Source: a virus (Duplodnaviria; Caudoviricetes). Taken from it: a stretch of 64,000 nucleotides of DNA. A model generated the notes under the pieces. It was not told the origin of the DNA, ran no database searches, and worked only from the letters and a program-made list of their open reading frames with translations. The stretch lies in IMG/VR virus record IMGVR_UViG_3300011116_001229. One strand, given 5' to 3'. The translations under genes and the position numbers were made by a program. Numbering within the stretch: position 1 is the first letter of the stretch; each line of letters starts with the position of its first letter. Below, one piece after another: positions 1 through 64,000 of this stretch.

Positions 1-333
1 GTACCATTTTATATTTGCTTGCATTGCTGCTTCTAACATGTTTGTATTAAACTGAAGCATGGGGCCCATAATGTCAGCAGGTCTTTCAATGCACACTTTT
101 GGCGAGCATTTAATTCCAACTAAATTAAAGACGTAGTCAATATTTTCACATATTTTTTTACATGAATTAAAGTCTCTGAGGTCAACATTGACAAATTCTA
201 CACCTTTTACATCAGGGGCTTGTCTAATGTCGGCAACTCTAATATTTGCTCTCCTCTTTTGTAGAAGGTCAACAAGATGCCTGCCAATCATCCCATTCCC
301 ACCAGTAACTAATACTTTCTTGTTTTCAAACAT
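1..333 (-). CDS. NAD-dependent epimerase/reductase (extended SDR), truncated by window edge
   Basis: Not in ORF track. Read manually from ATG at 333: MFENKKVLVTGGNGMIGRHLV..., Rossmann TGGxGxIG; overlaps the stop of the 326..1507 gene. Confidence 0.85.
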   Translation of the reverse strand, partial: MFENKKVLVTGGNGMIGRHLVDLLQKRRANIRVADIRQAPDVKGVEFVNVDLRDFNSCKKICENIDYVFNLVGIKCSPKVCIERPADIMGPMLQFNTNMLEAAMQANIKWY

Positions 334-1507
334 TATCAATCTCCTGAGAAAATTTAAGACAAATTTTTTCAATATCATCATCATTGACGTCAGAATGATT
401 GCCAATGTAAAGACCGAAATCATGTACATGATTGACTGTTTCCAAATTTCCTACAATTTTGTGAGTAAACTTTTTTAGATATGGTTGACGTGCTTGATTA
501 CCTCCGCCGGCTGTGCCTTTTCTGTATTCAATTCCTTCGCTGTCAAGAATATCACATATCTTTTTAAAAGCATCTTCATTTGGTCTACGCAAAATTAGGG
601 GCAGAGAGAAATTACTACTTCCCAATGTATCAAACTCTGTAATGAATGTTCTAGAGTCAAGCTTGGAAAGCCAACTCATAAGATTATTAGTTCTTTTTTG
701 TATGGTGGAATCTAGGTGCTTTAATTGTTCTAAACCGATTACTGCATTTATCTCTGTGCTCCTCATGTTGAATCCAGGAACTACGAAAGTGAACAGAGGA
801 TTTAGAGATGGATTTTCATTTGAGTATTTCGCTTTATTTTCTTCGTCAAGCTCACGAATCATACCGTGAGATCTGTATAGTTTAGCAAGATCATAAAGCT
901 CTTTATCATTTGTGCAGATCATTCCACCCTCAATTGTAGTCATATGATGACCGAAGTAGAATGAAAAATTTGATATATCACCAAGAGTTCCAACTTTTCT
1001 TTCATTGAATGTTGCGCCATGTGACTCACAGCAATCTTCAATTAACATCAAATTGTATTTTTTTGCAATTTCAATAATTTTATTATTTATGCCATTAAAT
1101 CCTAGCGTATGAACTAAAACTATTGCTTTTGTATTTTCTGTTATTGCCTCTTCAATATTTTCAGCAGTAATTGCTAAATTTTCCATTGAGACGTCAACAA
1201 ACACGGGAGTCATGCCGAGATTTACGACGGCAGCGATATCAGAGACCCAACCAAGAGGAGGTACAATTATCTCGCCTGCACCTTTTACGTCTCGGCAAAT
1301 TGCAGTCATAATGTAGTTTGCGGAAGCGCCCGAGTTAACAAATACGCTATAAGAAACGCCGAGCCACTCGGACCATTTATTCTCAAACTCTTGTACCTTT
1401 TTTCCTTGCGTCAGCCTCACACCAGGCTCAGAAAGAAATTTTATTAAAGCTTTTTTATCACTGTCTGACACGTTGTCATTGATTAGAGGCCATTTGAAGT
1501 TTTGCAT
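326..1507 (-). CDS. DegT/DnrJ-family PLP enzyme, ColD/E1-like sugar 3-dehydratase (His in place of the Schiff-base Lys)
   Basis: IEDCCESHG and SFYFGHHMTTIEGG motifs; His at the catalytic Lys position as in ColD/RfbH; no E1 Fe-S Cys insert seen. Confidence 0.8.
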   Translation of the reverse strand: MQNFKWPLINDNVSDSDKKALIKFLSEPGVRLTQGKKVQEFENKWSEWLGVSYSVFVNSGASANYIMTAICRDVKGAGEIIVPPLGWVSDIAAVVNLGMTPVFVDVSMENLAITAENIEEAITENTKAIVLVHTLGFNGINNKIIEIAKKYNLMLIEDCCESHGATFNERKVGTLGDISNFSFYFGHHMTTIEGGMICTNDKELYDLAKLYRSHGMIRELDEENKAKYSNENPSLNPLFTFVVPGFNMRSTEINAVIGLEQLKHLDSTIQKRTNNLMSWLSKLDSRTFITEFDTLGSSNFSLPLILRRPNEDAFKKICDILDSEGIEYRKGTAGGGNQARQPYLKKFTHKIVGNLETVNHVHDFGLYIGNHSDVNDDDIEKICLKFSQEIDNV

Positions 1508-1511
1508 ATTG

Positions 1512-1994
1512 TCACTTGTCTCTTTTTTGTAAAATTGGATTTAAAATCGGCCAGTCAATTCCGATAGTAGAATCATTCCATTTAATAGTAAATTGTTCAT
1601 CAACATCGGGATATGTGCCCTCGTAAGACCACTTATAATGAAACACAGACTGTTTACTCATTACAAGGAATCCATTACCGAAACCAGGCGGAAGTAATAT
1701 AGACTTCTTATTTTTGTCACTCAACATAACCCAGTCCCACTTTTTAAATGTGGGTGAGTCTGGGCGATTGTCGACAACTACAAAATAAATTTCGCCAAAC
1801 AGGCACGTTACCAATTTAGTTGACTTAAAATCGCCATGAATGCCTCTTAGCACATTCTTTCTTGATGTTGAAACTTTGTCATGATTAAATTTAATAGACG
1901 GATATGTTTCATCCTCTTTCCACAGAGTCCACAAGTCTCCTCTGTAGTCACTGTAATAACTTGCTTCATACTCTTTGACATCAGAAAATATCAT
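1512..1994 (-). CDS. rmlC: dTDP-4-dehydrorhamnose 3,5-epimerase-like cupin
   Basis: S-x-KNVLRGIH, VVVDNRPDSPTFKKW, PPGFGNGF, IKWNDSTIGIDWP. Confidence 0.9.
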   Translation of the reverse strand: MIFSDVKEYEASYYSDYRGDLWTLWKEDETYPSIKFNHDKVSTSRKNVLRGIHGDFKSTKLVTCLFGEIYFVVVDNRPDSPTFKKWDWVMLSDKNKKSILLPPGFGNGFLVMSKQSVFHYKWSYEGTYPDVDEQFTIKWNDSTIGIDWPILNPILQKRDK

Positions 1995-2902
1995 GTTAAT
2001 TTAGTCGATAGTAACTCTAGACATTTATTGATTATTTTTTCAGAGCTTGGTGGAAATAAGTCAACGCTTGGATGAAAACCTGCTGTTCTTTCTTCTAATC
2101 CTAAAACATCGACTGTCTTTTTAGATGATAACATAAGCTGATGAGCGATATTTGTGGCAACTCCTTGAGCGTAGTCATCATCAATTACTAAACCTGCTTT
2201 TGAGTTTTTTAATGCATCTACCGATTTTTGCTTCCCAGTAAAAGGTTTTATCCATAATTGATGAACGATACTTACAGTGTATCCAAGCTCTTCTAATTTT
2301 AGTTTTGCATCTTTTGCTGAAAATCTTGTAATTGATATTGGAAATAATACTATGTCGGAATTTTCATGTATTTCATCTTCAAGTTCTTCACAATTATCAT
2401 AACTTTTTCTATGCTCTGAGACGTAATATGGTACGTCATCTTTCATGAAAGAGTCATAAACTTTTTCATACTCAATTGGGGTCATGGGTGCAGCAATTTT
2501 TAAACCTGGCATTCTATCATATAACGAATGATGTGATGAACCTGCAACTGGACCTACGCCGCCCTCCATTGCAATACTTCTGACAAAGATGGGGCAGGGT
2601 ATTCCCCAAATTTCTTTTGACTTGGCAGCGTAGTTAACAATTGAAGGTGCATTATACCACTGAAATCCCTGATATCTAACAACGTAAATTGGTCTTTCAC
2701 CTGCAAGTGCAATTCCTGTAACAATAGAACCTCCGGCGACGTCAGCCATCGAAAGTTCAACCATTCCGTCTTTCTCATAGAGCTCTGGTAGTGTTCCGCC
2801 AACCCATCCAACAGCTGTTAGACACTGTCCAAAACATCTTTTTCCACTTTCTAGATGTTTCTTAGTAAGAGACTTTATTGTTTCTCTAACGTTCTTTGCC
2901 AT
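1991..2902 (-). CDS. TPP-dependent dehydrogenase E1 beta / transketolase C-terminal-like subunit
   Basis: GIALAGERPI, GPVAGSSHH, PGLKIAAPMTP motifs; adjacent to an alpha subunit. Confidence 0.85.
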   Translation of the reverse strand: MAKNVRETIKSLTKKHLESGKRCFGQCLTAVGWVGGTLPELYEKDGMVELSMADVAGGSIVTGIALAGERPIYVVRYQGFQWYNAPSIVNYAAKSKEIWGIPCPIFVRSIAMEGGVGPVAGSSHHSLYDRMPGLKIAAPMTPIEYEKVYDSFMKDDVPYYVSEHRKSYDNCEELEDEIHENSDIVLFPISITRFSAKDAKLKLEELGYTVSIVHQLWIKPFTGKQKSVDALKNSKAGLVIDDDYAQGVATNIAHQLMLSSKKTVDVLGLEERTAGFHPSVDLFPPSSEKIINKCLELLSTKLT

Positions 2903-3708
2903 AATTCCTCTACATGTAGATGTGTTCTTTCATGTATTTCTTGTGCCTTGATGCCTAATATCTTCATTTCATTTTCATAGCGGTCATAGATAGTTTCGTC
3001 ATCAATACCTGCACCAGCGTGCCAATATTTTCTATGAGTATTGACATTTATAAGCAACGGGCTAGCAAACACAGATGTCAAAGCTTCTTGAATCTCGTGC
3101 GGATCATCATTTATATTAAACGCACTCATTCCAAACGATTTAGCAACATCATCCATCTCCCAGCTTCTTCTAACTTTTTTCTCTGTGAGAATTGAAAGAT
3201 TGTTATCCTCAACAACAAATAATATTGGTAGTTTTTTAGTAGCTGCCCAGCCAAGTGCGCCTAAAACATAGTCTTCTTCTGCAGAGGCATCACCCATAAA
3301 AACTATAGTAGGTTTTTTTGTTGAATAACAGTGCCCAACTGAGATTGGGACTTGACTTCCCATCAGGCCATCGTGACCATAAATATTTTTAGGCCTAGAC
3401 TGAATTGAAGCAGATCCACCCATGCCATTTGAACAACCTGTTTTTCTTCCTAAAAGTTCATCAATTAATTCTTCTATAGGCGCTTCAAAAGACAGATAAG
3501 TTGAATGTCCTCTGTGTTGAATAAAGATATTAGGATTAATCTTTGCTAAAGATAAACATTCAGCAATTGAAGCTGCAATATATTCTTGGCCTGCAGACAG
3601 ATAAATTGGAAATTTAAAAGTATTAAGTTTTATAAGATCAAAAACTTTTTTCTCAAAATTTCTGCAAAGCGAAGCTCGCTTAAATACATTTAGTCTGTAT
3701 TCACTCAT
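2875..3708 (-). CDS. TPP-dependent dehydrogenase E1 alpha-like subunit
   Basis: YLSAGQE, HRGH, GMGGSA, TPP-binding GDA...FVVEDN motif. Confidence 0.9.
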   Translation of the reverse strand: MSEYRLNVFKRASLCRNFEKKVFDLIKLNTFKFPIYLSAGQEYIAASIAECLSLAKINPNIFIQHRGHSTYLSFEAPIEELIDELLGRKTGCSNGMGGSASIQSRPKNIYGHDGLMGSQVPISVGHCYSTKKPTIVFMGDASAEEDYVLGALGWAATKKLPILFVVEDNNLSILTEKKVRRSWEMDDVAKSFGMSAFNINDDPHEIQEALTSVFASPLLINVNTHRKYWHAGAGIDDETIYDRYENEMKILGIKAQEIHERTHLHVEELWQRTLEKQ

Positions 3709-4087
3709 AATTCTTTTCTATAAAAAGCAAGGCATCATTCCAGTTGCTAAATCTATAACCTTTATCATCAATGTACAGAAAAGCTCTTGGTTTTTCAGAT
3801 GTTACTTCTTTTACTAGAGAAAATATTTCATACTTTTTAAGCCAATCTTCTACATGCTCTTTTCCTGTTTTACCTTGAATAAGAGGTCTGTTTGGTTTAG
3901 CTTTTGCAGTAAAAATAACAATATTGAACTTTTTAGATAGTTTCTTGACTGACTCAATTGCACCGGGCAAGGGTTCTCCGTAGCATGTTCCATCATGAAA
4001 ACCTTTACTAAAATCGTGTATTACACCATCAAAGTCAATTGCGATATTGTTTGACTCATTTTCAAATCCTGGCGGGAAATCTTTCAT
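3701..4087 (-). CDS. Minimal HAD-family phosphatase
   Basis: IAIDFDGVIH (DxD), FTA, KP..YIDDK motifs. Confidence 0.75.
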   Translation of the reverse strand: MKDFPPGFENESNNIAIDFDGVIHDFSKGFHDGTCYGEPLPGAIESVKKLSKKFNIVIFTAKAKPNRPLIQGKTGKEHVEDWLKKYEIFSLVKEVTSEKPRAFLYIDDKGYRFSNWNDALLFIEKNYE

Positions 4088-4089
4088 AA

Positions 4090-4764
4090 TTAAAAGTTAC
4101 CTTCATGAGTTAAAACAATCGTGTTATTAGACATATTAGAAAAAACTTTTAACAATTTTTTTAAGACATCTTTGGTTACAATATCGCCGGGACCTGCAAC
4201 ATTAATGTCATACTCTGTTAAGAGGCCTCCTCTTAAAAACATAATGTGTGAATCAGTTTGTTCTAATAGTCTTTGCATATGTTGCATGCTATCAATGTGA
4301 TGAACAGCTATTTTTTTTCCACCAAGATTATAGAAATTACTCAATCCTTTGACTGGTTCATCGATCCAAATACATTCACTTGCTTTTGGTAATTCATTTG
4401 ACTCATCTTCATAAGGCTGACCTGTTCTTCCATATTTGTCTTCAAGTCTAACAAGATCGTGCTTATTGACAGGTGTTTCAATTTCGAATATGCATAAATT
4501 AGAACCAATTGCATGTGTAGAATGAAAAAGTCCTTTTCTTATCATTGTCTTTTCTTTTGTAGATAGACTTAACTTATTAGATAAGAAAGAAACTTCTGCA
4601 TCTCCATCAATTACCATCAGGCCCGTAGTTTTATTTGGGTGACAGTGCATTGAAGTTTTTTGGTCCCTTAAAATACTAAGAAACCATAAAGCTACATTTT
4701 CATTTTCATATACTAGATATTCATAGCCCCATGGTTTCTTAACAATATTCGTCTTATAACTCAT
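4090..4764 (-). CDS. Cupin-domain protein (mannose-6-phosphate isomerase type II C-terminal-like)
   Basis: KPWGYE, SMHCHP, GLFHS, EIETP cupin motifs. Confidence 0.7.
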   Translation of the reverse strand: MSYKTNIVKKPWGYEYLVYENENVALWFLSILRDQKTSMHCHPNKTTGLMVIDGDAEVSFLSNKLSLSTKEKTMIRKGLFHSTHAIGSNLCIFEIETPVNKHDLVRLEDKYGRTGQPYEDESNELPKASECIWIDEPVKGLSNFYNLGGKKIAVHHIDSMQHMQRLLEQTDSHIMFLRGGLLTEYDINVAGPGDIVTKDVLKKLLKVFSNMSNNTIVLTHEGNF

Positions 4765-4765
4765 C

Positions 4766-5293
4766 TCACACCATGCTGATCGCTTTTTTCATCCAAGGTC
4801 CCATGTGTTTATAATGCGGAGATGTAACAATATTGTTAGAGACAACAAAGGGCGCATCAACGTATATTGCTCCTGCATTGTTAATATCATCCTTAATACT
4901 ATAGTACCCAGAGATCTGTCTTCCCTCAACAACTTTTGAAGAAATTAAAAGTTGAGCACCATGACAAATACAAGCTATGACTTTTTTTCTCTTATCCCAC
5001 TCATTAATAAAGTCTAGGACATCTTTTTCTTGTCTAAGATACTCTAGAGCCTTGACTCCACCAGGAATTACAAGTAAGTCATACTTTAAAAAGTTTTCTC
5101 TTTTGCTTGCATCAGACAGATCACTTAGCAGATGAGTTCCGTTCATGTACGTTCCTAATATGCCATAAAATCTTCCTTGTTTGTTAGACATAATTTCAAC
5201 ATCATACTCATCTTCTGTTAGTCGATAGTATGGATAGATGACCTCATGGTCTTGATAACTTTCATATGTCAATATTAATGCTTTTTTATTCAT
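4766..5293 (-). CDS. DJ-1/PfpI family protein
   Basis: QDHEVIYP, LLVIPGG, ACICHGAQLL nucleophile elbow. Confidence 0.9.
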   Translation of the reverse strand: MNKKALILTYESYQDHEVIYPYYRLTEDEYDVEIMSNKQGRFYGILGTYMNGTHLLSDLSDASKRENFLKYDLLVIPGGVKALEYLRQEKDVLDFINEWDKRKKVIACICHGAQLLISSKVVEGRQISGYYSIKDDINNAGAIYVDAPFVVSNNIVTSPHYKHMGPWMKKAISMV

Positions 5294-5937
5294 TTTCCCT
5301 CATCGTGTTTGTAAACAAGTAGCGTATCGTCTCCCCTACCAGAGTCTTTAGAGAAATCAACTCTCTCAAATTGATTTAAAAAATTTTCAGGATAGACGTT
5401 TTCAGGATAAATGTCTTCAATAACATAGACGCCGCCTGGTTTTAGTTTGCTCTTGAGTATAGAAAAGTTACTAATTTGATTATCGGCTATGTGTGAGCCA
5501 TCGTCGATTATAAGATCAAATTTTCTACTTCCTAGTGGCTCATATGTTAGTAGACTTTCATGATTGCCTGAAATTAGTTTTAAGTTAGGATAGTTGCTTG
5601 GATCTATCCATAATCGATCTAAATTTTGGTCAACACCGCAAATAAAAGCTTGTGGTAATGATTCACACCACGCAGCAACTGATCCGCCAAAATATGTTCC
5701 TAGCTCCATTATTGAAAAGTCTTCTTCTTTTTGACTTCCAAGTAAATTTGTTATTAGGCTTGCGTAAAATTCACCATAAGAGTGGTATAGATTTTTGTCA
5801 GTATAATGCCTTTTTCTATTAGCACATTCTATAGAATGACATCCATTCGGTCTAGCTCCACAAGATCCTTCTTGATAAAATCTATCGGAGTAAAAGTTTA
5901 GTCTTTCTAAAATCTTGTCTTTTAATGTAATAGTCAC
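5290..5937 (-). CDS. Class I SAM-dependent (O-)methyltransferase
   Basis: MELGTYFGGS, DLIIDDGSH, LKPGGVYVIED. Confidence 0.85.
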   Translation of the reverse strand: MTITLKDKILERLNFYSDRFYQEGSCGARPNGCHSIECANRKRHYTDKNLYHSYGEFYASLITNLLGSQKEEDFSIMELGTYFGGSVAAWCESLPQAFICGVDQNLDRLWIDPSNYPNLKLISGNHESLLTYEPLGSRKFDLIIDDGSHIADNQISNFSILKSKLKPGGVYVIEDIYPENVYPENFLNQFERVDFSKDSGRGDDTLLVYKHDEGK

Positions 5938-6335
5938 CAGCTTACCTCCCAGTCTTTAAAGTCTGCTGCTAAACAGTCAATTTTATAATCTTTTCTTCCG
6001 CCTGCCGACTCTTGAATCTTATTCTTGGCTGTATTTCGTATTCCATTAAGACCATGAGTAAGCTCTAGATTATTACCATCTTTAATGCCTTTTCTATAGT
6101 TTGACTCATTATGCCATATGTGAAGATTCATTTGTGAAAGTACAACAATAGCTCTAACGTCTTCTGCAGAGAGGACTATATTTGAATCATTTAAGCATTG
6201 TTGTATGTCATAAACAATGTCTTTAATTTCTTCTGAATATTCTTTTTTATGTTCAGTAATAAAGACTTCTTTTAGCTGAAGAATTGAGAGTCTATCAATT
6301 AGCTCTGATAGTGTAGGCAGATATCTTCTATTCAT
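5934..6335 (-). CDS. Hypothetical protein (DUF6165-like helical protein)
   Basis: TLSELIDRLSILQLKE resembles small proteins found in phage glycan clusters; in-operon position. Confidence 0.45.
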   Translation of the reverse strand: MNRRYLPTLSELIDRLSILQLKEVFITEHKKEYSEEIKDIVYDIQQCLNDSNIVLSAEDVRAIVVLSQMNLHIWHNESNYRKGIKDGNNLELTHGLNGIRNTAKNKIQESAGGRKDYKIDCLAADFKDWEVSW

Positions 6336-6372
6336 GTTTTTCTTGAATATAACAAGTTAGATAGAAAGTGTA

Positions 6373-7167
6373 TTAGAGATAAGACTGTTTTAAGTCTAGT
6401 AATGTATCAGAGAGAAGTTGATCGTATGAATAAAGAATTTTTTCTGAGCTAAGATACGTTAATTTTTTTTGAGAGCTTTGTCTAGACTCAGTGACATATT
6501 CTTCATAGTTCATATTAAATTTTTTATAGAGATCTTTAGCATACTCTCTGACATTAAAATAGGTACCGGATCCTATAATCTGTGATTGTTTTGTAATTTC
6601 AGCTTGACTAGCAACCCATTTAGCGTGCAAAATATCTCTATTCCAGTCTAGATTTCCAACTTCTATCTTTTTTTTACAAAGCAATGACTGAAAAATCTTA
6701 CCCATTAAGAAATTAGAACTTCTGTATCTTGAATTAAAATTGAAAGGATATAAAATTATTACATTTTCTATTTCTTTTAAAATTTTAGCAGCTTTGTATT
6801 TTGAAATAGTGTAATAGTTTTCTTCAAAGTTAAAGTCCGTATTTAAGCTAATAGCTCCGGAACAATTACTCCAAAGTTCTACAGTTGAAAAATATACAAT
6901 TTCTTTTGCATTAATTTTTTTTGCAACTTCTAGTGTTAAGTCAACATTAATTCTATTAAACTCTTCTTTAAAAGCTATATCATGCGCATGTACTGTTCTT
7001 TGTTCTGCAAAACAGATATAAACTCTTTCCCAATTAGCCTGATAAATATGATTGGGTATATTTCTAGAAGATACTCTTACTAGTTCTGGGGACATGTAAT
7101 TGGATAGCTGAGAGCTTTCACCAATTATTAAGTTATTTTTAAATAGACTGCTACGCATGAAATCCAT
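6373..7167 (-). CDS. NAD-dependent epimerase/dehydratase-like SDR
   Basis: YFSTVELW, YTISKYKA (YxxxK), RDILHA; start moved to MDFMRS (7167) to avoid a 100-nt overlap. Confidence 0.7.
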   Translation of the reverse strand: MDFMRSSLFKNNLIIGESSQLSNYMSPELVRVSSRNIPNHIYQANWERVYICFAEQRTVHAHDIAFKEEFNRINVDLTLEVAKKINAKEIVYFSTVELWSNCSGAISLNTDFNFEENYYTISKYKAAKILKEIENVIILYPFNFNSRYRSSNFLMGKIFQSLLCKKKIEVGNLDWNRDILHAKWVASQAEITKQSQIIGSGTYFNVREYAKDLYKKFNMNYEEYVTESRQSSQKKLTYLSSEKILYSYDQLLSDTLLDLKQSYL

Positions 7168-7912
7168 TATAGCCAGATTTTGGATAGTAGTCTCTAAACT
7201 GATGAACAAGCTTGTGACTGCTAGTTCTCCAGCTTGAATCGCGCAAACATTCGACAACTTCTGGATTATGAACAGAATGATATCCGGCTGCAGCTAAAAA
7301 TACTGGTAGCCAAATATCACTATGATGTACTCTTTCATCTGTCATGAGAAGATCATGAAATAGTTCTTTATTTTTATAGACAACATCAACACCTTTTAAA
7401 AAAGATTTTGAAGAAAAAATTTGTGGATATCCCCACCATTCAAAATTTGCTGATCCCGGTATTTTACTTAAAAATTTTTGAATACAGCTTCCATCGGGTC
7501 TAGACGCGTAATGATTAACGTGCGGCTGCAACATAGAAACACTATTTGGGATAGTTAATTTTCCACGAAGCATAACGTCAGGTTGTGAGCATAACATGTA
7601 TTCTGTATTGCACTTAATAGTTGCTTCTACGTGCCTTGAAATTACAATATCAAGATAGTCTTCAATTTTTTTTTGAATTTCTACTTGTCTAAAATTGTTA
7701 GAATTGACATTTCTCACAAGCCAGCTGGCCATGGCGTCATCTACAACTTTACATGTTAGACTACTGTACTTCTCTTGTAGGTATGAAAAATCGTCTCCCT
7801 CAGAGTAGATAAATGCAGGTCTATTGGGATAAAACTCATAAAATGTGCTTATAGAAAAATCTACAGCTTTACCTTCTTTGTAGGCTGTAAAGAACATACC
7901 TAGATCTGTCAT
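7151..7912 (-). CDS. Putative GT-A-fold glycosyltransferase
   Basis: Operon context, QPDV and HSDIW acidic motifs; family not assignable. Confidence 0.45.
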   Translation of the reverse strand: MTDLGMFFTAYKEGKAVDFSISTFYEFYPNRPAFIYSEGDDFSYLQEKYSSLTCKVVDDAMASWLVRNVNSNNFRQVEIQKKIEDYLDIVISRHVEATIKCNTEYMLCSQPDVMLRGKLTIPNSVSMLQPHVNHYASRPDGSCIQKFLSKIPGSANFEWWGYPQIFSSKSFLKGVDVVYKNKELFHDLLMTDERVHHSDIWLPVFLAAAGYHSVHNPEVVECLRDSSWRTSSHKLVHQFRDYYPKSGYNGFHA

Positions 7913-7916
7913 ATAT

Positions 7917-8945
7917 CTACTGAATCCTTTCTATGACTTGAAGTAAAGCTTCAGCTCTATTCACAAATGTATGATTAGCTTGAACATATTTCATTTGTTC
8001 TAAAACATAGTCGTAGTCTTTTGACTTTTCTTTTGCCATGTAAGCCATTTCATACTCATTATCACTGTATAAGATCAATTCTCCAAATAAATCTTTGACT
8101 GCTTTAGAGTTAGTTGCTCCAACTTGCCCATAACTAATATTTTTAAAAGTTCTACAAGGTATGTAGCCAATTTTTTTATGATCAACCCCTGTATCAGGCT
8201 TTCCGTTAACATTCTTTCTTAAAAAACTACCTCTTATGTCAGGTGCTATAAAAGACCTCTGTGTTAATTTAATTGCATCTTCAAAAGATACAGGTGATTT
8301 CCATGGATCTACATGATAAAGAGGTACTCCAAACTCTTGAAGGGCTTTATTAAATAACATTATTTGATTAACGTTATTTTCTCCAACTGATCCAATATAA
8401 AAGCAGACATTTTCACGACTAATAAACCTGTCATCAAAGTTGAACTCATGAGGAAGCTTGTCAGTTGCCCAAGAAAGATAAACAGCGCTGTAGTTTTCAA
8501 CTCCTGTTCTAAATTGCTCAGATATGGCGGAGTCATTAGCATTCTTTAGAAAAAATGCGCACTCTCCCAATTTTTCTGTTTTGTTTCTGTCCAATTCATA
8601 TGAATAGTTTAAATCATTGATATGATCAACGTTCAGCCTAATGTCAACAAATTTTGCTCCTCGGTCAAGGTATTTCTTTGGATTAATTCCAAAATTAACG
8701 AAATATATGCTAGAGTCATTTACAGGAATGTTCTTATCGCCCCACCCTTCTGTGATAAAAATAGAATTACTGTAGTCAAAGTCTTTAGGATAATTTTCGT
8801 CATCAAACCAGAATGAACTAAATCCAAGATGTCTAAAAACTCTATGCCACATGGCATGTGTGTAAGACTGTGTGTGTGTATGAAGAGGATATCCCCAAAC
8901 TATTACTTTTTTATACTTTAAATTCAATTTTTCCTCTATAAACAC
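7917..8945 (-). CDS. Putative GT-B glycosyltransferase
   Basis: C-terminal CRTFKNISYG...HTFVNRAEALL resembles Glyco_trans_1_2 termini. Confidence 0.6.
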   Translation of the reverse strand: MFIEEKLNLKYKKVIVWGYPLHTHTQSYTHAMWHRVFRHLGFSSFWFDDENYPKDFDYSNSIFITEGWGDKNIPVNDSSIYFVNFGINPKKYLDRGAKFVDIRLNVDHINDLNYSYELDRNKTEKLGECAFFLKNANDSAISEQFRTGVENYSAVYLSWATDKLPHEFNFDDRFISRENVCFYIGSVGENNVNQIMLFNKALQEFGVPLYHVDPWKSPVSFEDAIKLTQRSFIAPDIRGSFLRKNVNGKPDTGVDHKKIGYIPCRTFKNISYGQVGATNSKAVKDLFGELILYSDNEYEMAYMAKEKSKDYDYVLEQMKYVQANHTFVNRAEALLQVIERIQ

Positions 8946-8951
8946 AAATCT

Positions 8952-9620
8952 TTATTTCGCACTTGATGTGTCATAAATTGCATTCACTAGCCAACCTTTT
9001 AGTTGTGTATGACACATCTGGTCGACATAAATTTTTTCAACTTTTATTCTAGAGCCATACTTGTCTAAAGTTGATGTAATCATTTCTTGAGTTACTGTCC
9101 ATGGGTGACCTTCGTGCGGAGGTAGATCAACCCATTCACTAATTCTTACTAAGTTAGCTACATTTGCCATATTCTCTAAAATTGCAATGGGATCCAAGAC
9201 GTGTTGAAGAACACCGGCCATCCATGCCTCATCAAGTTTCTCAGTAAGACCTAAAAATTCTAGATTGACTAGCTCCCCAGGAGCTTGTATAAACTTTATA
9301 TTATTTTCTTCGTATCTATCTCTCACCCATTGTGGCATGTCAAGCGGCTCAACAGCAAATGATGGACCAAGTTTGTCTGATCTAACAGTATAACCAACAA
9401 CTCCGGCGCCATATTCAATAATTCTTTTTCCTCTTGCATTTGAGACTTTTTTATCTTCAAATTCAAGACCCATAAAACCGCCTATAAAGATATGATTTTC
9501 AATTCCTAAGAAAAGTTCTTTATTGTTTAAGTTATAACTCCACGAGTCTAATTCATATTTTTGACATTCATCCCACTCTGTCCAAGAAATAGGGAAATTT
9601 TTATCTCTCTTGTAGTCCAT
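8952..9620 (-). CDS. Class I SAM-dependent methyltransferase
   Basis: IIEYGAG motif I, GVLQHVLDP. Confidence 0.7.
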   Translation of the reverse strand: MDYKRDKNFPISWTEWDECQKYELDSWSYNLNNKELFLGIENHIFIGGFMGLEFEDKKVSNARGKRIIEYGAGVVGYTVRSDKLGPSFAVEPLDMPQWVRDRYEENNIKFIQAPGELVNLEFLGLTEKLDEAWMAGVLQHVLDPIAILENMANVANLVRISEWVDLPPHEGHPWTVTQEMITSTLDKYGSRIKVEKIYVDQMCHTQLKGWLVNAIYDTSSAK

Positions 9621-9641
9621 ACATTTTTCCTTATTAAATTA

Positions 9642-9998
9642 TTAATTATTTTTTATACCTGTTGCACGTTCAAGATTATCAAAAGCATAGACTGCTTTAT
9701 CATCAATGTAAAAATCTGCGCTAGGTTTGCCGAAATAAATTTCGTCATAGGGTATATTAAATTTTTCTAAAGTTTCAAAAGTTATTTTACCAATTTCAGC
9801 TAGAGCCCGACCAGAGTTGCCTGAATAAGTTCCCATTTTTCTCGCAGTATAAAGAATAACTGTGTGCCCCAAAGATTTTACCAGTCTTACAAATTCAATA
9901 TTCTTATAAATTGGTTTAACAGTAGAATAGTCTCCCTCAACATTTGGAGATGTAACAAGAGTTTTATCAATATCAAAACAAATTCTTAAAATTTTCAT
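9642..9998 (-). CDS. Capsule-biosynthesis phosphatase (EcbF/BcbF-like HAD IIIC)
   Basis: CFDIDKTL, YTARKM, PYDEIYFGKPSADFYIDDKA. Confidence 0.85.
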   Translation of the reverse strand: MKILRICFDIDKTLVTSPNVEGDYSTVKPIYKNIEFVRLVKSLGHTVILYTARKMGTYSGNSGRALAEIGKITFETLEKFNIPYDEIYFGKPSADFYIDDKAVYAFDNLERATGIKNN

Positions 9999-10020
9999 AT
10001 TAGTTTATACAGTACTTCGT

Positions 10021-10836
10021 TCACACAAATGATTGATAAATCAACTCAAAATTTCTATGAATTCTACTATCATTTTTTAGAATTAGAAATTTATCTTTGT
10101 GATCTTTTAACAAAAATCCAATAGCAATTTGTTCATTATTTAAAAGGTTTTTTTCAAGCATTTCTTGCTTTAGAACGATGTCAATAAGACTAGCTAATCT
10201 TTCAATTGACGATGCATCTACTCCAAACATGCCTCCCCACACATAAGATCTGTTGTCATAAAGATAATCATGCGTTATATCTTCACTTTTAAGCGAGAGA
10301 TCTGTATATGGAAATAAGTACATCTGGTACAGTATTTTTCCTGGGTACATCTTAACTTGATTCATGAAATTTTCTCCCGGAAATCTTAGAGAAGAAATAT
10401 CCAAGTCTGGGATAAATCGAGATGCGCCTGCATCCAGCCAGAAGAAGTAGTCACTATTAAAATAGTTCTCTCTAGCTGCACTAAGAACCCATGGAAACTT
10501 TGAGTATTGAATTATAGAATATAGACTTGTTTTACATTCTATTCTATTGGGGTCTGAGACTTTTTTTTGATAGTCTTCATTTAATAGAACTTCATCCATT
10601 TTATTTTTTAAGTGATAATATGGAATATCAACAAGCTCTTGCACTACAATTTTTGTTTGTAGATTATTAGGTCTATTCTTTTGAATAAAATCTATATGAC
10701 TACTTTCACAATAAATCACCATTGGGCATTGCAAAAGAAGAGTTTTCTTAAACCAGTCGTAGTATTGATTCATTCCTCTTCCATCAATTTTCTCTCTTCC
10801 AATGTCGTATAGCGCAGTTACTACAGTTGCATTCAT
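10021..10836 (-). CDS. WlaTC/HtrL (YibB)-family glycosyltransferase-like protein
   Basis: TVVTALYDIGR, YSIIQYSKF, YFFWLDAG, NNEQIA motifs. Confidence 0.75.
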   Translation of the reverse strand: MNATVVTALYDIGREKIDGRGMNQYYDWFKKTLLLQCPMVIYCESSHIDFIQKNRPNNLQTKIVVQELVDIPYYHLKNKMDEVLLNEDYQKKVSDPNRIECKTSLYSIIQYSKFPWVLSAARENYFNSDYFFWLDAGASRFIPDLDISSLRFPGENFMNQVKMYPGKILYQMYLFPYTDLSLKSEDITHDYLYDNRSYVWGGMFGVDASSIERLASLIDIVLKQEMLEKNLLNNEQIAIGFLLKDHKDKFLILKNDSRIHRNFELIYQSFV

Positions 10837-11780
10837 GTTAATATCCTTTGTACTGATGCAAGATAATTCTTAGTTATAATATTTTTCCAGTCAAACTCTT
10901 TTGCATACTCTCTAATCTTGTCTCTTTGAGACACAGACTTCTTTCTATTCTCTTCTAAGACGCTGGTAATAAATTCGGCATCTCCAATCTTTGCTTCAGG
11001 AATTACGTCGACGAATGATTTATTAAGGTCAAGATTTGCAGTCGCACATTCCGATAGAACAAGTCCTAGACCTGCTGACATTGCTTCAAGACAGACGAGA
11101 GGATGTGCTTCACCATCTGATAGTAGAGCTAAGTTTGCATACTCTGTTAGATTATTGTACAGCTTATCTTTGTTCCACTCTCCGAGATATCTTGGACTAT
11201 TTGTATTAAATTCATTATCTACACAGTTTCCGGCAAAGTACAAACCATCTATATTTTGAAGTTTTGCTTGTCGTTTGCGTGGGTCGACTTTCGCAAGATA
11301 AAGTGTTCTATCTGGGTACTTGCACTCTGTCTCAAACTTAAACAAGTCAGTTCTGACACCGTTAGGAACGACGTAGAGACGCTCGTCCGGTATTCCTGCT
11401 TTAGAATAAACATCTCTTATACCAGGAGATAAGCAGAAGATCTTTGCCGTCGTATTGACAAACCCCCAGAAGATATTTCTGTAGCTTGGGTCCCATCGAT
11501 GTGGTTGTTCTAGATAACCATAATGACTTGTTATAGCGACATTTTTACAGTTAAGGTGAGGAATCACATTGACGTGTTCATCATACTGTACGTGAACAAA
11601 GTCGGGGTTTAATGCATTTGCTAATCCGGCAATTAAATTAGGATTTCTAGTGTTTACTATCTCAACTTGGTGCCCTAAATCAATTAACGTCTTTCTATAG
11701 TCATCAATAAGAATTTCTACGGCACCCCAACCCTTTGGTGGGATGGGCATAGTTCCTGGTCCTACGATACAAATCTTCAT
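10833..11780 (-). CDS. GT4 glycosyltransferase
   Basis: PPKGWGAVE, PNGV, SDGEAHPLVCLEAMSAG. Confidence 0.9.
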   Translation of the reverse strand: MKICIVGPGTMPIPPKGWGAVEILIDDYRKTLIDLGHQVEIVNTRNPNLIAGLANALNPDFVHVQYDEHVNVIPHLNCKNVAITSHYGYLEQPHRWDPSYRNIFWGFVNTTAKIFCLSPGIRDVYSKAGIPDERLYVVPNGVRTDLFKFETECKYPDRTLYLAKVDPRKRQAKLQNIDGLYFAGNCVDNEFNTNSPRYLGEWNKDKLYNNLTEYANLALLSDGEAHPLVCLEAMSAGLGLVLSECATANLDLNKSFVDVIPEAKIGDAEFITSVLEENRKKSVSQRDKIREYAKEFDWKNIITKNYLASVQRILT

Positions 11781-12502
11781 TTGACACCTGCGAATCTTGG
11801 AAACTCATTCATCTCTTTGTGAAGATGCACAAACTTTGTTGGGCACGTCTTTCTAACGTCGTCATAACCAAACTGAGGTTGAGCAAAACCTGCATGCAGT
11901 GTGTGCACCTTGGAAGCATTGAGCAAGAAGTACTTGTTCATGTGTGACTCATCGTGCCAGACGGCTACAATTTTATTGTGTAGATCTTCTTCAACCCAGT
12001 CGTCTGCAGTTTCTACCATGCTAAGAACTTCTTTGCTCTTACCGCCCCAGAAACATCCTTGTCTGTATTGCTTCACATCGTACTTACCGTCAAAGATATT
12101 AGCTTTGGAACGCGTGTCTGTCTCAAATGTACCGATTCTACCAACAAAGCCTGGGTGTTGCACACCTATGAGTTCTTTATCTAAGGGTAATTCATCCTCG
12201 CTGACAGGATTTGTAGCCCATAAATCAGCATCGATGAAGAAGATGTTATCAAACTTTTGTAGATCTTGTTTGATGCTTCTCATGAATTTAAATCTATACA
12301 GTGTGATGAAGGGCCACTTCAGATGTTCTATCCTCTTTGTGATAACATCCGATTTATTAAAGATGGGATCATCCGGATCGTCAGTAAAAGCAAAGATAGT
12401 CTTCTGCTTATTTGGTAGAAAATTCTTTGTTATTCCTTCATAGTAACCATCAAAGAATTGTTTGTATTTTGCTGTACCAATAAAGATGATGGCGATTGTC
12501 AT
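11777..12502 (-). CDS. GT6 glycosyltransferase (ABO-type alpha-1,3-Gal/GalNAc transferase family)
   Basis: WPFITLYRF, FIDAD, HPGF, AVWHDESHMNKYF signature; start 12502 via ATGA overlap with the GT11 stop. Confidence 0.9.
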   Translation of the reverse strand: MTIAIIFIGTAKYKQFFDGYYEGITKNFLPNKQKTIFAFTDDPDDPIFNKSDVITKRIEHLKWPFITLYRFKFMRSIKQDLQKFDNIFFIDADLWATNPVSEDELPLDKELIGVQHPGFVGRIGTFETDTRSKANIFDGKYDVKQYRQGCFWGGKSKEVLSMVETADDWVEEDLHNKIVAVWHDESHMNKYFLLNASKVHTLHAGFAQPQFGYDDVRKTCPTKFVHLHKEMNEFPRFAGVK

Positions 12503-13260
12503 ACTAAGACCCAACCCTGCTGGTATACAGAATTCCACTCTTTAGGTCCCGCTGGTCCAAACCACTGCTTAGGTGCAACAACTGCAGTTGACTTACTCAA
12601 CCATGCGCCCCACCAGCTAAAAGATGAATTTGCAATTACGTGTACAGGACATCTTGACATGATGCAGAGATCAAGTGCTTCGTCACCTGTGTCAATGACG
12701 TCAAATTTTTCATCTTTAAATGCATTTCTACACCATTCAGGATCGTCAGAAAAGACTAAAAATTTAATATTTGGCACATTCTGGTGGACTAACGTGCAAG
12801 CTGGGACATAATAGTCAGAACCTAAATTGGTATGATAGTGCGAAAGGTTTGCATAATCTCCTCTGCGAACATGAACAGCACATAGAGGAGTATTACCATA
12901 TTTTGATAGTAAGTCATTTACTTTTTGAGTAACTTCTTGAGAAAATTGAAATTCTTTTCTAAGAGCTTCTTCGCAATGATTAAAATAATTACCTGACTGA
13001 AAATAACCGTATAGATCGGTGTCATCAGGGATCAAAAAAACGCTTGGGTCAAAAGCAAAATTTTGCTCTTTATAAACAGACTTGCTTTTTACTTCGTCTA
13101 GCTTAGTTGCACTATCAATGTTAAAAACTTGTGTTATCTTCTGATCTTTTGGAATTCCAATCTGATATCCTCTTGTGAATCCTACAGAAAATAAAGTCGC
13201 GTACTGAAACATCTGGTTTCCAAGTCTACCATTTTTACCAAGCTGTGAGTAAGTTATCAT
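12499..13260 (-). CDS. GT11 alpha-1,2-fucosyl(colitosyl)transferase
   Basis: GRLGNQMFQYA, GYFQS, VHVRRGDY, FSDD, ANSSFSWWGAWL. Confidence 0.95.
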   Translation of the reverse strand: MITYSQLGKNGRLGNQMFQYATLFSVGFTRGYQIGIPKDQKITQVFNIDSATKLDEVKSKSVYKEQNFAFDPSVFLIPDDTDLYGYFQSGNYFNHCEEALRKEFQFSQEVTQKVNDLLSKYGNTPLCAVHVRRGDYANLSHYHTNLGSDYYVPACTLVHQNVPNIKFLVFSDDPEWCRNAFKDEKFDVIDTGDEALDLCIMSRCPVHVIANSSFSWWGAWLSKSTAVVAPKQWFGPAGPKEWNSVYQQGWVLV

Positions 13261-13931
13261 TTGACTCCATATACCATTCTATACCACGCTGACACAATTT
13301 TTGGTACGCTAGGGTTATAATTTGGATTTGGGACGTGTTTATATCTGACCAGCGGCTCGTCTAGATTAGCAAACTTATACCACGGTATTGATCTAGACCA
13401 TAGGTCCAAATCTTCGGCAAATGGAAAGAGATCGAAGTATCCAGCACATTTATCTAAAATCTTTTTCTTAAAGACCACGCTAGGGTGCCCAATTGAATTT
13501 TCTCCGGAAAGAAGACTAGAGATTATGTGACTATGCTCAATCGGATAATTGGTCGTTCTTATAAACTTGTTATTAGCATCGACAACATTTAATTGAGTAC
13601 CTACAATGTCAACATCAGAATTCTTGTCAAAGAATTCTAATTGCTTTTTTAGTTTATTTGAAAGCCAAACATCGTCTGCATCTTGACGGGCAATAAAGTC
13701 ACCTTTGCAATTTCTTAGACCCATATTGAGTGCAGGAACTATTCCTGGTTCAGAACGGAGAATTTTGATCCTATCATCTTTTATATCTTGAATAACTTCT
13801 TCTGTGTTATCAGTTGTTCCATTGACAATACAGAGAATTTCTAGATCTTGTATTTCTTGAGTTAATACTGATCGTATTGATTCCTGCACAGTACTGGCAG
13901 CATTTCTGACCGGTATGACTACAGATATCAC
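13257..13931 (-). CDS. GT2 glycosyltransferase
   Basis: SVVIPVRN, ALNMGL, IARQDADD, HPSV, AEDLDLW. Confidence 0.92.
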   Translation of the reverse strand: MISVVIPVRNAASTVQESIRSVLTQEIQDLEILCIVNGTTDNTEEVIQDIKDDRIKILRSEPGIVPALNMGLRNCKGDFIARQDADDVWLSNKLKKQLEFFDKNSDVDIVGTQLNVVDANNKFIRTTNYPIEHSHIISSLLSGENSIGHPSVVFKKKILDKCAGYFDLFPFAEDLDLWSRSIPWYKFANLDEPLVRYKHVPNPNYNPSVPKIVSAWYRMVYGVK

Positions 13932-14290
13932 GATCTTCTCTTTATCTCCCCAATGAAAGGAGAGGCAAATGGAGTGCCGTTCATCATGGTTGCAAGAAGA
14001 GCTAGTTCTTTTGTTTCAAGATTATTTAGTTTAGCTCTTTGTGTAAAGATGCTTGGATCAAGCTGTTGATTACCGTTAATTGTAACGGCATCATAGTACA
14101 TTTGAGCTAGAAAATTAACTGACTCATTGCAAAGCGGTGTTTGTGCTTCTTTAAAAATTTCTGTCAAAGAAAAAAATATATCTTGATAAATCTCACTACA
14201 GACAGAAGTATTTAATTTTTCGCCCTTGCGTCTCGCTAGACGATCAGTTATTAAAGTCGAGATTGTCTCGTGAAGCTTGTTATCTTTCAT
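13928..14290 (-). CDS. Hypothetical protein
   Basis: 120-aa ORF translationally coupled on both sides. Confidence 0.6.
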   Translation of the reverse strand: MKDNKLHETISTLITDRLARRKGEKLNTSVCSEIYQDIFFSLTEIFKEAQTPLCNESVNFLAQMYYDAVTINGNQQLDPSIFTQRAKLNNLETKELALLATMMNGTPFASPFIGEIKRRS

Positions 14291-16200
14291 TTCTTTGGCT
14301 CCGAAACGTCAACAGTAATATGAGGAGTTCTTTGACCTTGCCATTTTCTATGCCAGATCCAGCCTCCTGTTGAGTCCTTTAGTTCTTTTGCTCGTGCTTC
14401 TATCATCTCATCTGTAACTTGAGACCATGGTAAGTCAAACATCATATTTGTATCAGCAGAATCTTCAAGAGATTTATTATACAGAGAATTCCAGTGTTTT
14501 GTCCAGTAATTCTTGTAAAGCTTCATCTTTCTTGAGATGTCGTACCACGAGTAATGATGTACTCCTGGCAGGCTCTTGATGACAGAATTAAACCATGTTC
14601 TATACTGCAATAAAGCTGATGGCTCACCCGTACATGCTGACTGTCTCATCCTCTCTGAATCCGGTGTGTGAAAAGTTACATGAGGCAATCTTTCACCCGT
14701 CTCATTGTGAATCATATCACAGCCATCAGTACCCTCTGCGGCATATAGCTGGCCATTCTCATCAAATTTACGAAGATCAACTGGTATGCCGTGCGTAATG
14801 TGCGAGAGATTTCTACTGAGTCTCCACTTCCATGGCTGAATGTCGCACCTTACTTTATCAGGTCCTCCCCAATATTCAATGACAGGCAAAGACACTATAT
14901 CAACCTTTGAAGGTATCTTCTTGCACAGTTCAATGATCTTAGTTGCATCATCTTCATGCACAATTTCATCAGAATCCATTTGCCAACAGAAGTCACCGGT
15001 GCACATTGATCTTGCTTCTGCCTTTTGTGCTCCATCAAAAACAGCATGTCGCTGATGCGACCAGTCTCTCACGACTTGTTTGACTTTTAATTTTTCATTG
15101 TTTTGTGACAAATCATTTAGTTTTTCCCAAGTGCCGTCTGTTGACCCACCATCAACTACACAAACTTCGTCACAGAAACGAAGCATTGACTCAATACACT
15201 CAATAAATGGATAATCTTGCTTGATGCAATTGTAAGCGGTTGTATAACCACTAATCTTGGGAACATGATTAATGACTTTTTCAATGCACTTCCAAAAAAG
15301 TGAAGGTGCAGTAGAAAGATACTCATTGATTGAACTTATATCATCAGTACTAAACCATTCTTCTGAAGCGTGCTGAACGTTATCATTGAGTTGCAACTTA
15401 CATCCTAAAAGCTTTGCTTCAATAACCATCCGTGGGCATGTATCGGCTCCTGCAGGAAGATAAACGAAACCCTCAGATTGTGAAAGTTTTTCAAGAAGTT
15501 TATCATAGGATAAATTCCAAACTACTTCAAACGTCTTCTGATTGTTCTCGCACCATTCTTTAGCTGCTTGTGCACCCTTAACCCATGAATCCGACCCAAG
15601 GACTATCCAGCCTTTTCTGTCGACAGAGTTTTTCTTAGTTAACTTAGAGAGATGGTCTATGTAGTCTAGAGTAGTTTTCGAAAAAACACTGGATAATACT
15701 ACATTGTCTTTTTCTGACAAAAAGGGGAACAGCGTGTGATATCGCTGTTTTTGCTTCTCAGACATCCACCAGAGAGACTGGGCGCCGTAGTAGAATGCCG
15801 ATATTAATTTACCATTAATCTTGTCATGACAATCGCAGGGTTGACTAGTCGCTGCCTCGTGTTTCTCTGGCGATCGAAATCGACAGAATTTATAATCATA
15901 TTCAAGTATTGAATACTTTAGATTTGCAACAATGCTTGGTATAAGCTCTGGATTGAGTTGTGCAAAATTTCCAAAGATCCAATGCTTCTGTGCGCCCTGT
16001 GTCAAGGTTGACAGATTAACTTTTGATGAGTGAACTTTTTGTATCTTAAGAGGAGAAGCTTCTATTAGAGCTTCGCTAGTGAGTTCTGCGCCACCGACAT
16101 AATCTTCTACAAATAAATCAGCAACAAATATAATTTGTGTGTCTGGATCTAGCTGAGCATTTGGATTAACAAATATAGCTTCTTTAAAATCTGTCACCAT
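14287..16200 (-). CDS. Bifunctional glycosyltransferase (GT4-like N-domain + GT2 C-domain)
   Basis: GGAEL...RMVIEAKLLGC, then GYTTAYN, VVDGGSTDGT, QMDSDE. Confidence 0.8.
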   Translation of the reverse strand: MVTDFKEAIFVNPNAQLDPDTQIIFVADLFVEDYVGGAELTSEALIEASPLKIQKVHSSKVNLSTLTQGAQKHWIFGNFAQLNPELIPSIVANLKYSILEYDYKFCRFRSPEKHEAATSQPCDCHDKINGKLISAFYYGAQSLWWMSEKQKQRYHTLFPFLSEKDNVVLSSVFSKTTLDYIDHLSKLTKKNSVDRKGWIVLGSDSWVKGAQAAKEWCENNQKTFEVVWNLSYDKLLEKLSQSEGFVYLPAGADTCPRMVIEAKLLGCKLQLNDNVQHASEEWFSTDDISSINEYLSTAPSLFWKCIEKVINHVPKISGYTTAYNCIKQDYPFIECIESMLRFCDEVCVVDGGSTDGTWEKLNDLSQNNEKLKVKQVVRDWSHQRHAVFDGAQKAEARSMCTGDFCWQMDSDEIVHEDDATKIIELCKKIPSKVDIVSLPVIEYWGGPDKVRCDIQPWKWRLSRNLSHITHGIPVDLRKFDENGQLYAAEGTDGCDMIHNETGERLPHVTFHTPDSERMRQSACTGEPSALLQYRTWFNSVIKSLPGVHHYSWYDISRKMKLYKNYWTKHWNSLYNKSLEDSADTNMMFDLPWSQVTDEMIEARAKELKDSTGGWIWHRKWQGQRTPHITVDVSEPKK

Positions 16201-16288
16201 AACCTCTTAATAAGCAGTTAGATAGCTTAATAGCTTTTACTAAGCTAGATAGTTATAGACAAAAATAACTGTTCTTAGAGCTTTGTAT

Positions 16289-16816
16289 ATGGCAAAAAAA
16301 AATGAAGGTTTTAAAGTTTCAAGCCCAAAGTCACAGAGAAGCAAAAAACCTGTTGAAACACAGCAAGTTGTTCTTCAAGACATTCATAAAAAAATTATTA
16401 GCAGCGCTGCTTTAAATGGCGGTTTTGATATTTTGATGTTCAAGATTGAAAAGATCGAACAGAATCAAGAGCAACTTGTAGACAAGCTTGATAAGATTCA
16501 CGACGCGATCTATGACCCCAATGATGGGATTTTCTCAAAGATCAGCGATTCGAATGCAAAAAACTCACAAAAAATAAATGAAACAGAACAGAAAATAATT
16601 GAGATATCTGAGTGGAAAAAGCAGAGAGACAAAGAGGACGAAAGATCAGAGGTCGAGCTTGAAGAGACTGCGGTAAAAGTTCAATCGATACAAAAGAACG
16701 TTGAAGATCTTGTCAAGAATAAAAATACAATTAGCGCTGTCGTAAGATGGATTTTAGTCGCGCTGGCTGGTGGATCTCTAACGCTTTTATTCAAGTGGAT
16801 AGAAACAAAAATTTAG
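16289..16816 (+). CDS. Coiled-coil protein with a C-terminal transmembrane helix (XhlA/holin-like topology)
   Basis: Heptad-rich body; C-terminal VVRWILVALAGGSLTLLFKWI; ATG at 16289 preferred over TTG at 16283. Confidence 0.5.
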   Translation: MAKKNEGFKVSSPKSQRSKKPVETQQVVLQDIHKKIISSAALNGGFDILMFKIEKIEQNQEQLVDKLDKIHDAIYDPNDGIFSKISDSNAKNSQKINETEQKIIEISEWKKQRDKEDERSEVELEETAVKVQSIQKNVEDLVKNKNTISAVVRWILVALAGGSLTLLFKWIETKI

Positions 16817-16851
16817 TTATAAACTAAACTGAGACATGTAATAATTGACGC

Positions 16852-17979
16852 ATGTCTGTTGAGAGTGACATAAATTCAATAAAGAAATTTCTTAATAAAA
16901 ACTCCCAAGTTGAGAAGTCACTAAAATTTGACGATCAAAAATTACGTACGCAGAGAAACCTGCAGCACATTTTTTCTAAACGTTTTTTTGGAAGTAAGCA
17001 AAAGATTTTTGAGATAGTCTTAGATCATGCTGAAAGAGCAGAGAGGTCCTGCCCGCGTGCAGGAATTCTTCTCTTAAAGAAATTTTCTGGTATCGATATC
17101 AATATTGATGAAAGTCCATGCAATAAAAGAACAGTGATCGATCAGATTGAGAAGTTAAATCTTAGCAAATTTTCAACATCTATATTGACAGAAATATTAG
17201 ATTTTTGCAATTCAGAAACAAAAATAAAGCTAACTAAGTCTATTAATCAAAAATCTTATGTAGAAATTTCAAATGATTACCAGTTTAGTGTAACGCCAAT
17301 AGCAGCTGTTAAAAAAAATCTTGACAAAAATTGTAAAGTTTTTGTCATTGATGGATTCATTGAAAGCGTTTCCGAGGTACATCACATACTTCATCATTTC
17401 TCTTCCGAGGAACAGAGCACACCTTTTATTTTATTCTGCAGAGGTGCATCTAACGACGTCATAAGCACTATTAATGTTAACAATACTAGAAATGCTTTCA
17501 GGTGTTATCTTTTTAAGATTGATTTTACAGTTGAAAATGTCAACATTTTAGTCGACTTAGCTGTAGCATGTGGCGTAGATGTCACATCCAGCTTAAAGGG
17601 AGATCTAATCTCTTCTATTAAGCTGGACAAATCTTCTATTGTTGAAAGTATTTCAGTAACTAACACTGGTATCTCTATTAAGAGTAGATCTACGAAAAAG
17701 TCTGTAGCTTTGCATGTTGCTAGCTTGAAGAAGAAACTAACTGACTGCAATGAAATAGAAAAAGAGTTTATACACAAGAGAATGAGAGGTCTTTCATCAA
17801 ATAGCATTGAAATTGCAATTCCAGACGACATAAACTTTTTTTCGAGATCAAAAGAATTAGACGAAGGAATTCGACTGATTTTGTCAATAATGAATAAAAG
17901 TTTTATGCTCGATCAAGCTATTTCTCTGTACTACGAAGTGCTAGAAAAGACTTTAAAAAGTATTGCAGACACAGTCTGA
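16852..17979 (+). CDS. Divergent, truncated GroEL/Cpn60-like protein
   Basis: Apical domain recognisable (VFVIDGFI..PFILFCRG..VDLAVACG..KRMRGLS); GDGTT motif and C-terminal equatorial half absent. Confidence 0.7.
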   Translation: MSVESDINSIKKFLNKNSQVEKSLKFDDQKLRTQRNLQHIFSKRFFGSKQKIFEIVLDHAERAERSCPRAGILLLKKFSGIDINIDESPCNKRTVIDQIEKLNLSKFSTSILTEILDFCNSETKIKLTKSINQKSYVEISNDYQFSVTPIAAVKKNLDKNCKVFVIDGFIESVSEVHHILHHFSSEEQSTPFILFCRGASNDVISTINVNNTRNAFRCYLFKIDFTVENVNILVDLAVACGVDVTSSLKGDLISSIKLDKSSIVESISVTNTGISIKSRSTKKSVALHVASLKKKLTDCNEIEKEFIHKRMRGLSSNSIEIAIPDDINFFSRSKELDEGIRLILSIMNKSFMLDQAISLYYEVLEKTLKSIADTV

Positions 17980-18009
17980 CCTTTACTTGTTAGCTTTTAA
18001 AAGTATGAT

Positions 18010-18267
18010 GTGGTCATGAATCACGCTGATAAAATTTGCAAAGAAATTCTAAATCTTGTTTCTTTTTCCAAAGATCAACTGCAAAGTCTTTTAGTTAATG
18101 AAAATTCTAAGGGTACTTTGTCTCTGTCTGAGAAAGATATGCAGACAGTTTTGGTACTCCTTAAAACTTCTTTAGAGAATTCATATCAAACTGTTTTTTC
18201 AAGCTTGCACAGCAAGATAAATGCAGAAATTGAGTTGGCATCTTCAAAAAAAACTAATAAAAAGTGA
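18010..18267 (+). CDS. Hypothetical protein
   Basis: ORF in operon. Confidence 0.55.
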   Translation: MVMNHADKICKEILNLVSFSKDQLQSLLVNENSKGTLSLSEKDMQTVLVLLKTSLENSYQTVFSSLHSKINAEIELASSKKTNKK

Positions 18268-18270
18268 ATT

Positions 18271-18798
18271 GTGGCCAAGAAAAAGTCCTCTGAAGAAGTT
18301 AAAAAAGATTCTAATCTCTCTGTTCAGACCAAACGGGGATTTAGACACTTGATAGAGTGTCGTTGTGTTCTCCCTCAGTTCAAGAATAGAAAAGATCCAC
18401 TTAAACATAAATTCGTTGTTTTTTCAATAGTTGACGAGAACGACGTAGTTGAAGTCAAATATTCTCAGTGCAATAATTGCGGATTGATTCATAAAATAGT
18501 AGACATATGTAAGTCTGAAATTCAACCAGGCAAAGAAAACTCTTCTTCTATTTTGACAATCGATGATATCAAGCTATCATTGCCTAGAGACTTGACGTAT
18601 ATTCTTGAAAAATATCGACTTGAAATCCCATCTTGGGAACAAGCGAGATTTATAGTCGAGAATAAAAGATGGGGAGACTTTATTATTCTCGAGCAAGAAG
18701 ATGACGGGGACACAAAGCAAGGGAAATACGTTAGAATATTAGGAGAGTCTTTCTTTAAAGTGGAAAACTTTTCTAGAGATGAATTTGTTAGCGCATGA
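18271..18798 (+). CDS. Hypothetical Cys/His-rich (putative Zn-binding) protein
   Basis: HLIECRC, QCNNCGLIH, DICKS. Confidence 0.6.
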   Translation: MAKKKSSEEVKKDSNLSVQTKRGFRHLIECRCVLPQFKNRKDPLKHKFVVFSIVDENDVVEVKYSQCNNCGLIHKIVDICKSEIQPGKENSSSILTIDDIKLSLPRDLTYILEKYRLEIPSWEQARFIVENKRWGDFIILEQEDDGDTKQGKYVRILGESFFKVENFSRDEFVSA

Positions 18799-18804
18799 GG
18801 CATA

Positions 18805-19083
18805 ATGGAAAATTCTCTTTACGGTCAGCTGCAGACTGAGAAAATTGCTGAAGACAAAAAAATTGCTTTAGAAATTGTCTCAGAAATCAATAAATTTGGT
18901 ATTAATGACAGACAGCGATGGATGATTCTTCATCTTCTCAGTCTTGAACTTGAAAACATTCAAGACATGAAAGACATGATTGCTTTTATAAAAAGCAAAA
19001 AAGAAAAAGAAATTTTTGTGTCTAAGTTGTATAGTCAAGATGAAGACAATTGGGTCGAGGAAGAAGTAAAACAAAATGGGTAG
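18805..19083 (+). CDS. Hypothetical protein
   Basis: ORF overlapping the clpP start. Confidence 0.55.
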   Translation: MENSLYGQLQTEKIAEDKKIALEIVSEINKFGINDRQRWMILHLLSLELENIQDMKDMIAFIKSKKEKEIFVSKLYSQDEDNWVEEEVKQNG

Positions 19084-19678
19084 ATCTTACGTAGTCAGCA
19101 ATCATAAAGATTCTTCTAGAAGAGGAAACTATGCGTATGAGTCATCAGGAGTACACATACACGTCGGTGATAGTTCTCGACTTGTAGTTCTTCATTGTGA
19201 TGTCAACGAGCAGTCGATATCGACCGTGATGATGCAGATGCTTCATCTGGCTAGCCAGAATCACAAGCCCATACACTTAGTGATATCAACTTATGGAGGA
19301 TCCGTCGATGAGATGTTCACATTGTATGACACTATCAAGTTTCTACCATGCCCAGTTCACACTATAGCACTAGGAAAAGTCATGTCTGCGGGTGTTCTTT
19401 TGTTAGCGTCTGGTGAGAAAGGCACAAGAATGATCGGACGTTCAGCTAGAATTATGATGCACCCTATATCAGGTGGAGCATCTGGCAATATCTTTGAGAT
19501 AATGAATGACGTAGAAGAAAGTAAGCGTCTTCAAGAGCAAATGGCGTCTGCAATCTCCAAAGAGACAAAGTTATCTAAAGAAGAAATTGAAAAGATCATG
19601 AAGCGCGGGCATGACGTCTATTTGTTGCCGCAAGAAGCTATCGAAATGGGAATTGTCGATAAGATTATTGGTGATTAG
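19076..19678 (+). CDS. clpP: ClpP-family protease subunit
   Basis: ISTYGGSV, GKVMSAG (Ser), IMMHP (His), DVYLLPQEAIEMGIVD (Asp). Confidence 0.92.
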   Translation: MGRSYVVSNHKDSSRRGNYAYESSGVHIHVGDSSRLVVLHCDVNEQSISTVMMQMLHLASQNHKPIHLVISTYGGSVDEMFTLYDTIKFLPCPVHTIALGKVMSAGVLLLASGEKGTRMIGRSARIMMHPISGGASGNIFEIMNDVEESKRLQEQMASAISKETKLSKEEIEKIMKRGHDVYLLPQEAIEMGIVDKIIGD

Positions 19679-19683
19679 TATTT

Positions 19684-19712
19684 TTGTAATATAGAACTTT
19701 GCTTTGTATTGT
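19684..19712 (+). promoter_or_regulatory. Possible sigma70-type promoter for the helicase
   Basis: TTGTAA-17 bp-TATTGT just upstream of ATG 19723; weak match in AT-rich DNA. Confidence 0.25.
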
Positions 19713-19722
19713 GTAGACTTGA

Positions 19723-21381
19723 ATGCCTCTACATGAATACAGACACTACTTTCCTTTTAAAGAAATGAGAAAGGAACAGAAGGAAGCCATTGAATTTGCC
19801 ATTGACTCATACGAGTCAGGAAAAAGATATGTCTTATTAGAATTAGGCACAGGTACAGGTAAATCTGCGATAGGCATAACAATTTCCCGGTATTTAAATG
19901 ATCACTTTGCTTGTCAGACTGACGAGAACGGGGAGGCAATGTCAGGTGCATATGTTCTCACCACTCAAAAGATTCTACAAGAACAGTACGTCAGAGATTT
20001 TGGCCCAAATACTAAATTACCCGTACTAAGGACGATTAAGTCATCTTCAAACTATACGTGTTCTTTCTATGACGATCAGACGTGCGCAGAGTCAAAGATG
20101 CTCTTAAGCCGCTTAGCGAAGAATTTAAAGGGAACAGAGTTTCAAGACCACTGTACCAAACAGTGTAAATACAGTCAAGAAAAACAAGAATTTATTGACT
20201 CATCCATTTCCATAACCAATTTTTCTTATTTTCTTGCTGAGACATCTTATTCAGGTAAACTATCACCTAGAGCCCTTTTGGTCATAGATGAGGCACACAA
20301 CACGGAGTCAGAAGTAGGTCGATTTATTGAATTAAGTTTTTCTGAGAAGTTTTCTAATGACATCTTAAAAGTTAAGACGCCGAAACATCAAGATCAGAAT
20401 AATGTATTCAACTGGATTAAATCTGATTATCTAAGCTCATTAAAGAAGTATTCTGTGAAACTTGAGTCAACTCTCAAGAAAAATTCTTCTTCTTTAAATA
20501 AGTGCATGGATGCTTCAAAGAACTACGAGATGATTCAGAAGCACTTAGAAAAAGTTGAAAAATTTATTGAGGTTTATGATCCCAAGAGCTGGGTGATGAA
20601 TGTCGAAAAGAAGCTGTATGGTCAAGGAAATAAGACTAATATTATGCACCGGTTTGAGTTTAAAACTGTTGATGTCTCTCCGTATTGCGAAAAGCATCTC
20701 TTTTCGAAAGCAACAAGAATTCTAATGATGTCAGCTACAATAGTTGACAAAGATGTTTTCTGCGATTCTATTGGTCTCAATACTGACCAAGTAGCTTATA
20801 TGAAGCGCCATAGTCCATTCTCTGAGTCAAATAGACCAGTGCACTTTATGCCTGTTGGTAGTATGTCTAAGAATAAGATTGATGCTAGTCTTCCCATTCT
20901 AATTGAAGCAATAAAAATGCTGCTTGATAAACACAGAGAAGACAAGGGAATTATTCATACTGTCAACTATAAAATTGCTAACTACATTATGCAAAATTTA
21001 AAGTCTGACAGAATACTAACACACGATTCTTCAAATCGTGACAAAGTATTAAAAGAGCACACGCTGTCAGATAGACCTACAGTTCTTGTAAGCCCATCAA
21101 TGATGGAAGGAGTTGATCTTTCTGATGAATTAAGCAGATTTCAAATTATCTGTAAAGTTCCATTTCCATACCTGGGGGATGCTGTTGTCAAAAAACGGCT
21201 TGAAAAAAATGAAGGCTGGTATGCATATTCAACTGCCAAGTCTTTAATACAGTCACTTGGTAGATCAATTAGAAACGAGACAGATTATGCGGAGTCCTAT
21301 ATTCTAGACGCTGACTGGTCAATGTTCTATTCAAAAAATAAGAAAATGTTTGAAGGCCATATTGGAAAGATTCACTCATAA
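19723..21381 (+). CDS. DinG/XPD-family SF2 helicase
   Basis: Q motif, ELGTGTGKS, Cys cluster, VIDEAH, MSAT, EGVDL..IICKVPFP, QSLGRSIRN. Confidence 0.9.
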   Translation: MPLHEYRHYFPFKEMRKEQKEAIEFAIDSYESGKRYVLLELGTGTGKSAIGITISRYLNDHFACQTDENGEAMSGAYVLTTQKILQEQYVRDFGPNTKLPVLRTIKSSSNYTCSFYDDQTCAESKMLLSRLAKNLKGTEFQDHCTKQCKYSQEKQEFIDSSISITNFSYFLAETSYSGKLSPRALLVIDEAHNTESEVGRFIELSFSEKFSNDILKVKTPKHQDQNNVFNWIKSDYLSSLKKYSVKLESTLKKNSSSLNKCMDASKNYEMIQKHLEKVEKFIEVYDPKSWVMNVEKKLYGQGNKTNIMHRFEFKTVDVSPYCEKHLFSKATRILMMSATIVDKDVFCDSIGLNTDQVAYMKRHSPFSESNRPVHFMPVGSMSKNKIDASLPILIEAIKMLLDKHREDKGIIHTVNYKIANYIMQNLKSDRILTHDSSNRDKVLKEHTLSDRPTVLVSPSMMEGVDLSDELSRFQIICKVPFPYLGDAVVKKRLEKNEGWYAYSTAKSLIQSLGRSIRNETDYAESYILDADWSMFYSKNKKMFEGHIGKIHS

Positions 21382-21433
21382 TTTACACAGATGATGAAGA
21401 AGTTATATTGACCATCTAGGAGGTTGATATACA

Positions 21434-21637
21434 ATGTCATCAGAAACAGTTTTAGCCAAATGGAATGAATTAAAGGCATTAGTTGAAGCGCTTGAAGTGG
21501 ATGTTGCTAAGAATGCTCGAGGAGTCGCAGCTGCAGGCGTGAGAGTTCGAAAAGGTCTTAGACAAGTCGCTGCATCTTCGAAGGAGCTCGTTAAGCTCAC
21601 TCTTGAGAGCGACAAGACAAAGAAGACAGAGGAATGA
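21434..21637 (+). CDS. Histone H1-like protein (Hc1 family N-terminal domain)
   Basis: KNARGVAAAGVRVRKGL matches the KG-x-AA(G/A)-x-R-x-RK core; RBS AGGAGG upstream. Confidence 0.75.
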   Translation: MSSETVLAKWNELKALVEALEVDVAKNARGVAAAGVRVRKGLRQVAASSKELVKLTLESDKTKKTEE

Positions 21638-21646
21638 TCATTTGCT

Positions 21647-21934
21647 ATGAGTAAGCAGCAAATAAGAATCTTACAGCAAATGGCAAGAGACGGCGTTGAT
21701 CCCAAAAAACCATTTGAGTTTGTCAATGGTAAGTTTGTTCAACTCACTGAAAATGAGTCTACCTCATCAGAAACTACAAGTACTTTGGATGCATCAACTG
21801 AAGAAAAAGTTGACTTATCTGTAGTCTCTGTAGACTTTCAAGCCTCTGAAGATATTTCTGCTGAAGAAAAGACAGCAGAAGTAGCTTCCAAGAAGAAAAA
21901 ACCCGTCAAGCCAAAACAAAAGCAGGAAAAATAG
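21647..21934 (+). CDS. Hypothetical low-complexity protein
   Basis: Acidic middle, Lys-rich tail. Confidence 0.55.
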   Translation: MSKQQIRILQQMARDGVDPKKPFEFVNGKFVQLTENESTSSETTSTLDASTEEKVDLSVVSVDFQASEDISAEEKTAEVASKKKKPVKPKQKQEK

Positions 21935-21939
21935 ACTGA

Positions 21940-22218
21940 TCACATGACTGCAACAATGTGATCTCTTATCTTTTTATAAATTTTCTTTTCAATCTGGCAG
22001 ATTCTCATTCTAGTCAGACCATATATGTCCCCTATCTCTCTAAGGGTTAGGGGACCTTTTCTTGTTGTCACTAGAACACAATTTTTTCCATCCTGATATG
22101 GAATCCATTGTTTGCATTCTGTCTTTTGACAGTTAAATGCAGCTGCTTCAACTAGATCAAAACAGGTCTGTTCTTTAGCAATAATTGGTAATCTTTTTTT
22201 TATTGTAGCGTTTGACAT
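21940..22218 (-). CDS. Cys-rich protein with sigma70 region-4 HTH
   Basis: Four Cys in the N-half; LTLREIGDIYGLTRMRICQIEKK. Confidence 0.8.
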   Translation of the reverse strand: MSNATIKKRLPIIAKEQTCFDLVEAAAFNCQKTECKQWIPYQDGKNCVLVTTRKGPLTLREIGDIYGLTRMRICQIEKKIYKKIRDHIVAVM

Positions 22219-22283
22219 GACATCTTCTCTTAAACAGTATATTTTATCTTAGACAGGGTCTTGTACAAAATCCTGATAAATTC

Positions 22284-23657
22284 ATGAGAAAAACTTACAT
22301 ACTTGACACAAACGTGCTTCTGAGTGATCCACACTGTTTCAACAACTTTAAAGACAATGACTTGATAATTCCCATGCTTGTCTTAGAAGAACTGGACAGA
22401 CATAAATCTCGTTCAGACGAAGTGGGTCGTAACTGTCGTGAAGTAACTAGAACGCTGGATGAGCTATCTAAAACAAGTTCTTTAAAAGATGGTGTTCAGT
22501 TACCTTCTGGTGGCACTCTCAGAGTCATGACTTCTTCTGAAAAGAAGTCTAAGAAGAGTGATCTTGACTCAACAATTGTTGACAATATGATCATCAACTT
22601 TGCACTGGAGTATTCAAAGAAACACCCTGATAAAGTTTTCTTGGTCTCTAAAGATATCAATGTTAGAATAAAGTGTTCTTCACTGGCTATTCAGGCTCAA
22701 GACTATCTGAGCATGAGAGCATCTGATAGTTTCGACGCTCTATATACGGGCGTAAAAGTTTTAACTGCACCCAACGATGTAATTAATAGGTTCTATGGTG
22801 GAGATGAGGTAAACATCAAAGAAATTACATCTGATGTAACGTATCCCAATCAGCTGTTTGTTCTTAAGTCCTCTGACTCTACGATGGCCTCTGCACTTTG
22901 TAGATCGAGCCAGAATGGTCAACTATTACAGCTACAAAAATTCGATAATGTCTTTGGTATAAAACCTAGGAATAAAGAACAGAATTTTTCTTTTGACCTT
23001 CTGATGAATCCTGCAGTTAAACTGTTGACCCTTACAGGTAGAGCAGGCTGCGGTAAGACACTATTGGCGTTAGCAGCAGGTTTAGCACAGCTAGACTCTA
23101 TTGGTTCACATCCAACTTATCAGAAGCTAATTGTGTCTAGACCTATTCACCCTGTGGGTAAAGACATAGGATTCTTGCCAGGCACGCTGGCCGAGAAGAT
23201 GGAACCGTGGGTAGCACCTGTCAGAGATAATCTCGAGTATCTTCTTAATGCTACTTCTAATAAAAAGTTAACAAGAACAAGAAGCAAGAAGCCAGAAGAT
23301 TCTCAGAATCTCTTTAATGACCCGTATCTTGAGCTGATGCAACAAAAAGGTCTCATTGAGATTGAAGCGATAACTTACATCAGAGGTAGATCTATTCCAA
23401 ATGCATTCATTATCATTGATGAAGCACAGAATTTAACTACTCACGAATTAAAGACAATCATCACTCGAGCCGGCGAAGGAACTAAGATAGTTCTGACCGG
23501 AGATCTCGAGCAGATTGATAATGTTCATGTTGACTCATTTACGAACGGTCTGACACATGCTATTGAGAAGTTTAAAGACTATGACATTTCAGGCCACGTT
23601 ACTCTTCTAAAGGGAGAGAGAAGTGAATTAGCAACTTTGGCTTCAAAGATTTTATAA
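22284..23657 (+). CDS. phoH: PIN-PhoH protein (PhoH2/YlaK type)
   Basis: ILDTNVLL PIN, GRAGCGKT, IGFLPG, YIRGRSI, IIDEAQN, GDLEQID, RSELA. Confidence 0.93.
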   Translation: MRKTYILDTNVLLSDPHCFNNFKDNDLIIPMLVLEELDRHKSRSDEVGRNCREVTRTLDELSKTSSLKDGVQLPSGGTLRVMTSSEKKSKKSDLDSTIVDNMIINFALEYSKKHPDKVFLVSKDINVRIKCSSLAIQAQDYLSMRASDSFDALYTGVKVLTAPNDVINRFYGGDEVNIKEITSDVTYPNQLFVLKSSDSTMASALCRSSQNGQLLQLQKFDNVFGIKPRNKEQNFSFDLLMNPAVKLLTLTGRAGCGKTLLALAAGLAQLDSIGSHPTYQKLIVSRPIHPVGKDIGFLPGTLAEKMEPWVAPVRDNLEYLLNATSNKKLTRTRSKKPEDSQNLFNDPYLELMQQKGLIEIEAITYIRGRSIPNAFIIIDEAQNLTTHELKTIITRAGEGTKIVLTGDLEQIDNVHVDSFTNGLTHAIEKFKDYDISGHVTLLKGERSELATLASKIL

Positions 23658-23710
23658 AGTTAGGTTGCATACTTCAGTTGTCGTATAATTTTAGATGAAG
23701 AAGCTAGAGA

Positions 23711-25240
23711 ATGGGAATACTCGATAGTAAGTCTAGAATTATGGATGTCATTTTGACTTCTGAGGGCAGAAGGCAGATGGCGGAAGGTACATTTAGAGTA
23801 TCATTCGCAACTTTTTCAGATAGAGAAGTTGGTTACAAGGCTGATGATACAGATGGGCACATAGACCCAGTTGGTAAAATTTACTTAGAAGCATGCAACT
23901 TACCGCAAGATCAGATCATATTTGAAGCCAATGATGACGGCAATATTATCTCTTTTAGAGATGATAGAATTACTTTTGATAAACTTGACTCAATTCCACT
24001 GTTGCCAAAACCATTAGAAATTTTCTTTTCTCAAGGTAAAGCTACTGCCTATCAATTAAATTTTGGTCCGCGAGTACAGGTTAGAAAGCCAGGAATAGAC
24101 CCAGCAATAACAGGTTCTGTATTAGGTAAATTTGTTTCTGACGGAATGGGTGTAGGCTTTTCTGTTATTGATAGCTTTGGAAGCAAAGCAAATTTTATAC
24201 TAGATCCGAGTAAATTTGTTGGAACTGTTTCATCATCCTACAAGAGTGCAACTATAACAAGTAGCTCTTATTATATCGGAGTCAAGGGCGGTCTTAACGC
24301 AAGAGATTTGACTACTCTAGTACAGGCAACAATTTTATCTGCATCTATTGTTCAGCCAACTTATCCAGGTGGAAGATCTCCTGGGCCCCACGTTGAGCCA
24401 GTTGATAGAGACAATAACATTTATATAACTGATCTAAGTGGAAGTCACGACAAAGTTGTTATAAGCTTGCTAACAGGGTCGGGAAATTATGTGATTAATA
24501 CAGACACAGAAATACACCCGTTTGTAATTGAAGATGCTTTTCTTGGTGGAAGAAAAGATGTTGTAGAGCTTCCTAATGCAGATTTTGCATCACAAATACA
24601 GGGAATTCTTACATCATCATTTGACAATTTTTCAGAGCTAGGAATGATATCAACAATCGATCCTATCTTCTTAGAAGAAAGCTTTCAAATTTTTCCTGAA
24701 GAAATTAGTTTTGATATTAATCAACTCACGAACAAGCAGCTGATTGAGCAAAAACCGACCCTTAATTCAGTCGATTCTTTATTTTCTGATGATAAACTCT
24801 CTAATACCCTTAATTTCAAGTATCTTCCTCCAATAGTCAAGACTAGTGACGCAGTTTTAACAAATAAAACAGACTCAACATTAACAACTCAATATCAGCT
24901 AGCTAACTTTAAACCTCTTGGCTCAAATCTTAAGCCATTAAGTTATTCACAACTAATCGATGAAATAAAACAGTCTGGCGGATTTGCTATTCAAAGAAAA
25001 ATTAATTTTGAAAAAACTACTAGAAGCAATAACCTTCTTTGTCAGCTATTTGAAGTTTCAAAAGGCTCTGTCCAAAAACTTGACATTATTGACCATGGAT
25101 TTATTCAACAAGAACCGGGATCTATTTTGCAAAAAAGAGTTTATTTTGTTGGCAAAGTATTTTTAGACGACAGAGGCACTGCCTGTTTTTTAAACATCTT
25201 TACTCTAATTTTCTCACAAGATGCAGGAGAGGAAGATTAG
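23711..25240 (+). CDS. Putative virion structural protein
   Basis: N-terminus (MGILDSKSRIMDVILTSEGRRQM...FSD.EV.Y) paralogous to 34417 ORF. Confidence 0.5.
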   Translation: MGILDSKSRIMDVILTSEGRRQMAEGTFRVSFATFSDREVGYKADDTDGHIDPVGKIYLEACNLPQDQIIFEANDDGNIISFRDDRITFDKLDSIPLLPKPLEIFFSQGKATAYQLNFGPRVQVRKPGIDPAITGSVLGKFVSDGMGVGFSVIDSFGSKANFILDPSKFVGTVSSSYKSATITSSSYYIGVKGGLNARDLTTLVQATILSASIVQPTYPGGRSPGPHVEPVDRDNNIYITDLSGSHDKVVISLLTGSGNYVINTDTEIHPFVIEDAFLGGRKDVVELPNADFASQIQGILTSSFDNFSELGMISTIDPIFLEESFQIFPEEISFDINQLTNKQLIEQKPTLNSVDSLFSDDKLSNTLNFKYLPPIVKTSDAVLTNKTDSTLTTQYQLANFKPLGSNLKPLSYSQLIDEIKQSGGFAIQRKINFEKTTRSNNLLCQLFEVSKGSVQKLDIIDHGFIQQEPGSILQKRVYFVGKVFLDDRGTACFLNIFTLIFSQDAGEED

Positions 25241-27737
25241 TATGCCAATTAAATTAGATTTAGCAAATAGAATACCTGAGTCAGCACTAATAATTGATTC
25301 AAGCTTAGTTGGCGAAGTAATTGATGTTGATCCACAGTATGTTACTTTAAAAGTCTATTTTTCTGTTAGACTCAATGATAAGTCATATAATCCGCTTTTA
25401 TATAAAAAAGTCAATATATCAATTTTAACTGATGCTCAAAGAAATTCTTTGACCACACCTTTTAAAAATAATAATTTTGAAGATAATAATTCTTTTATTA
25501 AAAAGAATATTCTTGGAAAGAATACAGTTGCACAAATTGGCACAGATGAGTCAAAATTGTCCCAAGACTTAAGCTTCAATAAAAGATTTTTATCTAATGA
25601 AAACATATCGCTAGAGTCTCAAATTAAATATAATAAGTACAGAACCATAGTTCAGTCTGTAAAAAATACCATAGGTGATAATTCAACAATAACATCACAG
25701 ACAGTTTATATAGATCAAAAAGTAGTCTCTGCTTTAAAAACAGCTGTTGATTTTACTGACATTATTCTCCCAGACTTTATTAATATTTCTCAAGATAAAA
25801 GTCTATTAACTGAACGTGTTTCAAATTCTCCAGATCTTAAAATTTTTCAAGATATAGTCAATTCAAAGACTACTATTAGCAAGCTTATTAGTAAATCAAC
25901 ACAGACTGCTGTAGATGATACACAAAATTTAAATGAAAAGCTGATAATTGACTACCTAATACATAGCGCAAATAAGCTTGACAGAAGAAATTTAAGCAAT
26001 TTAAATTACTATACAAAGCAAAGATCTAGAAAATTTCTTAATAAGCTAGATTTATCTACTGAGTTTAAATTAAGAAGATCATACACTAATAAAAGCTTGA
26101 CTCTTAAATTTGATCTTTTCTCCAAAGATTCTCCTGACAATCCTGGTCTAACTAGACTAATAAATCTTGACTTTACTAGATTTTTTGATGTCTACTATAA
26201 GTCTATTAAATCTATCAATATCGACTGTACATCAAGACAATTAAATGCTTTAGTTAATGAAAATACATTAAGTTTTTCTTGCCAACAAGAAGATGAAAAG
26301 AAAATATTAAGTTATAATCTTTACGTCAAAAATTTATTGAGTCAAGACAATAGTAAATTTTCATTTCTTACAAGCTTAGAAAAGAATAGTTCTTATGTTT
26401 CTCAGCAAGCTAATGACTCTTATTCGCTTTGCTACAGAGTTAAACCTGTCACTTATTTTGGTGAGTCTTATGTTTTTTCTGACTGTGTTGTTAAATCAGT
26501 CAAAGGTGAAAAAACATTGTTTGAAGCAGATAATTTTACGTTCTTTAATGTTCGACAAATTTCATCAAACAGTGTTGAGTTAGAAATCTCATATGATAAC
26601 GAAAATATTTCAAACCAAATTAGAAAGATAAAAATCTACAAGAGAAACTGTACTCTTTCTTCAGACGCACCATTTGGTATTTTTTCTATAGAATATTTGT
26701 CTGATTCATCTTCATCAAAACAAGTTTTAAATGATGAAAATATCTTAGTCAATAATTTTTACGAGTATTACGTCGAATTAATTGATCAATACGAAAATGT
26801 AATAAAATCTTCAGAACCAAAGTTGATAAACGTCAGATTTATTAACGATCCAGCTTCTTTTTCTGTCAGCGTATCAAACGTGTCTATAACTCCTGATACT
26901 GTTCTGTTTTCAATCCAGACTGATATACAAAAATTAGATACATCTGCAAACTTATTAAAACAGCAACTAGATAAATTAAGAATAAATGTGACCCCCACTC
27001 AAGAAGTTTCCTCTAATCCAAACGATTATCCTATAACTGCTTATCATAAAATCACTAGAATAGACACAGTGACAAATAAGAGAGAAACTTTCAGCCTAGT
27101 AACTGATGGAACATTTGAAGACAGCCCCGAGACAAGAAAAAGAATGTCAATTTCAGACCCAATAACTGGTAGAAGCTACAAGTACATGATTGAGTCTTTT
27201 AAAAGAGACCCAATTACTATTACTAAAGACTTTTTAGTAGTTGGTAATACAAATATAGAAAATAAAACGTGGTTCTATAGACCTTCTAAATGGATGCATC
27301 CACGAGTCTTAAATACAGGAACATTGCTTGAAGAGAATGAAAATTCTTTTAATGAGTCTCATGAAGAAACTTTCATGTCAGATTTTATTGGAACTTTTAT
27401 GGTAAATGACATTAATTTCTCGATCAATAGAAGAGATCTTCAAATTTCAAATGTCGCTGCTACAAGAGCTTCATTGACAAACATAAAAATTTCATGGAAT
27501 TTGATGCAAAATTTAATTGATCAATTTGATAGCTTTATTGTGTGCAAAGTTGTCAATGGCAAAAAAAGCATTCTTGGTATTACTTCTGATCCTTATTTAT
27601 ATCATGCTTTAGATAATGAAGAAGATTTAGGTACGCTGTTTTATGAAGTAACTCCTGTCAGCAATGACTATGTTATTCTACAGACGCATATGAGCAATCC
27701 TTTGATAATAACTCAAAATCTTGAAGGAAAATTTTAG
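25221..27737 (+). CDS. Large hypothetical, probably virion protein with beta-sandwich (FN3-like) repeats
   Basis: Recurrent Y-x-Y-x-V/I patterns (LCYRVKPV, YEYYVELI, YKYMIES, LFYEVTPV). Confidence 0.45.
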   Translation: MQERKISMPIKLDLANRIPESALIIDSSLVGEVIDVDPQYVTLKVYFSVRLNDKSYNPLLYKKVNISILTDAQRNSLTTPFKNNNFEDNNSFIKKNILGKNTVAQIGTDESKLSQDLSFNKRFLSNENISLESQIKYNKYRTIVQSVKNTIGDNSTITSQTVYIDQKVVSALKTAVDFTDIILPDFINISQDKSLLTERVSNSPDLKIFQDIVNSKTTISKLISKSTQTAVDDTQNLNEKLIIDYLIHSANKLDRRNLSNLNYYTKQRSRKFLNKLDLSTEFKLRRSYTNKSLTLKFDLFSKDSPDNPGLTRLINLDFTRFFDVYYKSIKSINIDCTSRQLNALVNENTLSFSCQQEDEKKILSYNLYVKNLLSQDNSKFSFLTSLEKNSSYVSQQANDSYSLCYRVKPVTYFGESYVFSDCVVKSVKGEKTLFEADNFTFFNVRQISSNSVELEISYDNENISNQIRKIKIYKRNCTLSSDAPFGIFSIEYLSDSSSSKQVLNDENILVNNFYEYYVELIDQYENVIKSSEPKLINVRFINDPASFSVSVSNVSITPDTVLFSIQTDIQKLDTSANLLKQQLDKLRINVTPTQEVSSNPNDYPITAYHKITRIDTVTNKRETFSLVTDGTFEDSPETRKRMSISDPITGRSYKYMIESFKRDPITITKDFLVVGNTNIENKTWFYRPSKWMHPRVLNTGTLLEENENSFNESHEETFMSDFIGTFMVNDINFSINRRDLQISNVAATRASLTNIKISWNLMQNLIDQFDSFIVCKVVNGKKSILGITSDPYLYHALDNEEDLGTLFYEVTPVSNDYVILQTHMSNPLIITQNLEGKF

Positions 27738-27742
27738 AGAAT

Positions 27743-30700
27743 ATGGGAAAGAGAGCGACAGTAAAATCAGCAGTTACGACTAGAGGCTATAATTCTGGCG
27801 ATGGAGGCTTTTCTCAAATATTTTCATTTAACACCACGGTTGCTTCTCAAGTTGCAAGTAGTATTGATACCAAAGTCTCAGATCAGTTAAGCGGCATTCA
27901 ATTTGAGTTTAAGTCTGGACAGGGTTCAAATCCGCCCGTAGTTAATTCTGAGTCGATTAATTATTCACAAATAACTTCTGCATTAGTAAATTCAGACTTA
28001 TTAACAAACTCTACGACATCAAAAATTCTTGATCCAAATGATAAGCTTATAAATAAAAATTCTAGTCAATATAACCCTTGGGCCACAAAATCAACAAATA
28101 AGTCTAGAATTTATACGGCGCTTACTGCTATACCCTCCGACGAGCCATTGATCATAAGCTCAATAGAAGTATTGCCAGTTAGTGATACAAACTTTACTTT
28201 AAAACTTTTAGACTTTGGCGGATCTGACTTCGAAGGTATTGGAGTCGATACTTCATATGACAGAGACTTCTCTTTAATTCTTAAAAAAGAATGTGAAGAT
28301 CTCATCTTGTCGACGGCACAAAATACATTCTTAAAAAATAAATCTCATTCAGCAAAAACAGCAGGAAAAATTTTAGATAGTAAAAATAAATTTTCTGAAT
28401 TATCTGTTACACAAGCTAAAGGATCTTCATTGATCTTGCAAAATCTTGTAGATGTTATCAGCGTATTAAATCCTCAAAAAGTTCTTGATGAGTCTCAAGA
28501 CTATCCTAAAGGTTTCTCTAATATTTTTACACAAGAAAAATGTGTTTTATCTTCACCTTTTATCAACACTACGTCTTTTAATAGCCTTCTTTCAATCATA
28601 AAGAAAGAAATTTATACACATTCTCTTGCAACAGATCTAACATCAATACTTTTGCCGGAAGCTAAACTATCGCTTAATGAAAGCATAAGAACCAATAGTC
28701 TATCTTTTAAAATTTTAAATCAAACAGACTCTTTTCCTGAACAATTAGTTCTCCCTGGTGGTGCAAATAAAATAATTCAAAATTATTTTGACAAACATTT
28801 CGTCTTAAATAGACAAAAAACCTTTCAGACAGACGTCTCACTAGCAGATATTGCAGCTATCGGTTTAGTCAATGCTCGTCATATTGGCGGATTAAGCGAT
28901 ATTTTAGTTACAAATGGCTCGGGTAACATAGGCATTAAAAAATCATTTTCTGGTATTCCGCAGTTTAATAATGGTATTGACAATATTTTAAGAAATTTAA
29001 CAGTCAATTCATTTAAGTCAAGTGTAGGCGGCGACCTATTGGTACCACACGCTGGAATTGACTTCACAAAATATTTTGGTCTATTATCTTTTCTTCTTTT
29101 TAAAGAAATACTATTCTCTTCATCTTGTAGAAATACACCAATAAGAAATTATCTTTCTAAAAATTTTGGTGGTTATCTTCCTACAATAACTCAAGATTCA
29201 ACTGCAGCTAATTATGACATATGGAATGTTCTTATTGGAGAACTAACTAGAGAAGTAACTGATTTTACGAATGAAGATGCTTTATTGACAAATAACGCAA
29301 CTTCAGCTCCTTCACTAGCAAGATTTACTAAACAAGTTATCAATGCCGATAGTAGTCAGCTAAGTGATCCATCGACAGAAAATGTCTATCGAATTCTTAC
29401 AATAGAAGAGACAAACTTAGATTTTGGTGCAGGAGAAACATTAACCCCAGGCGCACTTTACTATATTGACTCAGCATTAACAGGACAAGCAAATTCTCAG
29501 GGAGACATTCTTCCTGATACTGCTAAAGCTAGTCAGCTACTAACAAAAATTCAAGATGCAAGAAAGTCTATTAACGCAATTAAGTACTTGCACAGAGCTA
29601 AAATAGAAGAAGAAGATTCTACTTTATTTCAGCTGCAGCAATTAAGCGAGTATAGAGAATCTATTACCAGAGCCTATAGAGAAATTGCCACATCCGATCT
29701 AGTTAAATTTTATGAGTCAAAGATAAAAATAGTAGCACAATCATCTAAAAACTTTTCAGAGATTCCTGAAGATCAAAAAACTAAAGAAATTTACAATACT
29801 AGCGTAGCTGCAATCGGCAAAAATGGTTTTGTAAGCAGAGTTCTTGCATCACTTATTTCTAGGGCATGGTCTTTAATTTACGACTCATCATACCTTGATG
29901 TCAAGAAAAAGTCTGTGGGTGAGAATTTACTAAAAGCTATCTTTTCAATTGTTTTAAGAAGAATGTATCATATTGGTATGGGAGAAGACGGCAAAACTAA
30001 TCATGGTGCGATTTCAAGTAATGGATTTGAAAAATTTAAACCAAAATTTAAGATAGAAGTTGCCAATCTTGGGCTCGGAGAAATTCAATTTGTTACACCT
30101 AATTTTTCAAATGCATCTCCTGAGTTAAAGAAAGAGTTTTCTCATTCAAATAGAGGTCTATTTTTTCAAACTCTAATTGACACAACTGGTAACGCTATTA
30201 GCCCAGCCATGGCAATAGATGCCATAATTTTTTCAAATCCTGAAATCTTTAAAGTTTTTAAAGATAAAGCTGAAGCGTCTTCTGCAACATTTTGGGACTT
30301 AGAGACTAGAAAAACGCCCAAGGTAAGTTTTACTTCTCAGACCCCGCTTCTTAAGAATGCAGCTGCAAACTCTCTTTTGCTAAAAGGAGAAAGCTATTTT
30401 CACAATTTAGTCGTTTACAGCGATTTAAATGGTACAAATGGCCTCGGAAAGAAAAATTTTCTTCTCGATAAAATTGCCGAGCTCTTATCAAAATTTCACT
30501 TAGCTGTTAAGGATAGATCTCCATTTAGAACCGCGGGGGCAGATAATTCTAATCTTCTTGCAGGACGTGTCACTACGTGTTATGGTGATATTGATGCCTC
30601 TGTGATGCTTTGGAATTATTTTTTATTAATAGTTGATGCTATAAGAAGAGTTACTCCTGAGTCTCTAATAGGTGTTCTTGATTTTTCTACTTATGACTCA

Positions 30701-32380
30701 AAGGATGATATCAATACCGTTAGTTACGTAACTGAATTTGGTTATAATCTTGGAATTGATCAAAGCTTTAAATATATAAATGAAACCGACAGTCCTAACG
30801 AAACTAAAGGATCTTATAGTTTTTGGAATACTAAACTAAACTACAGAGACACAATCGATCCTGTAATTAATTCTTTTATTGAACAGCAAAAAGTTTGCTC
30901 AGACCATTTTTCTAGACTTACACTTTACCTTTCTGTGCTTGAAAATCGAGTTTCAAACTTTATTAACTTCTTAAAGTCACCAATTGCAGATGTGAAAAAA
31001 TACTATAATGAATTAAATTCAGCTGCAAACTCAGAAGTATCTTCATTGCCGGACGATGCTTCACGTAGCTCGTTAAAAAGATTTCTTGTTTCTAGCGGCT
31101 TTGCACAAGAACAACTTTTGCTGTCAAGAAATATAGGAGATGAAATTAAAAGAAGGACAGATCTAGATCTAAATTCGTTCTATAGTGCTGTAGTCAATTT
31201 AAAACCAGGATTTTACAGCGAGAAAGGATCTCTGTTTCAGACACAGGAGTTCACCATTTCCGATAAGCCAGCTGTGATTGGAATCTCTGAATTTATTTCT
31301 CTCAATGCTACAGACCAGTTTGCTTATAATCCACTGGTAAGACAATTCTTCATAAAGAACGACAAATTCACCAGTATCAATACTAACAATAGAAGAATTT
31401 TGTCTATTGGAATACCGCCAAGAATGGTGAGAAATTTAAATAAAACACCTGCTTTGCAAACAAGTCTAAATTATTCGAGTTCAGTTCTTAAGAATTTAAT
31501 TAAGATTAAAGTTTATAAGAACGACGTTTTGAACACACCCGGTATCTACTATAAACCAAAGACGTTTGTTTTTGACATGTACCGATTTCCAACAAGAGAT
31601 CTTGCTCTCTATAAAGAAGTTGATATTAATGGAAGTCTTGACGACTTGATTGCGTCTATTCCAACAAAAGTACATATTCCTAATAGCTTTTTAGATCAAA
31701 CTATTATAAAGCAGCAAATTACTGAAAATGGTCTCTTTGCAAGAAATTATGCTGTTTCAGAATATTCTGCTGTCGTAGGAAAGAATACAGCAATTGATTT
31801 TAAAAGCTTATACAATAATCACGTTGAGAGCTTTTTACTAGAAGAATATGTAAATATGTTTACTCGGGCGAGGCTAGATGAATCTTACTATTATCATTAT
31901 GTCAACCTAGACGCAACAATGAAGAATATGGAATCGCAGTTTAATAACTACCTGTCGACAACTAACCTACAATTTAATGAGTCAAATCTACCAGATGACT
32001 TTTTACAGTCTGTTCCAGCTAATGAAAGACTTAGAGTTGTTAAGCAGTCTGAAGAGACCATAAAGAGATATTTTATGAATGAAACATTTTTCATGTCATC
32101 TGACGAAATTAGAAAGCGCATATTCTTACCTAAAAAATTTGATAGAGTCTTTACAGTTGCAGTTGATTCCGATGAGTTTGAAATTGATCAAACTCAGTTT
32201 GATGATACAAAACAGCAAGAGCTGGCAGAAAAATACATCAGTGAAGGTAAGTTAGTTGCAGATGAAAATGGAATAGTTAAAAAATCTTCAGATATTACTT
32301 TACCTAGTGAAATTTACGTTGATGAATATTGGGTAGAAATAGAACCAGCACTAGAATCAGAATTGCCAGGGTTGACCTAA
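27743..32380 (+). CDS. Very large hypothetical protein (1545 aa), probably virion-associated
   Basis: Uninterrupted ORF in the structural block; no recognised motif. Confidence 0.5.
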   Translation: MGKRATVKSAVTTRGYNSGDGGFSQIFSFNTTVASQVASSIDTKVSDQLSGIQFEFKSGQGSNPPVVNSESINYSQITSALVNSDLLTNSTTSKILDPNDKLINKNSSQYNPWATKSTNKSRIYTALTAIPSDEPLIISSIEVLPVSDTNFTLKLLDFGGSDFEGIGVDTSYDRDFSLILKKECEDLILSTAQNTFLKNKSHSAKTAGKILDSKNKFSELSVTQAKGSSLILQNLVDVISVLNPQKVLDESQDYPKGFSNIFTQEKCVLSSPFINTTSFNSLLSIIKKEIYTHSLATDLTSILLPEAKLSLNESIRTNSLSFKILNQTDSFPEQLVLPGGANKIIQNYFDKHFVLNRQKTFQTDVSLADIAAIGLVNARHIGGLSDILVTNGSGNIGIKKSFSGIPQFNNGIDNILRNLTVNSFKSSVGGDLLVPHAGIDFTKYFGLLSFLLFKEILFSSSCRNTPIRNYLSKNFGGYLPTITQDSTAANYDIWNVLIGELTREVTDFTNEDALLTNNATSAPSLARFTKQVINADSSQLSDPSTENVYRILTIEETNLDFGAGETLTPGALYYIDSALTGQANSQGDILPDTAKASQLLTKIQDARKSINAIKYLHRAKIEEEDSTLFQLQQLSEYRESITRAYREIATSDLVKFYESKIKIVAQSSKNFSEIPEDQKTKEIYNTSVAAIGKNGFVSRVLASLISRAWSLIYDSSYLDVKKKSVGENLLKAIFSIVLRRMYHIGMGEDGKTNHGAISSNGFEKFKPKFKIEVANLGLGEIQFVTPNFSNASPELKKEFSHSNRGLFFQTLIDTTGNAISPAMAIDAIIFSNPEIFKVFKDKAEASSATFWDLETRKTPKVSFTSQTPLLKNAAANSLLLKGESYFHNLVVYSDLNGTNGLGKKNFLLDKIAELLSKFHLAVKDRSPFRTAGADNSNLLAGRVTTCYGDIDASVMLWNYFLLIVDAIRRVTPESLIGVLDFSTYDSKDDINTVSYVTEFGYNLGIDQSFKYINETDSPNETKGSYSFWNTKLNYRDTIDPVINSFIEQQKVCSDHFSRLTLYLSVLENRVSNFINFLKSPIADVKKYYNELNSAANSEVSSLPDDASRSSLKRFLVSSGFAQEQLLLSRNIGDEIKRRTDLDLNSFYSAVVNLKPGFYSEKGSLFQTQEFTISDKPAVIGISEFISLNATDQFAYNPLVRQFFIKNDKFTSINTNNRRILSIGIPPRMVRNLNKTPALQTSLNYSSSVLKNLIKIKVYKNDVLNTPGIYYKPKTFVFDMYRFPTRDLALYKEVDINGSLDDLIASIPTKVHIPNSFLDQTIIKQQITENGLFARNYAVSEYSAVVGKNTAIDFKSLYNNHVESFLLEEYVNMFTRARLDESYYYHYVNLDATMKNMESQFNNYLSTTNLQFNESNLPDDFLQSVPANERLRVVKQSEETIKRYFMNETFFMSSDEIRKRIFLPKKFDRVFTVAVDSDEFEIDQTQFDDTKQQELAEKYISEGKLVADENGIVKKSSDITLPSEIYVDEYWVEIEPALESELPGLT

Positions 32381-32384
32381 AATT

Positions 32385-34337
32385 ATGACCACATCAAAGG
32401 TATCAAAATCTTCATACGTAGTTAATGTTCCTGAAGTTTTACAACTTTCGGGAGACTTTGTCTATAATTTTTATACTAAGAATGAGAGAGTTTCAGCCAC
32501 AAATGGTCTTAATGCAAATTTAGCACCAAGATATGTTTCTCTTTCTTGGGTGGCACCGCCTAAATATGAGAATTATCAGTATGTCGTAGGAAAAGAAACA
32601 ACAAATCAGCTTCTAGAAAAATTAGTAACCGAAGATAGCTCATTTTCTTCTAACTACTTATCTAGAAATTTTTCTGAAGTTACCGATGTTAAGCAGGCTG
32701 CTTTGCAATTAAAAAACTATTATGGTTTTTCCGACTTTTTTTATTTTAACAGCTTGCTAGATAAAAAACAAAAAATTATTAAAGACTTTATTGAGTCTAA
32801 TGCAAGTTTGAACCCACAAGAAAGATCAAGACTTGAGCAAAACTTAAAACATCTTCATGATGCTTATGATGCATTAACAGATTTGCCTTCACAGACTTTA
32901 GGCTTGGATGTAGTTGATGCAGAAGGTAATGTAATTGATAAGCAAAATTTATTTAAAACTTTAACATCTTCTCTTTCACTCAATGTTAAACTACATAAGT
33001 ACGTAATTCAAGATCTTCTATCAAATGCTGAGATATCAAAAATAGAGCTTGACAAATTTGCTAATTACAAGATAAATGTAAATAATAGCGACGATATTGT
33101 TCTACAAGCTTCAGAGATAAAAGTGGGTGAAAATTCTACGCCAAGGCTTAAGGGCTTTCTGATTAGAAGATATCGATATGGACAAGATGGAAATCTAACA
33201 GAAGAGCTTGTCAAATATCTTAATAATCCACAAGCAACTTCTTTTAACGATTCTGGGGTTGTTTATGGTGGCAATTATGTTTATGCTGTTAGCGTTGTTG
33301 CAGAAATAGATATTTTAGCAAATAAGATAGGTAGCAATAATAATCCATCTGGTACTGACACTTTAACAATAAATATTGAGTCTCGCCTGTCTCTTTTCAA
33401 TATTTCATGCTTTGAGTTTAAGCCTCCACCTCCTCCTACTGATATTAAATTTTACTTTGATTATATTAAAAGAAATGTTGCTATGACTTGGGACTTCCCG
33501 GTCAACCCGCAGTCAGACATAAGGCAATTTCAAGTTTTTAGAAGAAAATCTTTTGATCACCCATTTGAACTAATCGCTCAGTATGGTTTTGATCGATCTC
33601 TTACGGACTACATAACAGCGCCTATTTTGACTTCTGAATTTGAAGGATCTCTTAATTTTGAAGGTATGCCATATTCACCGAATGATGCTTCTCAGATAAG
33701 TAACAAAAAATATACGACTGGTGAAAGAGTTGATGCTAACAATATTGAAAATATGGATCCATCATTAAGATATCTAGTCAAGGACTCTGATCTACCCGTT
33801 TATAAGCATGTTGACGAAGACTTTGTTGTCGATAATGAATTTTTTGAGTCAACTTCATACATTTATGCTATGTGTGCTATTGATGCACACGGAATGATAT
33901 CTAACTACTCTTCTCAGTACAGAATAACTTATGACTTCTTTAAAAATAGCCTAATTACTGAGATGGTTTGTGACGAAGGTAGTCCTAGAACTTATCCAAA
34001 TATGAATCTACGTTCGGATACATTCAAAGATTCAATCAATACTACTGGAATGAAACTAAAAAACTTAGAGATCTATTTCACACCGGAGTATTTTAATGTC
34101 TTAGATGAACAAGGAACTGAGTTTAATGTTGTCTCAATACAAAAACCAAATTCTCAGACTGATGATGAGAAGCCGTTTTACCAATTCCAGATGATTAATC
34201 TAGACAATAGTAAAACACAAGTGCTTAGAATAAATATAGAACAACCGCCGCCACCACCTCAAGATACAATTACAATAATTCAAGATGTTCCTCCTGAAAT
34301 AGAGCCTCCTGACATCTGGCAAGACCTTGTAACATGA
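32385..34337 (+). CDS. Putative virion protein with FN3-like domains
   Basis: YVYAVSVV, PPPPTDIKF..MTWDFP..QFQVFRR, YIYAMCAIDAHG. Confidence 0.5.
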   Translation: MTTSKVSKSSYVVNVPEVLQLSGDFVYNFYTKNERVSATNGLNANLAPRYVSLSWVAPPKYENYQYVVGKETTNQLLEKLVTEDSSFSSNYLSRNFSEVTDVKQAALQLKNYYGFSDFFYFNSLLDKKQKIIKDFIESNASLNPQERSRLEQNLKHLHDAYDALTDLPSQTLGLDVVDAEGNVIDKQNLFKTLTSSLSLNVKLHKYVIQDLLSNAEISKIELDKFANYKINVNNSDDIVLQASEIKVGENSTPRLKGFLIRRYRYGQDGNLTEELVKYLNNPQATSFNDSGVVYGGNYVYAVSVVAEIDILANKIGSNNNPSGTDTLTINIESRLSLFNISCFEFKPPPPPTDIKFYFDYIKRNVAMTWDFPVNPQSDIRQFQVFRRKSFDHPFELIAQYGFDRSLTDYITAPILTSEFEGSLNFEGMPYSPNDASQISNKKYTTGERVDANNIENMDPSLRYLVKDSDLPVYKHVDEDFVVDNEFFESTSYIYAMCAIDAHGMISNYSSQYRITYDFFKNSLITEMVCDEGSPRTYPNMNLRSDTFKDSINTTGMKLKNLEIYFTPEYFNVLDEQGTEFNVVSIQKPNSQTDDEKPFYQFQMINLDNSKTQVLRINIEQPPPPPQDTITIIQDVPPEIEPPDIWQDLVT

Positions 34338-34416
34338 GGATAAAAAATTAAATTGGAAACTATCACAAGCAAGACAATATTTTTGATGTACTATAATTTA
34401 ACACAGGAACTTAACC

Positions 34417-35166
34417 ATGGGATGGCTTGATCACTCAACAAACAACATAATCTTAGATGCAGTCTTAACTGATTACGGTAGACAGCAGCTGTCTCTCTCA
34501 AATAACAGCTTCAATATTACACATTTTTCTTTGGCAGATGATGAAGTGGATTATAGAGCTATTAAGAGATATGGAAGAGCTGTAGGCAAAGACAAAATTG
34601 AAAAAAATACTCCCATCTTTGAAGCTCTAACTAATCCTTCAATAGCTGTCAAATATCGTCTAATTGGAAAAGAAAGCGGTGGTGCCGCTGTCTCTCAAAT
34701 ATTTCTTCCGGTCTTGACATCAAGCCCAGCATCAGTGAGCCTAACAAAGACAAATAATGACAATACGGTGTCAAAGCAAGTTACGCTCACTTTAAAGTAC
34801 AAGGGTAACAGTAATCCTACAGATATTGTTGATGTCGTACAGACAGCGTATAGTATTAAAGTATCCGATAGATTCTTTACCTTAAGTAATCCGATCAATG
34901 GCTCTTTGTCATCAGTTGATTCTGCTGCGACAACAATTTTACCTAGCGATCCATCTAGAATGGCAACATATACTTTACTAGCAACTGACCCAACCCAGCC
35001 AATAGGATTTACTGTGTCGGCAAGATCAATTGACACAACTACAGCAACAATCTATGGCAAAAAGACAAGCGCAACTGAAAGAACAATCACATCTAACATC
35101 ACAGTGATAGGTAATAGACACGGTGTGACGTTAGAGCTTCCTGTAACTTATACACTTCTTGCATAA
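34417..35166 (+). CDS. Putative virion structural protein
   Basis: MGWLD..IILDAVLTDYGRQQL..FSLADDEVDY; paralog of the 23711 N-terminus. Confidence 0.55.
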   Translation: MGWLDHSTNNIILDAVLTDYGRQQLSLSNNSFNITHFSLADDEVDYRAIKRYGRAVGKDKIEKNTPIFEALTNPSIAVKYRLIGKESGGAAVSQIFLPVLTSSPASVSLTKTNNDNTVSKQVTLTLKYKGNSNPTDIVDVVQTAYSIKVSDRFFTLSNPINGSLSSVDSAATTILPSDPSRMATYTLLATDPTQPIGFTVSARSIDTTTATIYGKKTSATERTITSNITVIGNRHGVTLELPVTYTLLA

Positions 35167-35181
35167 TTTTAAAGAGGAAAA

Positions 35182-36468
35182 ATGCCCTTATCAAAACAGA
35201 TCGGTGCCGGCGACAAAAAGACTACTAGATCATTTCTTAATCAGCTAATTGACGTTCTTCAAGAAGACATTTCAGCGTCCGTCTCTAGAAGAAAATATCA
35301 AGTCTTTGTCACTGGTGGTATTGGTCCTGGTGTTACATCGTCTCTCTTTCAGACTGTATATGACCAAGATTTTACTTTGCAAACAGCGAACCCAGTTTTT
35401 GATATCACAGTAGGACTTGCTCCGCCTGATGCTAAGTCTGACGGTGTTGCAGCTCTGACAACGACAGCTCAAGACTCAGGTGGGAAATATCTGTATCCAA
35501 GCAGCTCTCTTATGATGAGAGAGAAGACAGATCTATACAGCCAATTTGCTCAGATACTTCTTGGTGACAGAACTGAAGTCTTCACTTTACCTGTTGATGC
35601 TTCAACAACTTCAACAAGCACGACAACAACAGAAATTGATGCAGGATTATTTCTAGCATTTAAACGACTCTTTACTAGAGACCAAATCAAGAGAGAAACG
35701 TTTGCAATGAAGATGTTTAAGTCTGCGTCTTTTACAACGACAGGCTCAGCACAGTCAATTCCTGATACATACTTGGGCGGAGCCGGCGGAAGAACTAATC
35801 TATACGTCACATCTCCTAGCGGATCAACTATATTCACAGATGTAGGTGCAGCTGATCAAAAATTCTTCAGCGTGGGTGGACAATTTGGTTATCTTGTTGA
35901 TGCTTCAAACACTACTCAGGCAGTTGGTAGAATTTATTATGATCATGGAATAGTCGTTCTTGATATTGAGAAAGTGACTTCTGGTACCCAGTTTATGTCA
36001 GGAACAATTGATGCTATGACTCCAACAGGTCAGCTTATTCTTGGAGCATCGGGCACAGACACCGGTCTAAAAGCCAAGCTTGTCCCTGATCTCATGACTT
36101 CTGCAAGCATTGATAATATAGTAGATCATTTCTGTTATTCTCGTTTTGGAAGCACGTCCAACACTGCAGTAACCTTTCAGAATATAACAAACATCAACTC
36201 CTCACTAATATTCTGCAGAGCACTTCCAGATGACTTTAATTTTTCATCAAATCCAACGTATGTTGAAGCTGCAGGAACAACTAATGAGGGAAGACTCGTG
36301 ATATACGATCCTGCATTACCTGATGAAGTCCAAGAGACTTTTGCATACGTGACAACGATCGGTCTCTATGATGCATCAGGAGGCCTTTTAGCAGTTGCTA
36401 AATTAAGTAGACCTGTTGAAAAAAGCGCAGGTAGAGACTTGACGTTCCGCGTGAGACTTGACTTCTGA
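35182..36468 (+). CDS. Putative virion (baseplate/fibre-attachment-like) protein
   Basis: C-terminal YVTTIGLYD..LLAVAKLSRPVEK shared with the 36490 ORF. Confidence 0.5.
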   Translation: MPLSKQIGAGDKKTTRSFLNQLIDVLQEDISASVSRRKYQVFVTGGIGPGVTSSLFQTVYDQDFTLQTANPVFDITVGLAPPDAKSDGVAALTTTAQDSGGKYLYPSSSLMMREKTDLYSQFAQILLGDRTEVFTLPVDASTTSTSTTTTEIDAGLFLAFKRLFTRDQIKRETFAMKMFKSASFTTTGSAQSIPDTYLGGAGGRTNLYVTSPSGSTIFTDVGAADQKFFSVGGQFGYLVDASNTTQAVGRIYYDHGIVVLDIEKVTSGTQFMSGTIDAMTPTGQLILGASGTDTGLKAKLVPDLMTSASIDNIVDHFCYSRFGSTSNTAVTFQNITNINSSLIFCRALPDDFNFSSNPTYVEAAGTTNEGRLVIYDPALPDEVQETFAYVTTIGLYDASGGLLAVAKLSRPVEKSAGRDLTFRVRLDF

Positions 36469-36489
36469 CGTAATGTGCAAGTTTAAGTT

Positions 36490-39036
36490 ATGGCGATTAT
36501 ACCTGTTACGAAAGATGACGTAGAAAATTTCACTATAGTCACAACGCCTAGAAGAACATTCACTTTTTCTTCTGGGTCTTATGGACAGAGAGTCACCGGT
36601 TCAATTAAAATTTACCCAAGATATTCTACTAATCAAAAAGAGGTTTTGGACGTTTTTGAACAGGGCAACTTTAAAGATAAAAATTTTATAAATACATATG
36701 AAATTTTAAATAAAGACGTCAGGCAGAGAAGAATAGAATCTTCAACTAGAGACTCATCTAATTCTTTAAATTCGTACTTTAGTGTCGTTGGTGATGTAAG
36801 TGTAAAGACAAATTACACATCTTCAATTCAGAGATTTTCACCTCTTGACTTCTATTCTGATGAAAGCACTGTTAGTCGATACACGCTGTCTAAGAATACA
36901 ATCAAAGACATCTTGATGCCCTACTATAGGGCACAATATCCGAATGCAAATTGGTCATACACAAATTATCATTCACTAAACTTTTTTACAATTTCAAAGA
37001 CGTCGCAGACTATTCCTACAGCATCAGTTCTACTTTATCCTAATGTGCAGAATAGCTTACTTCCTATTCAAACTGGATTTGCTTCTGGTACTTACTGTTT
37101 ATCTGGTGCTTTCTCATTTGAGTTTCATATTAATCCAAGATATCAGGCTGACGGATTGGATGCAGGCCATTTTAAGGCAGGAACAATCTTTCATTTGTCG
37201 TCAAGTTATGCACTGTCCCTTATAACAGGATCATCCAAAGATCCAACTGGTCTACCCAGCGGATTTAGACTGCAGTTGCAGCTAAGTCACAGCGCTGATA
37301 TTTCACCTTCACTTGTTAATCAAGGTTCTTATCCTTCTGATCTTGTATTCGTATCTGATGACAATAGCTTAGAATGGAATAAATGGCACCATGTTGCAGT
37401 GCGATGGGGCACTAATACAGTCAATGATGGCACAGGTTCGTTTGTGATTGATGGTGTAGAGAGAGGTTACTTCGTAGTTCCTTCCGGAACGATAAATGTC
37501 AATACATCAAATGCAAAGAGCAACCCTGACGCGTTATGCATTGGTAATTTCTATGAAGGAACTAATGCAGGCGATGCGTCACAAAATAGATTTTTTGCTT
37601 ATGACGTATCAAGAGCTAATGGTGTGACGCCTCTTTTAACCGCAACTCTATCGTCTTTAGATGAGCCGACTGCATATGCATTTAATCATCCTCTAAAAGC
37701 AGAACTTCACGATTTGATGATCAAGAGATACTACGTTTCTGATGATGAAATAAGCGCATCAGGTTCGTCTGGAATTGGTTCATTATCAGCTGACACTAAC
37801 GATCTAGCATTTTATTTGCCTCCTTTCTTTACACAAGAATCTGCAATTAGAAGAAAGCATAAAACTACCCAGGGTGGGGTTTTACAGACACCCTACCACG
37901 TTATTAGCGGAACAACTGATGATCCTTTTAATGTTGCCATGGCATTCGGTGTAAATGGTCATTATATTAATCTTGAAAATTTTACAAGAGACTTTACAAA
38001 CTCTCAATATCCAAGACTAATAAACTTAACAGGATCAGCACAGTCAATCAACGGACAAACAACAGCTAATGCTAACAAAGTTCTTTATCAAATGAACAAT
38101 GTGGCAAAGAGAAATTTAACCATCTTGCCGTGTGATAATGGAAATTTTGAACCGAACTTTGAAATTCTTAAGTCAGAGCGATACATCGACAAGTATAGAA
38201 CTATTTCTGGTAGCTTTCTTGACTGGAGTGCCATTTATCTAGATGATCTTGTATCTGCACAAGGGATCTCAAATAATAAAGACCCAAATCTTCAGACATT
38301 TATTGACTGGAGCCAAGATCTATATGGACCAACTCCAAGTCAACCAGGCGTCTCTATTGGTTCAAAGTTACAAAATTTCTTTAATTCTGTTGATGCTGAG
38401 CTCTTAAATTCAACAAGTGATGCGAGTTTTAACAGAGGCATCTTTAAGGGAATGCCTTTACCAATTTATGAGAGCTTGAGAGATCCGTCGTCCAATCAAG
38501 TCACGATATTTAACATCAGCAACATCTTCTACGGTAGAAGAATATTGCCAGGCAGCTTTACGCTAACTGACACAGGAATATCCGGCTCTCAAGGTGCTGT
38601 TAAGATAACTATTAAAGATGACAGCCTGGGAAATCTGTACAGAGCCGATTCTGACACTTCCCATTACACTCAAAATTCAATAGGAAATATCTTCTATGAC
38701 GAGGGCATAGTCGTTATAAAGAATCCTCATCTATTCTTCTTTGGCAAGCAGCAGTATGAAGTTTCTTTCAAGGGCGTAAGCAACATATTCTCATCAAAAT
38801 ACGAGATTTTAGCAGGTTCAGGTCAGCTTAACTCTTCTTCTAATCCAACATATGCGCTTGAGAAAAGTGCGATGAGAGCATCCGGAGATCCTATCGACAA
38901 GGACGTGTTTGTGTACATCTCAACTGTTAATTTACACGATGAAAATATGAACGTTGTTGCCAAGGTAAAACTAGCACAGCCCATCATCAAGCGCTTTTCT
39001 GATAAAGTCTTGTTCAAAATTGCAATAGATTATTGA
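36490..39036 (+). CDS. Putative virion protein with LamG/concanavalin-like domain
   Basis: FSFEFHINP, WHHVAVRW, FVIDG; C-terminal YISTVNLHD..VVAKVKLAQPIIK. Confidence 0.6.
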   Translation: MAIIPVTKDDVENFTIVTTPRRTFTFSSGSYGQRVTGSIKIYPRYSTNQKEVLDVFEQGNFKDKNFINTYEILNKDVRQRRIESSTRDSSNSLNSYFSVVGDVSVKTNYTSSIQRFSPLDFYSDESTVSRYTLSKNTIKDILMPYYRAQYPNANWSYTNYHSLNFFTISKTSQTIPTASVLLYPNVQNSLLPIQTGFASGTYCLSGAFSFEFHINPRYQADGLDAGHFKAGTIFHLSSSYALSLITGSSKDPTGLPSGFRLQLQLSHSADISPSLVNQGSYPSDLVFVSDDNSLEWNKWHHVAVRWGTNTVNDGTGSFVIDGVERGYFVVPSGTINVNTSNAKSNPDALCIGNFYEGTNAGDASQNRFFAYDVSRANGVTPLLTATLSSLDEPTAYAFNHPLKAELHDLMIKRYYVSDDEISASGSSGIGSLSADTNDLAFYLPPFFTQESAIRRKHKTTQGGVLQTPYHVISGTTDDPFNVAMAFGVNGHYINLENFTRDFTNSQYPRLINLTGSAQSINGQTTANANKVLYQMNNVAKRNLTILPCDNGNFEPNFEILKSERYIDKYRTISGSFLDWSAIYLDDLVSAQGISNNKDPNLQTFIDWSQDLYGPTPSQPGVSIGSKLQNFFNSVDAELLNSTSDASFNRGIFKGMPLPIYESLRDPSSNQVTIFNISNIFYGRRILPGSFTLTDTGISGSQGAVKITIKDDSLGNLYRADSDTSHYTQNSIGNIFYDEGIVVIKNPHLFFFGKQQYEVSFKGVSNIFSSKYEILAGSGQLNSSSNPTYALEKSAMRASGDPIDKDVFVYISTVNLHDENMNVVAKVKLAQPIIKRFSDKVLFKIAIDY

Positions 39037-39428
39037 TGAAGAAGAAAAAGCGCAAGAAGAAAAGCAGATATCATCGAGGTTTATACGAGTCACCTCTCGC
39101 CGGCGCGTGTAAATTTCGATCGTCTTGGGAACAGAAGTACATGATTCATCTTGATGCTAGTCCCGACGTCGATTCTTGGTCGTATGAAAAGATAGTGATT
39201 GAGTACGTGTCTAATCAAAAAACTAAGAAGATTAGAAAGTACTATCCAGACTTTTTCATCATTTTCAAGGATGGCACGAAGAAGCTTGTTGAAATTAAAC
39301 AAAAGAGAAAGCTGTGTCAAGCTGCTGTCAAGAAGAAGGCGGCAGCAGCAGACCAATGGTGTATAAGCAACGGTGCCACTTACGTTATATTGACAGAATT
39401 AGAATTAAAGAATATGGGTTTGATTTAA
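39036..39428 (+). CDS. TnsA-like PD-(D/E)XK nuclease, T4 gp4 head-completion type
   Basis: FRSSWE, WSYE, YYPDF, LVEIK. Confidence 0.8.
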   Translation: MKKKKRKKKSRYHRGLYESPLAGACKFRSSWEQKYMIHLDASPDVDSWSYEKIVIEYVSNQKTKKIRKYYPDFFIIFKDGTKKLVEIKQKRKLCQAAVKKKAAAADQWCISNGATYVILTELELKNMGLI

Positions 39429-39467
39429 CAGAATTTACACGAATCATCTATTGTCAACAATTACAGC

Positions 39468-40040
39468 GTGAATGAATTAATCTTAGGCCTTGATGTTTCT
39501 ACCTCCGTTACTGGTATATGCATCTTGGATGCAGCTGCCAGGTCACACGACAACGGTAAACATATTTTACATTTAGATCGTGTAGAATTTAAGAAGTGCA
39601 AGACTTTTTGGGACAAAGCAGATCTAATAGCTTTGGAGTTTGATACGCTTCTTAAAAAATACCCAGGTAATTACAGAGTCGTCCTTGAAGAACCCTTGAT
39701 GGGATTTCGTGCAGGTATGTCTTCTGCTGCAACCATTACAACACTTATGCGATTTAATGGTATTGTGTCGTATATCGCAAGAGATATGTTTAAAGTAGAT
39801 CCTGAATATATTGCATCGTCTCACGCAAGAAAGATCTGTGGGATAAAGATGCAGAGGACCTCAGTCGCTGGAATCAATGGAAAAGAGCAAGTCTTTAAGT
39901 ACATGCAAGAAAATGATTTGTCTCATGTGAAATGGCCGACTAAAAAGAATGGAGACCCAGTTGACTGGAGTCGAGATGCAACTGATTCATATGTGATAGC
40001 TAGAGCTGCCTCAATTGAGACTGTGAACACTCGCACGTGA
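39468..40040 (+). CDS. RuvC-like Holliday junction resolvase
   Basis: ILGLDVST, VVLEEP, DATDSY acidic triad in an RNase H fold. Confidence 0.75.
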   Translation: MNELILGLDVSTSVTGICILDAAARSHDNGKHILHLDRVEFKKCKTFWDKADLIALEFDTLLKKYPGNYRVVLEEPLMGFRAGMSSAATITTLMRFNGIVSYIARDMFKVDPEYIASSHARKICGIKMQRTSVAGINGKEQVFKYMQENDLSHVKWPTKKNGDPVDWSRDATDSYVIARAASIETVNTRT

Positions 40041-40058
40041 GCGTGTTACAGTTACGTT

Positions 40059-41030
40059 GTGGTATTATCTCTGACTGATAAAGTCAAATTTTATGAGTCT
40101 CTTTTCGGCCGCGGCCGCCTGTCCGGCAACGGAAACAACTTTGATGTCCGCTGTCCTATTTGCGCTCCTTCAGACCCTTCTAAGAAAAAACTTGCAATTC
40201 GCACAACTGATGATGCAAATCATTGTTGGACGTGCGGATGGAAGTCAAGAAGCCTGCTTCCTCTTCTTAGAAAATATGGCACACAAGAGCAGGTTGCAAA
40301 TTACAAACAACAGCTAGGAATTAATAACGATCTTATTGTCGTAGATGCAGAAGAAGAGAAGAAGATCGAATTGCCCAAGGACTTCTGTTTATTGTCTCTC
40401 GGCAATACAAGCGATCCTGATGTTAAGGCACTCTGGAGATATGTTTACGGCCGCGGCCTTGAAGAAAAAGATGCCTGGTATTTTAAATTTGGTTTTTCTA
40501 ATGATCCGAGATGGAAGAGGAGAGTCCTAATGCCCTCATTTGATCGTTTCGGTAGATTAAACTATTTTGTTGCTAGAGCCATTGATGCAAATAGAAAACC
40601 TAAGTATGACAATCCTGACGTTGACAAGAATCCTATCGTCTTCAATGACATAAACATAGATTGGTCAAAAAGACTGGTACTTTGTGAAGGCCCATTTGAC
40701 CTCGTCAAATGCCCAGAAAATTCAACAGCAATGTTAGGATCTGACCTCGATGAAAGGCACGAACTGTTTAATAAGATACTATTGCACAATACACCAATTG
40801 CGCTAGCATTAGACGGCGACATGTGGAGTTCAAAGATGCCAAAGATAGTTAAGAAATTGCAAGAATATGACGTAGATGTAATAGTTGTTGATGTGAGACA
40901 GTGGGGTGACCCTGGTAGCATGACTAAGCAACAATTCTCAGACGCTCTTTCGTGTGCAAGACCTCTAGGCTGGAATGACTTATTCCTCAATAAACTAAAC
41001 AAGACAGTGTCAAAAAACTTTCAATTTTAA
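40059..41030 (+). CDS. DNA primase (Zn finger + Toprim)
   Basis: CPIC...HCWTC, LCEGPFD, LALDGD, WGDPG. Confidence 0.88.
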   Translation: MVLSLTDKVKFYESLFGRGRLSGNGNNFDVRCPICAPSDPSKKKLAIRTTDDANHCWTCGWKSRSLLPLLRKYGTQEQVANYKQQLGINNDLIVVDAEEEKKIELPKDFCLLSLGNTSDPDVKALWRYVYGRGLEEKDAWYFKFGFSNDPRWKRRVLMPSFDRFGRLNYFVARAIDANRKPKYDNPDVDKNPIVFNDINIDWSKRLVLCEGPFDLVKCPENSTAMLGSDLDERHELFNKILLHNTPIALALDGDMWSSKMPKIVKKLQEYDVDVIVVDVRQWGDPGSMTKQQFSDALSCARPLGWNDLFLNKLNKTVSKNFQF

Positions 41031-41075
41031 CGAAGTTGAACAACAGACTATTGTGTATTAAAACTAATTTATTAG

Positions 41076-44000
41076 ATGGTAAAATTAGCTCATACTGCAG
41101 ATATTCACTGGCGGGGTTTAAGTCGTCACGATGAGTACCGTGAAGTTTTTACGGCATTTGTTGAAGACTGTAAGAAGAACAAGGTTGACCACATCTTCGT
41201 CGGTGGTGACATCTTCCACACGAAGACGACCGGCATCTCCCCAGAGTACATTGACCAACTTACGTGGTGGCTTGAGTCTATGGCTAAGGTCGCGCCGGTC
41301 CACTTAACGCTTGGCAATCATGACGGCAATTTAACCAATCTTTCTAGACAAGATGCTGTATCTCCTATAGTTCAAGCAATTAACAATCCTCGCATCCATC
41401 TTTATAAGAAGAGCGGCATATATGAGTTCGAGCCAGGATTTAATTTGTGTGTCTACAGCCTTTTTGATGAAGAGGGTTGGGATAATGTCAAACCAGAACC
41501 GGGCAAAATCAATCTTGCCTGCTATCACGGACCGGTTCAAGGCTCCGTCACAGAGTCAGGTTGGGAAATAGATGAGTCACAAATTAAAGTTGACTTCTTT
41601 AAAGACTATCCGTTTGTTCTTTTAGGAGATATTCATCAGCTTCAGTATCTTGGCTATAGGGATGATCAAGAGGGAAATAAGAAACCGTGGATAGCATACC
41701 CAGGTACACCATTGCAGCAGAATTATGCTGAAGAATTAGATCATGGTTATCTAGTCTGGAATATTGAAAGCATCTCTAAATGGAACGTCAGCTTTAGAAA
41801 GCTGCCTAATCCCAAGCCCTTTGTCACTCTCAACTGGACCGGTTCTCAGAAAGATTTTCTAAAAGAAGCTCAGAACTATCCAAAGCAGTCAAGATTCAGA
41901 ATTAAGTCTTCTAATGCTTTGAGTCAAGATGACGTTAGCTTCTTTAGTGACACTTTAAAGAGTCAATATGATGCTACTGAGGTAACGTTTAAGTCTGAGT
42001 ACAAAGCTGAGAGTGAAACTATCAAAGCTGGAAGCGCAACTATTGCTAAGTCAGACTTATCATCTCCTGAAGTGATTCTCTCTTTAATTCAAACTTACGC
42101 TAAAGAAAATGGCGTCACAGACTATAATTGCGACACACTGACAAGCCAAGTTAAAAAATATTTGTCAATTGTCTCGTCGTCAGATGACTTATCGAGAGGA
42201 TCAAAGTGGACCCTCAAACACATGAAGTGGCACAATACATTTGCGTACGGCGAAGACAATGAGATTGACTTTTCAAAACTGAATGGAATTATTGGCGTAT
42301 TTGGTGCCAATAGAATTGGTAAGTCTTCTATCGTTGGCACTTTAATGTATAACTTGTTCAACACGACTGACCGAGGATCAATAAAAAATTTACACGTTTG
42401 TAATATTAGAAAGCCCTACTGTTACGCAAGATCAATCTTTGAGCACAACGGAAATGTTTATGTTGCAGAGCGCCAGACTAGTAAGTCTGTCAATAAAAAA
42501 GGAATCACAAGCGCTACAACATCATTAAATTTCTTCAAAATGCAAGATGATGGTGAGCTTGAAGACTTATGTGGTGATCTTCGAACTGATACAGAAAAAG
42601 TTATTAGATCATTAATTGGTACACATGAAGACTTTTCAATTACGTCTCTGTCTGCGCAAGGTGATATCAATGCGTTTATCTCACAGGGTTCTACTAAAAG
42701 AAGATCATTTCTATCAAGATTTTTAGGACTTGATGTTTTTGATAAGATGGCTGACTTAGCAAATAAAGACTTAAATGGCTTTAAGGCACAGTTAAAGAAT
42801 TTCCCAGATAGAAATTGGGATGAGCTTAAAAAACAGTGTAGTGATGCTGTCAGTGAAATTAAGCATCAACTAGATGAGCTTGAGGTTTTAAACGCTCACA
42901 GGCAATCAGAAATTTCTGATTTAAAAGCGGATCTTTCTACACACAAAGATGTCAAAGTAGTTACCCAAACAGACGTTCTCAATCAAGAGAAGCGAGTGTC
43001 TACCTTGCTAAAATCGTGCGACGATTGCACTTCAAAAATTGACAATTTGACGTCCGAAATCCAGATATTAAAGTCTAAACTAGAAGTTGTTGAACAAGTT
43101 GAGAACTCTGACGACGTAGAAGATCTCAAGCAACAGCTAACTAATATTTGTGAACTTGAAAGATCACTGTCAGATCTAAAGCATCTGCATGATAAAGAAA
43201 CAACTCAGCTCAAGCAATATCAAAAGTCTCTTAAAATTCTTGATGAAGTTCCGTGCGGAGACGAGTATCCTACCTGCAAGTTTATTAAGGATGCTCACCA
43301 AAGCAAAGAAAAGCTTAGTGATCAAGTTCACAAATCAGACGATGCTTTAAAAAGAATGAATGAGATTAGTGTTAAGCTATCTGCCATGAATAAGGAAAAT
43401 CTCGTGTCTAGGCTAGATAAGCTGGAGAAAGCTATCACATTATCTGCTAAATTTAAGTTAGAAATTTCTAAGAAAGAAACAGAAATAGCTGCTAGCAGAG
43501 CTTCCTGCGACTCTATTGCAGATACTTTACGAGACGCCGAGCAGAAATTAAAAGACTTACAGACTGCTCTTAAAAATGAAGAAAACACTGAGGTTGTTTC
43601 TATTAGGTCAAAAATCGAAGTTTTAACAAAACAAATTAAGGAGTCTGATGAGCTTAGACTAAGCTTGGCTACACAGAGAGGGAAGCTCCTGTCTGATATT
43701 GATAAGCTTAACAATGAAAAATTTTCTAGAGATGCAATTTTAAAAGACATGAAGACGTACGAGATAATCTCTGGTGCATTTTCTAAGAAGGGTATACCGC
43801 TGATCATTACGCGTTCACAAATTCCTGCGATCAATGCAGAGATTGCAAAGATTCTTCATGGAATAGTTGATTTTGAAGTTGAACTAGAGAATGATGATGA
43901 TTCTGATGCCTCAGAGATCTATATTAATTATGGGGACTCACGAAGAATTATTGAGCTCTGCAGCGGCATGGAAAAGACTATCGCGTCTATTGCTTTAAGA

Positions 44001-44234
44001 GTTGCGCTTGTTAACGTTTCTTCTATGTCGAAATGTGACATGTTTATCATAGATGAAGGATTTGGCACTCTAGACGACGCTGGAGTCGAGGCATGCAATA
44101 GATTGCTGACAAGCCTAAAAAAGTACTTTAGACTTGTTCTTGTCATAACGCACGTTGATGGAATTAAGGATGTTGCCGACCACATCTTAGAAATAACAAA
44201 AAATGAAAAAGACTCGAGGGTTGTCTACGCATGA
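41076..44234 (+). CDS. Fused Mre11/SbcD (gp47) - Rad50/SbcC (gp46) nuclease-ATPase
   Basis: ADIH, GGDIFH, GNHD, GDIH phosphoesterase motifs, then GANRIGKS, coiled coil, CSGME, IIDEGFGTLD, ITH in one frame. Confidence 0.92.
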   Translation: MVKLAHTADIHWRGLSRHDEYREVFTAFVEDCKKNKVDHIFVGGDIFHTKTTGISPEYIDQLTWWLESMAKVAPVHLTLGNHDGNLTNLSRQDAVSPIVQAINNPRIHLYKKSGIYEFEPGFNLCVYSLFDEEGWDNVKPEPGKINLACYHGPVQGSVTESGWEIDESQIKVDFFKDYPFVLLGDIHQLQYLGYRDDQEGNKKPWIAYPGTPLQQNYAEELDHGYLVWNIESISKWNVSFRKLPNPKPFVTLNWTGSQKDFLKEAQNYPKQSRFRIKSSNALSQDDVSFFSDTLKSQYDATEVTFKSEYKAESETIKAGSATIAKSDLSSPEVILSLIQTYAKENGVTDYNCDTLTSQVKKYLSIVSSSDDLSRGSKWTLKHMKWHNTFAYGEDNEIDFSKLNGIIGVFGANRIGKSSIVGTLMYNLFNTTDRGSIKNLHVCNIRKPYCYARSIFEHNGNVYVAERQTSKSVNKKGITSATTSLNFFKMQDDGELEDLCGDLRTDTEKVIRSLIGTHEDFSITSLSAQGDINAFISQGSTKRRSFLSRFLGLDVFDKMADLANKDLNGFKAQLKNFPDRNWDELKKQCSDAVSEIKHQLDELEVLNAHRQSEISDLKADLSTHKDVKVVTQTDVLNQEKRVSTLLKSCDDCTSKIDNLTSEIQILKSKLEVVEQVENSDDVEDLKQQLTNICELERSLSDLKHLHDKETTQLKQYQKSLKILDEVPCGDEYPTCKFIKDAHQSKEKLSDQVHKSDDALKRMNEISVKLSAMNKENLVSRLDKLEKAITLSAKFKLEISKKETEIAASRASCDSIADTLRDAEQKLKDLQTALKNEENTEVVSIRSKIEVLTKQIKESDELRLSLATQRGKLLSDIDKLNNEKFSRDAILKDMKTYEIISGAFSKKGIPLIITRSQIPAINAEIAKILHGIVDFEVELENDDDSDASEIYINYGDSRRIIELCSGMEKTIASIALRVALVNVSSMSKCDMFIIDEGFGTLDDAGVEACNRLLTSLKKYFRLVLVITHVDGIKDVADHILEITKNEKDSRVVYA

Positions 44235-44491
44235 AAGAATGGAAAGATTACACCAACGATAGACTAATATGTGAGCATCCTGACGGCTTTTATGTTATAA
44301 AGCCTAAAGAAGAACAAGAGTTTGTTCCATTTTTTTGTAACTTTTGTGACAAAATAATGACTTCTATTTACGACGAAGAGGCACATAAAAAATTTAATTG
44401 TTGTGACAAGTGTGCAAGCAAGCATGTATATCCGCGTCTAGAAGACTGGAAAAATGGTTGGCGACCGTCTAGAGAAGATGTCACAACGTGA
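44231..44491 (+). CDS. Small Cys-rich hypothetical protein
   Basis: CNFC...CCDKC. Confidence 0.6.
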   Translation: MKEWKDYTNDRLICEHPDGFYVIKPKEEQEFVPFFCNFCDKIMTSIYDEEAHKKFNCCDKCASKHVYPRLEDWKNGWRPSREDVTT

Positions 44492-44527
44492 TTTAACAGC
44501 ATATTTAATGCATCAGAGAGTAACAAC

Positions 44528-44914
44528 ATGCCGAAAGTAATTGACTATAATGCACTGGGACAGATCTTAGACAATACATGGGGAAGATCGTCAACACCTA
44601 AGACTGCTTCTTATTCAGTTAAATTTACATACGCTGGTGGGGATAGGTTGGTGGCCACATTTAATTGCATCATGAATTTTGCTTCAACAAGTGAAGCGCA
44701 AATGATTAAAAAGACAACACAGAATGATGCAGACAACCTTGTCGGTCGTTACACAAAGTCTCTTAAAGAAAAATATAAAGAAATTACTGGAGATGCTTTA
44801 ACTCTAAAAGAAGTTAGTGCTGCTGATTCAGTTGAGATGATTGGTGGGGGTTATCATCACACATCAAAGAGAACTGCGTACTATAGAAAAACATTTATAT
44901 ACGAAATGTCATGA
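44528..44914 (+). CDS. Hypothetical protein upstream of the large terminase
   Basis: ATGA overlap with terL; small-terminase role not supported by motifs. Confidence 0.55.
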   Translation: MPKVIDYNALGQILDNTWGRSSTPKTASYSVKFTYAGGDRLVATFNCIMNFASTSEAQMIKKTTQNDADNLVGRYTKSLKEKYKEITGDALTLKEVSAADSVEMIGGGYHHTSKRTAYYRKTFIYEMS

Positions 44915-46533
44915 GCAGTCCAGTCAGTCCCAGCAGGCAACAACAAGTTGCTGAAATTTTAAAGTGCGGAAAAGATCCTGTGTACTTTATGAAGAAGTAC
45001 ACAAAAATCCAGCACCCAGTTAAAGGACTAATACCGTTTGAGACATATGATTTTCAAGATGATTGTGTCAAGCAGTTTCAAGATCATAGATTTAATATAG
45101 TTCTTAAAAGTAGGCAGCTAGGTTTATCAACAGTTACTGCAGCTTTTTCTTTGTGGATGGCTCTTTTTAAGAAAGACAAGAACATACTTGTTATTGCAAC
45201 AAAGCTTCCTACAGCAATGAACTTCATCAAAAAGGTGAAGACTATGCTTGACTCTCTTCCCCCGTGGTTGCTACTCACTAAATATGAGCCAACTAAGCAG
45301 GCCATTAGATTCACTAATGGTTCAACTATTACGGCAGTTCCAACATCTCCCGACGCTGGCCGCTCTGAAGCGCTAGCACTTCTCATCGTCGATGAGGCAG
45401 CATTCATTAGAGACTTTGACGATATCTGGACCGGCTTATATCCTACGCTATCAACAGGTGGTAGCGCTGTTATTCTTTCAACACCAAACGGTGTAGGTGG
45501 ACAATATTATAAGCTGTGGACAGAAGCTGAGTCAGGTGTCAATGCTTTTAATCCTATTAGACTGCCTTGGGATGTACATCCTGACCATGACCAAGAGTGG
45601 TTTGACAAAGAGACTAGGAATCTTCCGAGAAGAAAAGTTGCTCAAGAATTTTTGTGCGACTTTATAACATCCGGTGATACCTTCTTACAACCAACAGAAT
45701 TAGACAGGATGAGAGAGATGATTCGACAACCTCTCCTAAAAGAAGGACCTCAAAGTGGTGTGTGGATATGGCGTCAACCCGAGGCGAACAAAAAGTATGT
45801 TATATCAGCTGACGTTGCTAGAGGAGATGCTTCTGACTATTCTACTTTTCATGTGATAGATTATGAAACTTGTGAAGTTGTAGCTGAGTTTATGGGCAAA
45901 ACTCCTCCTGATAAACTTGCTGACCTGCTGTCTGAATATGGCAAGAAGTATAATGAAGCACTTGTTTGTCCCGAACAGAATTCTTTTGGTTATTTTACCT
46001 GCGTAAAACTGAGAGACGAAGGTTATCCTCGAATGTACTACCCTAGCTTTAGAGGAGACCCATTCGAATTTAAGTCAGTTAATCCGGATGAACTACCAGG
46101 ATTTTCTACTCAGACCAAGTCTAGACACCAGATACTTGCCAAGCTAGAAGAGCTTATTAGAAATGGTATGGTGAAGTCTTACTCACAACGTCTATATGAC
46201 CAAATGCAAGCATTCGTCTGGAATGGATCTAAAGCAATGGCGTCTAAAGACTCTCATGACGATCTGATTATCAGCATAGCTATTGGAATGTGGCTAGCTG
46301 CCGGAGAGGGCGGGGGCAATGATCAAGCATCTAGTCTAGCTTATGCAATGCTTAAAGCAACAAGCAGGGGTAGCAGAACTGTATCCGAGGCTATAGGAAT
46401 ACCGGGTAATAGAAATACAATGATGCCTCTACACCCGCAGCTTAGAAGCCTGTCTCCATTTGGAAATTCTCAACAGCAGAACAACAGTCAGCCCAGTCAA
46501 GATAATTCAGATTTTTCTTGGTTATTCAAGTGA
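44911..46533 (+). CDS. terL: Terminase large subunit (T4 gp17-like)
   Basis: KSRQLGLST, LLIVDEAAF, STPNG, ADVARG..DYS, HDDLI. Confidence 0.95.
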   Translation: MSSPVSPSRQQQVAEILKCGKDPVYFMKKYTKIQHPVKGLIPFETYDFQDDCVKQFQDHRFNIVLKSRQLGLSTVTAAFSLWMALFKKDKNILVIATKLPTAMNFIKKVKTMLDSLPPWLLLTKYEPTKQAIRFTNGSTITAVPTSPDAGRSEALALLIVDEAAFIRDFDDIWTGLYPTLSTGGSAVILSTPNGVGGQYYKLWTEAESGVNAFNPIRLPWDVHPDHDQEWFDKETRNLPRRKVAQEFLCDFITSGDTFLQPTELDRMREMIRQPLLKEGPQSGVWIWRQPEANKKYVISADVARGDASDYSTFHVIDYETCEVVAEFMGKTPPDKLADLLSEYGKKYNEALVCPEQNSFGYFTCVKLRDEGYPRMYYPSFRGDPFEFKSVNPDELPGFSTQTKSRHQILAKLEELIRNGMVKSYSQRLYDQMQAFVWNGSKAMASKDSHDDLIISIAIGMWLAAGEGGGNDQASSLAYAMLKATSRGSRTVSEAIGIPGNRNTMMPLHPQLRSLSPFGNSQQQNNSQPSQDNSDFSWLFK

Positions 46534-46562
46534 AGTGATACATATACGAAGGTAGAAGTTCA

Positions 46563-46874
46563 ATGCAAAAAATTAGCGTTAATCAGCTTAAGCAAATAAT
46601 CAAAGAAGAGATTCAAAAGATCAACGAAGATATCTCTGACGAGATTAAACAATCTTCAAGCGTACAAAACACTTGTGCGGATCTTATTAAGTCAATTGAA
46701 AAATTTAAGTCAAATGCTTCTGAGTCAGCAAAATCTCACGTTGGATTACAAGCACTTGACGAGCTTGTAGAAAAGCTTAAATTTGTTGCAACTAATAGCA
46801 TGAACTACATCGATGCACCTTCTAAACCAAATCCCGCTGTTAAGAAGGCAGTATTTAAACCATCTTCAGAATGA
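46563..46874 (+). CDS. Small putative prohead core/internal protein
   Basis: N-terminal QLKQIIKEEI motif. Confidence 0.5.
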   Translation: MQKISVNQLKQIIKEEIQKINEDISDEIKQSSSVQNTCADLIKSIEKFKSNASESAKSHVGLQALDELVEKLKFVATNSMNYIDAPSKPNPAVKKAVFKPSSE

Positions 46875-46949
46875 TATTGAATTATTGACAGAAACAGTTT
46901 AATATATCCCGCAAGGTGAAACGCCGACTTCGTATTGAGGAGGCATAAT

Positions 46950-49900
46950 ATGGCAAAGAATCAACAAACACTTTTTCAAAAATTAACGAGGCTCTTTAAA
47001 AGCGGCCCAGTCGTCAAAAGAAAGATCCGAAGTTTAGATACTACCGTTGCTTTGCCAGATTCTGCTAAGAGCAGCGGCACTTTACTCTTTCAAAAGAGCG
47101 TAGCTCCTACATACACAACAATCACAGCTAACGCTTACAATCTCTCAGAGAGAATGATGAGGTATCAGGACTTCGTTGAAATGGAGTACTGTCTTCATGG
47201 AGATACTCTAATCGCAGTACCTGACGGTTATAAGAAAATTAAAGATCTTGCTGAAGAATGCTCTGCAGACCCAGACAAAACATTCCTAGTCTATTCTTAT
47301 GATCATAACTTAGGAAGAATTATTCCAGCTTGGGGTAAACAAGCTCGACAAACCCGAACCGATCACGCTTACATAGTTACTTTCGACAACGGGCAGAAGA
47401 TCATCGGAACTCCTAACCATCGACTCATGAAGCGCGATGGAACCTTCTGCAAGATTGAAGATCTTAAAGCCGGCGATGCAATGATGCCATTCTATCGTCG
47501 GGATCTTTTTAACGGCTGCAAAGAAGAAGGTGAAGGTTATCGTTGGATCTACACAATGGACCGACGGTCGAAGATGAATGGCTGGGCATCTGAGCATCGA
47601 GTCGTCGGAGAAATGATAAAAGGTTCTCCTTTGACAAACGACGAAGTCGTTCACCACAAAAATTTCATCAAATACGACAATAGACCTGAAAATCTCCTGG
47701 TGATGACAAGCGAAGCTCATCAAAAGCTTCATGCAGAGATTCTCAACGGTGCTAAATGGTCTGAACAAAATTCTGACTGGATTCAGCAGTTCAAGATCAA
47801 TCATTCTAAGTTCATGTCCGAGAACAATCCTGCCGAGCGGAAGGACATCACATTCGGTCGAATTTTAGAAGTTGCCGAAAGAACAAACTTCAATTCTCGA
47901 AAGATGTGCGAAGTTCTTGATACCGATCCCAATGTAATCAAACGTAAACTACGAAAACACGGATATCAAGACTTCCAAACATTCGCCAAAGCATACAACC
48001 CAGATTGGCACAACGCAGGATGGAGCAACCAAGGCGAGAATAATCCTCGATATAATCATTCAGTTACCTTTGACAGAATATGCTCAATTTTTTCTAAAGG
48101 CATGTCAAAGAAGGATCTAATTCAGTCTTTGGGCACGACAGATACAATTCTTTCTAAGCGACTTGCCGAACAAGGTTATAAAAACTACACTGAATTTTCT
48201 CATAACTACGAAAATCTTAAAGTTGCGTCTATCGACTATCATGGTGTGATCCCACTGTATGATCTAACTGTCGACGGCTATAAGAACTTCGCTACAGACA
48301 CAGTCATTTCTCACAACACACCTGAGATTGCGAGTGCGCTTGACATATACGCAGACGAGACTTGTGCACAAGATGAAAAGGGTAGAGTGCTACATGTCTA
48401 CTCTGACAACGAGAAAATTAAGGAAATATTAGAGGAGCTATTCTACGATATATTAAATGTTGAATTTAATCTAAGATCGTGGGTTAGAAACCTTGTTAAG
48501 TATGGTGATTTCTTCCTCTACTGTGACGTCTCGCCTGATCATGGTGTCATAAATGTCTTTCCAATTCCCGTCAATGAGATTATTAGGGAAGAAAATTACG
48601 ACCCAGACGATCCGATGGCTGTTCGTTATAAGTGGGTCACCATGGGTAATAAAACTCTCGAAAATTGGGAAGTCATTCATTTTAGGCTTCTCGGTAACGA
48701 TTCTTTCTTGCCGTACGGATCATCGATCATAGAAGCTGCTAGACGCATCTGGCGTCAACTCATTCTAATTGAAGACGCAATGCTGGTTTATCGCGTTGTC
48801 CGCGCTCCGGAACGCCGAGTTTTCTATATTGATGTTGCCAATATTCCTCCTGAAAACGTACCGATGTACGTCGAAGAGCAAAGAAAGAACTTGAGATCAA
48901 GTCAGGTAGTCGATAGGTCTACGGGCCGAGTTGATCTTCGTTATAATCCTCTATCTGTAGATGAAGATTATTTCATACCTGTCCGCGGCGGTGAGTCTGG
49001 TACTAAAATTGATACGTTAGCTGGTGGACAAAATGCTGCAGCAGTTGAGGATGTAGCCTATATTCAAAAGAAACTATTCTCTGCACTCAAGGTACCGAAA
49101 GCTTATCTTGGCTACGATGAGTCTTTAAGTTCAAAGGCTACTTTGGCTCAAGAAGACATACGTTTCTCTAGGACTATTGCCGTAATACAAAAGACTATTA
49201 TCGCTGAGCTAAACAAGCTCGCAATTATACATCTATATTCTCATGGATTTGATGATGAAGACTTACAAAACTTCGTTCTCCGTCTACCGAATCCTTCAAC
49301 TATAGCCCAGCAGCAAAAGCTTGAACTATGGAGAGCAAAATTTGAAATTGCAGGTTCAGCTCCTGAAGGTCAAATGAGCAAGGAATTTATTAGAAAAGAG
49401 ATCTGGGGTCTCAGTGAAGAAGAATGCCGCGATATTGACGATCAGCGTCTAAAAGAAAAACTGATAGATGGTGAGATTGAAAATGCTAAACCTGAAGAGG
49501 AAAGCGGAGACGAGGCCACAACTGGCGGCGGTGAAGGCGGAGGCGAAGCTGAAGCCGGAGGTGAAGAGGGCGGAGAAGAATCCGGAGGTGAAGAGGGCGG
49601 AGAAGAAGGAGATCTCTTTGCTGGAGATGATCCTGCTGACAACGAAGAGGTAGGAAATCTACTGCTTTCAGCCGACGATCCGGACGATGACGAAGAGTTT
49701 GGAATTAAATTCAAGCTAAAAGACGTCGACATGCCAGTTAAGGCACAGCGACAAATTGATAGAATACGTCATAACAGAGCACGAATAAGACATTCAGGAC
49801 CTTCAAAGCTGCACATGCCTGATTGGGCATCATCGCTTGATGCAAAAGATTTAGCTATGACCGACCCGTTTGATGGAAAATTCTTAAGATCCCTTGCATC

Positions 49901-50081
49901 TAATCCGTTAAAAGAAACTAAGACAAGAATTGGGTCAGATGTTATGTCTGCATTGAGAAAGATGGCTTCGCTACCGGCTTTTCAGTCTAGATCTATTAAT
50001 TCAAATAAACTTTTATCAGAAGATATGTCTATTGAAATAGAGGAGCAAGAATCTGATAAGACCGACGAGGAGATACTGTGA
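46950..50081 (+). CDS. Portal protein (T4 gp20-like) with intein and acidic C-terminal extension
   Basis: PEIASALDIYADE, RIWRQLILIEDAMLVYRVVRAPERRVFYIDV, EDYFIP; RBS GAGGAGG before ATG 46950. Confidence 0.95.
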   Translation: MAKNQQTLFQKLTRLFKSGPVVKRKIRSLDTTVALPDSAKSSGTLLFQKSVAPTYTTITANAYNLSERMMRYQDFVEMEYCLHGDTLIAVPDGYKKIKDLAEECSADPDKTFLVYSYDHNLGRIIPAWGKQARQTRTDHAYIVTFDNGQKIIGTPNHRLMKRDGTFCKIEDLKAGDAMMPFYRRDLFNGCKEEGEGYRWIYTMDRRSKMNGWASEHRVVGEMIKGSPLTNDEVVHHKNFIKYDNRPENLLVMTSEAHQKLHAEILNGAKWSEQNSDWIQQFKINHSKFMSENNPAERKDITFGRILEVAERTNFNSRKMCEVLDTDPNVIKRKLRKHGYQDFQTFAKAYNPDWHNAGWSNQGENNPRYNHSVTFDRICSIFSKGMSKKDLIQSLGTTDTILSKRLAEQGYKNYTEFSHNYENLKVASIDYHGVIPLYDLTVDGYKNFATDTVISHNTPEIASALDIYADETCAQDEKGRVLHVYSDNEKIKEILEELFYDILNVEFNLRSWVRNLVKYGDFFLYCDVSPDHGVINVFPIPVNEIIREENYDPDDPMAVRYKWVTMGNKTLENWEVIHFRLLGNDSFLPYGSSIIEAARRIWRQLILIEDAMLVYRVVRAPERRVFYIDVANIPPENVPMYVEEQRKNLRSSQVVDRSTGRVDLRYNPLSVDEDYFIPVRGGESGTKIDTLAGGQNAAAVEDVAYIQKKLFSALKVPKAYLGYDESLSSKATLAQEDIRFSRTIAVIQKTIIAELNKLAIIHLYSHGFDDEDLQNFVLRLPNPSTIAQQQKLELWRAKFEIAGSAPEGQMSKEFIRKEIWGLSEEECRDIDDQRLKEKLIDGEIENAKPEEESGDEATTGGGEGGGEAEAGGEEGGEESGGEEGGEEGDLFAGDDPADNEEVGNLLLSADDPDDDEEFGIKFKLKDVDMPVKAQRQIDRIRHNRARIRHSGPSKLHMPDWASSLDAKDLAMTDPFDGKFLRSLASNPLKETKTRIGSDVMSALRKMASLPAFQSRSINSNKLLSEDMSIEIEEQESDKTDEEIL
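47190..48317 (+). mobile_element. 376-aa intein with HNH endonuclease inside the portal gene
   Basis: Y|CLHGDT N-splice, block B TPNH, LYDLTVDGYKNF..SHN|T C-splice; EHR..VVHHKN..DNRPENL..H HNH. Confidence 0.93.
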
Positions 50082-50944
50082 TGAGAATGAGCAAGAACCA
50101 CAACAAGAAAAGAAACTCAATTCTACTTTACGAATTCTTAGTTTCTTCTATTTCTAAGTCACTCGTTGAAGATGACAAAAGAAAATCAGCTGCTGCTTTA
50201 AAAATTCTAAGACGTCATTTCAAGAAGGGAACTAGTCTCTATAGAGAATTTCGCCTTTTAAATGCGCTAATTAAGACCTCAGTTTCATCACCTCAAGTAG
50301 CATCAAGAATACTCAAAGAGGCTAAGGATGCTGCTGTTAAGATGGATACTGCAGAATTAGACAGAGAAAAATCTTTGCTTATTCGTAACATAAACCATAC
50401 TATTAATAATGACGGTTCTTTTTACGATCAACACGTCAATGAATATAGAATGTGTGCAACAATACAACAGCTAATTAATGAGTGGCGTTCTGAAGATGCT
50501 GACATCACTAAGATCGCCGAATATGAAGATCAGCTTGTTCAATGGCTTCTATCACCAAAAAAGATTGTGTCTGAACACACAATCTCTGAAGAGACGCCTG
50601 GAACATCCCGCTTACTAATGACTGTCATGTCTAAGAAGCTGAACGAAAAATATTCAGACTCTTTAAATGAACAGCAAAAGAACATTATCAAGGCTTATGC
50701 ACTGTCCTCATCATCTAACGATGATTCTCAGATAGTTCAAAGATTAGAAGAGGTTAGATCTGATCTTTCATCTAGCATCAACGCTTACATCGAGCAAATA
50801 AAAGATTTGCCACACCTTAAGGCAAAACTTATTGAAACAAAGCAAGAGCTCATGTCTGAAAAATTTGATCAAATTGATGACACAATAATCACAAAATTTA
50901 TGATTTATTCCAAGCTTAAAACAGAGCTTGACTCAAAGGAGTGA
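50078..50944 (+). CDS. Conserved hypothetical head-module protein
   Basis: Between portal and protease; helical, KNHNKKRNSILLYEFL start. Confidence 0.55.
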   Translation: MMRMSKNHNKKRNSILLYEFLVSSISKSLVEDDKRKSAAALKILRRHFKKGTSLYREFRLLNALIKTSVSSPQVASRILKEAKDAAVKMDTAELDREKSLLIRNINHTINNDGSFYDQHVNEYRMCATIQQLINEWRSEDADITKIAEYEDQLVQWLLSPKKIVSEHTISEETPGTSRLLMTVMSKKLNEKYSDSLNEQQKNIIKAYALSSSSNDDSQIVQRLEEVRSDLSSSINAYIEQIKDLPHLKAKLIETKQELMSEKFDQIDDTIITKFMIYSKLKTELDSKE

Positions 50945-51558
50945 CCATGACTACCGATCTGAAACTGTTAAATTCTTACGAAATATTCAACTACACGCCC
51001 GAGATGATCAAAGAGTCTCGTGAAAAGAATGGCGGAAAAGTGATGATGAAAGGCATCCTGCAAAAAGCAGATACCTTAAACCAGAACGGTAGAATCTATC
51101 CCATTGATATTCTTGAAAGAGAAATTAGAAACTATCAAAAGTTTATTGTTGAAAATAGAGCGCTTGGTGAATTAGACCATCCTGATTCTTCTGTTGTTAA
51201 TTTAAAAAATGCGTCGCACTTAGTGAAGGAAGCTTACCTTGATAAGCAAGTAGTTTATGGTACAGTAGAGATTCTTGAAACACCTTCTGGAAAAATATTA
51301 CAGTCTCTTATTGAGTCAGGTGTCAAGCTCGGTATCTCTTCCCGCGGCGTTGGTACAACCAAGAAGCAGGGGGATTATCACGTTGTTCAGGACGACTTTC
51401 AGCTTATTTGCTGGGACTTCGTATCAGAGCCCTCAACACCAGGCGCATTCATGTTGCCAGAGGGTAAATCAATCAATCCAAATGAGTTGAAAAATGCATT
51501 CAATAAGTCGGATAGAATTGATAGAATAATAAACGATGTGCTTAGTTTTAAGAAGTGA
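50941..51558 (+). CDS. Prohead core protease (T4 gp21-like)
   Basis: NQNGRIYP, ALGELDHP, LGISSRG, DFVSEPST. Confidence 0.93.
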   Translation: MTMTTDLKLLNSYEIFNYTPEMIKESREKNGGKVMMKGILQKADTLNQNGRIYPIDILEREIRNYQKFIVENRALGELDHPDSSVVNLKNASHLVKEAYLDKQVVYGTVEILETPSGKILQSLIESGVKLGISSRGVGTTKKQGDYHVVQDDFQLICWDFVSEPSTPGAFMLPEGKSINPNELKNAFNKSDRIDRIINDVLSFKK

Positions 51559-51587
51559 TTCCACTTATTAACCCAATATAATGATAT

Positions 51588-52022
51588 ATGAAACTAACAA
51601 AGAATGATCTAAAACAAATCGTTAAAGAATGTCTCGTCGAGATCTTGTCTGAGGGCATGGGAGCTTCTTTGCCCACAGTCAACGAGATAAAAAAGCAAAT
51701 TCCTAAAAAACGAGATGTTATGCCTCATTCTTCTGCTGTCTTAAGACAAAATGCAGAAAGAGCTCGTATGCCATCAAACGCATTAAAAGAAGCTATTAAG
51801 ATTGAATCGGCAGGTAATCCCATTATGGCTTCAATCTTAGCTGACACTGCAGCAAATAGTTTACCTTCTATGCTAGAGTCTGATGTTCCCGGTAAATTTA
51901 CGCCTATACCCACAGGCACAGCAGAGCGGGTCGTTGCTTCTGCTGCACCTGAAGATCTATTCGGTGAAGAAGTAGCATCAAAATGGGCAAACCTAGCTTT
52001 TGCCCCCTCACCAAAAAAATAA
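51588..52022 (+). CDS. Putative prohead core/internal protein
   Basis: N-terminal DLKQIVKECL motif. Confidence 0.5.
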   Translation: MKLTKNDLKQIVKECLVEILSEGMGASLPTVNEIKKQIPKKRDVMPHSSAVLRQNAERARMPSNALKEAIKIESAGNPIMASILADTAANSLPSMLESDVPGKFTPIPTGTAERVVASAAPEDLFGEEVASKWANLAFAPSPKK

Positions 52023-52073
52023 TTATTTTTTCTTTAGCGAATATTTAGTAACAGTAACCACATTGAGGTTGAA

Positions 52074-52316
52074 ATGAAATTAACAAGTAAGCTTTTAAAG
52101 CAAATTATTGAAGAAGAAGTTTCCAAGTTCGGTGACATGGAGTCAACAGAAGACCGAGCGAAGGACGCTGTTGAATTAGACGCCGATGAGCTTGGTTCTG
52201 ACAAAGCGCATGAACTTTCAATTGACTTCATAAAGGCGCTTAAGATTGAAGAGACTCGTCTACGTCGACGTCTTCAAAAGATCACAGAGATGAAGAAGTC
52301 TTGGATACAAGGTTGA
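52074..52316 (+). CDS. Putative prohead core/internal protein
   Basis: N-terminal LLKQIIEEEV motif. Confidence 0.5.
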   Translation: MKLTSKLLKQIIEEEVSKFGDMESTEDRAKDAVELDADELGSDKAHELSIDFIKALKIEETRLRRRLQKITEMKKSWIQG

Positions 52317-52339
52317 TTAACTAGAAAAGGAAGACTAAC

Positions 52340-52867
52340 ATGCCCGGCCCAGGATCAGGTAGATACACAAATTATACACCGCTAGACGCTGCGAGCGCAG
52401 CAGCTTATCAGAAAAGACTTGCTCTTTTTAATAACAAAGCAGCAGCTGAAAAAGGAGATTTTCAAAAGGATCTCGTAGCAAATGCTGTAAAGGCTCTTGA
52501 GGCTGGTGCAGGAGACAAGCAAATGTTTCCCGCAGGAGTTGACATGGCTTATGGATCATCGCCTAATTTTGGCGATGTTAATGCAAAAGTTCCCGGTGGA
52601 CCGGGCAATGCGTTTGTTCCCGATGTCAGCTCGCCAGGAGCAGTCGAAGGATCAATTAACGTTGATCCAAAGACCAAGACAGGAGGAAACATTTCTGTCA
52701 CAGACGTCAAGCCAAACTACGTTGTTTCAAATGGTGTCGGATCTCAAGACTCACAAAATCTTGGATCACAATCACCGCACTTGACTGCCCCTGGAATTGG
52801 TGTTTCACCGATTGGTGCCGATTTGGTCATGGGCGTGTCAAAAGGTTCAGCAGAACCAAAAGCTTGA
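52340..52867 (+). CDS. Hypothetical Gly/Pro-rich protein (paralog A)
   Basis: MPGPGSGRYTNY; colinear similarity to the next ORF. Confidence 0.6.
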   Translation: MPGPGSGRYTNYTPLDAASAAAYQKRLALFNNKAAAEKGDFQKDLVANAVKALEAGAGDKQMFPAGVDMAYGSSPNFGDVNAKVPGGPGNAFVPDVSSPGAVEGSINVDPKTKTGGNISVTDVKPNYVVSNGVGSQDSQNLGSQSPHLTAPGIGVSPIGADLVMGVSKGSAEPKA

Positions 52868-52885
52868 TATTAGTTTGAGTTAAAA

Positions 52886-53554
52886 ATGTCCGGCCCAGGT
52901 AAAGGAAGATATACTGACTACGTGCAATATGCTTTCTCATCTGGGCAAAGTGCAAAATTAAAAAGATTGCACAGAAATTTTAATACTAATCCAATGATTA
53001 ATCCCGGGGCTGAAAGCAATCCCGGGATTTTTTATGGCGCAACTGACAAATCAAATCAAGAATCAAATACTAATGCAGCATCCTCTGTTACTCAAAACTA
53101 CGTTAAAAATCTAATTGATGATCTTTATACAAGTCCGATCTCAAAAGACGTTGTTAAAGATCTTAAAGTAGACAAGGAACTAGCTAAAGATCCTGTGACC
53201 GGATTACCTGAGAGTCTAGTTTATTTTACAGGCAACGGAATAAATGATTTGCCCGATACGTCCAAATTAGACGACAAAGCCGTCGCTTCTAATTCTTACA
53301 TGCCAGTTTTAATTTCCCCTGGCGCAATTAAAGACGCTGTTAATTTTAAGTTTCTATTTGATAATAAAGTAGATACCAGGGATGCAACAGGAAAAGATGG
53401 TTACAAGCCCAACTTGATCATTCCAAAAACGTCAGACGACAAAGAGAATTTAGGCACTTTATCACCGCACGATGCAAGTCGACAAGTAGGTTCTCTTTCT
53501 ATTGTTTCAGTTGTAAGTTTAGGGTCTAGTAAAAAGTTGCTAGAAACAGCTTAA
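52886..53554 (+). CDS. Hypothetical protein (paralog B)
   Basis: MSGPGKGRYTDY; colinear similarity to the previous ORF. Confidence 0.6.
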   Translation: MSGPGKGRYTDYVQYAFSSGQSAKLKRLHRNFNTNPMINPGAESNPGIFYGATDKSNQESNTNAASSVTQNYVKNLIDDLYTSPISKDVVKDLKVDKELAKDPVTGLPESLVYFTGNGINDLPDTSKLDDKAVASNSYMPVLISPGAIKDAVNFKFLFDNKVDTRDATGKDGYKPNLIIPKTSDDKENLGTLSPHDASRQVGSLSIVSVVSLGSSKKLLETA

Positions 53555-53700
53555 TTGTTAATTTAATCATAAAATTTCTCTATGAAAAATTAAATTTTTA
53601 GTATCTGGGCGTACCTAAAGATAAATTACAGCATAATTTAGCATGTGTGATGAATAATTAGTTATTGACAATATGACACCGGTAATTTGAAAGGATCCAA

Positions 53701-55731
53701 ATGAGCAAGCAATTATATGAGGAGGCACTGGCAGATGTTAAGAAGCTAAAAGAAATAGCTGAAGACAATGCCAAGCGTGCAATTCTAGAGGCTGTTACGC
53801 CTAGAATAAAAGATCTCATTGAGAATCAACTTCTTGGTGAGGCGGATAAAAGCAACGATTCTGAAGAAGATGAGCTTTTATTAGACGACATGCCTGAGGT
53901 TGTACCAGCAGATGCAGACCCAATTGATGCAGCTATCTCTATGCCTGACGACGAGGGCAAGATTACTCTTGATTTAAGTATGCTTGCATCACCTGAAGAT
54001 GAAGATTACGCTTTGAGCATGGATGATGAGCAGGCAGTCGATGCTTTAGTTCCATCTAATAAAATCAATGTAGTTAAGGCTGAGTCTGCTTTAAGAAAAC
54101 TTGAGAACAAGATACACAATTTTTCAAAAGCAAGTGCTGTGCTACGTGAGACCAAGAGCTATTTGGTGGGTCTGGTGTCAACAATTTCTGAAGTTGAAGA
54201 TATGTATTCAACATTGAAGAATTCTTCAAACACGCAAAATTTGATTCAACGATTGAAGGAATGTCATAAAACGCTCAAAACGCTCATGGAGCAGGAAACG
54301 AACATGAAAAAGAAATTTTCACTCAATGAAGAAGACGTAACTCTTACCCTCAAGGGACTTCCGGACGATTTGAACCTCGATGATGTCGAGATTGAACTCG
54401 TGTCTGGCGGCGCCGAAGAAGAAGAAGGTGAAGAACCCGAAGAAGAAGGCGAAGAAGCTGAGGGTGAAGACGTTTTTGGCGATGAGGGCGAAGACGAAGA
54501 AGATACCGAAGAAACTGAAGAAGGAGAGGAAAGCTCCGAAGAAAAAGAGGAAGAAAAAATGGAAACACGATGGTTAAAGGGCGACGTTGTCGTCGAAATT
54601 GATGAGAACATGCTTCGTAAAGAGATTTCACGTATGAGAGCACTCCGTGAGGAGGCAGTTCCTTCAGCGGACGGCCACGGACCCGGAGACCTCGGTGACC
54701 TTGAGGATGAGGATCTTGGCGATCCTCTTGAGATGGACCTCTCTGAGGCCGATGGCGACCTCGACGAAGAGTACGACATGGACCAGGGAATGGACATGGA
54801 TGCCGATGTAGACATGGATGAAGCCGGCAAGAGCGATGAAGAAGGCGACCTCGACGAAGAGTACGACACGGACCAGGGAATGGACGTGGACATGGACGAA
54901 GCTGACAAGCAAGACAAGAAGGACAAGGAAGGTGACCTTGATCTTGACGAAGCTAGCGAAGAAAAAGACGAAGAAAAAGACGAGAAGAAGATGAAAGAAT
55001 CAATCAAGCGTCGTCTTGCTTCTGAGATTCGCATTCAGACCGAGGCCAAGAAGAAGGCAGGTCAAGCTGCTCAAGCTGTCAAGAAGCAACAGAAGGAAGC
55101 TCAGCAGAAGAAGAAGGACGCACAACAGAAGATGAAGGAAGCTCAGCAACAAGCTAAGCAGAAGAAGATGAAGGAAGCTCAGCAGAAGAAGAAGGATGCC
55201 GAGCAAAAGATGAAGGAAGCTCAGCAAAAGCAGAAGAAAGCTAAGCAGATGAAGGAAGCGTACGATTACTATGCTACCCAATTCAACGAGTCAGTCCTTC
55301 GCACAAGAAAATTACAGGGCATGCTCGCAGAAGCAACTGCTCGCAATGGATCCTCCAAGAATGGTGGAACCACACGGTTAGCGGAGAACACCGTCGAACT
55401 CCGTGATAAGTTGGCAGAAATGAATCTGTTCAACGCGAAGCTACTCTTCACAAACAAGCTGCTTCAGAATGAGTCGCTCACCAAGCGCCAAAAGGCCGAG
55501 GTGATTGAGCGTCTCGACGAGGCACAGAACGTTCGTGAGGCGAAGCTTGTCTATGAGAGCTTGGTGAAGGCCCTCCAAGGTGGATCTACAGGTCGCGCAA
55601 TGACCGAGTCAGCTTCACGCGGAGTCATTGGATCTTCATCACGTCCCGCGCGTCCCGCGGCGACAACAACTACACTCAACGAAGGCTTCGAAGCTGAGCG
55701 TTGGGCGAAGCTCGCGGGCATCATTAAGTGA
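53701..55731 (+). CDS. Prohead scaffold protein (gp22-like)
   Basis: Directly upstream of MCP; acidic and coiled-coil; C-terminal ERWAKLAGII; many L-x-E sites. Confidence 0.75.
   Translation: MSKQLYEEALADVKKLKEIAEDNAKRAILEAVTPRIKDLIENQLLGEADKSNDSEEDELLLDDMPEVVPADADPIDAAISMPDDEGKITLDLSMLASPEDEDYALSMDDEQAVDALVPSNKINVVKAESALRKLENKIHNFSKASAVLRETKSYLVGLVSTISEVEDMYSTLKNSSNTQNLIQRLKECHKTLKTLMEQETNMKKKFSLNEEDVTLTLKGLPDDLNLDDVEIELVSGGAEEEEGEEPEEEGEEAEGEDVFGDEGEDEEDTEETEEGEESSEEKEEEKMETRWLKGDVVVEIDENMLRKEISRMRALREEAVPSADGHGPGDLGDLEDEDLGDPLEMDLSEADGDLDEEYDMDQGMDMDADVDMDEAGKSDEEGDLDEEYDTDQGMDVDMDEADKQDKKDKEGDLDLDEASEEKDEEKDEKKMKESIKRRLASEIRIQTEAKKKAGQAAQAVKKQQKEAQQKKKDAQQKMKEAQQQAKQKKMKEAQQKKKDAEQKMKEAQQKQKKAKQMKEAYDYYATQFNESVLRTRKLQGMLAEATARNGSSKNGGTTRLAENTVELRDKLAEMNLFNAKLLFTNKLLQNESLTKRQKAEVIERLDEAQNVREAKLVYESLVKALQGGSTGRAMTESASRGVIGSSSRPARPAATTTTLNEGFEAERWAKLAGIIK
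54754..54890 (+). repeat. 47-nt coding direct repeat, 2 copies, 90-nt period
   Basis: ggcgacctcgacgaagagtacgaca(t/c)ggaccagggaatggac(a/g)tgga at 54754 and 54844. Confidence 0.9.
55081..55260 (+). repeat. Coding tandem repeats (K-M-K-E-A-Q-Q-K)
   Basis: aaggaagctcagca four times plus degenerate copies. Confidence 0.85.
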
Positions 55732-55784
55732 TGTGAACTTTTAACAACAAACCAACTTTAGATTTTTTTAGGAGTCAATTTAAA

Positions 55785-57641
55785 ATGAAGTATTTTAGCT
55801 TAGATCAACTTGCACAGGGTATCCGCGAGAAGCACGTCGGTGCTGAGCGTGCCCGTTTAACAGAGAAGTGGAGCCGCACAGGTCTCCTCCGCGGTCTCGA
55901 CGGCACACGCCGCGAGATGATGGCACAGCTTCTCGAGAACCAGGCTGCACAGGTCCTCAAGGAGAGCTCAGCTCTCTCAACCGGTGGCGGCAACGTTGCA
56001 ACCAGCGGACAGATTCAGGGCTTCAGCAACATCGCATTCCCAATCGTCCGCCGCGTGTTCGGTGGCCTTGTCGCCAACGAGCTCGTTTCAATCCAACCGA
56101 TGAGCCTTCCATCAGGACTCATCTTCTACCTTGATTATACCTACGGTACAACCAAGGGTGGAGCAAACGCCGGCGACGCAACATACACATCAGGTCAATC
56201 TATCTACAACAACCCACGCGGCAAGGGCGTCCAATCAGGATCTCTCGCAGCTGGCGGTATGTACGACCTCGTCGGCACCGGCTACTCCCGCACCTCTGGC
56301 TCGTTCACAGGCGAGAACCTCGCGGCGCTCGGTGCTTTCGGTGGCGCCAATGGCGACACATTCGCTGCAAGCTTGATGATCACATCTGACAGCCAGCTCA
56401 GCGGTTCAAACGCTCGCTTCACTGACTTCGACCCACAGGTCCAAGCAGCAGTGCAGAACAACGACCTCGACCTCACTTTCGCAGTCATGGCCATCACAGG
56501 CTCCGGCTTCGACAAGATGGACAAGCTCGCCGTCGAGCACCTCGCAGTCTTCGGTACAGTGACCAACGCCACAGCATGGGGCGAGACTTACCAAGGTGGC
56601 AGCGGCGTCCTCAACCTCCGCCGCCTCAACAAGCGCGGTAACTGGACAGGCTCCGTCTTCACAGCTGATGCACTCAACGGAACACACGTTCTCATGGTGC
56701 TCAAGGGTGCAAACGGCAACGCTCTCTCAGCAGTTGGCAGCTCACTCCGCGGTTCATTCGTGACTGCAGCCGGCCTCTCGGTCGACAGCACAGTGGGTTC
56801 AACCGTCACAGTGCCTTCCTTCGAGTCCGACTTCGGAACAAACCCGGCCCCGGCAATCCCAGAGATCGACATCCGCATCGAGTCGATCGCTGTGACAGCT
56901 GAGACCCGCAAGCTCCGTGCTCGCTGGTCACCGGAACTCGCGCAAGACCTCAACGCCTATCACTCGATGGACGCAGAGGTTGAGCTCACCTCGATCCTCT
57001 CCGAGCAGATCGCTCTCGAGATCGACCGCGAGATCCTCAACGACCTCGTCACAGCAGCCAACGGCGCCAACTACTACTGGAGCCGCTCACCCGGTCGCTT
57101 CGTCAACAAGACCACAGGCGTTCGCGAGACACTCGCTGACGCATTCCAAATCGGACCGGCCTTCACAGGCACAGTCCGCGAGTGGTACGAGACCCTCGTC
57201 GAGACGATCATCGACGTTGCCAACACCATCCACCGCAAGACACTCCGTGGAAGCGCAAACTTCCTCGTCTGCGGACCGGACGTCGCCACCATCCTCGAGA
57301 GCTCGGTCCTCTACAAGCCCAAGCTTTCCATCGACGGTGAGGGACAAGTTGGAGCTCCGTTCTCCATCGGTGCAGAGAACATCGGTTCCGTGAGCAACCG
57401 CTTCACAGTCTACAAGGATCCTTACTTCGTTAGAAACAAGATCCTCGTCGGCTACAAGGGCGGCAGCTACCTCGAGACCGGCTACGTCTACGCTCCCTAC
57501 GTGCCACTCATCGTGACACCCACCATCTTCGCGCCAGAAGATTTCACGCCACGCAAAGGCGTAATGACTCGCTACGGCAAGAAGATGGTCCGCAGCGATT
57601 TCTTCGGAACTGTCACATGCTTGGACATGAACGTGATATGA
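55785..57641 (+). CDS. Major capsid protein (T4 gp23-like)
   Basis: LLENQ, FPIVRRVF..ANELVSIQPM..PSGLIFYLDY, RKLRARWSPELAQDL, EIDREI, YAPYVPL, KGVMTRY. Confidence 0.96.
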   Translation: MKYFSLDQLAQGIREKHVGAERARLTEKWSRTGLLRGLDGTRREMMAQLLENQAAQVLKESSALSTGGGNVATSGQIQGFSNIAFPIVRRVFGGLVANELVSIQPMSLPSGLIFYLDYTYGTTKGGANAGDATYTSGQSIYNNPRGKGVQSGSLAAGGMYDLVGTGYSRTSGSFTGENLAALGAFGGANGDTFAASLMITSDSQLSGSNARFTDFDPQVQAAVQNNDLDLTFAVMAITGSGFDKMDKLAVEHLAVFGTVTNATAWGETYQGGSGVLNLRRLNKRGNWTGSVFTADALNGTHVLMVLKGANGNALSAVGSSLRGSFVTAAGLSVDSTVGSTVTVPSFESDFGTNPAPAIPEIDIRIESIAVTAETRKLRARWSPELAQDLNAYHSMDAEVELTSILSEQIALEIDREILNDLVTAANGANYYWSRSPGRFVNKTTGVRETLADAFQIGPAFTGTVREWYETLVETIIDVANTIHRKTLRGSANFLVCGPDVATILESSVLYKPKLSIDGEGQVGAPFSIGAENIGSVSNRFTVYKDPYFVRNKILVGYKGGSYLETGYVYAPYVPLIVTPTIFAPEDFTPRKGVMTRYGKKMVRSDFFGTVTCLDMNVI

Positions 57642-57679
57642 CATGAATATCATCTGAATTCATATCCTAAGATCTGCAG

Positions 57680-57709
57680 AGGCCACCCAAAAGGTGGCCT
57701 TTGTAGTTT
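57680..57709 (+). terminator. Intrinsic terminator after MCP
   Basis: AGGCCACC-caaaa-GGTGGCCT perfect 8-bp stem followed by a T-rich tract. Confidence 0.8.
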
Positions 57710-57743
57710 ATAAACATTCAGTTGATGTATATATAATAGTTAT

Positions 57744-58571
57744 ATGTTAACTGAAATTGACAATGTCTGTAAAGAGTGTAATACTGAATTCGATTCATTA
57801 GAGTTCGTCTTAAGACACATTCGATGTCACAAGATCAACGCGCAAGAATACGTGCTCAAGTGGAAATACGGTGGACAAGCTCCACACTGTGCTTGTGGAT
57901 GTGGTTCCAAAAATAAGTGGAATATTGCCTTAAAGGATTTTACCCGATTTATTCACGGACATCACGCACATGGCAGAATCAAATCTGAAGAAGAGAAGGC
58001 GAAGATCGGGAGGAAGAACTCTGTAAACATGAAAGAATTCATGTCAAAACACCCAGATGTAGCAAAAAAGAGAATAAAAAAGATGAATCCTCTTTCAAAA
58101 ACTCCTGAGGCAATAAAGAAACAGACAGAGTCTATTCGTCGCTTCTGGGCTGAGTCGCCCCTCGCACCCGTCCTCCGGCAAGAAGCCTCCGCTCGTGCCG
58201 TGCAGCTCTTGGCTGACAACAAGATCGGACCGCACGCTCCCTTCAAGCGTGAGACCCTGATCAGCCCGTGGACCGGCGAGGAGGAGCACATGCACTCGTC
58301 TTGGGAGTCAGCGTTCTACCAGGCCTGCGTGTCTCGCCAGTACCACGTCACCAAGAACCACGGCATCCAGATTCCCTATACCCACCCCGACGGCACCACT
58401 CGGACTTACATTCCTGATTTCTACGGATTTGACGACCGCACCCTGTACGAGGTGAAGGGTCGCCACGACGCCGTGGACCAGGCCAAGTGGGACGCCGCGA
58501 AGGCTTTCTGTGAGAAGCGCAATTGGTGGTTCGTGGTGATGCTCGCCCCGGAGGATGCAGAGCTGTCTTGA
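57744..58571 (+). mobile_element. Free-standing putative homing endonuclease (Zn finger + NUMOD3-like + PD-(D/E)XK)
   Basis: CKEC..H..H, CACGCG, HGHH...KSEEEKAKIG, HSSWE, YIPDF, YEVKG; inserted right after MCP. Confidence 0.75.
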
Positions 58572-58725
58572 ATCAGCGCGTCCCTTGTGTTTTACGAAAT
58601 TCGTTGATCGTCTATAATATTTGCTCATTTTTGACTACGAACTTCATATTTAAATTCGCGTCGGAGCGCTGATCAGCAAAACAAACCGGCGCAAGAACAT
58701 TCACAGAAATTATTAGGAGCTCAAA

Positions 58726-59157
58726 ATGGCCAAGATTACAATCACAGATACACAAGGTCTCAATCAAATCAAGTCTGGAGACGGCGTCGTTCTCCAGCAC
58801 ACACCCACAGTCTCTGCTGCTGTGGCACTCGTCACCACAAACACAGCATCGCTTCCCGGTGCGTACACCATCGCAGGTGGAAGCGCAGCCGAAGTGAAGA
58901 TGCCCACAGCCTCAGAATCACTCGGTGGCGTCTTCGTCTTCAGAAGCACATCAGCACAAGCCCACTTTCTCACAGGCTCTGCCGAAGCTGCGGGAACCAA
59001 GGTCTTCGTGCTCGGCGATCCCACAGCCGGCAACGTAAAAAATGGTAGTAAGCTCACACTGCAAGGTGTCGTCGGCGCATCAGTCGCTCTCATCTCTGAC
59101 GGCGTGAACTTTATCGTTCTTCCAGGATCCGGTTCAGTTGCTTTCAGCGGCACCTGA
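58726..59157 (+). CDS. Putative capsid decoration/head-fibre protein
   Basis: Small Ala/Gly/Thr/Val-rich beta protein near MCP, same C-ending codon bias, RBS AGGAG. Confidence 0.5.
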   Translation: MAKITITDTQGLNQIKSGDGVVLQHTPTVSAAVALVTTNTASLPGAYTIAGGSAAEVKMPTASESLGGVFVFRSTSAQAHFLTGSAEAAGTKVFVLGDPTAGNVKNGSKLTLQGVVGASVALISDGVNFIVLPGSGSVAFSGT

Positions 59158-59181
59158 TTCTAGAAACTGCCAATAAACAGC

Positions 59182-59217
59182 AAAGAGGTTCTCAGCGATG
59201 GGAACCTTTTTCTTTTT
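59182..59217 (+). terminator. Intrinsic terminator
   Basis: aaagaggttctca-GCGA-tgggaaccttttt hairpin followed by a T-run. Confidence 0.8.
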
Positions 59218-59237
59218 GCTCCCATAGTTATTCAGTC

Positions 59238-60284
59238 ATGCCCACCCGTCGATTTAGTGCCTTAAGACCCAATGAGATGCGGGACGTCCTCGATGCTTTC
59301 TTGGGTTCACCCTCCCGGTCTCAGTTCACAGAGAAACTAGCCGGTCAGAATATGGCGCTCACTGTGCTACCCGGTGGTGAGGTGGAGTACGCGGGCAAGG
59401 GCGGCAAGACCACTATCGGTGGCGGCCTCTTTCCTCAGGTGACGCGTGCTCTACGTGATAATCATCCAGCGGTATCGAAACCGGTTTCTTACAGCTTCGA
59501 GGTCTTAAAGAAGACCGGCCGGTCTGACTTCATTGATTATCCCATAGACAAAGACTTTGCGGTGGTCGAACTAACGGGTCAATTAGATCAAGCTACAGCT
59601 GATCAACTGAACAGCGGGCAAGGTGCAGTTGCCTTTCTACCCAAAGAAGCGATCAAGAAGTCAGCTGCTGCTTACGTCAAAGAACCCGGAGACAAAGAAG
59701 CACTGCTTAAATTTAGGGATGAGCTCGCGTCAGGCAGGAAGCCTAGCAAAGAGAGGGCTGCTGAGATAGAGAGGCTCTTGATGTCAGTCGTGGACAGCGG
59801 CGGCGTGCCTTCAACCTTGGGTAGCGAACGGATCGAGGGTCTGTTTGGTCAGCTTGACGGTGGTACTTTTAAGATCCCATCTAAACAGTACGACGAACTG
59901 CAGAAAGATCAGTCAAGATTTGTGGCGATCGTTCGACGAGTACCCATGAAAGACATCGAGTCGCGCTTCCAGAATGCCGCTGATGATCCCGCTGCGGATC
60001 GCTTTGTCTCAGACGTCCTAGATTACGTCGACAAAATGGCCTCGGCAAAACTACCGAAGGGTTTTAGGACATTTTTCTCACCCACGGAGATGACAGGATT
60101 GAGCGGTCTAGCAGCAGCCTATCGCTCCGGTGACGCTGAGGCAGGGACGCAACTCGTCAAGCAATTCTTCAAGAGAGTCAACACAAAATCTGATTGGGTG
60201 TCTTCAGGAGTCCAAGAAGCTGCGATCATAAATGATCTAAGAAAATTGGTGAGAGAGCACCTCAAATCTCTAAGAAAACATTGA
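59238..60284 (+). CDS. Hypothetical protein
   Basis: 348-aa ORF; C-terminal DLRKLVREHL resembles the LKQIIKEE motif. Confidence 0.6.
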   Translation: MPTRRFSALRPNEMRDVLDAFLGSPSRSQFTEKLAGQNMALTVLPGGEVEYAGKGGKTTIGGGLFPQVTRALRDNHPAVSKPVSYSFEVLKKTGRSDFIDYPIDKDFAVVELTGQLDQATADQLNSGQGAVAFLPKEAIKKSAAAYVKEPGDKEALLKFRDELASGRKPSKERAAEIERLLMSVVDSGGVPSTLGSERIEGLFGQLDGGTFKIPSKQYDELQKDQSRFVAIVRRVPMKDIESRFQNAADDPAADRFVSDVLDYVDKMASAKLPKGFRTFFSPTEMTGLSGLAAAYRSGDAEAGTQLVKQFFKRVNTKSDWVSSGVQEAAIINDLRKLVREHLKSLRKH

Positions 60285-60351
60285 GTTAAATCGCGTTGTA
60301 ATTTTTTTAAACTTTAAGTTACTATATGCTGCATAGATATAATAAGGCTAT

Positions 60352-61839
60352 ATGGTAACGACAAAAAGCAGATTAACCAAGAGGTGCGCACTCGTCGTCG
60401 CCTCAGTGTTGTTCGCGTCCTACGGATGCGAGAGACCGAACCCTTATAAGCTTGCAGGCGACACTTCTGCAGTGTTTGAAGATTGTCCAACGCCCACTGT
60501 GAAGACGACTTCGTCCACCTCGTCAAGTGTTTCGTCTGCGGTTGCTACATCAACGGGAACCGGCGGTCAAGAGGTAAGCTCGGCCGCCACTGTGGGTCCA
60601 TCCGTGACGTCTACGGGGTCAGGTAATAATGAACCAAAAATTGAGCTGACAGAGCTTGACGAGAGAGAGCTAGATTATTCTGAAGCTCTTAGAACAGCTA
60701 GCATGCTCATCATTGGAGAACTACCCACTCTGACAGAGGTCTACGAGCTGGGCGATCTACCACCTGATCAGCAGAAGGTGAAGTACGAAGATCTAATCGA
60801 TAAGAAGTTATCAGATCCTCGATTTGCCGCGACCCTGGTGGAGTTCTTCAAGTACACGTTCAAGATGGGTGGAGCGTCTACTGTTGCAGGTGAACCGAAT
60901 CGTGACACGGCACCGACTTTTGCTGCGAAGGTGGTCTATGAAGAAAAAGATTGGCGCAACATTCTCGTTCAGCAAGCTAATACATGTCCTACTTTTAATC
61001 CTGCAAGTAACTCCTTTACTGATGGTAGCTGCAACAATCTTCCCGCGGGGATAAACCATTCAGGCATCCTCACCAACCCAGGCGTGCAGAGCCTGTACTT
61101 CGGTAACCTCTCTTTCCGCCGAAACCGATTCTTTCACGAGACGTTTCTCTGTCGCTCTGGTAACGAGCAAGCCGGCGGCGAACCAACAGATCAACCGCCT
61201 TCAGATGCACCATGCAGCGGTGTCAATCCGATTCCCGGTTACCAGAATAAATGGCCTGTCAATGAGATTGCGGGAACTTGCAATGGAGGACGTGTAGACT
61301 TTCATGCTTACAACAGCAGCAACGTGTGTGCCAACTGTCACGCCACGTGGAACCACCGCTCACCCCTCTTCAGCCAGTTCGACTCAAACGGCGTGTTTCA
61401 ACCCCTCACCGCGTCAGGTGAGTACTCAGTCTTTGTCCCTGTGACCGGTTCACCGCGCGCCAAGTTGAGCGATTGGTTGTGCGTCGGTCCAACCTGTCCA
61501 AATGGAGGCAGCAATTCAACAGCTTGGAAAAAGATTATGAAAGTCGACGGTGTTGAAGTTGCTGCATCTGCTTCCACGATCAACGAACTTGGACAGCAGA
61601 TGTCCAAGGATGACGAAGTGATCGAATGTGCTGTGAAGCGAACTTGGAATTATGCTATGGGTAGAGCAGACATCACAGAAATCGGTGGACGCTCTTGGGT
61701 AAGCTTACCGGATCGCAAAGACAAGAACCCAGAATTAGTCACCATGTCCAAGTTAGTTTCTCAGTTTAAGTCTAACGGATTCAACTTGAAGAAAGTTTTT
61801 AGGACAATTTTAACGTCAGATGATTTCACGAGGTTTTAA
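60352..61839 (+). CDS. Lipoprotein of DUF1549/DUF1588/DUF1585 type with a CxxCH motif
   Basis: Lipobox-like FASYG|C, S/T/G linker, ALRTASMLIIGELPT, GILT, CANCH, CAVKRTWNYAMGR...FNLKKVFRTILTSDDF. Confidence 0.75.
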   Translation: MVTTKSRLTKRCALVVASVLFASYGCERPNPYKLAGDTSAVFEDCPTPTVKTTSSTSSSVSSAVATSTGTGGQEVSSAATVGPSVTSTGSGNNEPKIELTELDERELDYSEALRTASMLIIGELPTLTEVYELGDLPPDQQKVKYEDLIDKKLSDPRFAATLVEFFKYTFKMGGASTVAGEPNRDTAPTFAAKVVYEEKDWRNILVQQANTCPTFNPASNSFTDGSCNNLPAGINHSGILTNPGVQSLYFGNLSFRRNRFFHETFLCRSGNEQAGGEPTDQPPSDAPCSGVNPIPGYQNKWPVNEIAGTCNGGRVDFHAYNSSNVCANCHATWNHRSPLFSQFDSNGVFQPLTASGEYSVFVPVTGSPRAKLSDWLCVGPTCPNGGSNSTAWKKIMKVDGVEVAASASTINELGQQMSKDDEVIECAVKRTWNYAMGRADITEIGGRSWVSLPDRKDKNPELVTMSKLVSQFKSNGFNLKKVFRTILTSDDFTRF

Positions 61840-61840
61840 A

Positions 61841-62857
61841 ATGAAGAGAAAGTTCCTTCCGGGCATTGTTTTCTTAACTGCGTACGTATTCTCTTCAGCA
61901 TGTGGGTCAACAGCACCTGACATTGGTGAGAATTACTGCCCTGACGAAGAGATAGTCGTGACAGACTCTGTCACAGTTTCAGCTGTTTCTTCAACTTCAT
62001 CAACTGTTGCAACATCGGGTGCCGGAGGTGCGCCCGTAGATCAACCCGCTGCAACTTCTTCTGGGTCTGGCATGGAAGATCTTCCTCAGTATAATACACC
62101 AAATTTAGATGAGATAGTATCACGTTTGCACGGTTGCCATAAGCTTACCTACACCCAGATTGGTAATCTGCTAAGAGCGAGAGGTGTTGCAATTCCACCC
62201 GGCAATGTCTCCGACGTCAGAACTACGCAGGCGTCAATATTTGGAGTGACACAAACCCTTGGTTCAATTTTTGGCGGAAGCGGCTCAGCCTGCGAGATGG
62301 CAATCACCGACGCAAATGGCACAAATGATCCCATCTGTCCTTCAAATGAGTCTTGCTTCTGTAATCAAGATGACAAGATGAACCAGGTCAACAGAGGCTG
62401 TTTAGACGTCGGTAACAATTCTCCCGATGCTGCCGATGGATACTGTGTATCAAAGCCCTTTACAGCTGGTTTCTTGTATTTCACAGGCAAAGATGCCCTT
62501 GGTGTTCCGAAGCTTGATTCACGCCTTGGAGAAAAAGAAGAGCATACTACAGCCTCTGCTATGAAGTTAATGGACATATTTATTCAGGCTGCGCCACAGA
62601 TCATCGCAAATATTGGCGATTCTTCCAAAGCTCCGGCCTGCACCTTAAATGGTAAAAATATGCCGATGTTCGCTAATGACGGAAGCTGTGTTGAAGAGTC
62701 TGTGAGCTGTTTAATAGGCATGCCAGCCACAGACGATCACATGCTGTTGTGCAATCTTTTGATTCAAAAGGCAAAACAGGGTGACTCGTCAGATCTCATG
62801 AAGAAGAAGATAATTGCTGTCTCCGTTCTTCTCAGTGCTACTCATTCTTGTCAATAA
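61841..62857 (+). CDS. Cys-rich lipoprotein
   Basis: MKRK..FSSA|CGS lipobox, S/T linker, multiple Cys. Confidence 0.65.
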   Translation: MKRKFLPGIVFLTAYVFSSACGSTAPDIGENYCPDEEIVVTDSVTVSAVSSTSSTVATSGAGGAPVDQPAATSSGSGMEDLPQYNTPNLDEIVSRLHGCHKLTYTQIGNLLRARGVAIPPGNVSDVRTTQASIFGVTQTLGSIFGGSGSACEMAITDANGTNDPICPSNESCFCNQDDKMNQVNRGCLDVGNNSPDAADGYCVSKPFTAGFLYFTGKDALGVPKLDSRLGEKEEHTTASAMKLMDIFIQAAPQIIANIGDSSKAPACTLNGKNMPMFANDGSCVEESVSCLIGMPATDDHMLLCNLLIQKAKQGDSSDLMKKKIIAVSVLLSATHSCQ

Positions 62858-62874
62858 ACTAAAGGGTATCTAGA

Positions 62875-64000
62875 ATGGCTAATTGGAAACTCAAAGAACT
62901 TAGAGATGAAAGACGTCGAACGTTTCTTAAGATGTGCACAGTTGCAGCAGCTGCTGTAGGCATTGAGAGAAGCAAGTTACTAAATTTTCTTGCTGACGAG
63001 GGCGGATATGGTCTGGCCGAGGCGGCAGGTTCTACATACGGTCGTTCTTTATTAGTGCCGGCCCCAAACGGTTCACAAGCCTGGTTTCAAGAACTGTGGC
63101 CTGTCGCTGATGTCGGTTTCAAAGCATGCCAAAATGCCAATGTTCCTGGGCTATCTTCCAACTTTGGTGGATTCTCTTCCTATCTTTACACGTCTCAGTA
63201 CGGTTATAATCCTGCTAATGGATATCGAGGAACTTATGTGTGGGGTAAAGGTAATCCAATGCCTTCGCTTCCAATGGGCGTAAAAGGATGGGCAGGAGGA
63301 GATAGATCTTTCTTTTACGGTCCTGATGCGCCTTGGTTTGATCATGCTTTAGGCGTTCCGAAATACCCAGTGTCAGCTTTTATGTCTGGCAAAGATGAGA
63401 CGCACACCGAGTTTCCTATCTCGCAGGTTACCCTATCTGGAAATGCTTCAATGCAGGCAGCATTAGCATCACTTGGCGCAGCAGGGTCATCAGCAATAGT
63501 ACCAGTTCTTGGTATTGATCCTGTCAAATATGGAAGAGCACCCGGTGCACCAGAAGTTGCTACAGTTCCATCATCTGCGGGCATGATCGACCTCTTTAAT
63601 AGCTCAGCCAGCCAATTCACGCTAGCAAGCAAAATTGATCAAGATCTTTTTGAAGTCTACTATAAGGCCTTAGCAGGTTTAAGAAAATCTTCTGGCAGAT
63701 CTTCCTGGATTCCTCAGATGCAGATCACCAAGAATGCTGCAAGGATTATCGGTCTTAATTTTGCATCCCAGCTGACACCAACCAGTCAAGATCTTGCTGA
63801 TTTTGGAATTCAAGAGATGATCGATGGACTTAATGCTTCTTCTATGTACATGTCAGCTGCTCAGAGGAGAGGAATCGAAGAGTTTGGAAGAACTCTGATC
63901 GTGGTTGCTAAAGCATTCGCGCTCGGTCTATCCAAGACGGCAATTGTAGCTCTCTCACCCGGTCCGACTAGTGACACGACGTTTACGGATCCTCACGTTA
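62875..64000 (+). CDS. Tat-signal protein (DUF1501/DUF1552-like position), truncated by window edge
   Basis: Not in ORF track; MANWKLKELRDERRRTFLKMCTVAAAAVG..., frame read as open to the window end. Confidence 0.75.
   Translation, partial: MANWKLKELRDERRRTFLKMCTVAAAAVGIERSKLLNFLADEGGYGLAEAAGSTYGRSLLVPAPNGSQAWFQELWPVADVGFKACQNANVPGLSSNFGGFSSYLYTSQYGYNPANGYRGTYVWGKGNPMPSLPMGVKGWAGGDRSFFYGPDAPWFDHALGVPKYPVSAFMSGKDETHTEFPISQVTLSGNASMQAALASLGAAGSSAIVPVLGIDPVKYGRAPGAPEVATVPSSAGMIDLFNSSASQFTLASKIDQDLFEVYYKALAGLRKSSGRSSWIPQMQITKNAARIIGLNFASQLTPTSQDLADFGIQEMIDGLNASSMYMSAAQRRGIEEFGRTLIVVAKAFALGLSKTAIVALSPGPTSDTTFTDPHV

Follow-up and report, generated by a model that had tools for sequence, protein, structure and literature searches.

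A reduced, ATP-site-less GroEL paralogue conserved in a large clade of uncultured jumbo phages

An uninterrupted open reading frame at positions 16852–17979 on the plus strand of the window, as we refer to the whole 64-kb stretch of DNA analysed here, encodes a 375-aa protein (stop codon at 17977–17979) that is almost certainly a reduced homologue of GroEL devoid of the ATP site, as judged from profile comparisons, the AF2 model, Foldseek and VIA-align. The protein is a GroEL-derived pseudo-ATPase that keeps the apical and intermediate domains of group I chaperonins, and its gene is a core gene under strong constraint in a large clade of uncultured jumbo phages. What is new here is that a canonical full-length Cpn60 is encoded alongside the ATP-less form in all seven genomes of this group that are at least 74% complete.

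Sequence identity between the 375-aa protein and group I GroEL/Cpn60 is about 11%, and searches with the single sequence yielded nothing significant in either Pfam, where PF00118 (Cpn60_TCP1) was not reached, or PHROGs. Significant sequence homology to Cpn60, as expected of group I chaperonins, was found with a profile built from 49 members of the family, which matched full-length GroELs from the PDB (E = 4e-23) over GroEL positions ~116–426, and with hhalign against E. coli GroEL (from NC_000913), which aligned residues 103–353 with GroEL 153–413 at a probability of 98.4%. Furthermore, phmmer comparison of the single sequence with PDB sequences retrieved isolated Cpn60 apical domains (5cdj, E = 7e-9, residues 159–315). 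An earlier note on this DNA had aligned the protein by eye with the apical and intermediate domains of GroEL; all four blocks of that alignment were recovered by hhalign, and phmmer and the family profile concur. Given these matches and those at the structural level, the homology is real and well above chance.

The single-chain AF2 model of the protein (pLDDT 90.7, pTM 0.74) retrieved exclusively chaperonins in a Foldseek search (E ~1e-18, with a value of 2e-18 for GroEL), and VIA-align superposed 365 of the 375 residues onto 5opx_A with a Z score of 23.2 and an rmsd of 3.8 Å, residues 1..375 covering GroEL 11..521. The predicted protomer displays the three-domain chaperonin fold, including the equatorial, intermediate and apical domains, the equatorial one being reduced to a remnant. 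The apical domain superposes on 5cdj_B with a Z score of 22.5 and an rmsd of 1.9 Å over 173 aligned residues. The model is much closer to GroES/nucleotide-bound protomers (TM 0.67–0.70, rmsd 3.8–5 Å) than to the apo form (TM 0.47–0.48, rmsd ~10–11 Å). Because the nucleotide pocket is gone, the protomer may be fixed in this raised conformation resembling the nucleotide/GroES-bound state. It is conceivable, albeit a long shot, that such subunits, permanently in the 'ATP-state', form an ATP-free ring or cap that replaces GroES for the full-length Cpn60 of the phage; if pseudo-GroEL does serve as such a co-factor, it would form part of a two-component, GroES-less chaperonin system and represent a new class of co-chaperonins produced by stepwise reduction of GroEL.

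The domain organization of the protein, all parts of which are encoded on the plus strand, could be delineated from the alignments and the model. Residues 1–85 (16852..17106) are a miniaturized N-terminal equatorial remnant corresponding to GroEL ~15–102 (MAFFT map, motif table and DSSP), which includes a stem-loop-like hairpin and a degenerate GDGTTT region reading S-C-P-R-A-G at residues 66–71. The first intermediate-domain segment (residues 86–141; 17107..17274; GroEL ~134–190), assigned with the profile, hhalign and the residue map, follows directly upon the deletion of GroEL 103–133. The apical domain (residues 142–316; 17275..17799; GroEL ~191–374), defined by the 5cdj_B match and the conservation, is the most conserved part of the protein. 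It is followed by the second intermediate segment (residues 317–353; 17800..17910; GroEL ~375–413; hhalign and family alignments), with the invariant D337 and R341, and by a single C-terminal helix (residues 354–375; 17911..17976) equivalent to GroEL ~500–521 according to DSSP, VIA-align and the map. In the MAFFT residue map, positions 2–85 of the window protein correspond to GroEL 15–102, positions 86–353 to GroEL 134–413, with a small gap at 200–206, and positions 354–375 to GroEL 500–521; the N-terminal part of this map is a low-identity alignment that is supported by the structural range of 1..375 to 11..521.

Accordingly, GroEL ~103–133, ~414–499 and the C-terminal tail (522–548) are missing from the 375-aa protein, and about 40% of the equatorial domain is lost. 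The same holds for the short forms in general, in which the occupancy is 0.00–0.07 at GroEL positions 421–490 and approaches zero at 531–548, and the inter-ring segment (GroEL ~434–464) and C-terminal tail characteristic of group I chaperonins are both lacking. The deleted segment 414–499 includes part of the nucleotide pocket and the inter-ring contacts of GroEL. The protein had been described as half-length, but its actual size is about two-thirds that of GroEL. The proposed loss of most of the C-terminal equatorial domain stands as far as GroEL ~414–499 and the tail are concerned, but the deletion is internal and the last equatorial helix is kept. The protein ends 35 residues after L-D-E-G-I (336–340), close to the distance of about 30 residues from the VEDAL-equivalent suggested previously. 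A simple C-terminal truncation was considered separately and is ruled out by the internal deletions and the retained final helix, both evident from the structure and the residue map.

For the nucleotide site, we aligned E. coli GroEL with five full-length phage Cpn60s and 35 short or intermediate members of the family. The TLGP, KDG, GDGTTT, ISAN, EDAL, GGG, NAA/DAS and D-P motifs are kept in all five full-length phage proteins, whereas they are missing from each of the 35 short or intermediate ones. At the level of individual residues, the window protein and the 34 other members have none of those involved in nucleotide binding and hydrolysis (T30–P33, K51–D52, D87–T91, D398, G414–G415, N479–A481 and D495), each of which is either absent or deleted. 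Every nucleotide-site motif is thus absent from the 375-aa protein, in line with the lack of an ATP site that the earlier note had read from the sequence. Its equation of the GDGTTT loop with SCPRAG was right about the region, which aligns with S-C-P-R-A-G-I-L, but the register was off by approximately two residues. The position of the catalytic D398 is variable across the short forms; the invariant D337 aligns with the adjacent GroEL E397, and the invariant R341 with GroEL H401. Judging from these residues, the 375-aa protein is predicted to be a form that cannot bind ATP in the canonical mode.

In canonical GroEL, the equatorial ATPase domain is the most conserved part of the protein. The conservation pattern in the present family is inverted, with apical conservation exceeding the equatorial one: of the 33 columns with at least 90% conservation, 28 fall within the apical domain, conservation peaks at residues 166–180 (strand and helix H), 196–210 (helix I) and 226–255, and it is lowest in the equatorial remnant and the C-terminal helix. 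In the family alignments, the strand and helix H (residues 166–185; 17347..17406, plus strand) carry the family motif I-D-G-x-I-E-S-V-S-E-I-H-H-L-L, whereas helix I (residues 200–214; 17449..17493, plus strand) contains T206, N210 and R213, the counterparts of GroEL T261, N265 and R268. Among the 35 members, the equivalents of T261 and N265 are present without exception and that of R268 in 32, and the V264 position is occupied by Val or Ile in 27. In GroEL, V264, N265 and R268 are reported to contact substrates or peptides (PMC10723157). The groove positions L237, V264 and, mostly, L259 are likewise retained. By contrast, GroEL L234 of helix H is replaced by a conserved His (H177), V263 by Lys, Ala or Asn and Y199 by residues that are either small or polar, and most members have a deletion at F204. 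A conserved groove that preserves the backbone-binding residues but has a more polar lining suggests that a specific partner is bound through an extended segment, as opposed to promiscuous clients captured by hydrophobic contacts. The ATP-independent holdase envisaged in the earlier note would be compatible with the conserved helix H/I groove; nevertheless, holdase activity of the classical, promiscuous kind appears doubtful, because several of the hydrophobic residues lining the groove have given way to polar ones or disappeared.

The family is extensive. An exhaustive profile search yielded at least 770 clusters (50% identity) at E ≤ 1e-30, the best 150 of which all comprise proteins of 281–434 aa, and a homologue search returned 149 relatives, nearly all of 365–420 aa. 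All family clusters are viral or metagenomic (100% viral members in the case of the Atlas clusters) and are labelled 'hypothetical protein', although a few JGI records label members 'chaperonin GroEL'; thus, a large set of hypothetical proteins gains a name. A tblastn search of 50,697 cultured or deposited phage records with the 375-aa protein and with the downstream orf175 product produced no match, so that there is no isolate to serve as a model, and a scan of 185,579 prokaryote species genomes with one peptide pattern did not turn up any member. For ten pairs of orthologues, the dN/dS values are 0.09–0.18; the value for the window and locus L002 is 0.10, with dS near saturation. These observations bear on whether the gene is a decaying, functionless remnant of a full-length phage GroEL, to which the loss of all ATP motifs and the large deletions could point. 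The concern that the homologues are full-length and that this copy is decaying is dispelled by the at least 770 short clusters and a dN/dS of ~0.1. Intact open reading frames of stable length, purifying dN/dS values, invariant apical residues and a confident, compact predicted fold refute decay, to which we give virtually no credence.

More distant loci encode ATP-less forms of 450–503 aa. In the maximum-likelihood tree, all ATP-less forms constitute a single clade (SH-aLRT 100), separated from canonical GroELs by a branch of ~4 substitutions per site. With canonical GroELs as the outgroup, the earliest branches are those of the 450–503-aa forms, among which the ~400-aa forms are nested (support 81), and the 370–383-aa class, to which the window protein belongs, forms a derived subclade (support 99). 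The attachment of the ATP-less clade to the phage full-length Cpn60s has a support of only 81–83, on that same long branch, and the tree program issued warnings on long branches and compositional bias. A 467-aa member yielded an AF2 model (pLDDT 85.9) with N- and C-terminal strands, the stem-loop and more of the equatorial helices, which aligns with GroEL 2..525 over 453 residues (Z 26.9) without any ATP motif. The basal position of the longer ATP-less forms indicates that the reduction was stepwise: loss of the ATPase site seems to have preceded the trimming of the equatorial domain.

The five large records that were tested first (298–369 kb, 81–100% complete, two with terminal repeats) all encode a separate full-length Cpn60 of 535–580 aa. 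With ten more records, a full-length Cpn60 was found in every one of the seven that are at least 74% complete (270–370 kb), whereas the records without it are all fragments, at most 61% complete. No full-length Cpn60 is encoded within the 64-kb window, but one is present in a complete genome from the same subclade (L015/G004). The ATP motifs of the phage full-length Cpn60s are intact, and these proteins, a well-conserved family, share 47–51% identity with GroELs from many bacterial phyla, none of which stands out as the donor. Since the complete genomes of the clade have their own canonical full-length Cpn60, the suggestion that the short form hijacks the host GroEL loses weight.

Co-occurrence with Cpn60 would also fit a non-catalytic subunit that enters a mixed ring with the full-length protein or forms a heptameric single ring of its own through the retained intra-ring elements, tuning cavity size, allostery or client range. 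In favour of this, the protein still has the stem-loop-like hairpin and the last equatorial helix, the basal 467-aa form keeps both terminal strands and aligns with GroEL almost end to end, and the part that was deleted (GroEL 414–499) is the inter-ring region. However, the equatorial remnant is less conserved than one would expect of a conserved subunit interface, the two genes lie more than 100 kb apart in the complete genomes compared (G001 and G004), and the paralogues are extremely diverged, at ~4 substitutions per site; we therefore consider a ring subunit unlikely.

As to the co-chaperonin, no GroES gene is present in the window or in the flanks of the 80 related loci, in agreement with the absence of an adjacent GroES noted before. 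In four genomes that are at least 91% complete and carry ATP-less forms of ~370–424 aa, no Cpn10/GroES was detected with PF00166 or phrog_3188, the latter even at E ≤ 1. A Cpn10 is encoded in one record only (G005, 320 kb; loci L087 and L082), ~8 kb from the full-length Cpn60, and the ATP-less paralogue in this genome is a basal 497-aa form. The four genomes might need the host GroES, which brings up a modulator or decoy of the host chaperonin: a GroES-accepting protomer that would bind the mobile loops of host GroES, or host GroEL itself, and either sequester the co-chaperonin or redirect it to the phage Cpn60. Although the predicted conformation is like the GroES-bound state and the helix-I residues that hydrogen-bond bound peptides are invariant, His in place of L234 and polar residues in place of V263 alter hydrophobic positions that accommodate the GroES loop, the phage has its own Cpn60, phage gp31-like co-chaperonins are possible, and the genome with the 497-aa form has its own Cpn10 too. 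On balance, targeting of the host system appears distinctly unlikely.

The genes for the large terminase, portal with an HNH insertion, major head protein, SbcCD-like fusion, ClpP, PIN-PhoH and a DinG/XPD-like helicase identify the window as phage DNA. The nearest cultured relatives by TerL, Flavobacterium phage immuto and Microcystis phage Mel-JY01, share only 41–43% identity. The 1048-aa portal protein (46935–50081, plus strand) matches phrog_213 at residues 461–858 and contains an HNH endonuclease domain at residues ~173–290, which may have arisen by fusion or by insertion of a homing-type element. A 1052-aa protein (41076–44234, plus strand) combines SbcD-like (residues 1–360) and SbcC-like (residues 255–1051) regions, that is, a fused gp47/gp46-type nuclease. 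The G+C content is 0.49–0.55 at 54000–60000, around the major head protein gene (55785–57641), compared to 0.31–0.42 in the 52 kb upstream. No match at all was obtained in Pfam or PHROGs for three consecutive large open reading frames at 25221–34337 (plus strand; 838, 1545 and 650 aa).

The short GroEL gene sits in a non-structural module with the genes for ClpP, the helicase and PIN-PhoH, not next to the head genes. Across 80 IMG/VR loci, the gene order is conserved: a GT gene on the minus strand, up177, short GroEL, small variable open reading frames, orf175 (80/80), orf92 (72), ClpP (64), helicase (72) and PhoH (71). Upstream, the 177-aa product of up177 (16283..16816, plus strand; syntenic in 52 of the 80 loci) has no Pfam match and, as read from its translation, an apparent coiled-coil and a hydrophobic C-terminal segment. 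Downstream, orf175 (18271..18798, plus strand) encodes a Cys/His-rich, Zn-ribbon-like protein (CxC...CxxC...H) with a mean column identity of 59%, to which profile searches against the PDB, Pfam and the Atlas gave no assignment; in the other loci, the gap between short GroEL and orf175 holds nothing but small variable open reading frames. The ClpP-family protease is encoded at 19076..19678 (plus strand; Pfam CLP_protease, E = 4e-40), and a 457-aa fusion of a PIN domain with a PhoH-like ATPase at 22284–23657 (plus strand).

This fixed neighbourhood, above all the invariable presence of orf175 and the frequent presence of ClpP, raises the prospect of a scaffold exapted for a role unrelated to folding, namely, an interaction platform for ClpP, which is 7-fold like GroEL rings, for orf175 or for the apparently membrane-anchored up177. 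The lack of an ATPase and the conserved polar groove residues, which suggest one dedicated ligand, would fit such a platform. Yet the whole region is syntenic in the clade, possibly by plain inheritance of the gene order, so that adjacency is a weak argument, and the short gene stays in the 16 of the 80 neighbourhoods from which ClpP is gone. We regard this exaptation as rather unlikely.

Given that the gene is paired with that of canonical Cpn60 in complete genomes, the most economical reading is that the short protein is an ATP-independent binding module that acts as a holder or adaptor in cooperation with the full-length chaperonin of the phage itself. We put this forward tentatively, as a possibility to which we give appreciable weight without deeming it probable, for the co-occurrence comes from seven near-complete genomes and the short gene is located beside neither the full-length Cpn60 gene nor the head genes. 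Under such cooperation, the groove between apical helices H and I would capture an extended segment of a specific phage protein, for instance, a virion protein or an assembly factor, which would be held or presented, and the full-length chaperonin would supply the ATP-driven folding step. Client release would have to take place outside the GroEL cycle, which it cannot follow because there is no ATP.

GroEL is among the best-studied molecular machines, yet few clients and co-factors of phage chaperonins have been identified. The short proteins might be a new accessory factor for the latter. More generally, the family amounts to a natural experiment in which the chaperonin fold persists without ATP and with strong selection on the apical domain, across hundreds of phage lineages, side by side with a normal GroEL in the seven most complete related genomes. 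In addition, structural biology and protein engineering gain minimal, evolution-tested GroEL scaffolds that are 375, ~400 and ~460 aa long.

Compared to group I GroEL/Cpn60 (PF00118), the 375-aa protein has the same apical and intermediate domains, the same protomer topology and the T261, N265, R268 and V264 contacts. It differs in lacking TLGP, KDG, GDGTTT, GGG, NAA and D495, in the non-conservation of D398 and in the absence of GroEL ~103–133, ~414–499 and the C-terminal tail. By its sequence features, it should not be filed as a working member of this chaperonin class, given that the nucleotide site, inter-ring segment, tail and encoded co-chaperonin are all lacking, and neither should it be classed with the phage chaperonins of the gp146 type. 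Duplicated chaperonin folds are employed in accessory or adaptor roles in mycobacterial Cpn60.1/GroEL1, BBS proteins and the CCT-like domain of PIKfyve, all of which are cellular and mostly full-length or fused to other domains. To our knowledge, none of them combines a phage-wide distribution with the absence of ATP motifs and internal deletions in the equatorial domain, and we imply no specific relationship. Our literature search, incomplete in its coverage such that an earlier mention is possible, found no description of an ATP-less GroEL family of this kind: full-length GroEL only was analysed by Marine et al. (2017), and Iyer et al. (2021), in their survey of jumbo phages, mention nothing of this sort beyond ATP-dependent HSP60 and HSP10.

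Among phage chaperonins, OBP gp246 and AR9 gp228 are full-length and ATP-driven. The characterized phage chaperonins, phiEL gp146 included, are such machines (PMC7185714). Like the 375-aa protein, they are GroEL homologues of jumbo phages without an adjacent GroES, and the structures of gp146 match our model (6tmu_E, Z 20.7). However, proteins of the gp146 type are ATP-dependent and ~550 aa long, whereas the present one has 375 aa, no ATP motifs and, in related genomes, the standing of a second paralogue beside a full-length gene. In its apical part, it resembles the engineered GroEL minichaperones (191–345 or 191–376), which are ATP-independent by construction and superpose at an rmsd of ~2–2.5 Å (1kid, 1fy9 and 3vz6). 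Unlike these isolated apical domains, the phage protein has ~200 additional residues, with both intermediate segments and a mini equatorial domain, and a groove that is partly polar.

Follow-up and report, generated by a model that had tools for sequence, protein, structure and literature searches.

The window analyzed here is a 64,000-nucleotide stretch of viral DNA that ends within a cassette of three genes, which we named g1, g2 and g3. The features of the locus are as follows:

55785-57641, + strand: gp23, T4-type major capsid protein (PF07068, 2.1e-77), which marks the upstream side of the insertion region
60300-60351, + strand: promoter-like stretch before g1, a T-run followed by a TATAAT-like box (ATATAATA, 60337-60344)
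60352-61839, + strand: g1, 495-aa lipoprotein (ORF list)
61841-62857, + strand: g2, 338 aa, with an alternative start at 61820 (345 aa) (ORF list and gene call)
62875-64000 (window end), + strand: first 375 of the 533 codons of g3, read at full length from positions 5483-7084 of contig L001

This layout agrees with the three co-oriented, closely spaced genes described in the initial annotation. g3 extends 477 bases beyond the window end, and its complete 533-aa product was obtained from L001, an independent contig. The TATAAT-like box ends 7 nt upstream of the g1 ATG, which has no clear Shine-Dalgarno sequence, and a T-run with a TATAAT-like box also lies 5-9 nt upstream of the g1 ATG in 17 related phage copies. 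Neither the ATATAATA box nor the T4 late-promoter motif TATAAATA is enriched across the window, and a generic scan for promoters and terminators returned counts at chance level. The 348-aa upstream gene (59238-60284) lies outside the conserved set and, on comparison, proved unrelated to the CxxCH gene found ahead of the Minicystis cassette.

The cassette is embedded among phage genes. Upstream are found gp23 and the genes for the portal, the prohead protease and the terminase, and the independent contig places an endolysin and the T4-type neck and sheath genes (gp13, gp15, sheath) downstream. The junction at position 60300 recurs in four Logan assemblies and in contigs of three further studies, so that the linkage check called for earlier revealed no chimera. 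A survey of related phages showed the cassette to be common to ~30 phage contigs, after gp23; the g1-g2-g3 order is found there in L005 (273 kb), L007 (187 kb) and 29 IMG/VR loci, and g3 lies two genes downstream of g1 in all complete loci of phages and in almost all of those of bacteria. About 17 relatives have no cassette within 10 kb downstream of gp23, and a complete 297,894-bp relative lacks g3, which indicates that the cassette is accessory there. The region following gp23 is variable, as a homing-type endonuclease is missing in some natural variants and the content differs among relatives. Sequencing runs with close relatives of the window number 20, from 7 studies, and no RNA run is listed among them, and an exact-word search of IMG/VR with the window end gave no match. 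As the initial annotation anticipated, we found no described phage example, since neither a deposited phage genome nor a PHROG family contains the cassette.

The GC content of the cassette (46-50%) exceeds that of the first 54 kb (~37%), which had been read as partial amelioration of foreign DNA. This argument fails because the cassette lies within a local GC-rich island, which begins at 53.7 kb, reaches its maximum within gp23 (GC3 of 0.70) and is hence wider than the cassette; moreover, the cassettes of sister phages are fully phage-like at third positions (GC3 of 0.19-0.32).

g1 and g2 both fit the usual bacterial lipoprotein lipobox pattern (A-S-Y-G-C26 and S-S-A-C21, respectively) and are thus predicted to be lipid-anchored. 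In g1, the signal peptide ends in ASYG before the lipobox Cys and is followed by a Ser/Thr/Gly linker of ~70 residues, as originally described; residues 1-96, linker included, are disordered in the structural model (pLDDT <50, against 74.9 for the whole model), and the globular domain spans residues ~97-495. The predicted CANCH haem motif is present (C326-A-N-C329-H330) and invariant across 32 homologs, as are the lipobox C26 and the N334, H335 and R336 residues forming an NHR triplet after CANCH. A c-type haem is probably attached to g1 at this CxxCH.

We compared the cassette with the PSCyt/PSD-associated families PF07583, PF07627, PF07624, PF07394 and PF07586 proposed in the initial annotation. 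None passed, and by the curated cut-offs the cassette proteins constitute divergent sister families. The DUF1585-like C-terminus ascribed to g1 stands in part: similarity to PSD2/DUF1585 (PF07624) is real and just sub-threshold (E of 1.5e-5, 25.1 bits, gathering cut-off of 25.8), but it spans residues 408-438 and stops short of the extreme C-terminus. The PF07624 label is precomputed on many close g1 relatives, which makes this a borderline case. The matches to PSCyt2/DUF1549 (PF07583; 18.5 bits, cut-off of 29.8, E of 2e-3) and PSCyt3/DUF1588 (PF07627; 14.7 bits, cut-off of 27, E of 0.04) fell below threshold; weak as they are, the PSCyt2, PSCyt3 and PSD2 matches are arranged in the expected order, and bacterial g1 relatives at 38-45% identity carry PF07583. 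The g1 model resembles DUF1549/DUF1553 and PSCyt1-PSCyt2-PSD1 clusters of the Atlas (TM of 0.48-0.50 by query), and Foldseek found no meaningful match to it among solved structures. Judging from its sequence, g1 is a divergent, exported PSCyt/PSD-type protein bearing a CxxCH motif.

The second lipobox that had been noticed is that of g2 (FSSA followed by Cys21), with a linker resembling that of g1 and a Cys21 conserved at ≥90%. Beyond its S/T/G linker, g2 comprises an insert rich in Cys together with a conserved core with RLHxCxK and a C-terminal AHSC(E/Q); H97, C99, C267, C283, C290, C304, H335 and C337 are invariant. g2 belongs to no known family, with zero matches in Pfam, NCBIfam and PHROG, and a feature search of the Atlas returned just unnamed Myxococcota and virus clusters. 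Each of the 137 g2 relatives adjoins a g1 relative.

For g3, the proposed RRTFLK Tat signal is supported by the N-terminal DERRRTFLKM and by NCBIfam TIGR01409 (18.6 bits, cut-off of 16.7). The twin arginines are kept in 46-53 of 62 g3 relatives, and PF10518 matches nine relatives. No Pfam domain was detected in g3 (E up to 1) or in any of 61 relatives; in particular, DUF1501 (PF07394) matched neither g3 (E up to 1) nor the 62 family members (E up to 0.01), and DUF1552/HXXSHH (PF07586) did not match g3, which lacks the HxxSHH motif and has D-P-H where the DUF1552 template consensus has H..sH. The family is rare, with 217 representatives in 1.8 billion clusters. Profile comparisons with proteins of Minicystis rosea using hhalign gave 89% probability for partial-DUF1501 proteins (E of 2.3e-6, 112 columns), against 2% for two full DUF1501 proteins, and a co-linear alignment over 342 columns with seven DUF1552 proteins (probability of 45%, E of 2.3e-4).

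Foldseek returned for the g3 model (pLDDT of 82.8) a list coherent for the alkaline-phosphatase superfamily though weak (E >0.05), and an exhaustive aligner was used instead against 48,161 solved chains. The best 50 matches all belong to this superfamily (Z of 7.8-11.5, rmsd of 4.1-5.5 Å, 216-271 residues aligned, identity of 4-12%). Within the Atlas, the fold matches a DUF1501 cluster (TM of 0.56/0.67) and DUF1552 (TM of 0.48/0.56). In the predicted model, the core alpha/beta fold of g3 is therefore that of the alkaline-phosphatase superfamily, nearest to DUF1501/DUF1552. D372-P373-H374, G427-D428 and D441 are invariant and H177, flanked by T176 and T178, is nearly so. We infer that the D-x-H and G-D-T motifs occupy metal-ligand positions of the superfamily, and T176/H177/T178 provide a candidate nucleophile. 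The consensus after strand 1 is G-N-G-G, with no conserved Asp, so that g3 may not be a classical hydrolase. Complex prediction for the g1 and g3 cores, run without controls, gave a score of 0.00, which counts neither for nor against an interaction.

The cellular relatives of the cassette point to its origin. All 42 cellular loci in species-representative genomes belong to Polyangiaceae, Polyangia or Myxococcota, with gene order kept in nearly all; the cellular orthologs occupy ordinary chromosomal, non-prophage settings. The closest ones (identities of 65-71% for g1, 53-60% for g2 and 69-76% for g3) come from lake MAGs of 63-67% GC, in which, where flanks were read, the cassette adjoins ClpB at a conserved position of the chromosome; a contig of one close MAG and phage contig L067 derive from the same Lake Tanganyika sample. 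The phylogeny suggested in the initial annotation places the phage g3 copies among Polyangiaceae, in a single phage clade (support of 92) whose sister group is the lake MAGs. The exception is phage L163, whose gp23 is 75% identical and whose compact cassette (388/241/459 aa) groups with Polyangium/Byssovorax paralogs; an AU test on the g3 tree rejected one phage clade (p of 1.5e-5). The L163 set thus falls with another Polyangiaceae paralog, so that at least two captures took place. Single Polyangiaceae genomes carry 2-3 paralogous cassettes along with additional DUF1501 and DUF1552 genes. Together, the folds, the cellular kin, found only in Polyangiaceae/Polyangia, and the phage context support the view of a phage-borne, myxobacteria-type exported set of the PSCyt/PSD and DUF1501/1552 kind.

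Purifying selection acts on all three genes in phages (dN/dS of 0.08 for g1, 0.13 for g2 and 0.06 for g3, with dS near saturation), and the family-invariant residues are all retained in phage copies. With a nested phylogeny, purifying selection and a non-universal distribution, these genes fit the pattern of phage auxiliary, host-derived accessory genes. The set probably benefits the phage, given that a relative independently acquired a version of its own. A planktonic Polyangiaceae-type myxobacterium is the likely host lineage, judging solely from gene phylogeny and co-occurrence. Counting against this assignment, the phage has ~37% GC and the proposed hosts 63-67%. BLAST of window positions 1-60000 against five Polyangia genomes gave no spacer-type match, the only hits being 105 nt at 73% in the PhoH gene and low-complexity sequence; PhoH homologs were discarded as a host clue because the protein is too conserved to be informative.

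With moderate confidence, our reading is that a ~205-kb T4-like lake jumbo phage carries the cassette as an accessory module of host origin, exported to the envelope for periplasmic ester scavenging. The whole three-gene operon was taken by an ancestor of the phage group from a myxobacterium of planktonic Polyangiaceae type and came to lie in the variable region that separates gp23 from the neck gene gp13; purifying selection has since kept all three genes. Upon infection, the host envelope would receive all three products: g1 and g2 would leave via Sec and be lipid-anchored at their invariant Cys, and g3 would follow via Tat after folding in the cytoplasm, probably with metal. There, the set would act as the host's own paralogous sets do: g3, by analogy with its superfamily, would target a phosphate or sulfate ester, and g1 and g2 could be its anchoring, substrate-binding or redox partners. 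Our best guess is the scavenging of esterified nutrients in the periplasm, above all phosphorus, to serve the large DNA demand of the phage in nutrient-poor lakes. The occurrence of 2-3 paralogous cassettes and further DUF1501/DUF1552 genes in single hosts suggests scavenging rather than envelope building. The same reading is favored by the PSCyt/DUF1501 pairs of Verrucomicrobia, which are abundant, located near sulfatases and in some cases fused to carbohydrate-binding modules (PMC5615132). Counting against scavenging are the haem-motif partner, unexpected for a simple phosphatase, the missing Asp at a site where most superfamily enzymes hold a metal ligand, and the location of the cassette within a late/structural block.

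Alternatively, some component of the cell surface or periplasm could be altered or masked by the exported set, in the manner of the phosphoethanolamine and phosphoglycerol transferases EptA/MCR-1 and LtaS, such that later phages or released progeny no longer bind or inject. Such envelope remodelling or superinfection exclusion would account for the transferases of envelope lipids and glycans (MCR-1, EptA, EptC, LtaS, BcsG and GacH) among the g3 fold matches (Z of 8.8-9.7) and for an accessory cassette that adjoins virion and lysis genes, and exported phage lipoproteins such as T5 Llp and lambdoid Cor are known to mediate superinfection exclusion. However, a host already endowed with 2-3 paralogous cassettes, one of them 65-76% identical, would gain little new chemistry; g3 is predicted to be soluble and Tat-exported, without the membrane domain of those transferases, and no likeness to a known exclusion protein or PHROG family was found. 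We regard this alternative as unlikely. Far less probable is that the operon is passenger DNA acquired by illegitimate recombination without benefit to the phage. Although the variable content of the post-gp23 region, with an endonuclease absent from some natural variants, would suit such an origin, the selection and double-capture data largely refute it: the three genes are intact in ~30 diverged copies, among which dS is close to saturation and dN/dS is 0.06-0.13, some lineages have third positions fully recoded to phage composition, and the whole set was independently captured a second time. It is more improbable still that the products are decoration or assembly factors of the virion, as the position between capsid and neck genes might suggest, given the lipoprotein and Tat signals conserved in phage copies, the non-prophage cellular orthologs and a complete close relative devoid of g3. 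Finally, an assembly chimera in which bacterial DNA abuts a phage contig near 60300, hinted at by the raised GC and by the binning of some relatives as ‘Proteobacteria’ or ‘Deltaproteobacteria’ MAGs, is already refuted to near certainty, as is contamination, by the junction contigs with neck and sheath genes beyond the cassette, by the identical layout in 187-273-kb phage contigs and by a GC rise that begins 6.6 kb earlier, within scaffold and capsid genes.

Returning to the scavenging module, we propose more broadly, and tentatively, that a group of abundant uncultured lake jumbo phages infects planktonic Polyangiaceae-type myxobacteria and has, on two or more occasions, appropriated a whole periplasmic system combining a haem lipoprotein with an alkaline-phosphatase-fold enzyme, which would represent a new class of auxiliary module. 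If true, the module would reprogram the periplasm of the infected cell toward nutrient-ester scavenging or redox-linked ester chemistry, and it would for the first time open the large, enigmatic PSCyt/PSD-DUF1501/DUF1552 systems to experiment. Capture on two occasions, together with selection, implies that the three genes function jointly and bring a benefit in the course of a single infection cycle. Its compactness makes it a small, portable target for biochemistry, and the gene trees suggest planktonic Polyangiaceae as hosts of these widespread lake jumbo phages.

In Planctomycetota, Verrucomicrobiota and Myxococcota, genes for PSCyt2/PSCyt3-PSD proteins are paired with DUF1501 or DUF1552 genes (He et al. 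2017, PMC5615132). The cassette shares with these systems a CxxCH exported protein near a Tat-signal protein of alkaline-phosphatase fold, and many paralogs per genome. In contrast, it passes no Pfam model, its compact lipoprotein g1 lacks both PSCyt1 and PSD1, g2 always stands between the pair, and the subfamily is confined to Polyangiaceae/Polyangia and phages. g3 has the core fold of the alkaline-phosphatase superfamily (sulfatases, NPP phosphodiesterases, PafA, EptA/MCR-1, LtaS) but differs by its 4-12% identity, the absence of an Asp after strand 1 and its predicted Tat export. Like T5 Llp and lambdoid Cor, which block superinfection, g1 and g2 are phage lipoproteins predicted to reach the host envelope; unlike them, they measure 338-495 aa, bear no sequence or family likeness, have host orthologs and share an operon with an enzyme-like protein. 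T4-like cyanophages of nutrient-poor waters carry the host-derived genes pstS and phoA, which serve the kind of periplasmic nutrient capture proposed for the cassette and, like the cassette, are accessory, under selection and nested in host phylogeny, whereas the cassette is a whole three-gene operon that was taken twice, from myxobacteria.

The final 3.6 kb of the window reads as three tightly packed open reading frames (ORFs) in one orientation, which together form the cassette:

60352-61839, + strand: g1, ORF of 495 aa, CxxCH lipoprotein
61841-62857, + strand: g2, ORF of 338 aa, Cys/His lipoprotein; a start at 61820 is also possible and would overlap the last codons of g1
from 62875 past the window end, + strand: g3, Tat-signal protein, its full 533 aa completed on contig L001

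An exact-protein look-up retrieved the g1 protein from four independent Logan contigs, the longest of which, L001 (19.7 kb), continues 3′ of the cassette with several small ORFs, an M15-type endolysin, T4 gp13, a gp15-like protein and the tail sheath. On the 5′ side, the window carries a Mre11/Rad50-like ORF, the large terminase, an intein-bearing gp20 portal, the gp21 prohead protease, an acidic scaffold-like protein and gp23 (PF07068, 2e-77). Because phage genes lie on both sides, we place the cassette within the structural block of a T4-like phage. A contig of 204,815 bp on record also carries one of the window's proteins. In 17 phage copies, g1 is preceded by a T-run and then a TATAAT-like box 5-9 nt 5′ of the ATG, and no Shine-Dalgarno sequence was found before g1 in these same copies; judging from its sequence, this conserved element is promoter-like.

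The portal gene (46935-50081) contains its intein together with an HNH endonuclease (PF14890, PF13392, PF07230); the intein is also present in the related contig L005 and missing from the 648-aa portal of contig L007. Directly 3′ of gp23 lies a free-standing TnsA-like endonuclease gene (57744-58571; PF08722, 2.4e-10) that looks like a mobile homing-type insert. An estuary contig connects 57641 to 58140, omitting 498 bases, and in the related contig L163 the site after gp23 holds another ORF of 477 aa instead. An Mre11-like phosphoesterase domain and a Rad50/SbcC-like ATPase are fused in one 1052-aa ORF (41076-44234), the T4 counterparts of which are the separate genes gp47 and gp46. A PIN-PhoH fusion protein (PF13638 and PF02562) is encoded at 22284-23657, and the search for its homologs gave no host signal. 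Between endolysin and gp13, L007 encodes a protein of 732 aa (L007:17757-19955) that faintly matches bactofilin and is absent in this window's lineage.

The possibility of a phage-host chimera near 60300 is contradicted by Logan contigs from three different studies, which span the junction. These contigs cover 59065-61830 (zero mismatches), 59796-62723 and 57435-64000 (within a 20.6-kb contig), and near-identical DNA occurs in 20 runs, belonging to 7 studies, on samples from lakes, rivers and estuaries and on viral fractions. The cassette in the phage contig is not an artefact. The initial annotation had also interpreted the GC content of the cassette as partial amelioration from a GC-rich donor, an argument that we do not retain. 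The GC increase begins at 53.7 kb, before the cassette, is common to the capsid gene and culminates in gp23 (GC 58%, third-position GC (GC3) 0.70); GC3 of genes in the first 53 kb is 0.22-0.42. The GC3 of the cassette is 0.38-0.51 here and 0.19-0.32 in some sister phages versus 0.77-0.95 in bacteria; from this we take the capture to be old. The GC elevation is a local feature of this window, not a donor trace. The GC-rich island of this AT-rich phage extends over 53701-64000 and peaks at 55785-57641 (gp23), the neighbors of gp23 having a GC3 of 0.38-0.60. In L163, gp23 is GC-rich as well (GC3 0.64 versus 42% overall GC), and relatives found via gp23 range from 34 to 66% GC. Two explanations are conceivable: the codons of the most expressed gene may have adapted to a high-GC host, or there may have been recombination with relatives of high GC.

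A search with g1 returned 515 relatives. Those most similar to it (65-86% identity) are found on large contigs, AT-rich and 187-273 kb long, that share the gene order portal, protease, gp23, cassette, endolysin and gp13; IMG/VR contains 29 such cassette loci. A survey seeded with gp23 instead of the cassette, which provides a less biased picture of presence, found the same cassette in six records among gp23 relatives with at least 6 kb readable 3′ of gp23, and its absence in about 17 relatives with the full 10 kb read downstream. Hence, the cassette recurs in related phages without being universal. One relative with a complete genome (297,894 bp, terminal repeats present) has g3 nowhere in it. 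Neither g1 nor g3 was found in PHROG families or in 50,697 deposited phage records, and our search of the accessible literature for a phage-borne cassette of this type returned no example; the initial annotation likewise knew of none.

A survey of prokaryotes with one genome per species found 42 loci, every one of them in Polyangiaceae/Polyangia/Myxococcota, consistent with the myxobacterial kinship initially proposed. Holders include Minicystis rosea, Byssovorax, Polyangium and MAGs. The g1-g2-g3 order is kept in nearly all loci, and several genomes each contain two or three paralogous cassettes. Minicystis-type paralogous loci have an extra 428-440-aa gene immediately 5′ of g1 (L009:8736-10022, L180:6682-8004), with two C-x-x-C-H-like motifs in L009, that phage versions lack. 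The nearest cellular copies (g1 65-71%, g2 53-60% and g3 69-76% identical) come from lake MAGs (Lake Tanganyika, Lake Zurich), on contigs of 63-67% GC. Flanking genes were read for the Tanganyika contig and for three less closely related loci; in all four, the cassette adjoins ClpB in an ordinary chromosomal context, and in three of them GlmS is nearby. One Tanganyika sample (3300020578) yielded both a bacterial cassette contig, L010, and a cassette-bearing phage contig, L067.

In the g3 tree, 24 phage copies form a single group (support 92), whose sister is formed by the three copies from lake MAGs (joint support 99); both are nested in Polyangiaceae. A single transfer, from a Polyangiaceae lineage of lakes to an ancestor of the main phage group, would account for this topology. 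L163 (200 kb, gp23 75% identical) carries a shorter version, 32-38% identical:

L163 13729-17499: compact cassette of 388/241/459 aa

In both trees, of g1 and of g3, this version clusters with paralogs of Polyangium/Byssovorax, and an AU test rejected the hypothesis that all phage copies share one origin (p 1.5e-5). Given these results, the cassette-free relatives and the g3-free complete genome, the cassette is accessory in phages and, as judged from the trees, has been captured whole at least twice. In L163, a 133-aa ORF with hydrophobic stretches (by eye) lies on the 5′ side of the cassette and unrelated genes follow it; a third g1, fragmentary and 43% identical, occurs at the end of contig L086. 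By their substitution patterns, all three genes are evidently under selection in phages: in the main phage clade, dN/dS is 0.08 for g1, 0.13 for g2 and 0.06 for g3, with synonymous sites close to saturation.

The signal peptide of g1 ends in a lipobox whose Cys26 is invariant in 32 homologs, followed by a ~70-residue Ser/Thr/Gly linker, disordered in the structure model, and a globular part with an invariant C-x-x-C-H and then N-H-R; the lipobox, the linker and the CxxCH motif had been noted at first reading. The three Pfam matches of g1 are all sub-threshold (best score 25.1 bits versus a 25.8 cut-off) and in the expected order, PSCyt2 (106-169), PSCyt3 (313-350) and PSD2 (408-438). No similar fold was found among solved structures, and the nearest named predicted-structure clusters are DUF1549/DUF1553 and PSCyt1-PSCyt2-PSD1 proteins (TM about 0.5). 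The second lipoprotein, g2, has a linker resembling that of g1 and zero family matches in Pfam, NCBIfam and PHROG. Its relatives retain six Cys and several His, including R-L-H-x-C-x-K and a C-terminal A-H-S-C-(E/Q), a conservation that suggests a metal or disulfide site.

The twin-arginine signal claimed for g3 passes TIGR01409. No Pfam domain was found in g3 or 61 relatives, and searching 1.8 billion cluster representatives exhaustively with HMMER gave only 217 relatives. The 50 best matches of its confident model (pLDDT 82.8) among 48,161 solved chains are all alkaline-phosphatase-superfamily enzymes (Z 7.8-11.5), including sulfatases, NPPs, PafA, phosphoglycerate mutase, MCR-1/EptA and LtaS. 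Among predicted structures, it resembles DUF1501 (TM 0.56/0.67) and DUF1552 (TM 0.48/0.56); profile comparisons with the Minicystis rosea DUF1501 proteins (probability 89%, 112 columns) and DUF1552 proteins (probability 45%, 342 co-linear columns) are suggestive only. D372-P373-H374, G427-D428 and D441 are invariant, and H177, inside T-H-T, nearly so. The Asp after the first strand, usual in most members of the superfamily, was not found in the g3 family alignment.

We propose that g1 and g2 would be exported by Sec during infection and then lipid-anchored, c-type haem being attached to g1 by the host maturation system, and that g3 would be folded, probably with metal, before Tat export. The three products would then act jointly in the periplasm, like the host's own sets. 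The role that we favor is periplasmic scavenging of esterified nutrients, because paralogs are many within single genomes, sulfatases and carbohydrate-binding modules accompany the PVC counterparts (PMC5615132), g3 shares its fold with phospho- and sulfo-esterases, and a phage of ~205 kb in nutrient-poor lakes also has phoH on board. The main rival, envelope remodelling or superinfection exclusion by the exported products, is compatible with the lipoproteins and with the transferase-like fold matches of g3, but is harder to reconcile with closely similar paralogs in the host itself and with a soluble Tat-exported enzyme. The only paper that we found treating these families in any depth explicitly calls the chemistry of the wider PSCyt/PSD and DUF1501/DUF1552 family unknown (PMC5615132).

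The double capture, the link to a host and the handle offered on a large family of uncharacterised function make this cassette of interest, and we place it among the host-derived auxiliary genes of phages. The observation itself is confirmed, and the initial reading is supported overall, except for its GC argument and formal Pfam membership. Its assignment to the DUF1585/DUF1588 plus DUF1501/DUF1552 kind is in line with the sub-threshold g1 matches and the g3 fold, not with Pfam cut-offs. The cassette would work like the PSCyt/PSD plus DUF1501/DUF1552 pairs. Unlike them, it passes none of the curated Pfam cut-offs and carries an additional middle gene, g2; we therefore classify it as a divergent, Polyangiaceae-specific sister subfamily.
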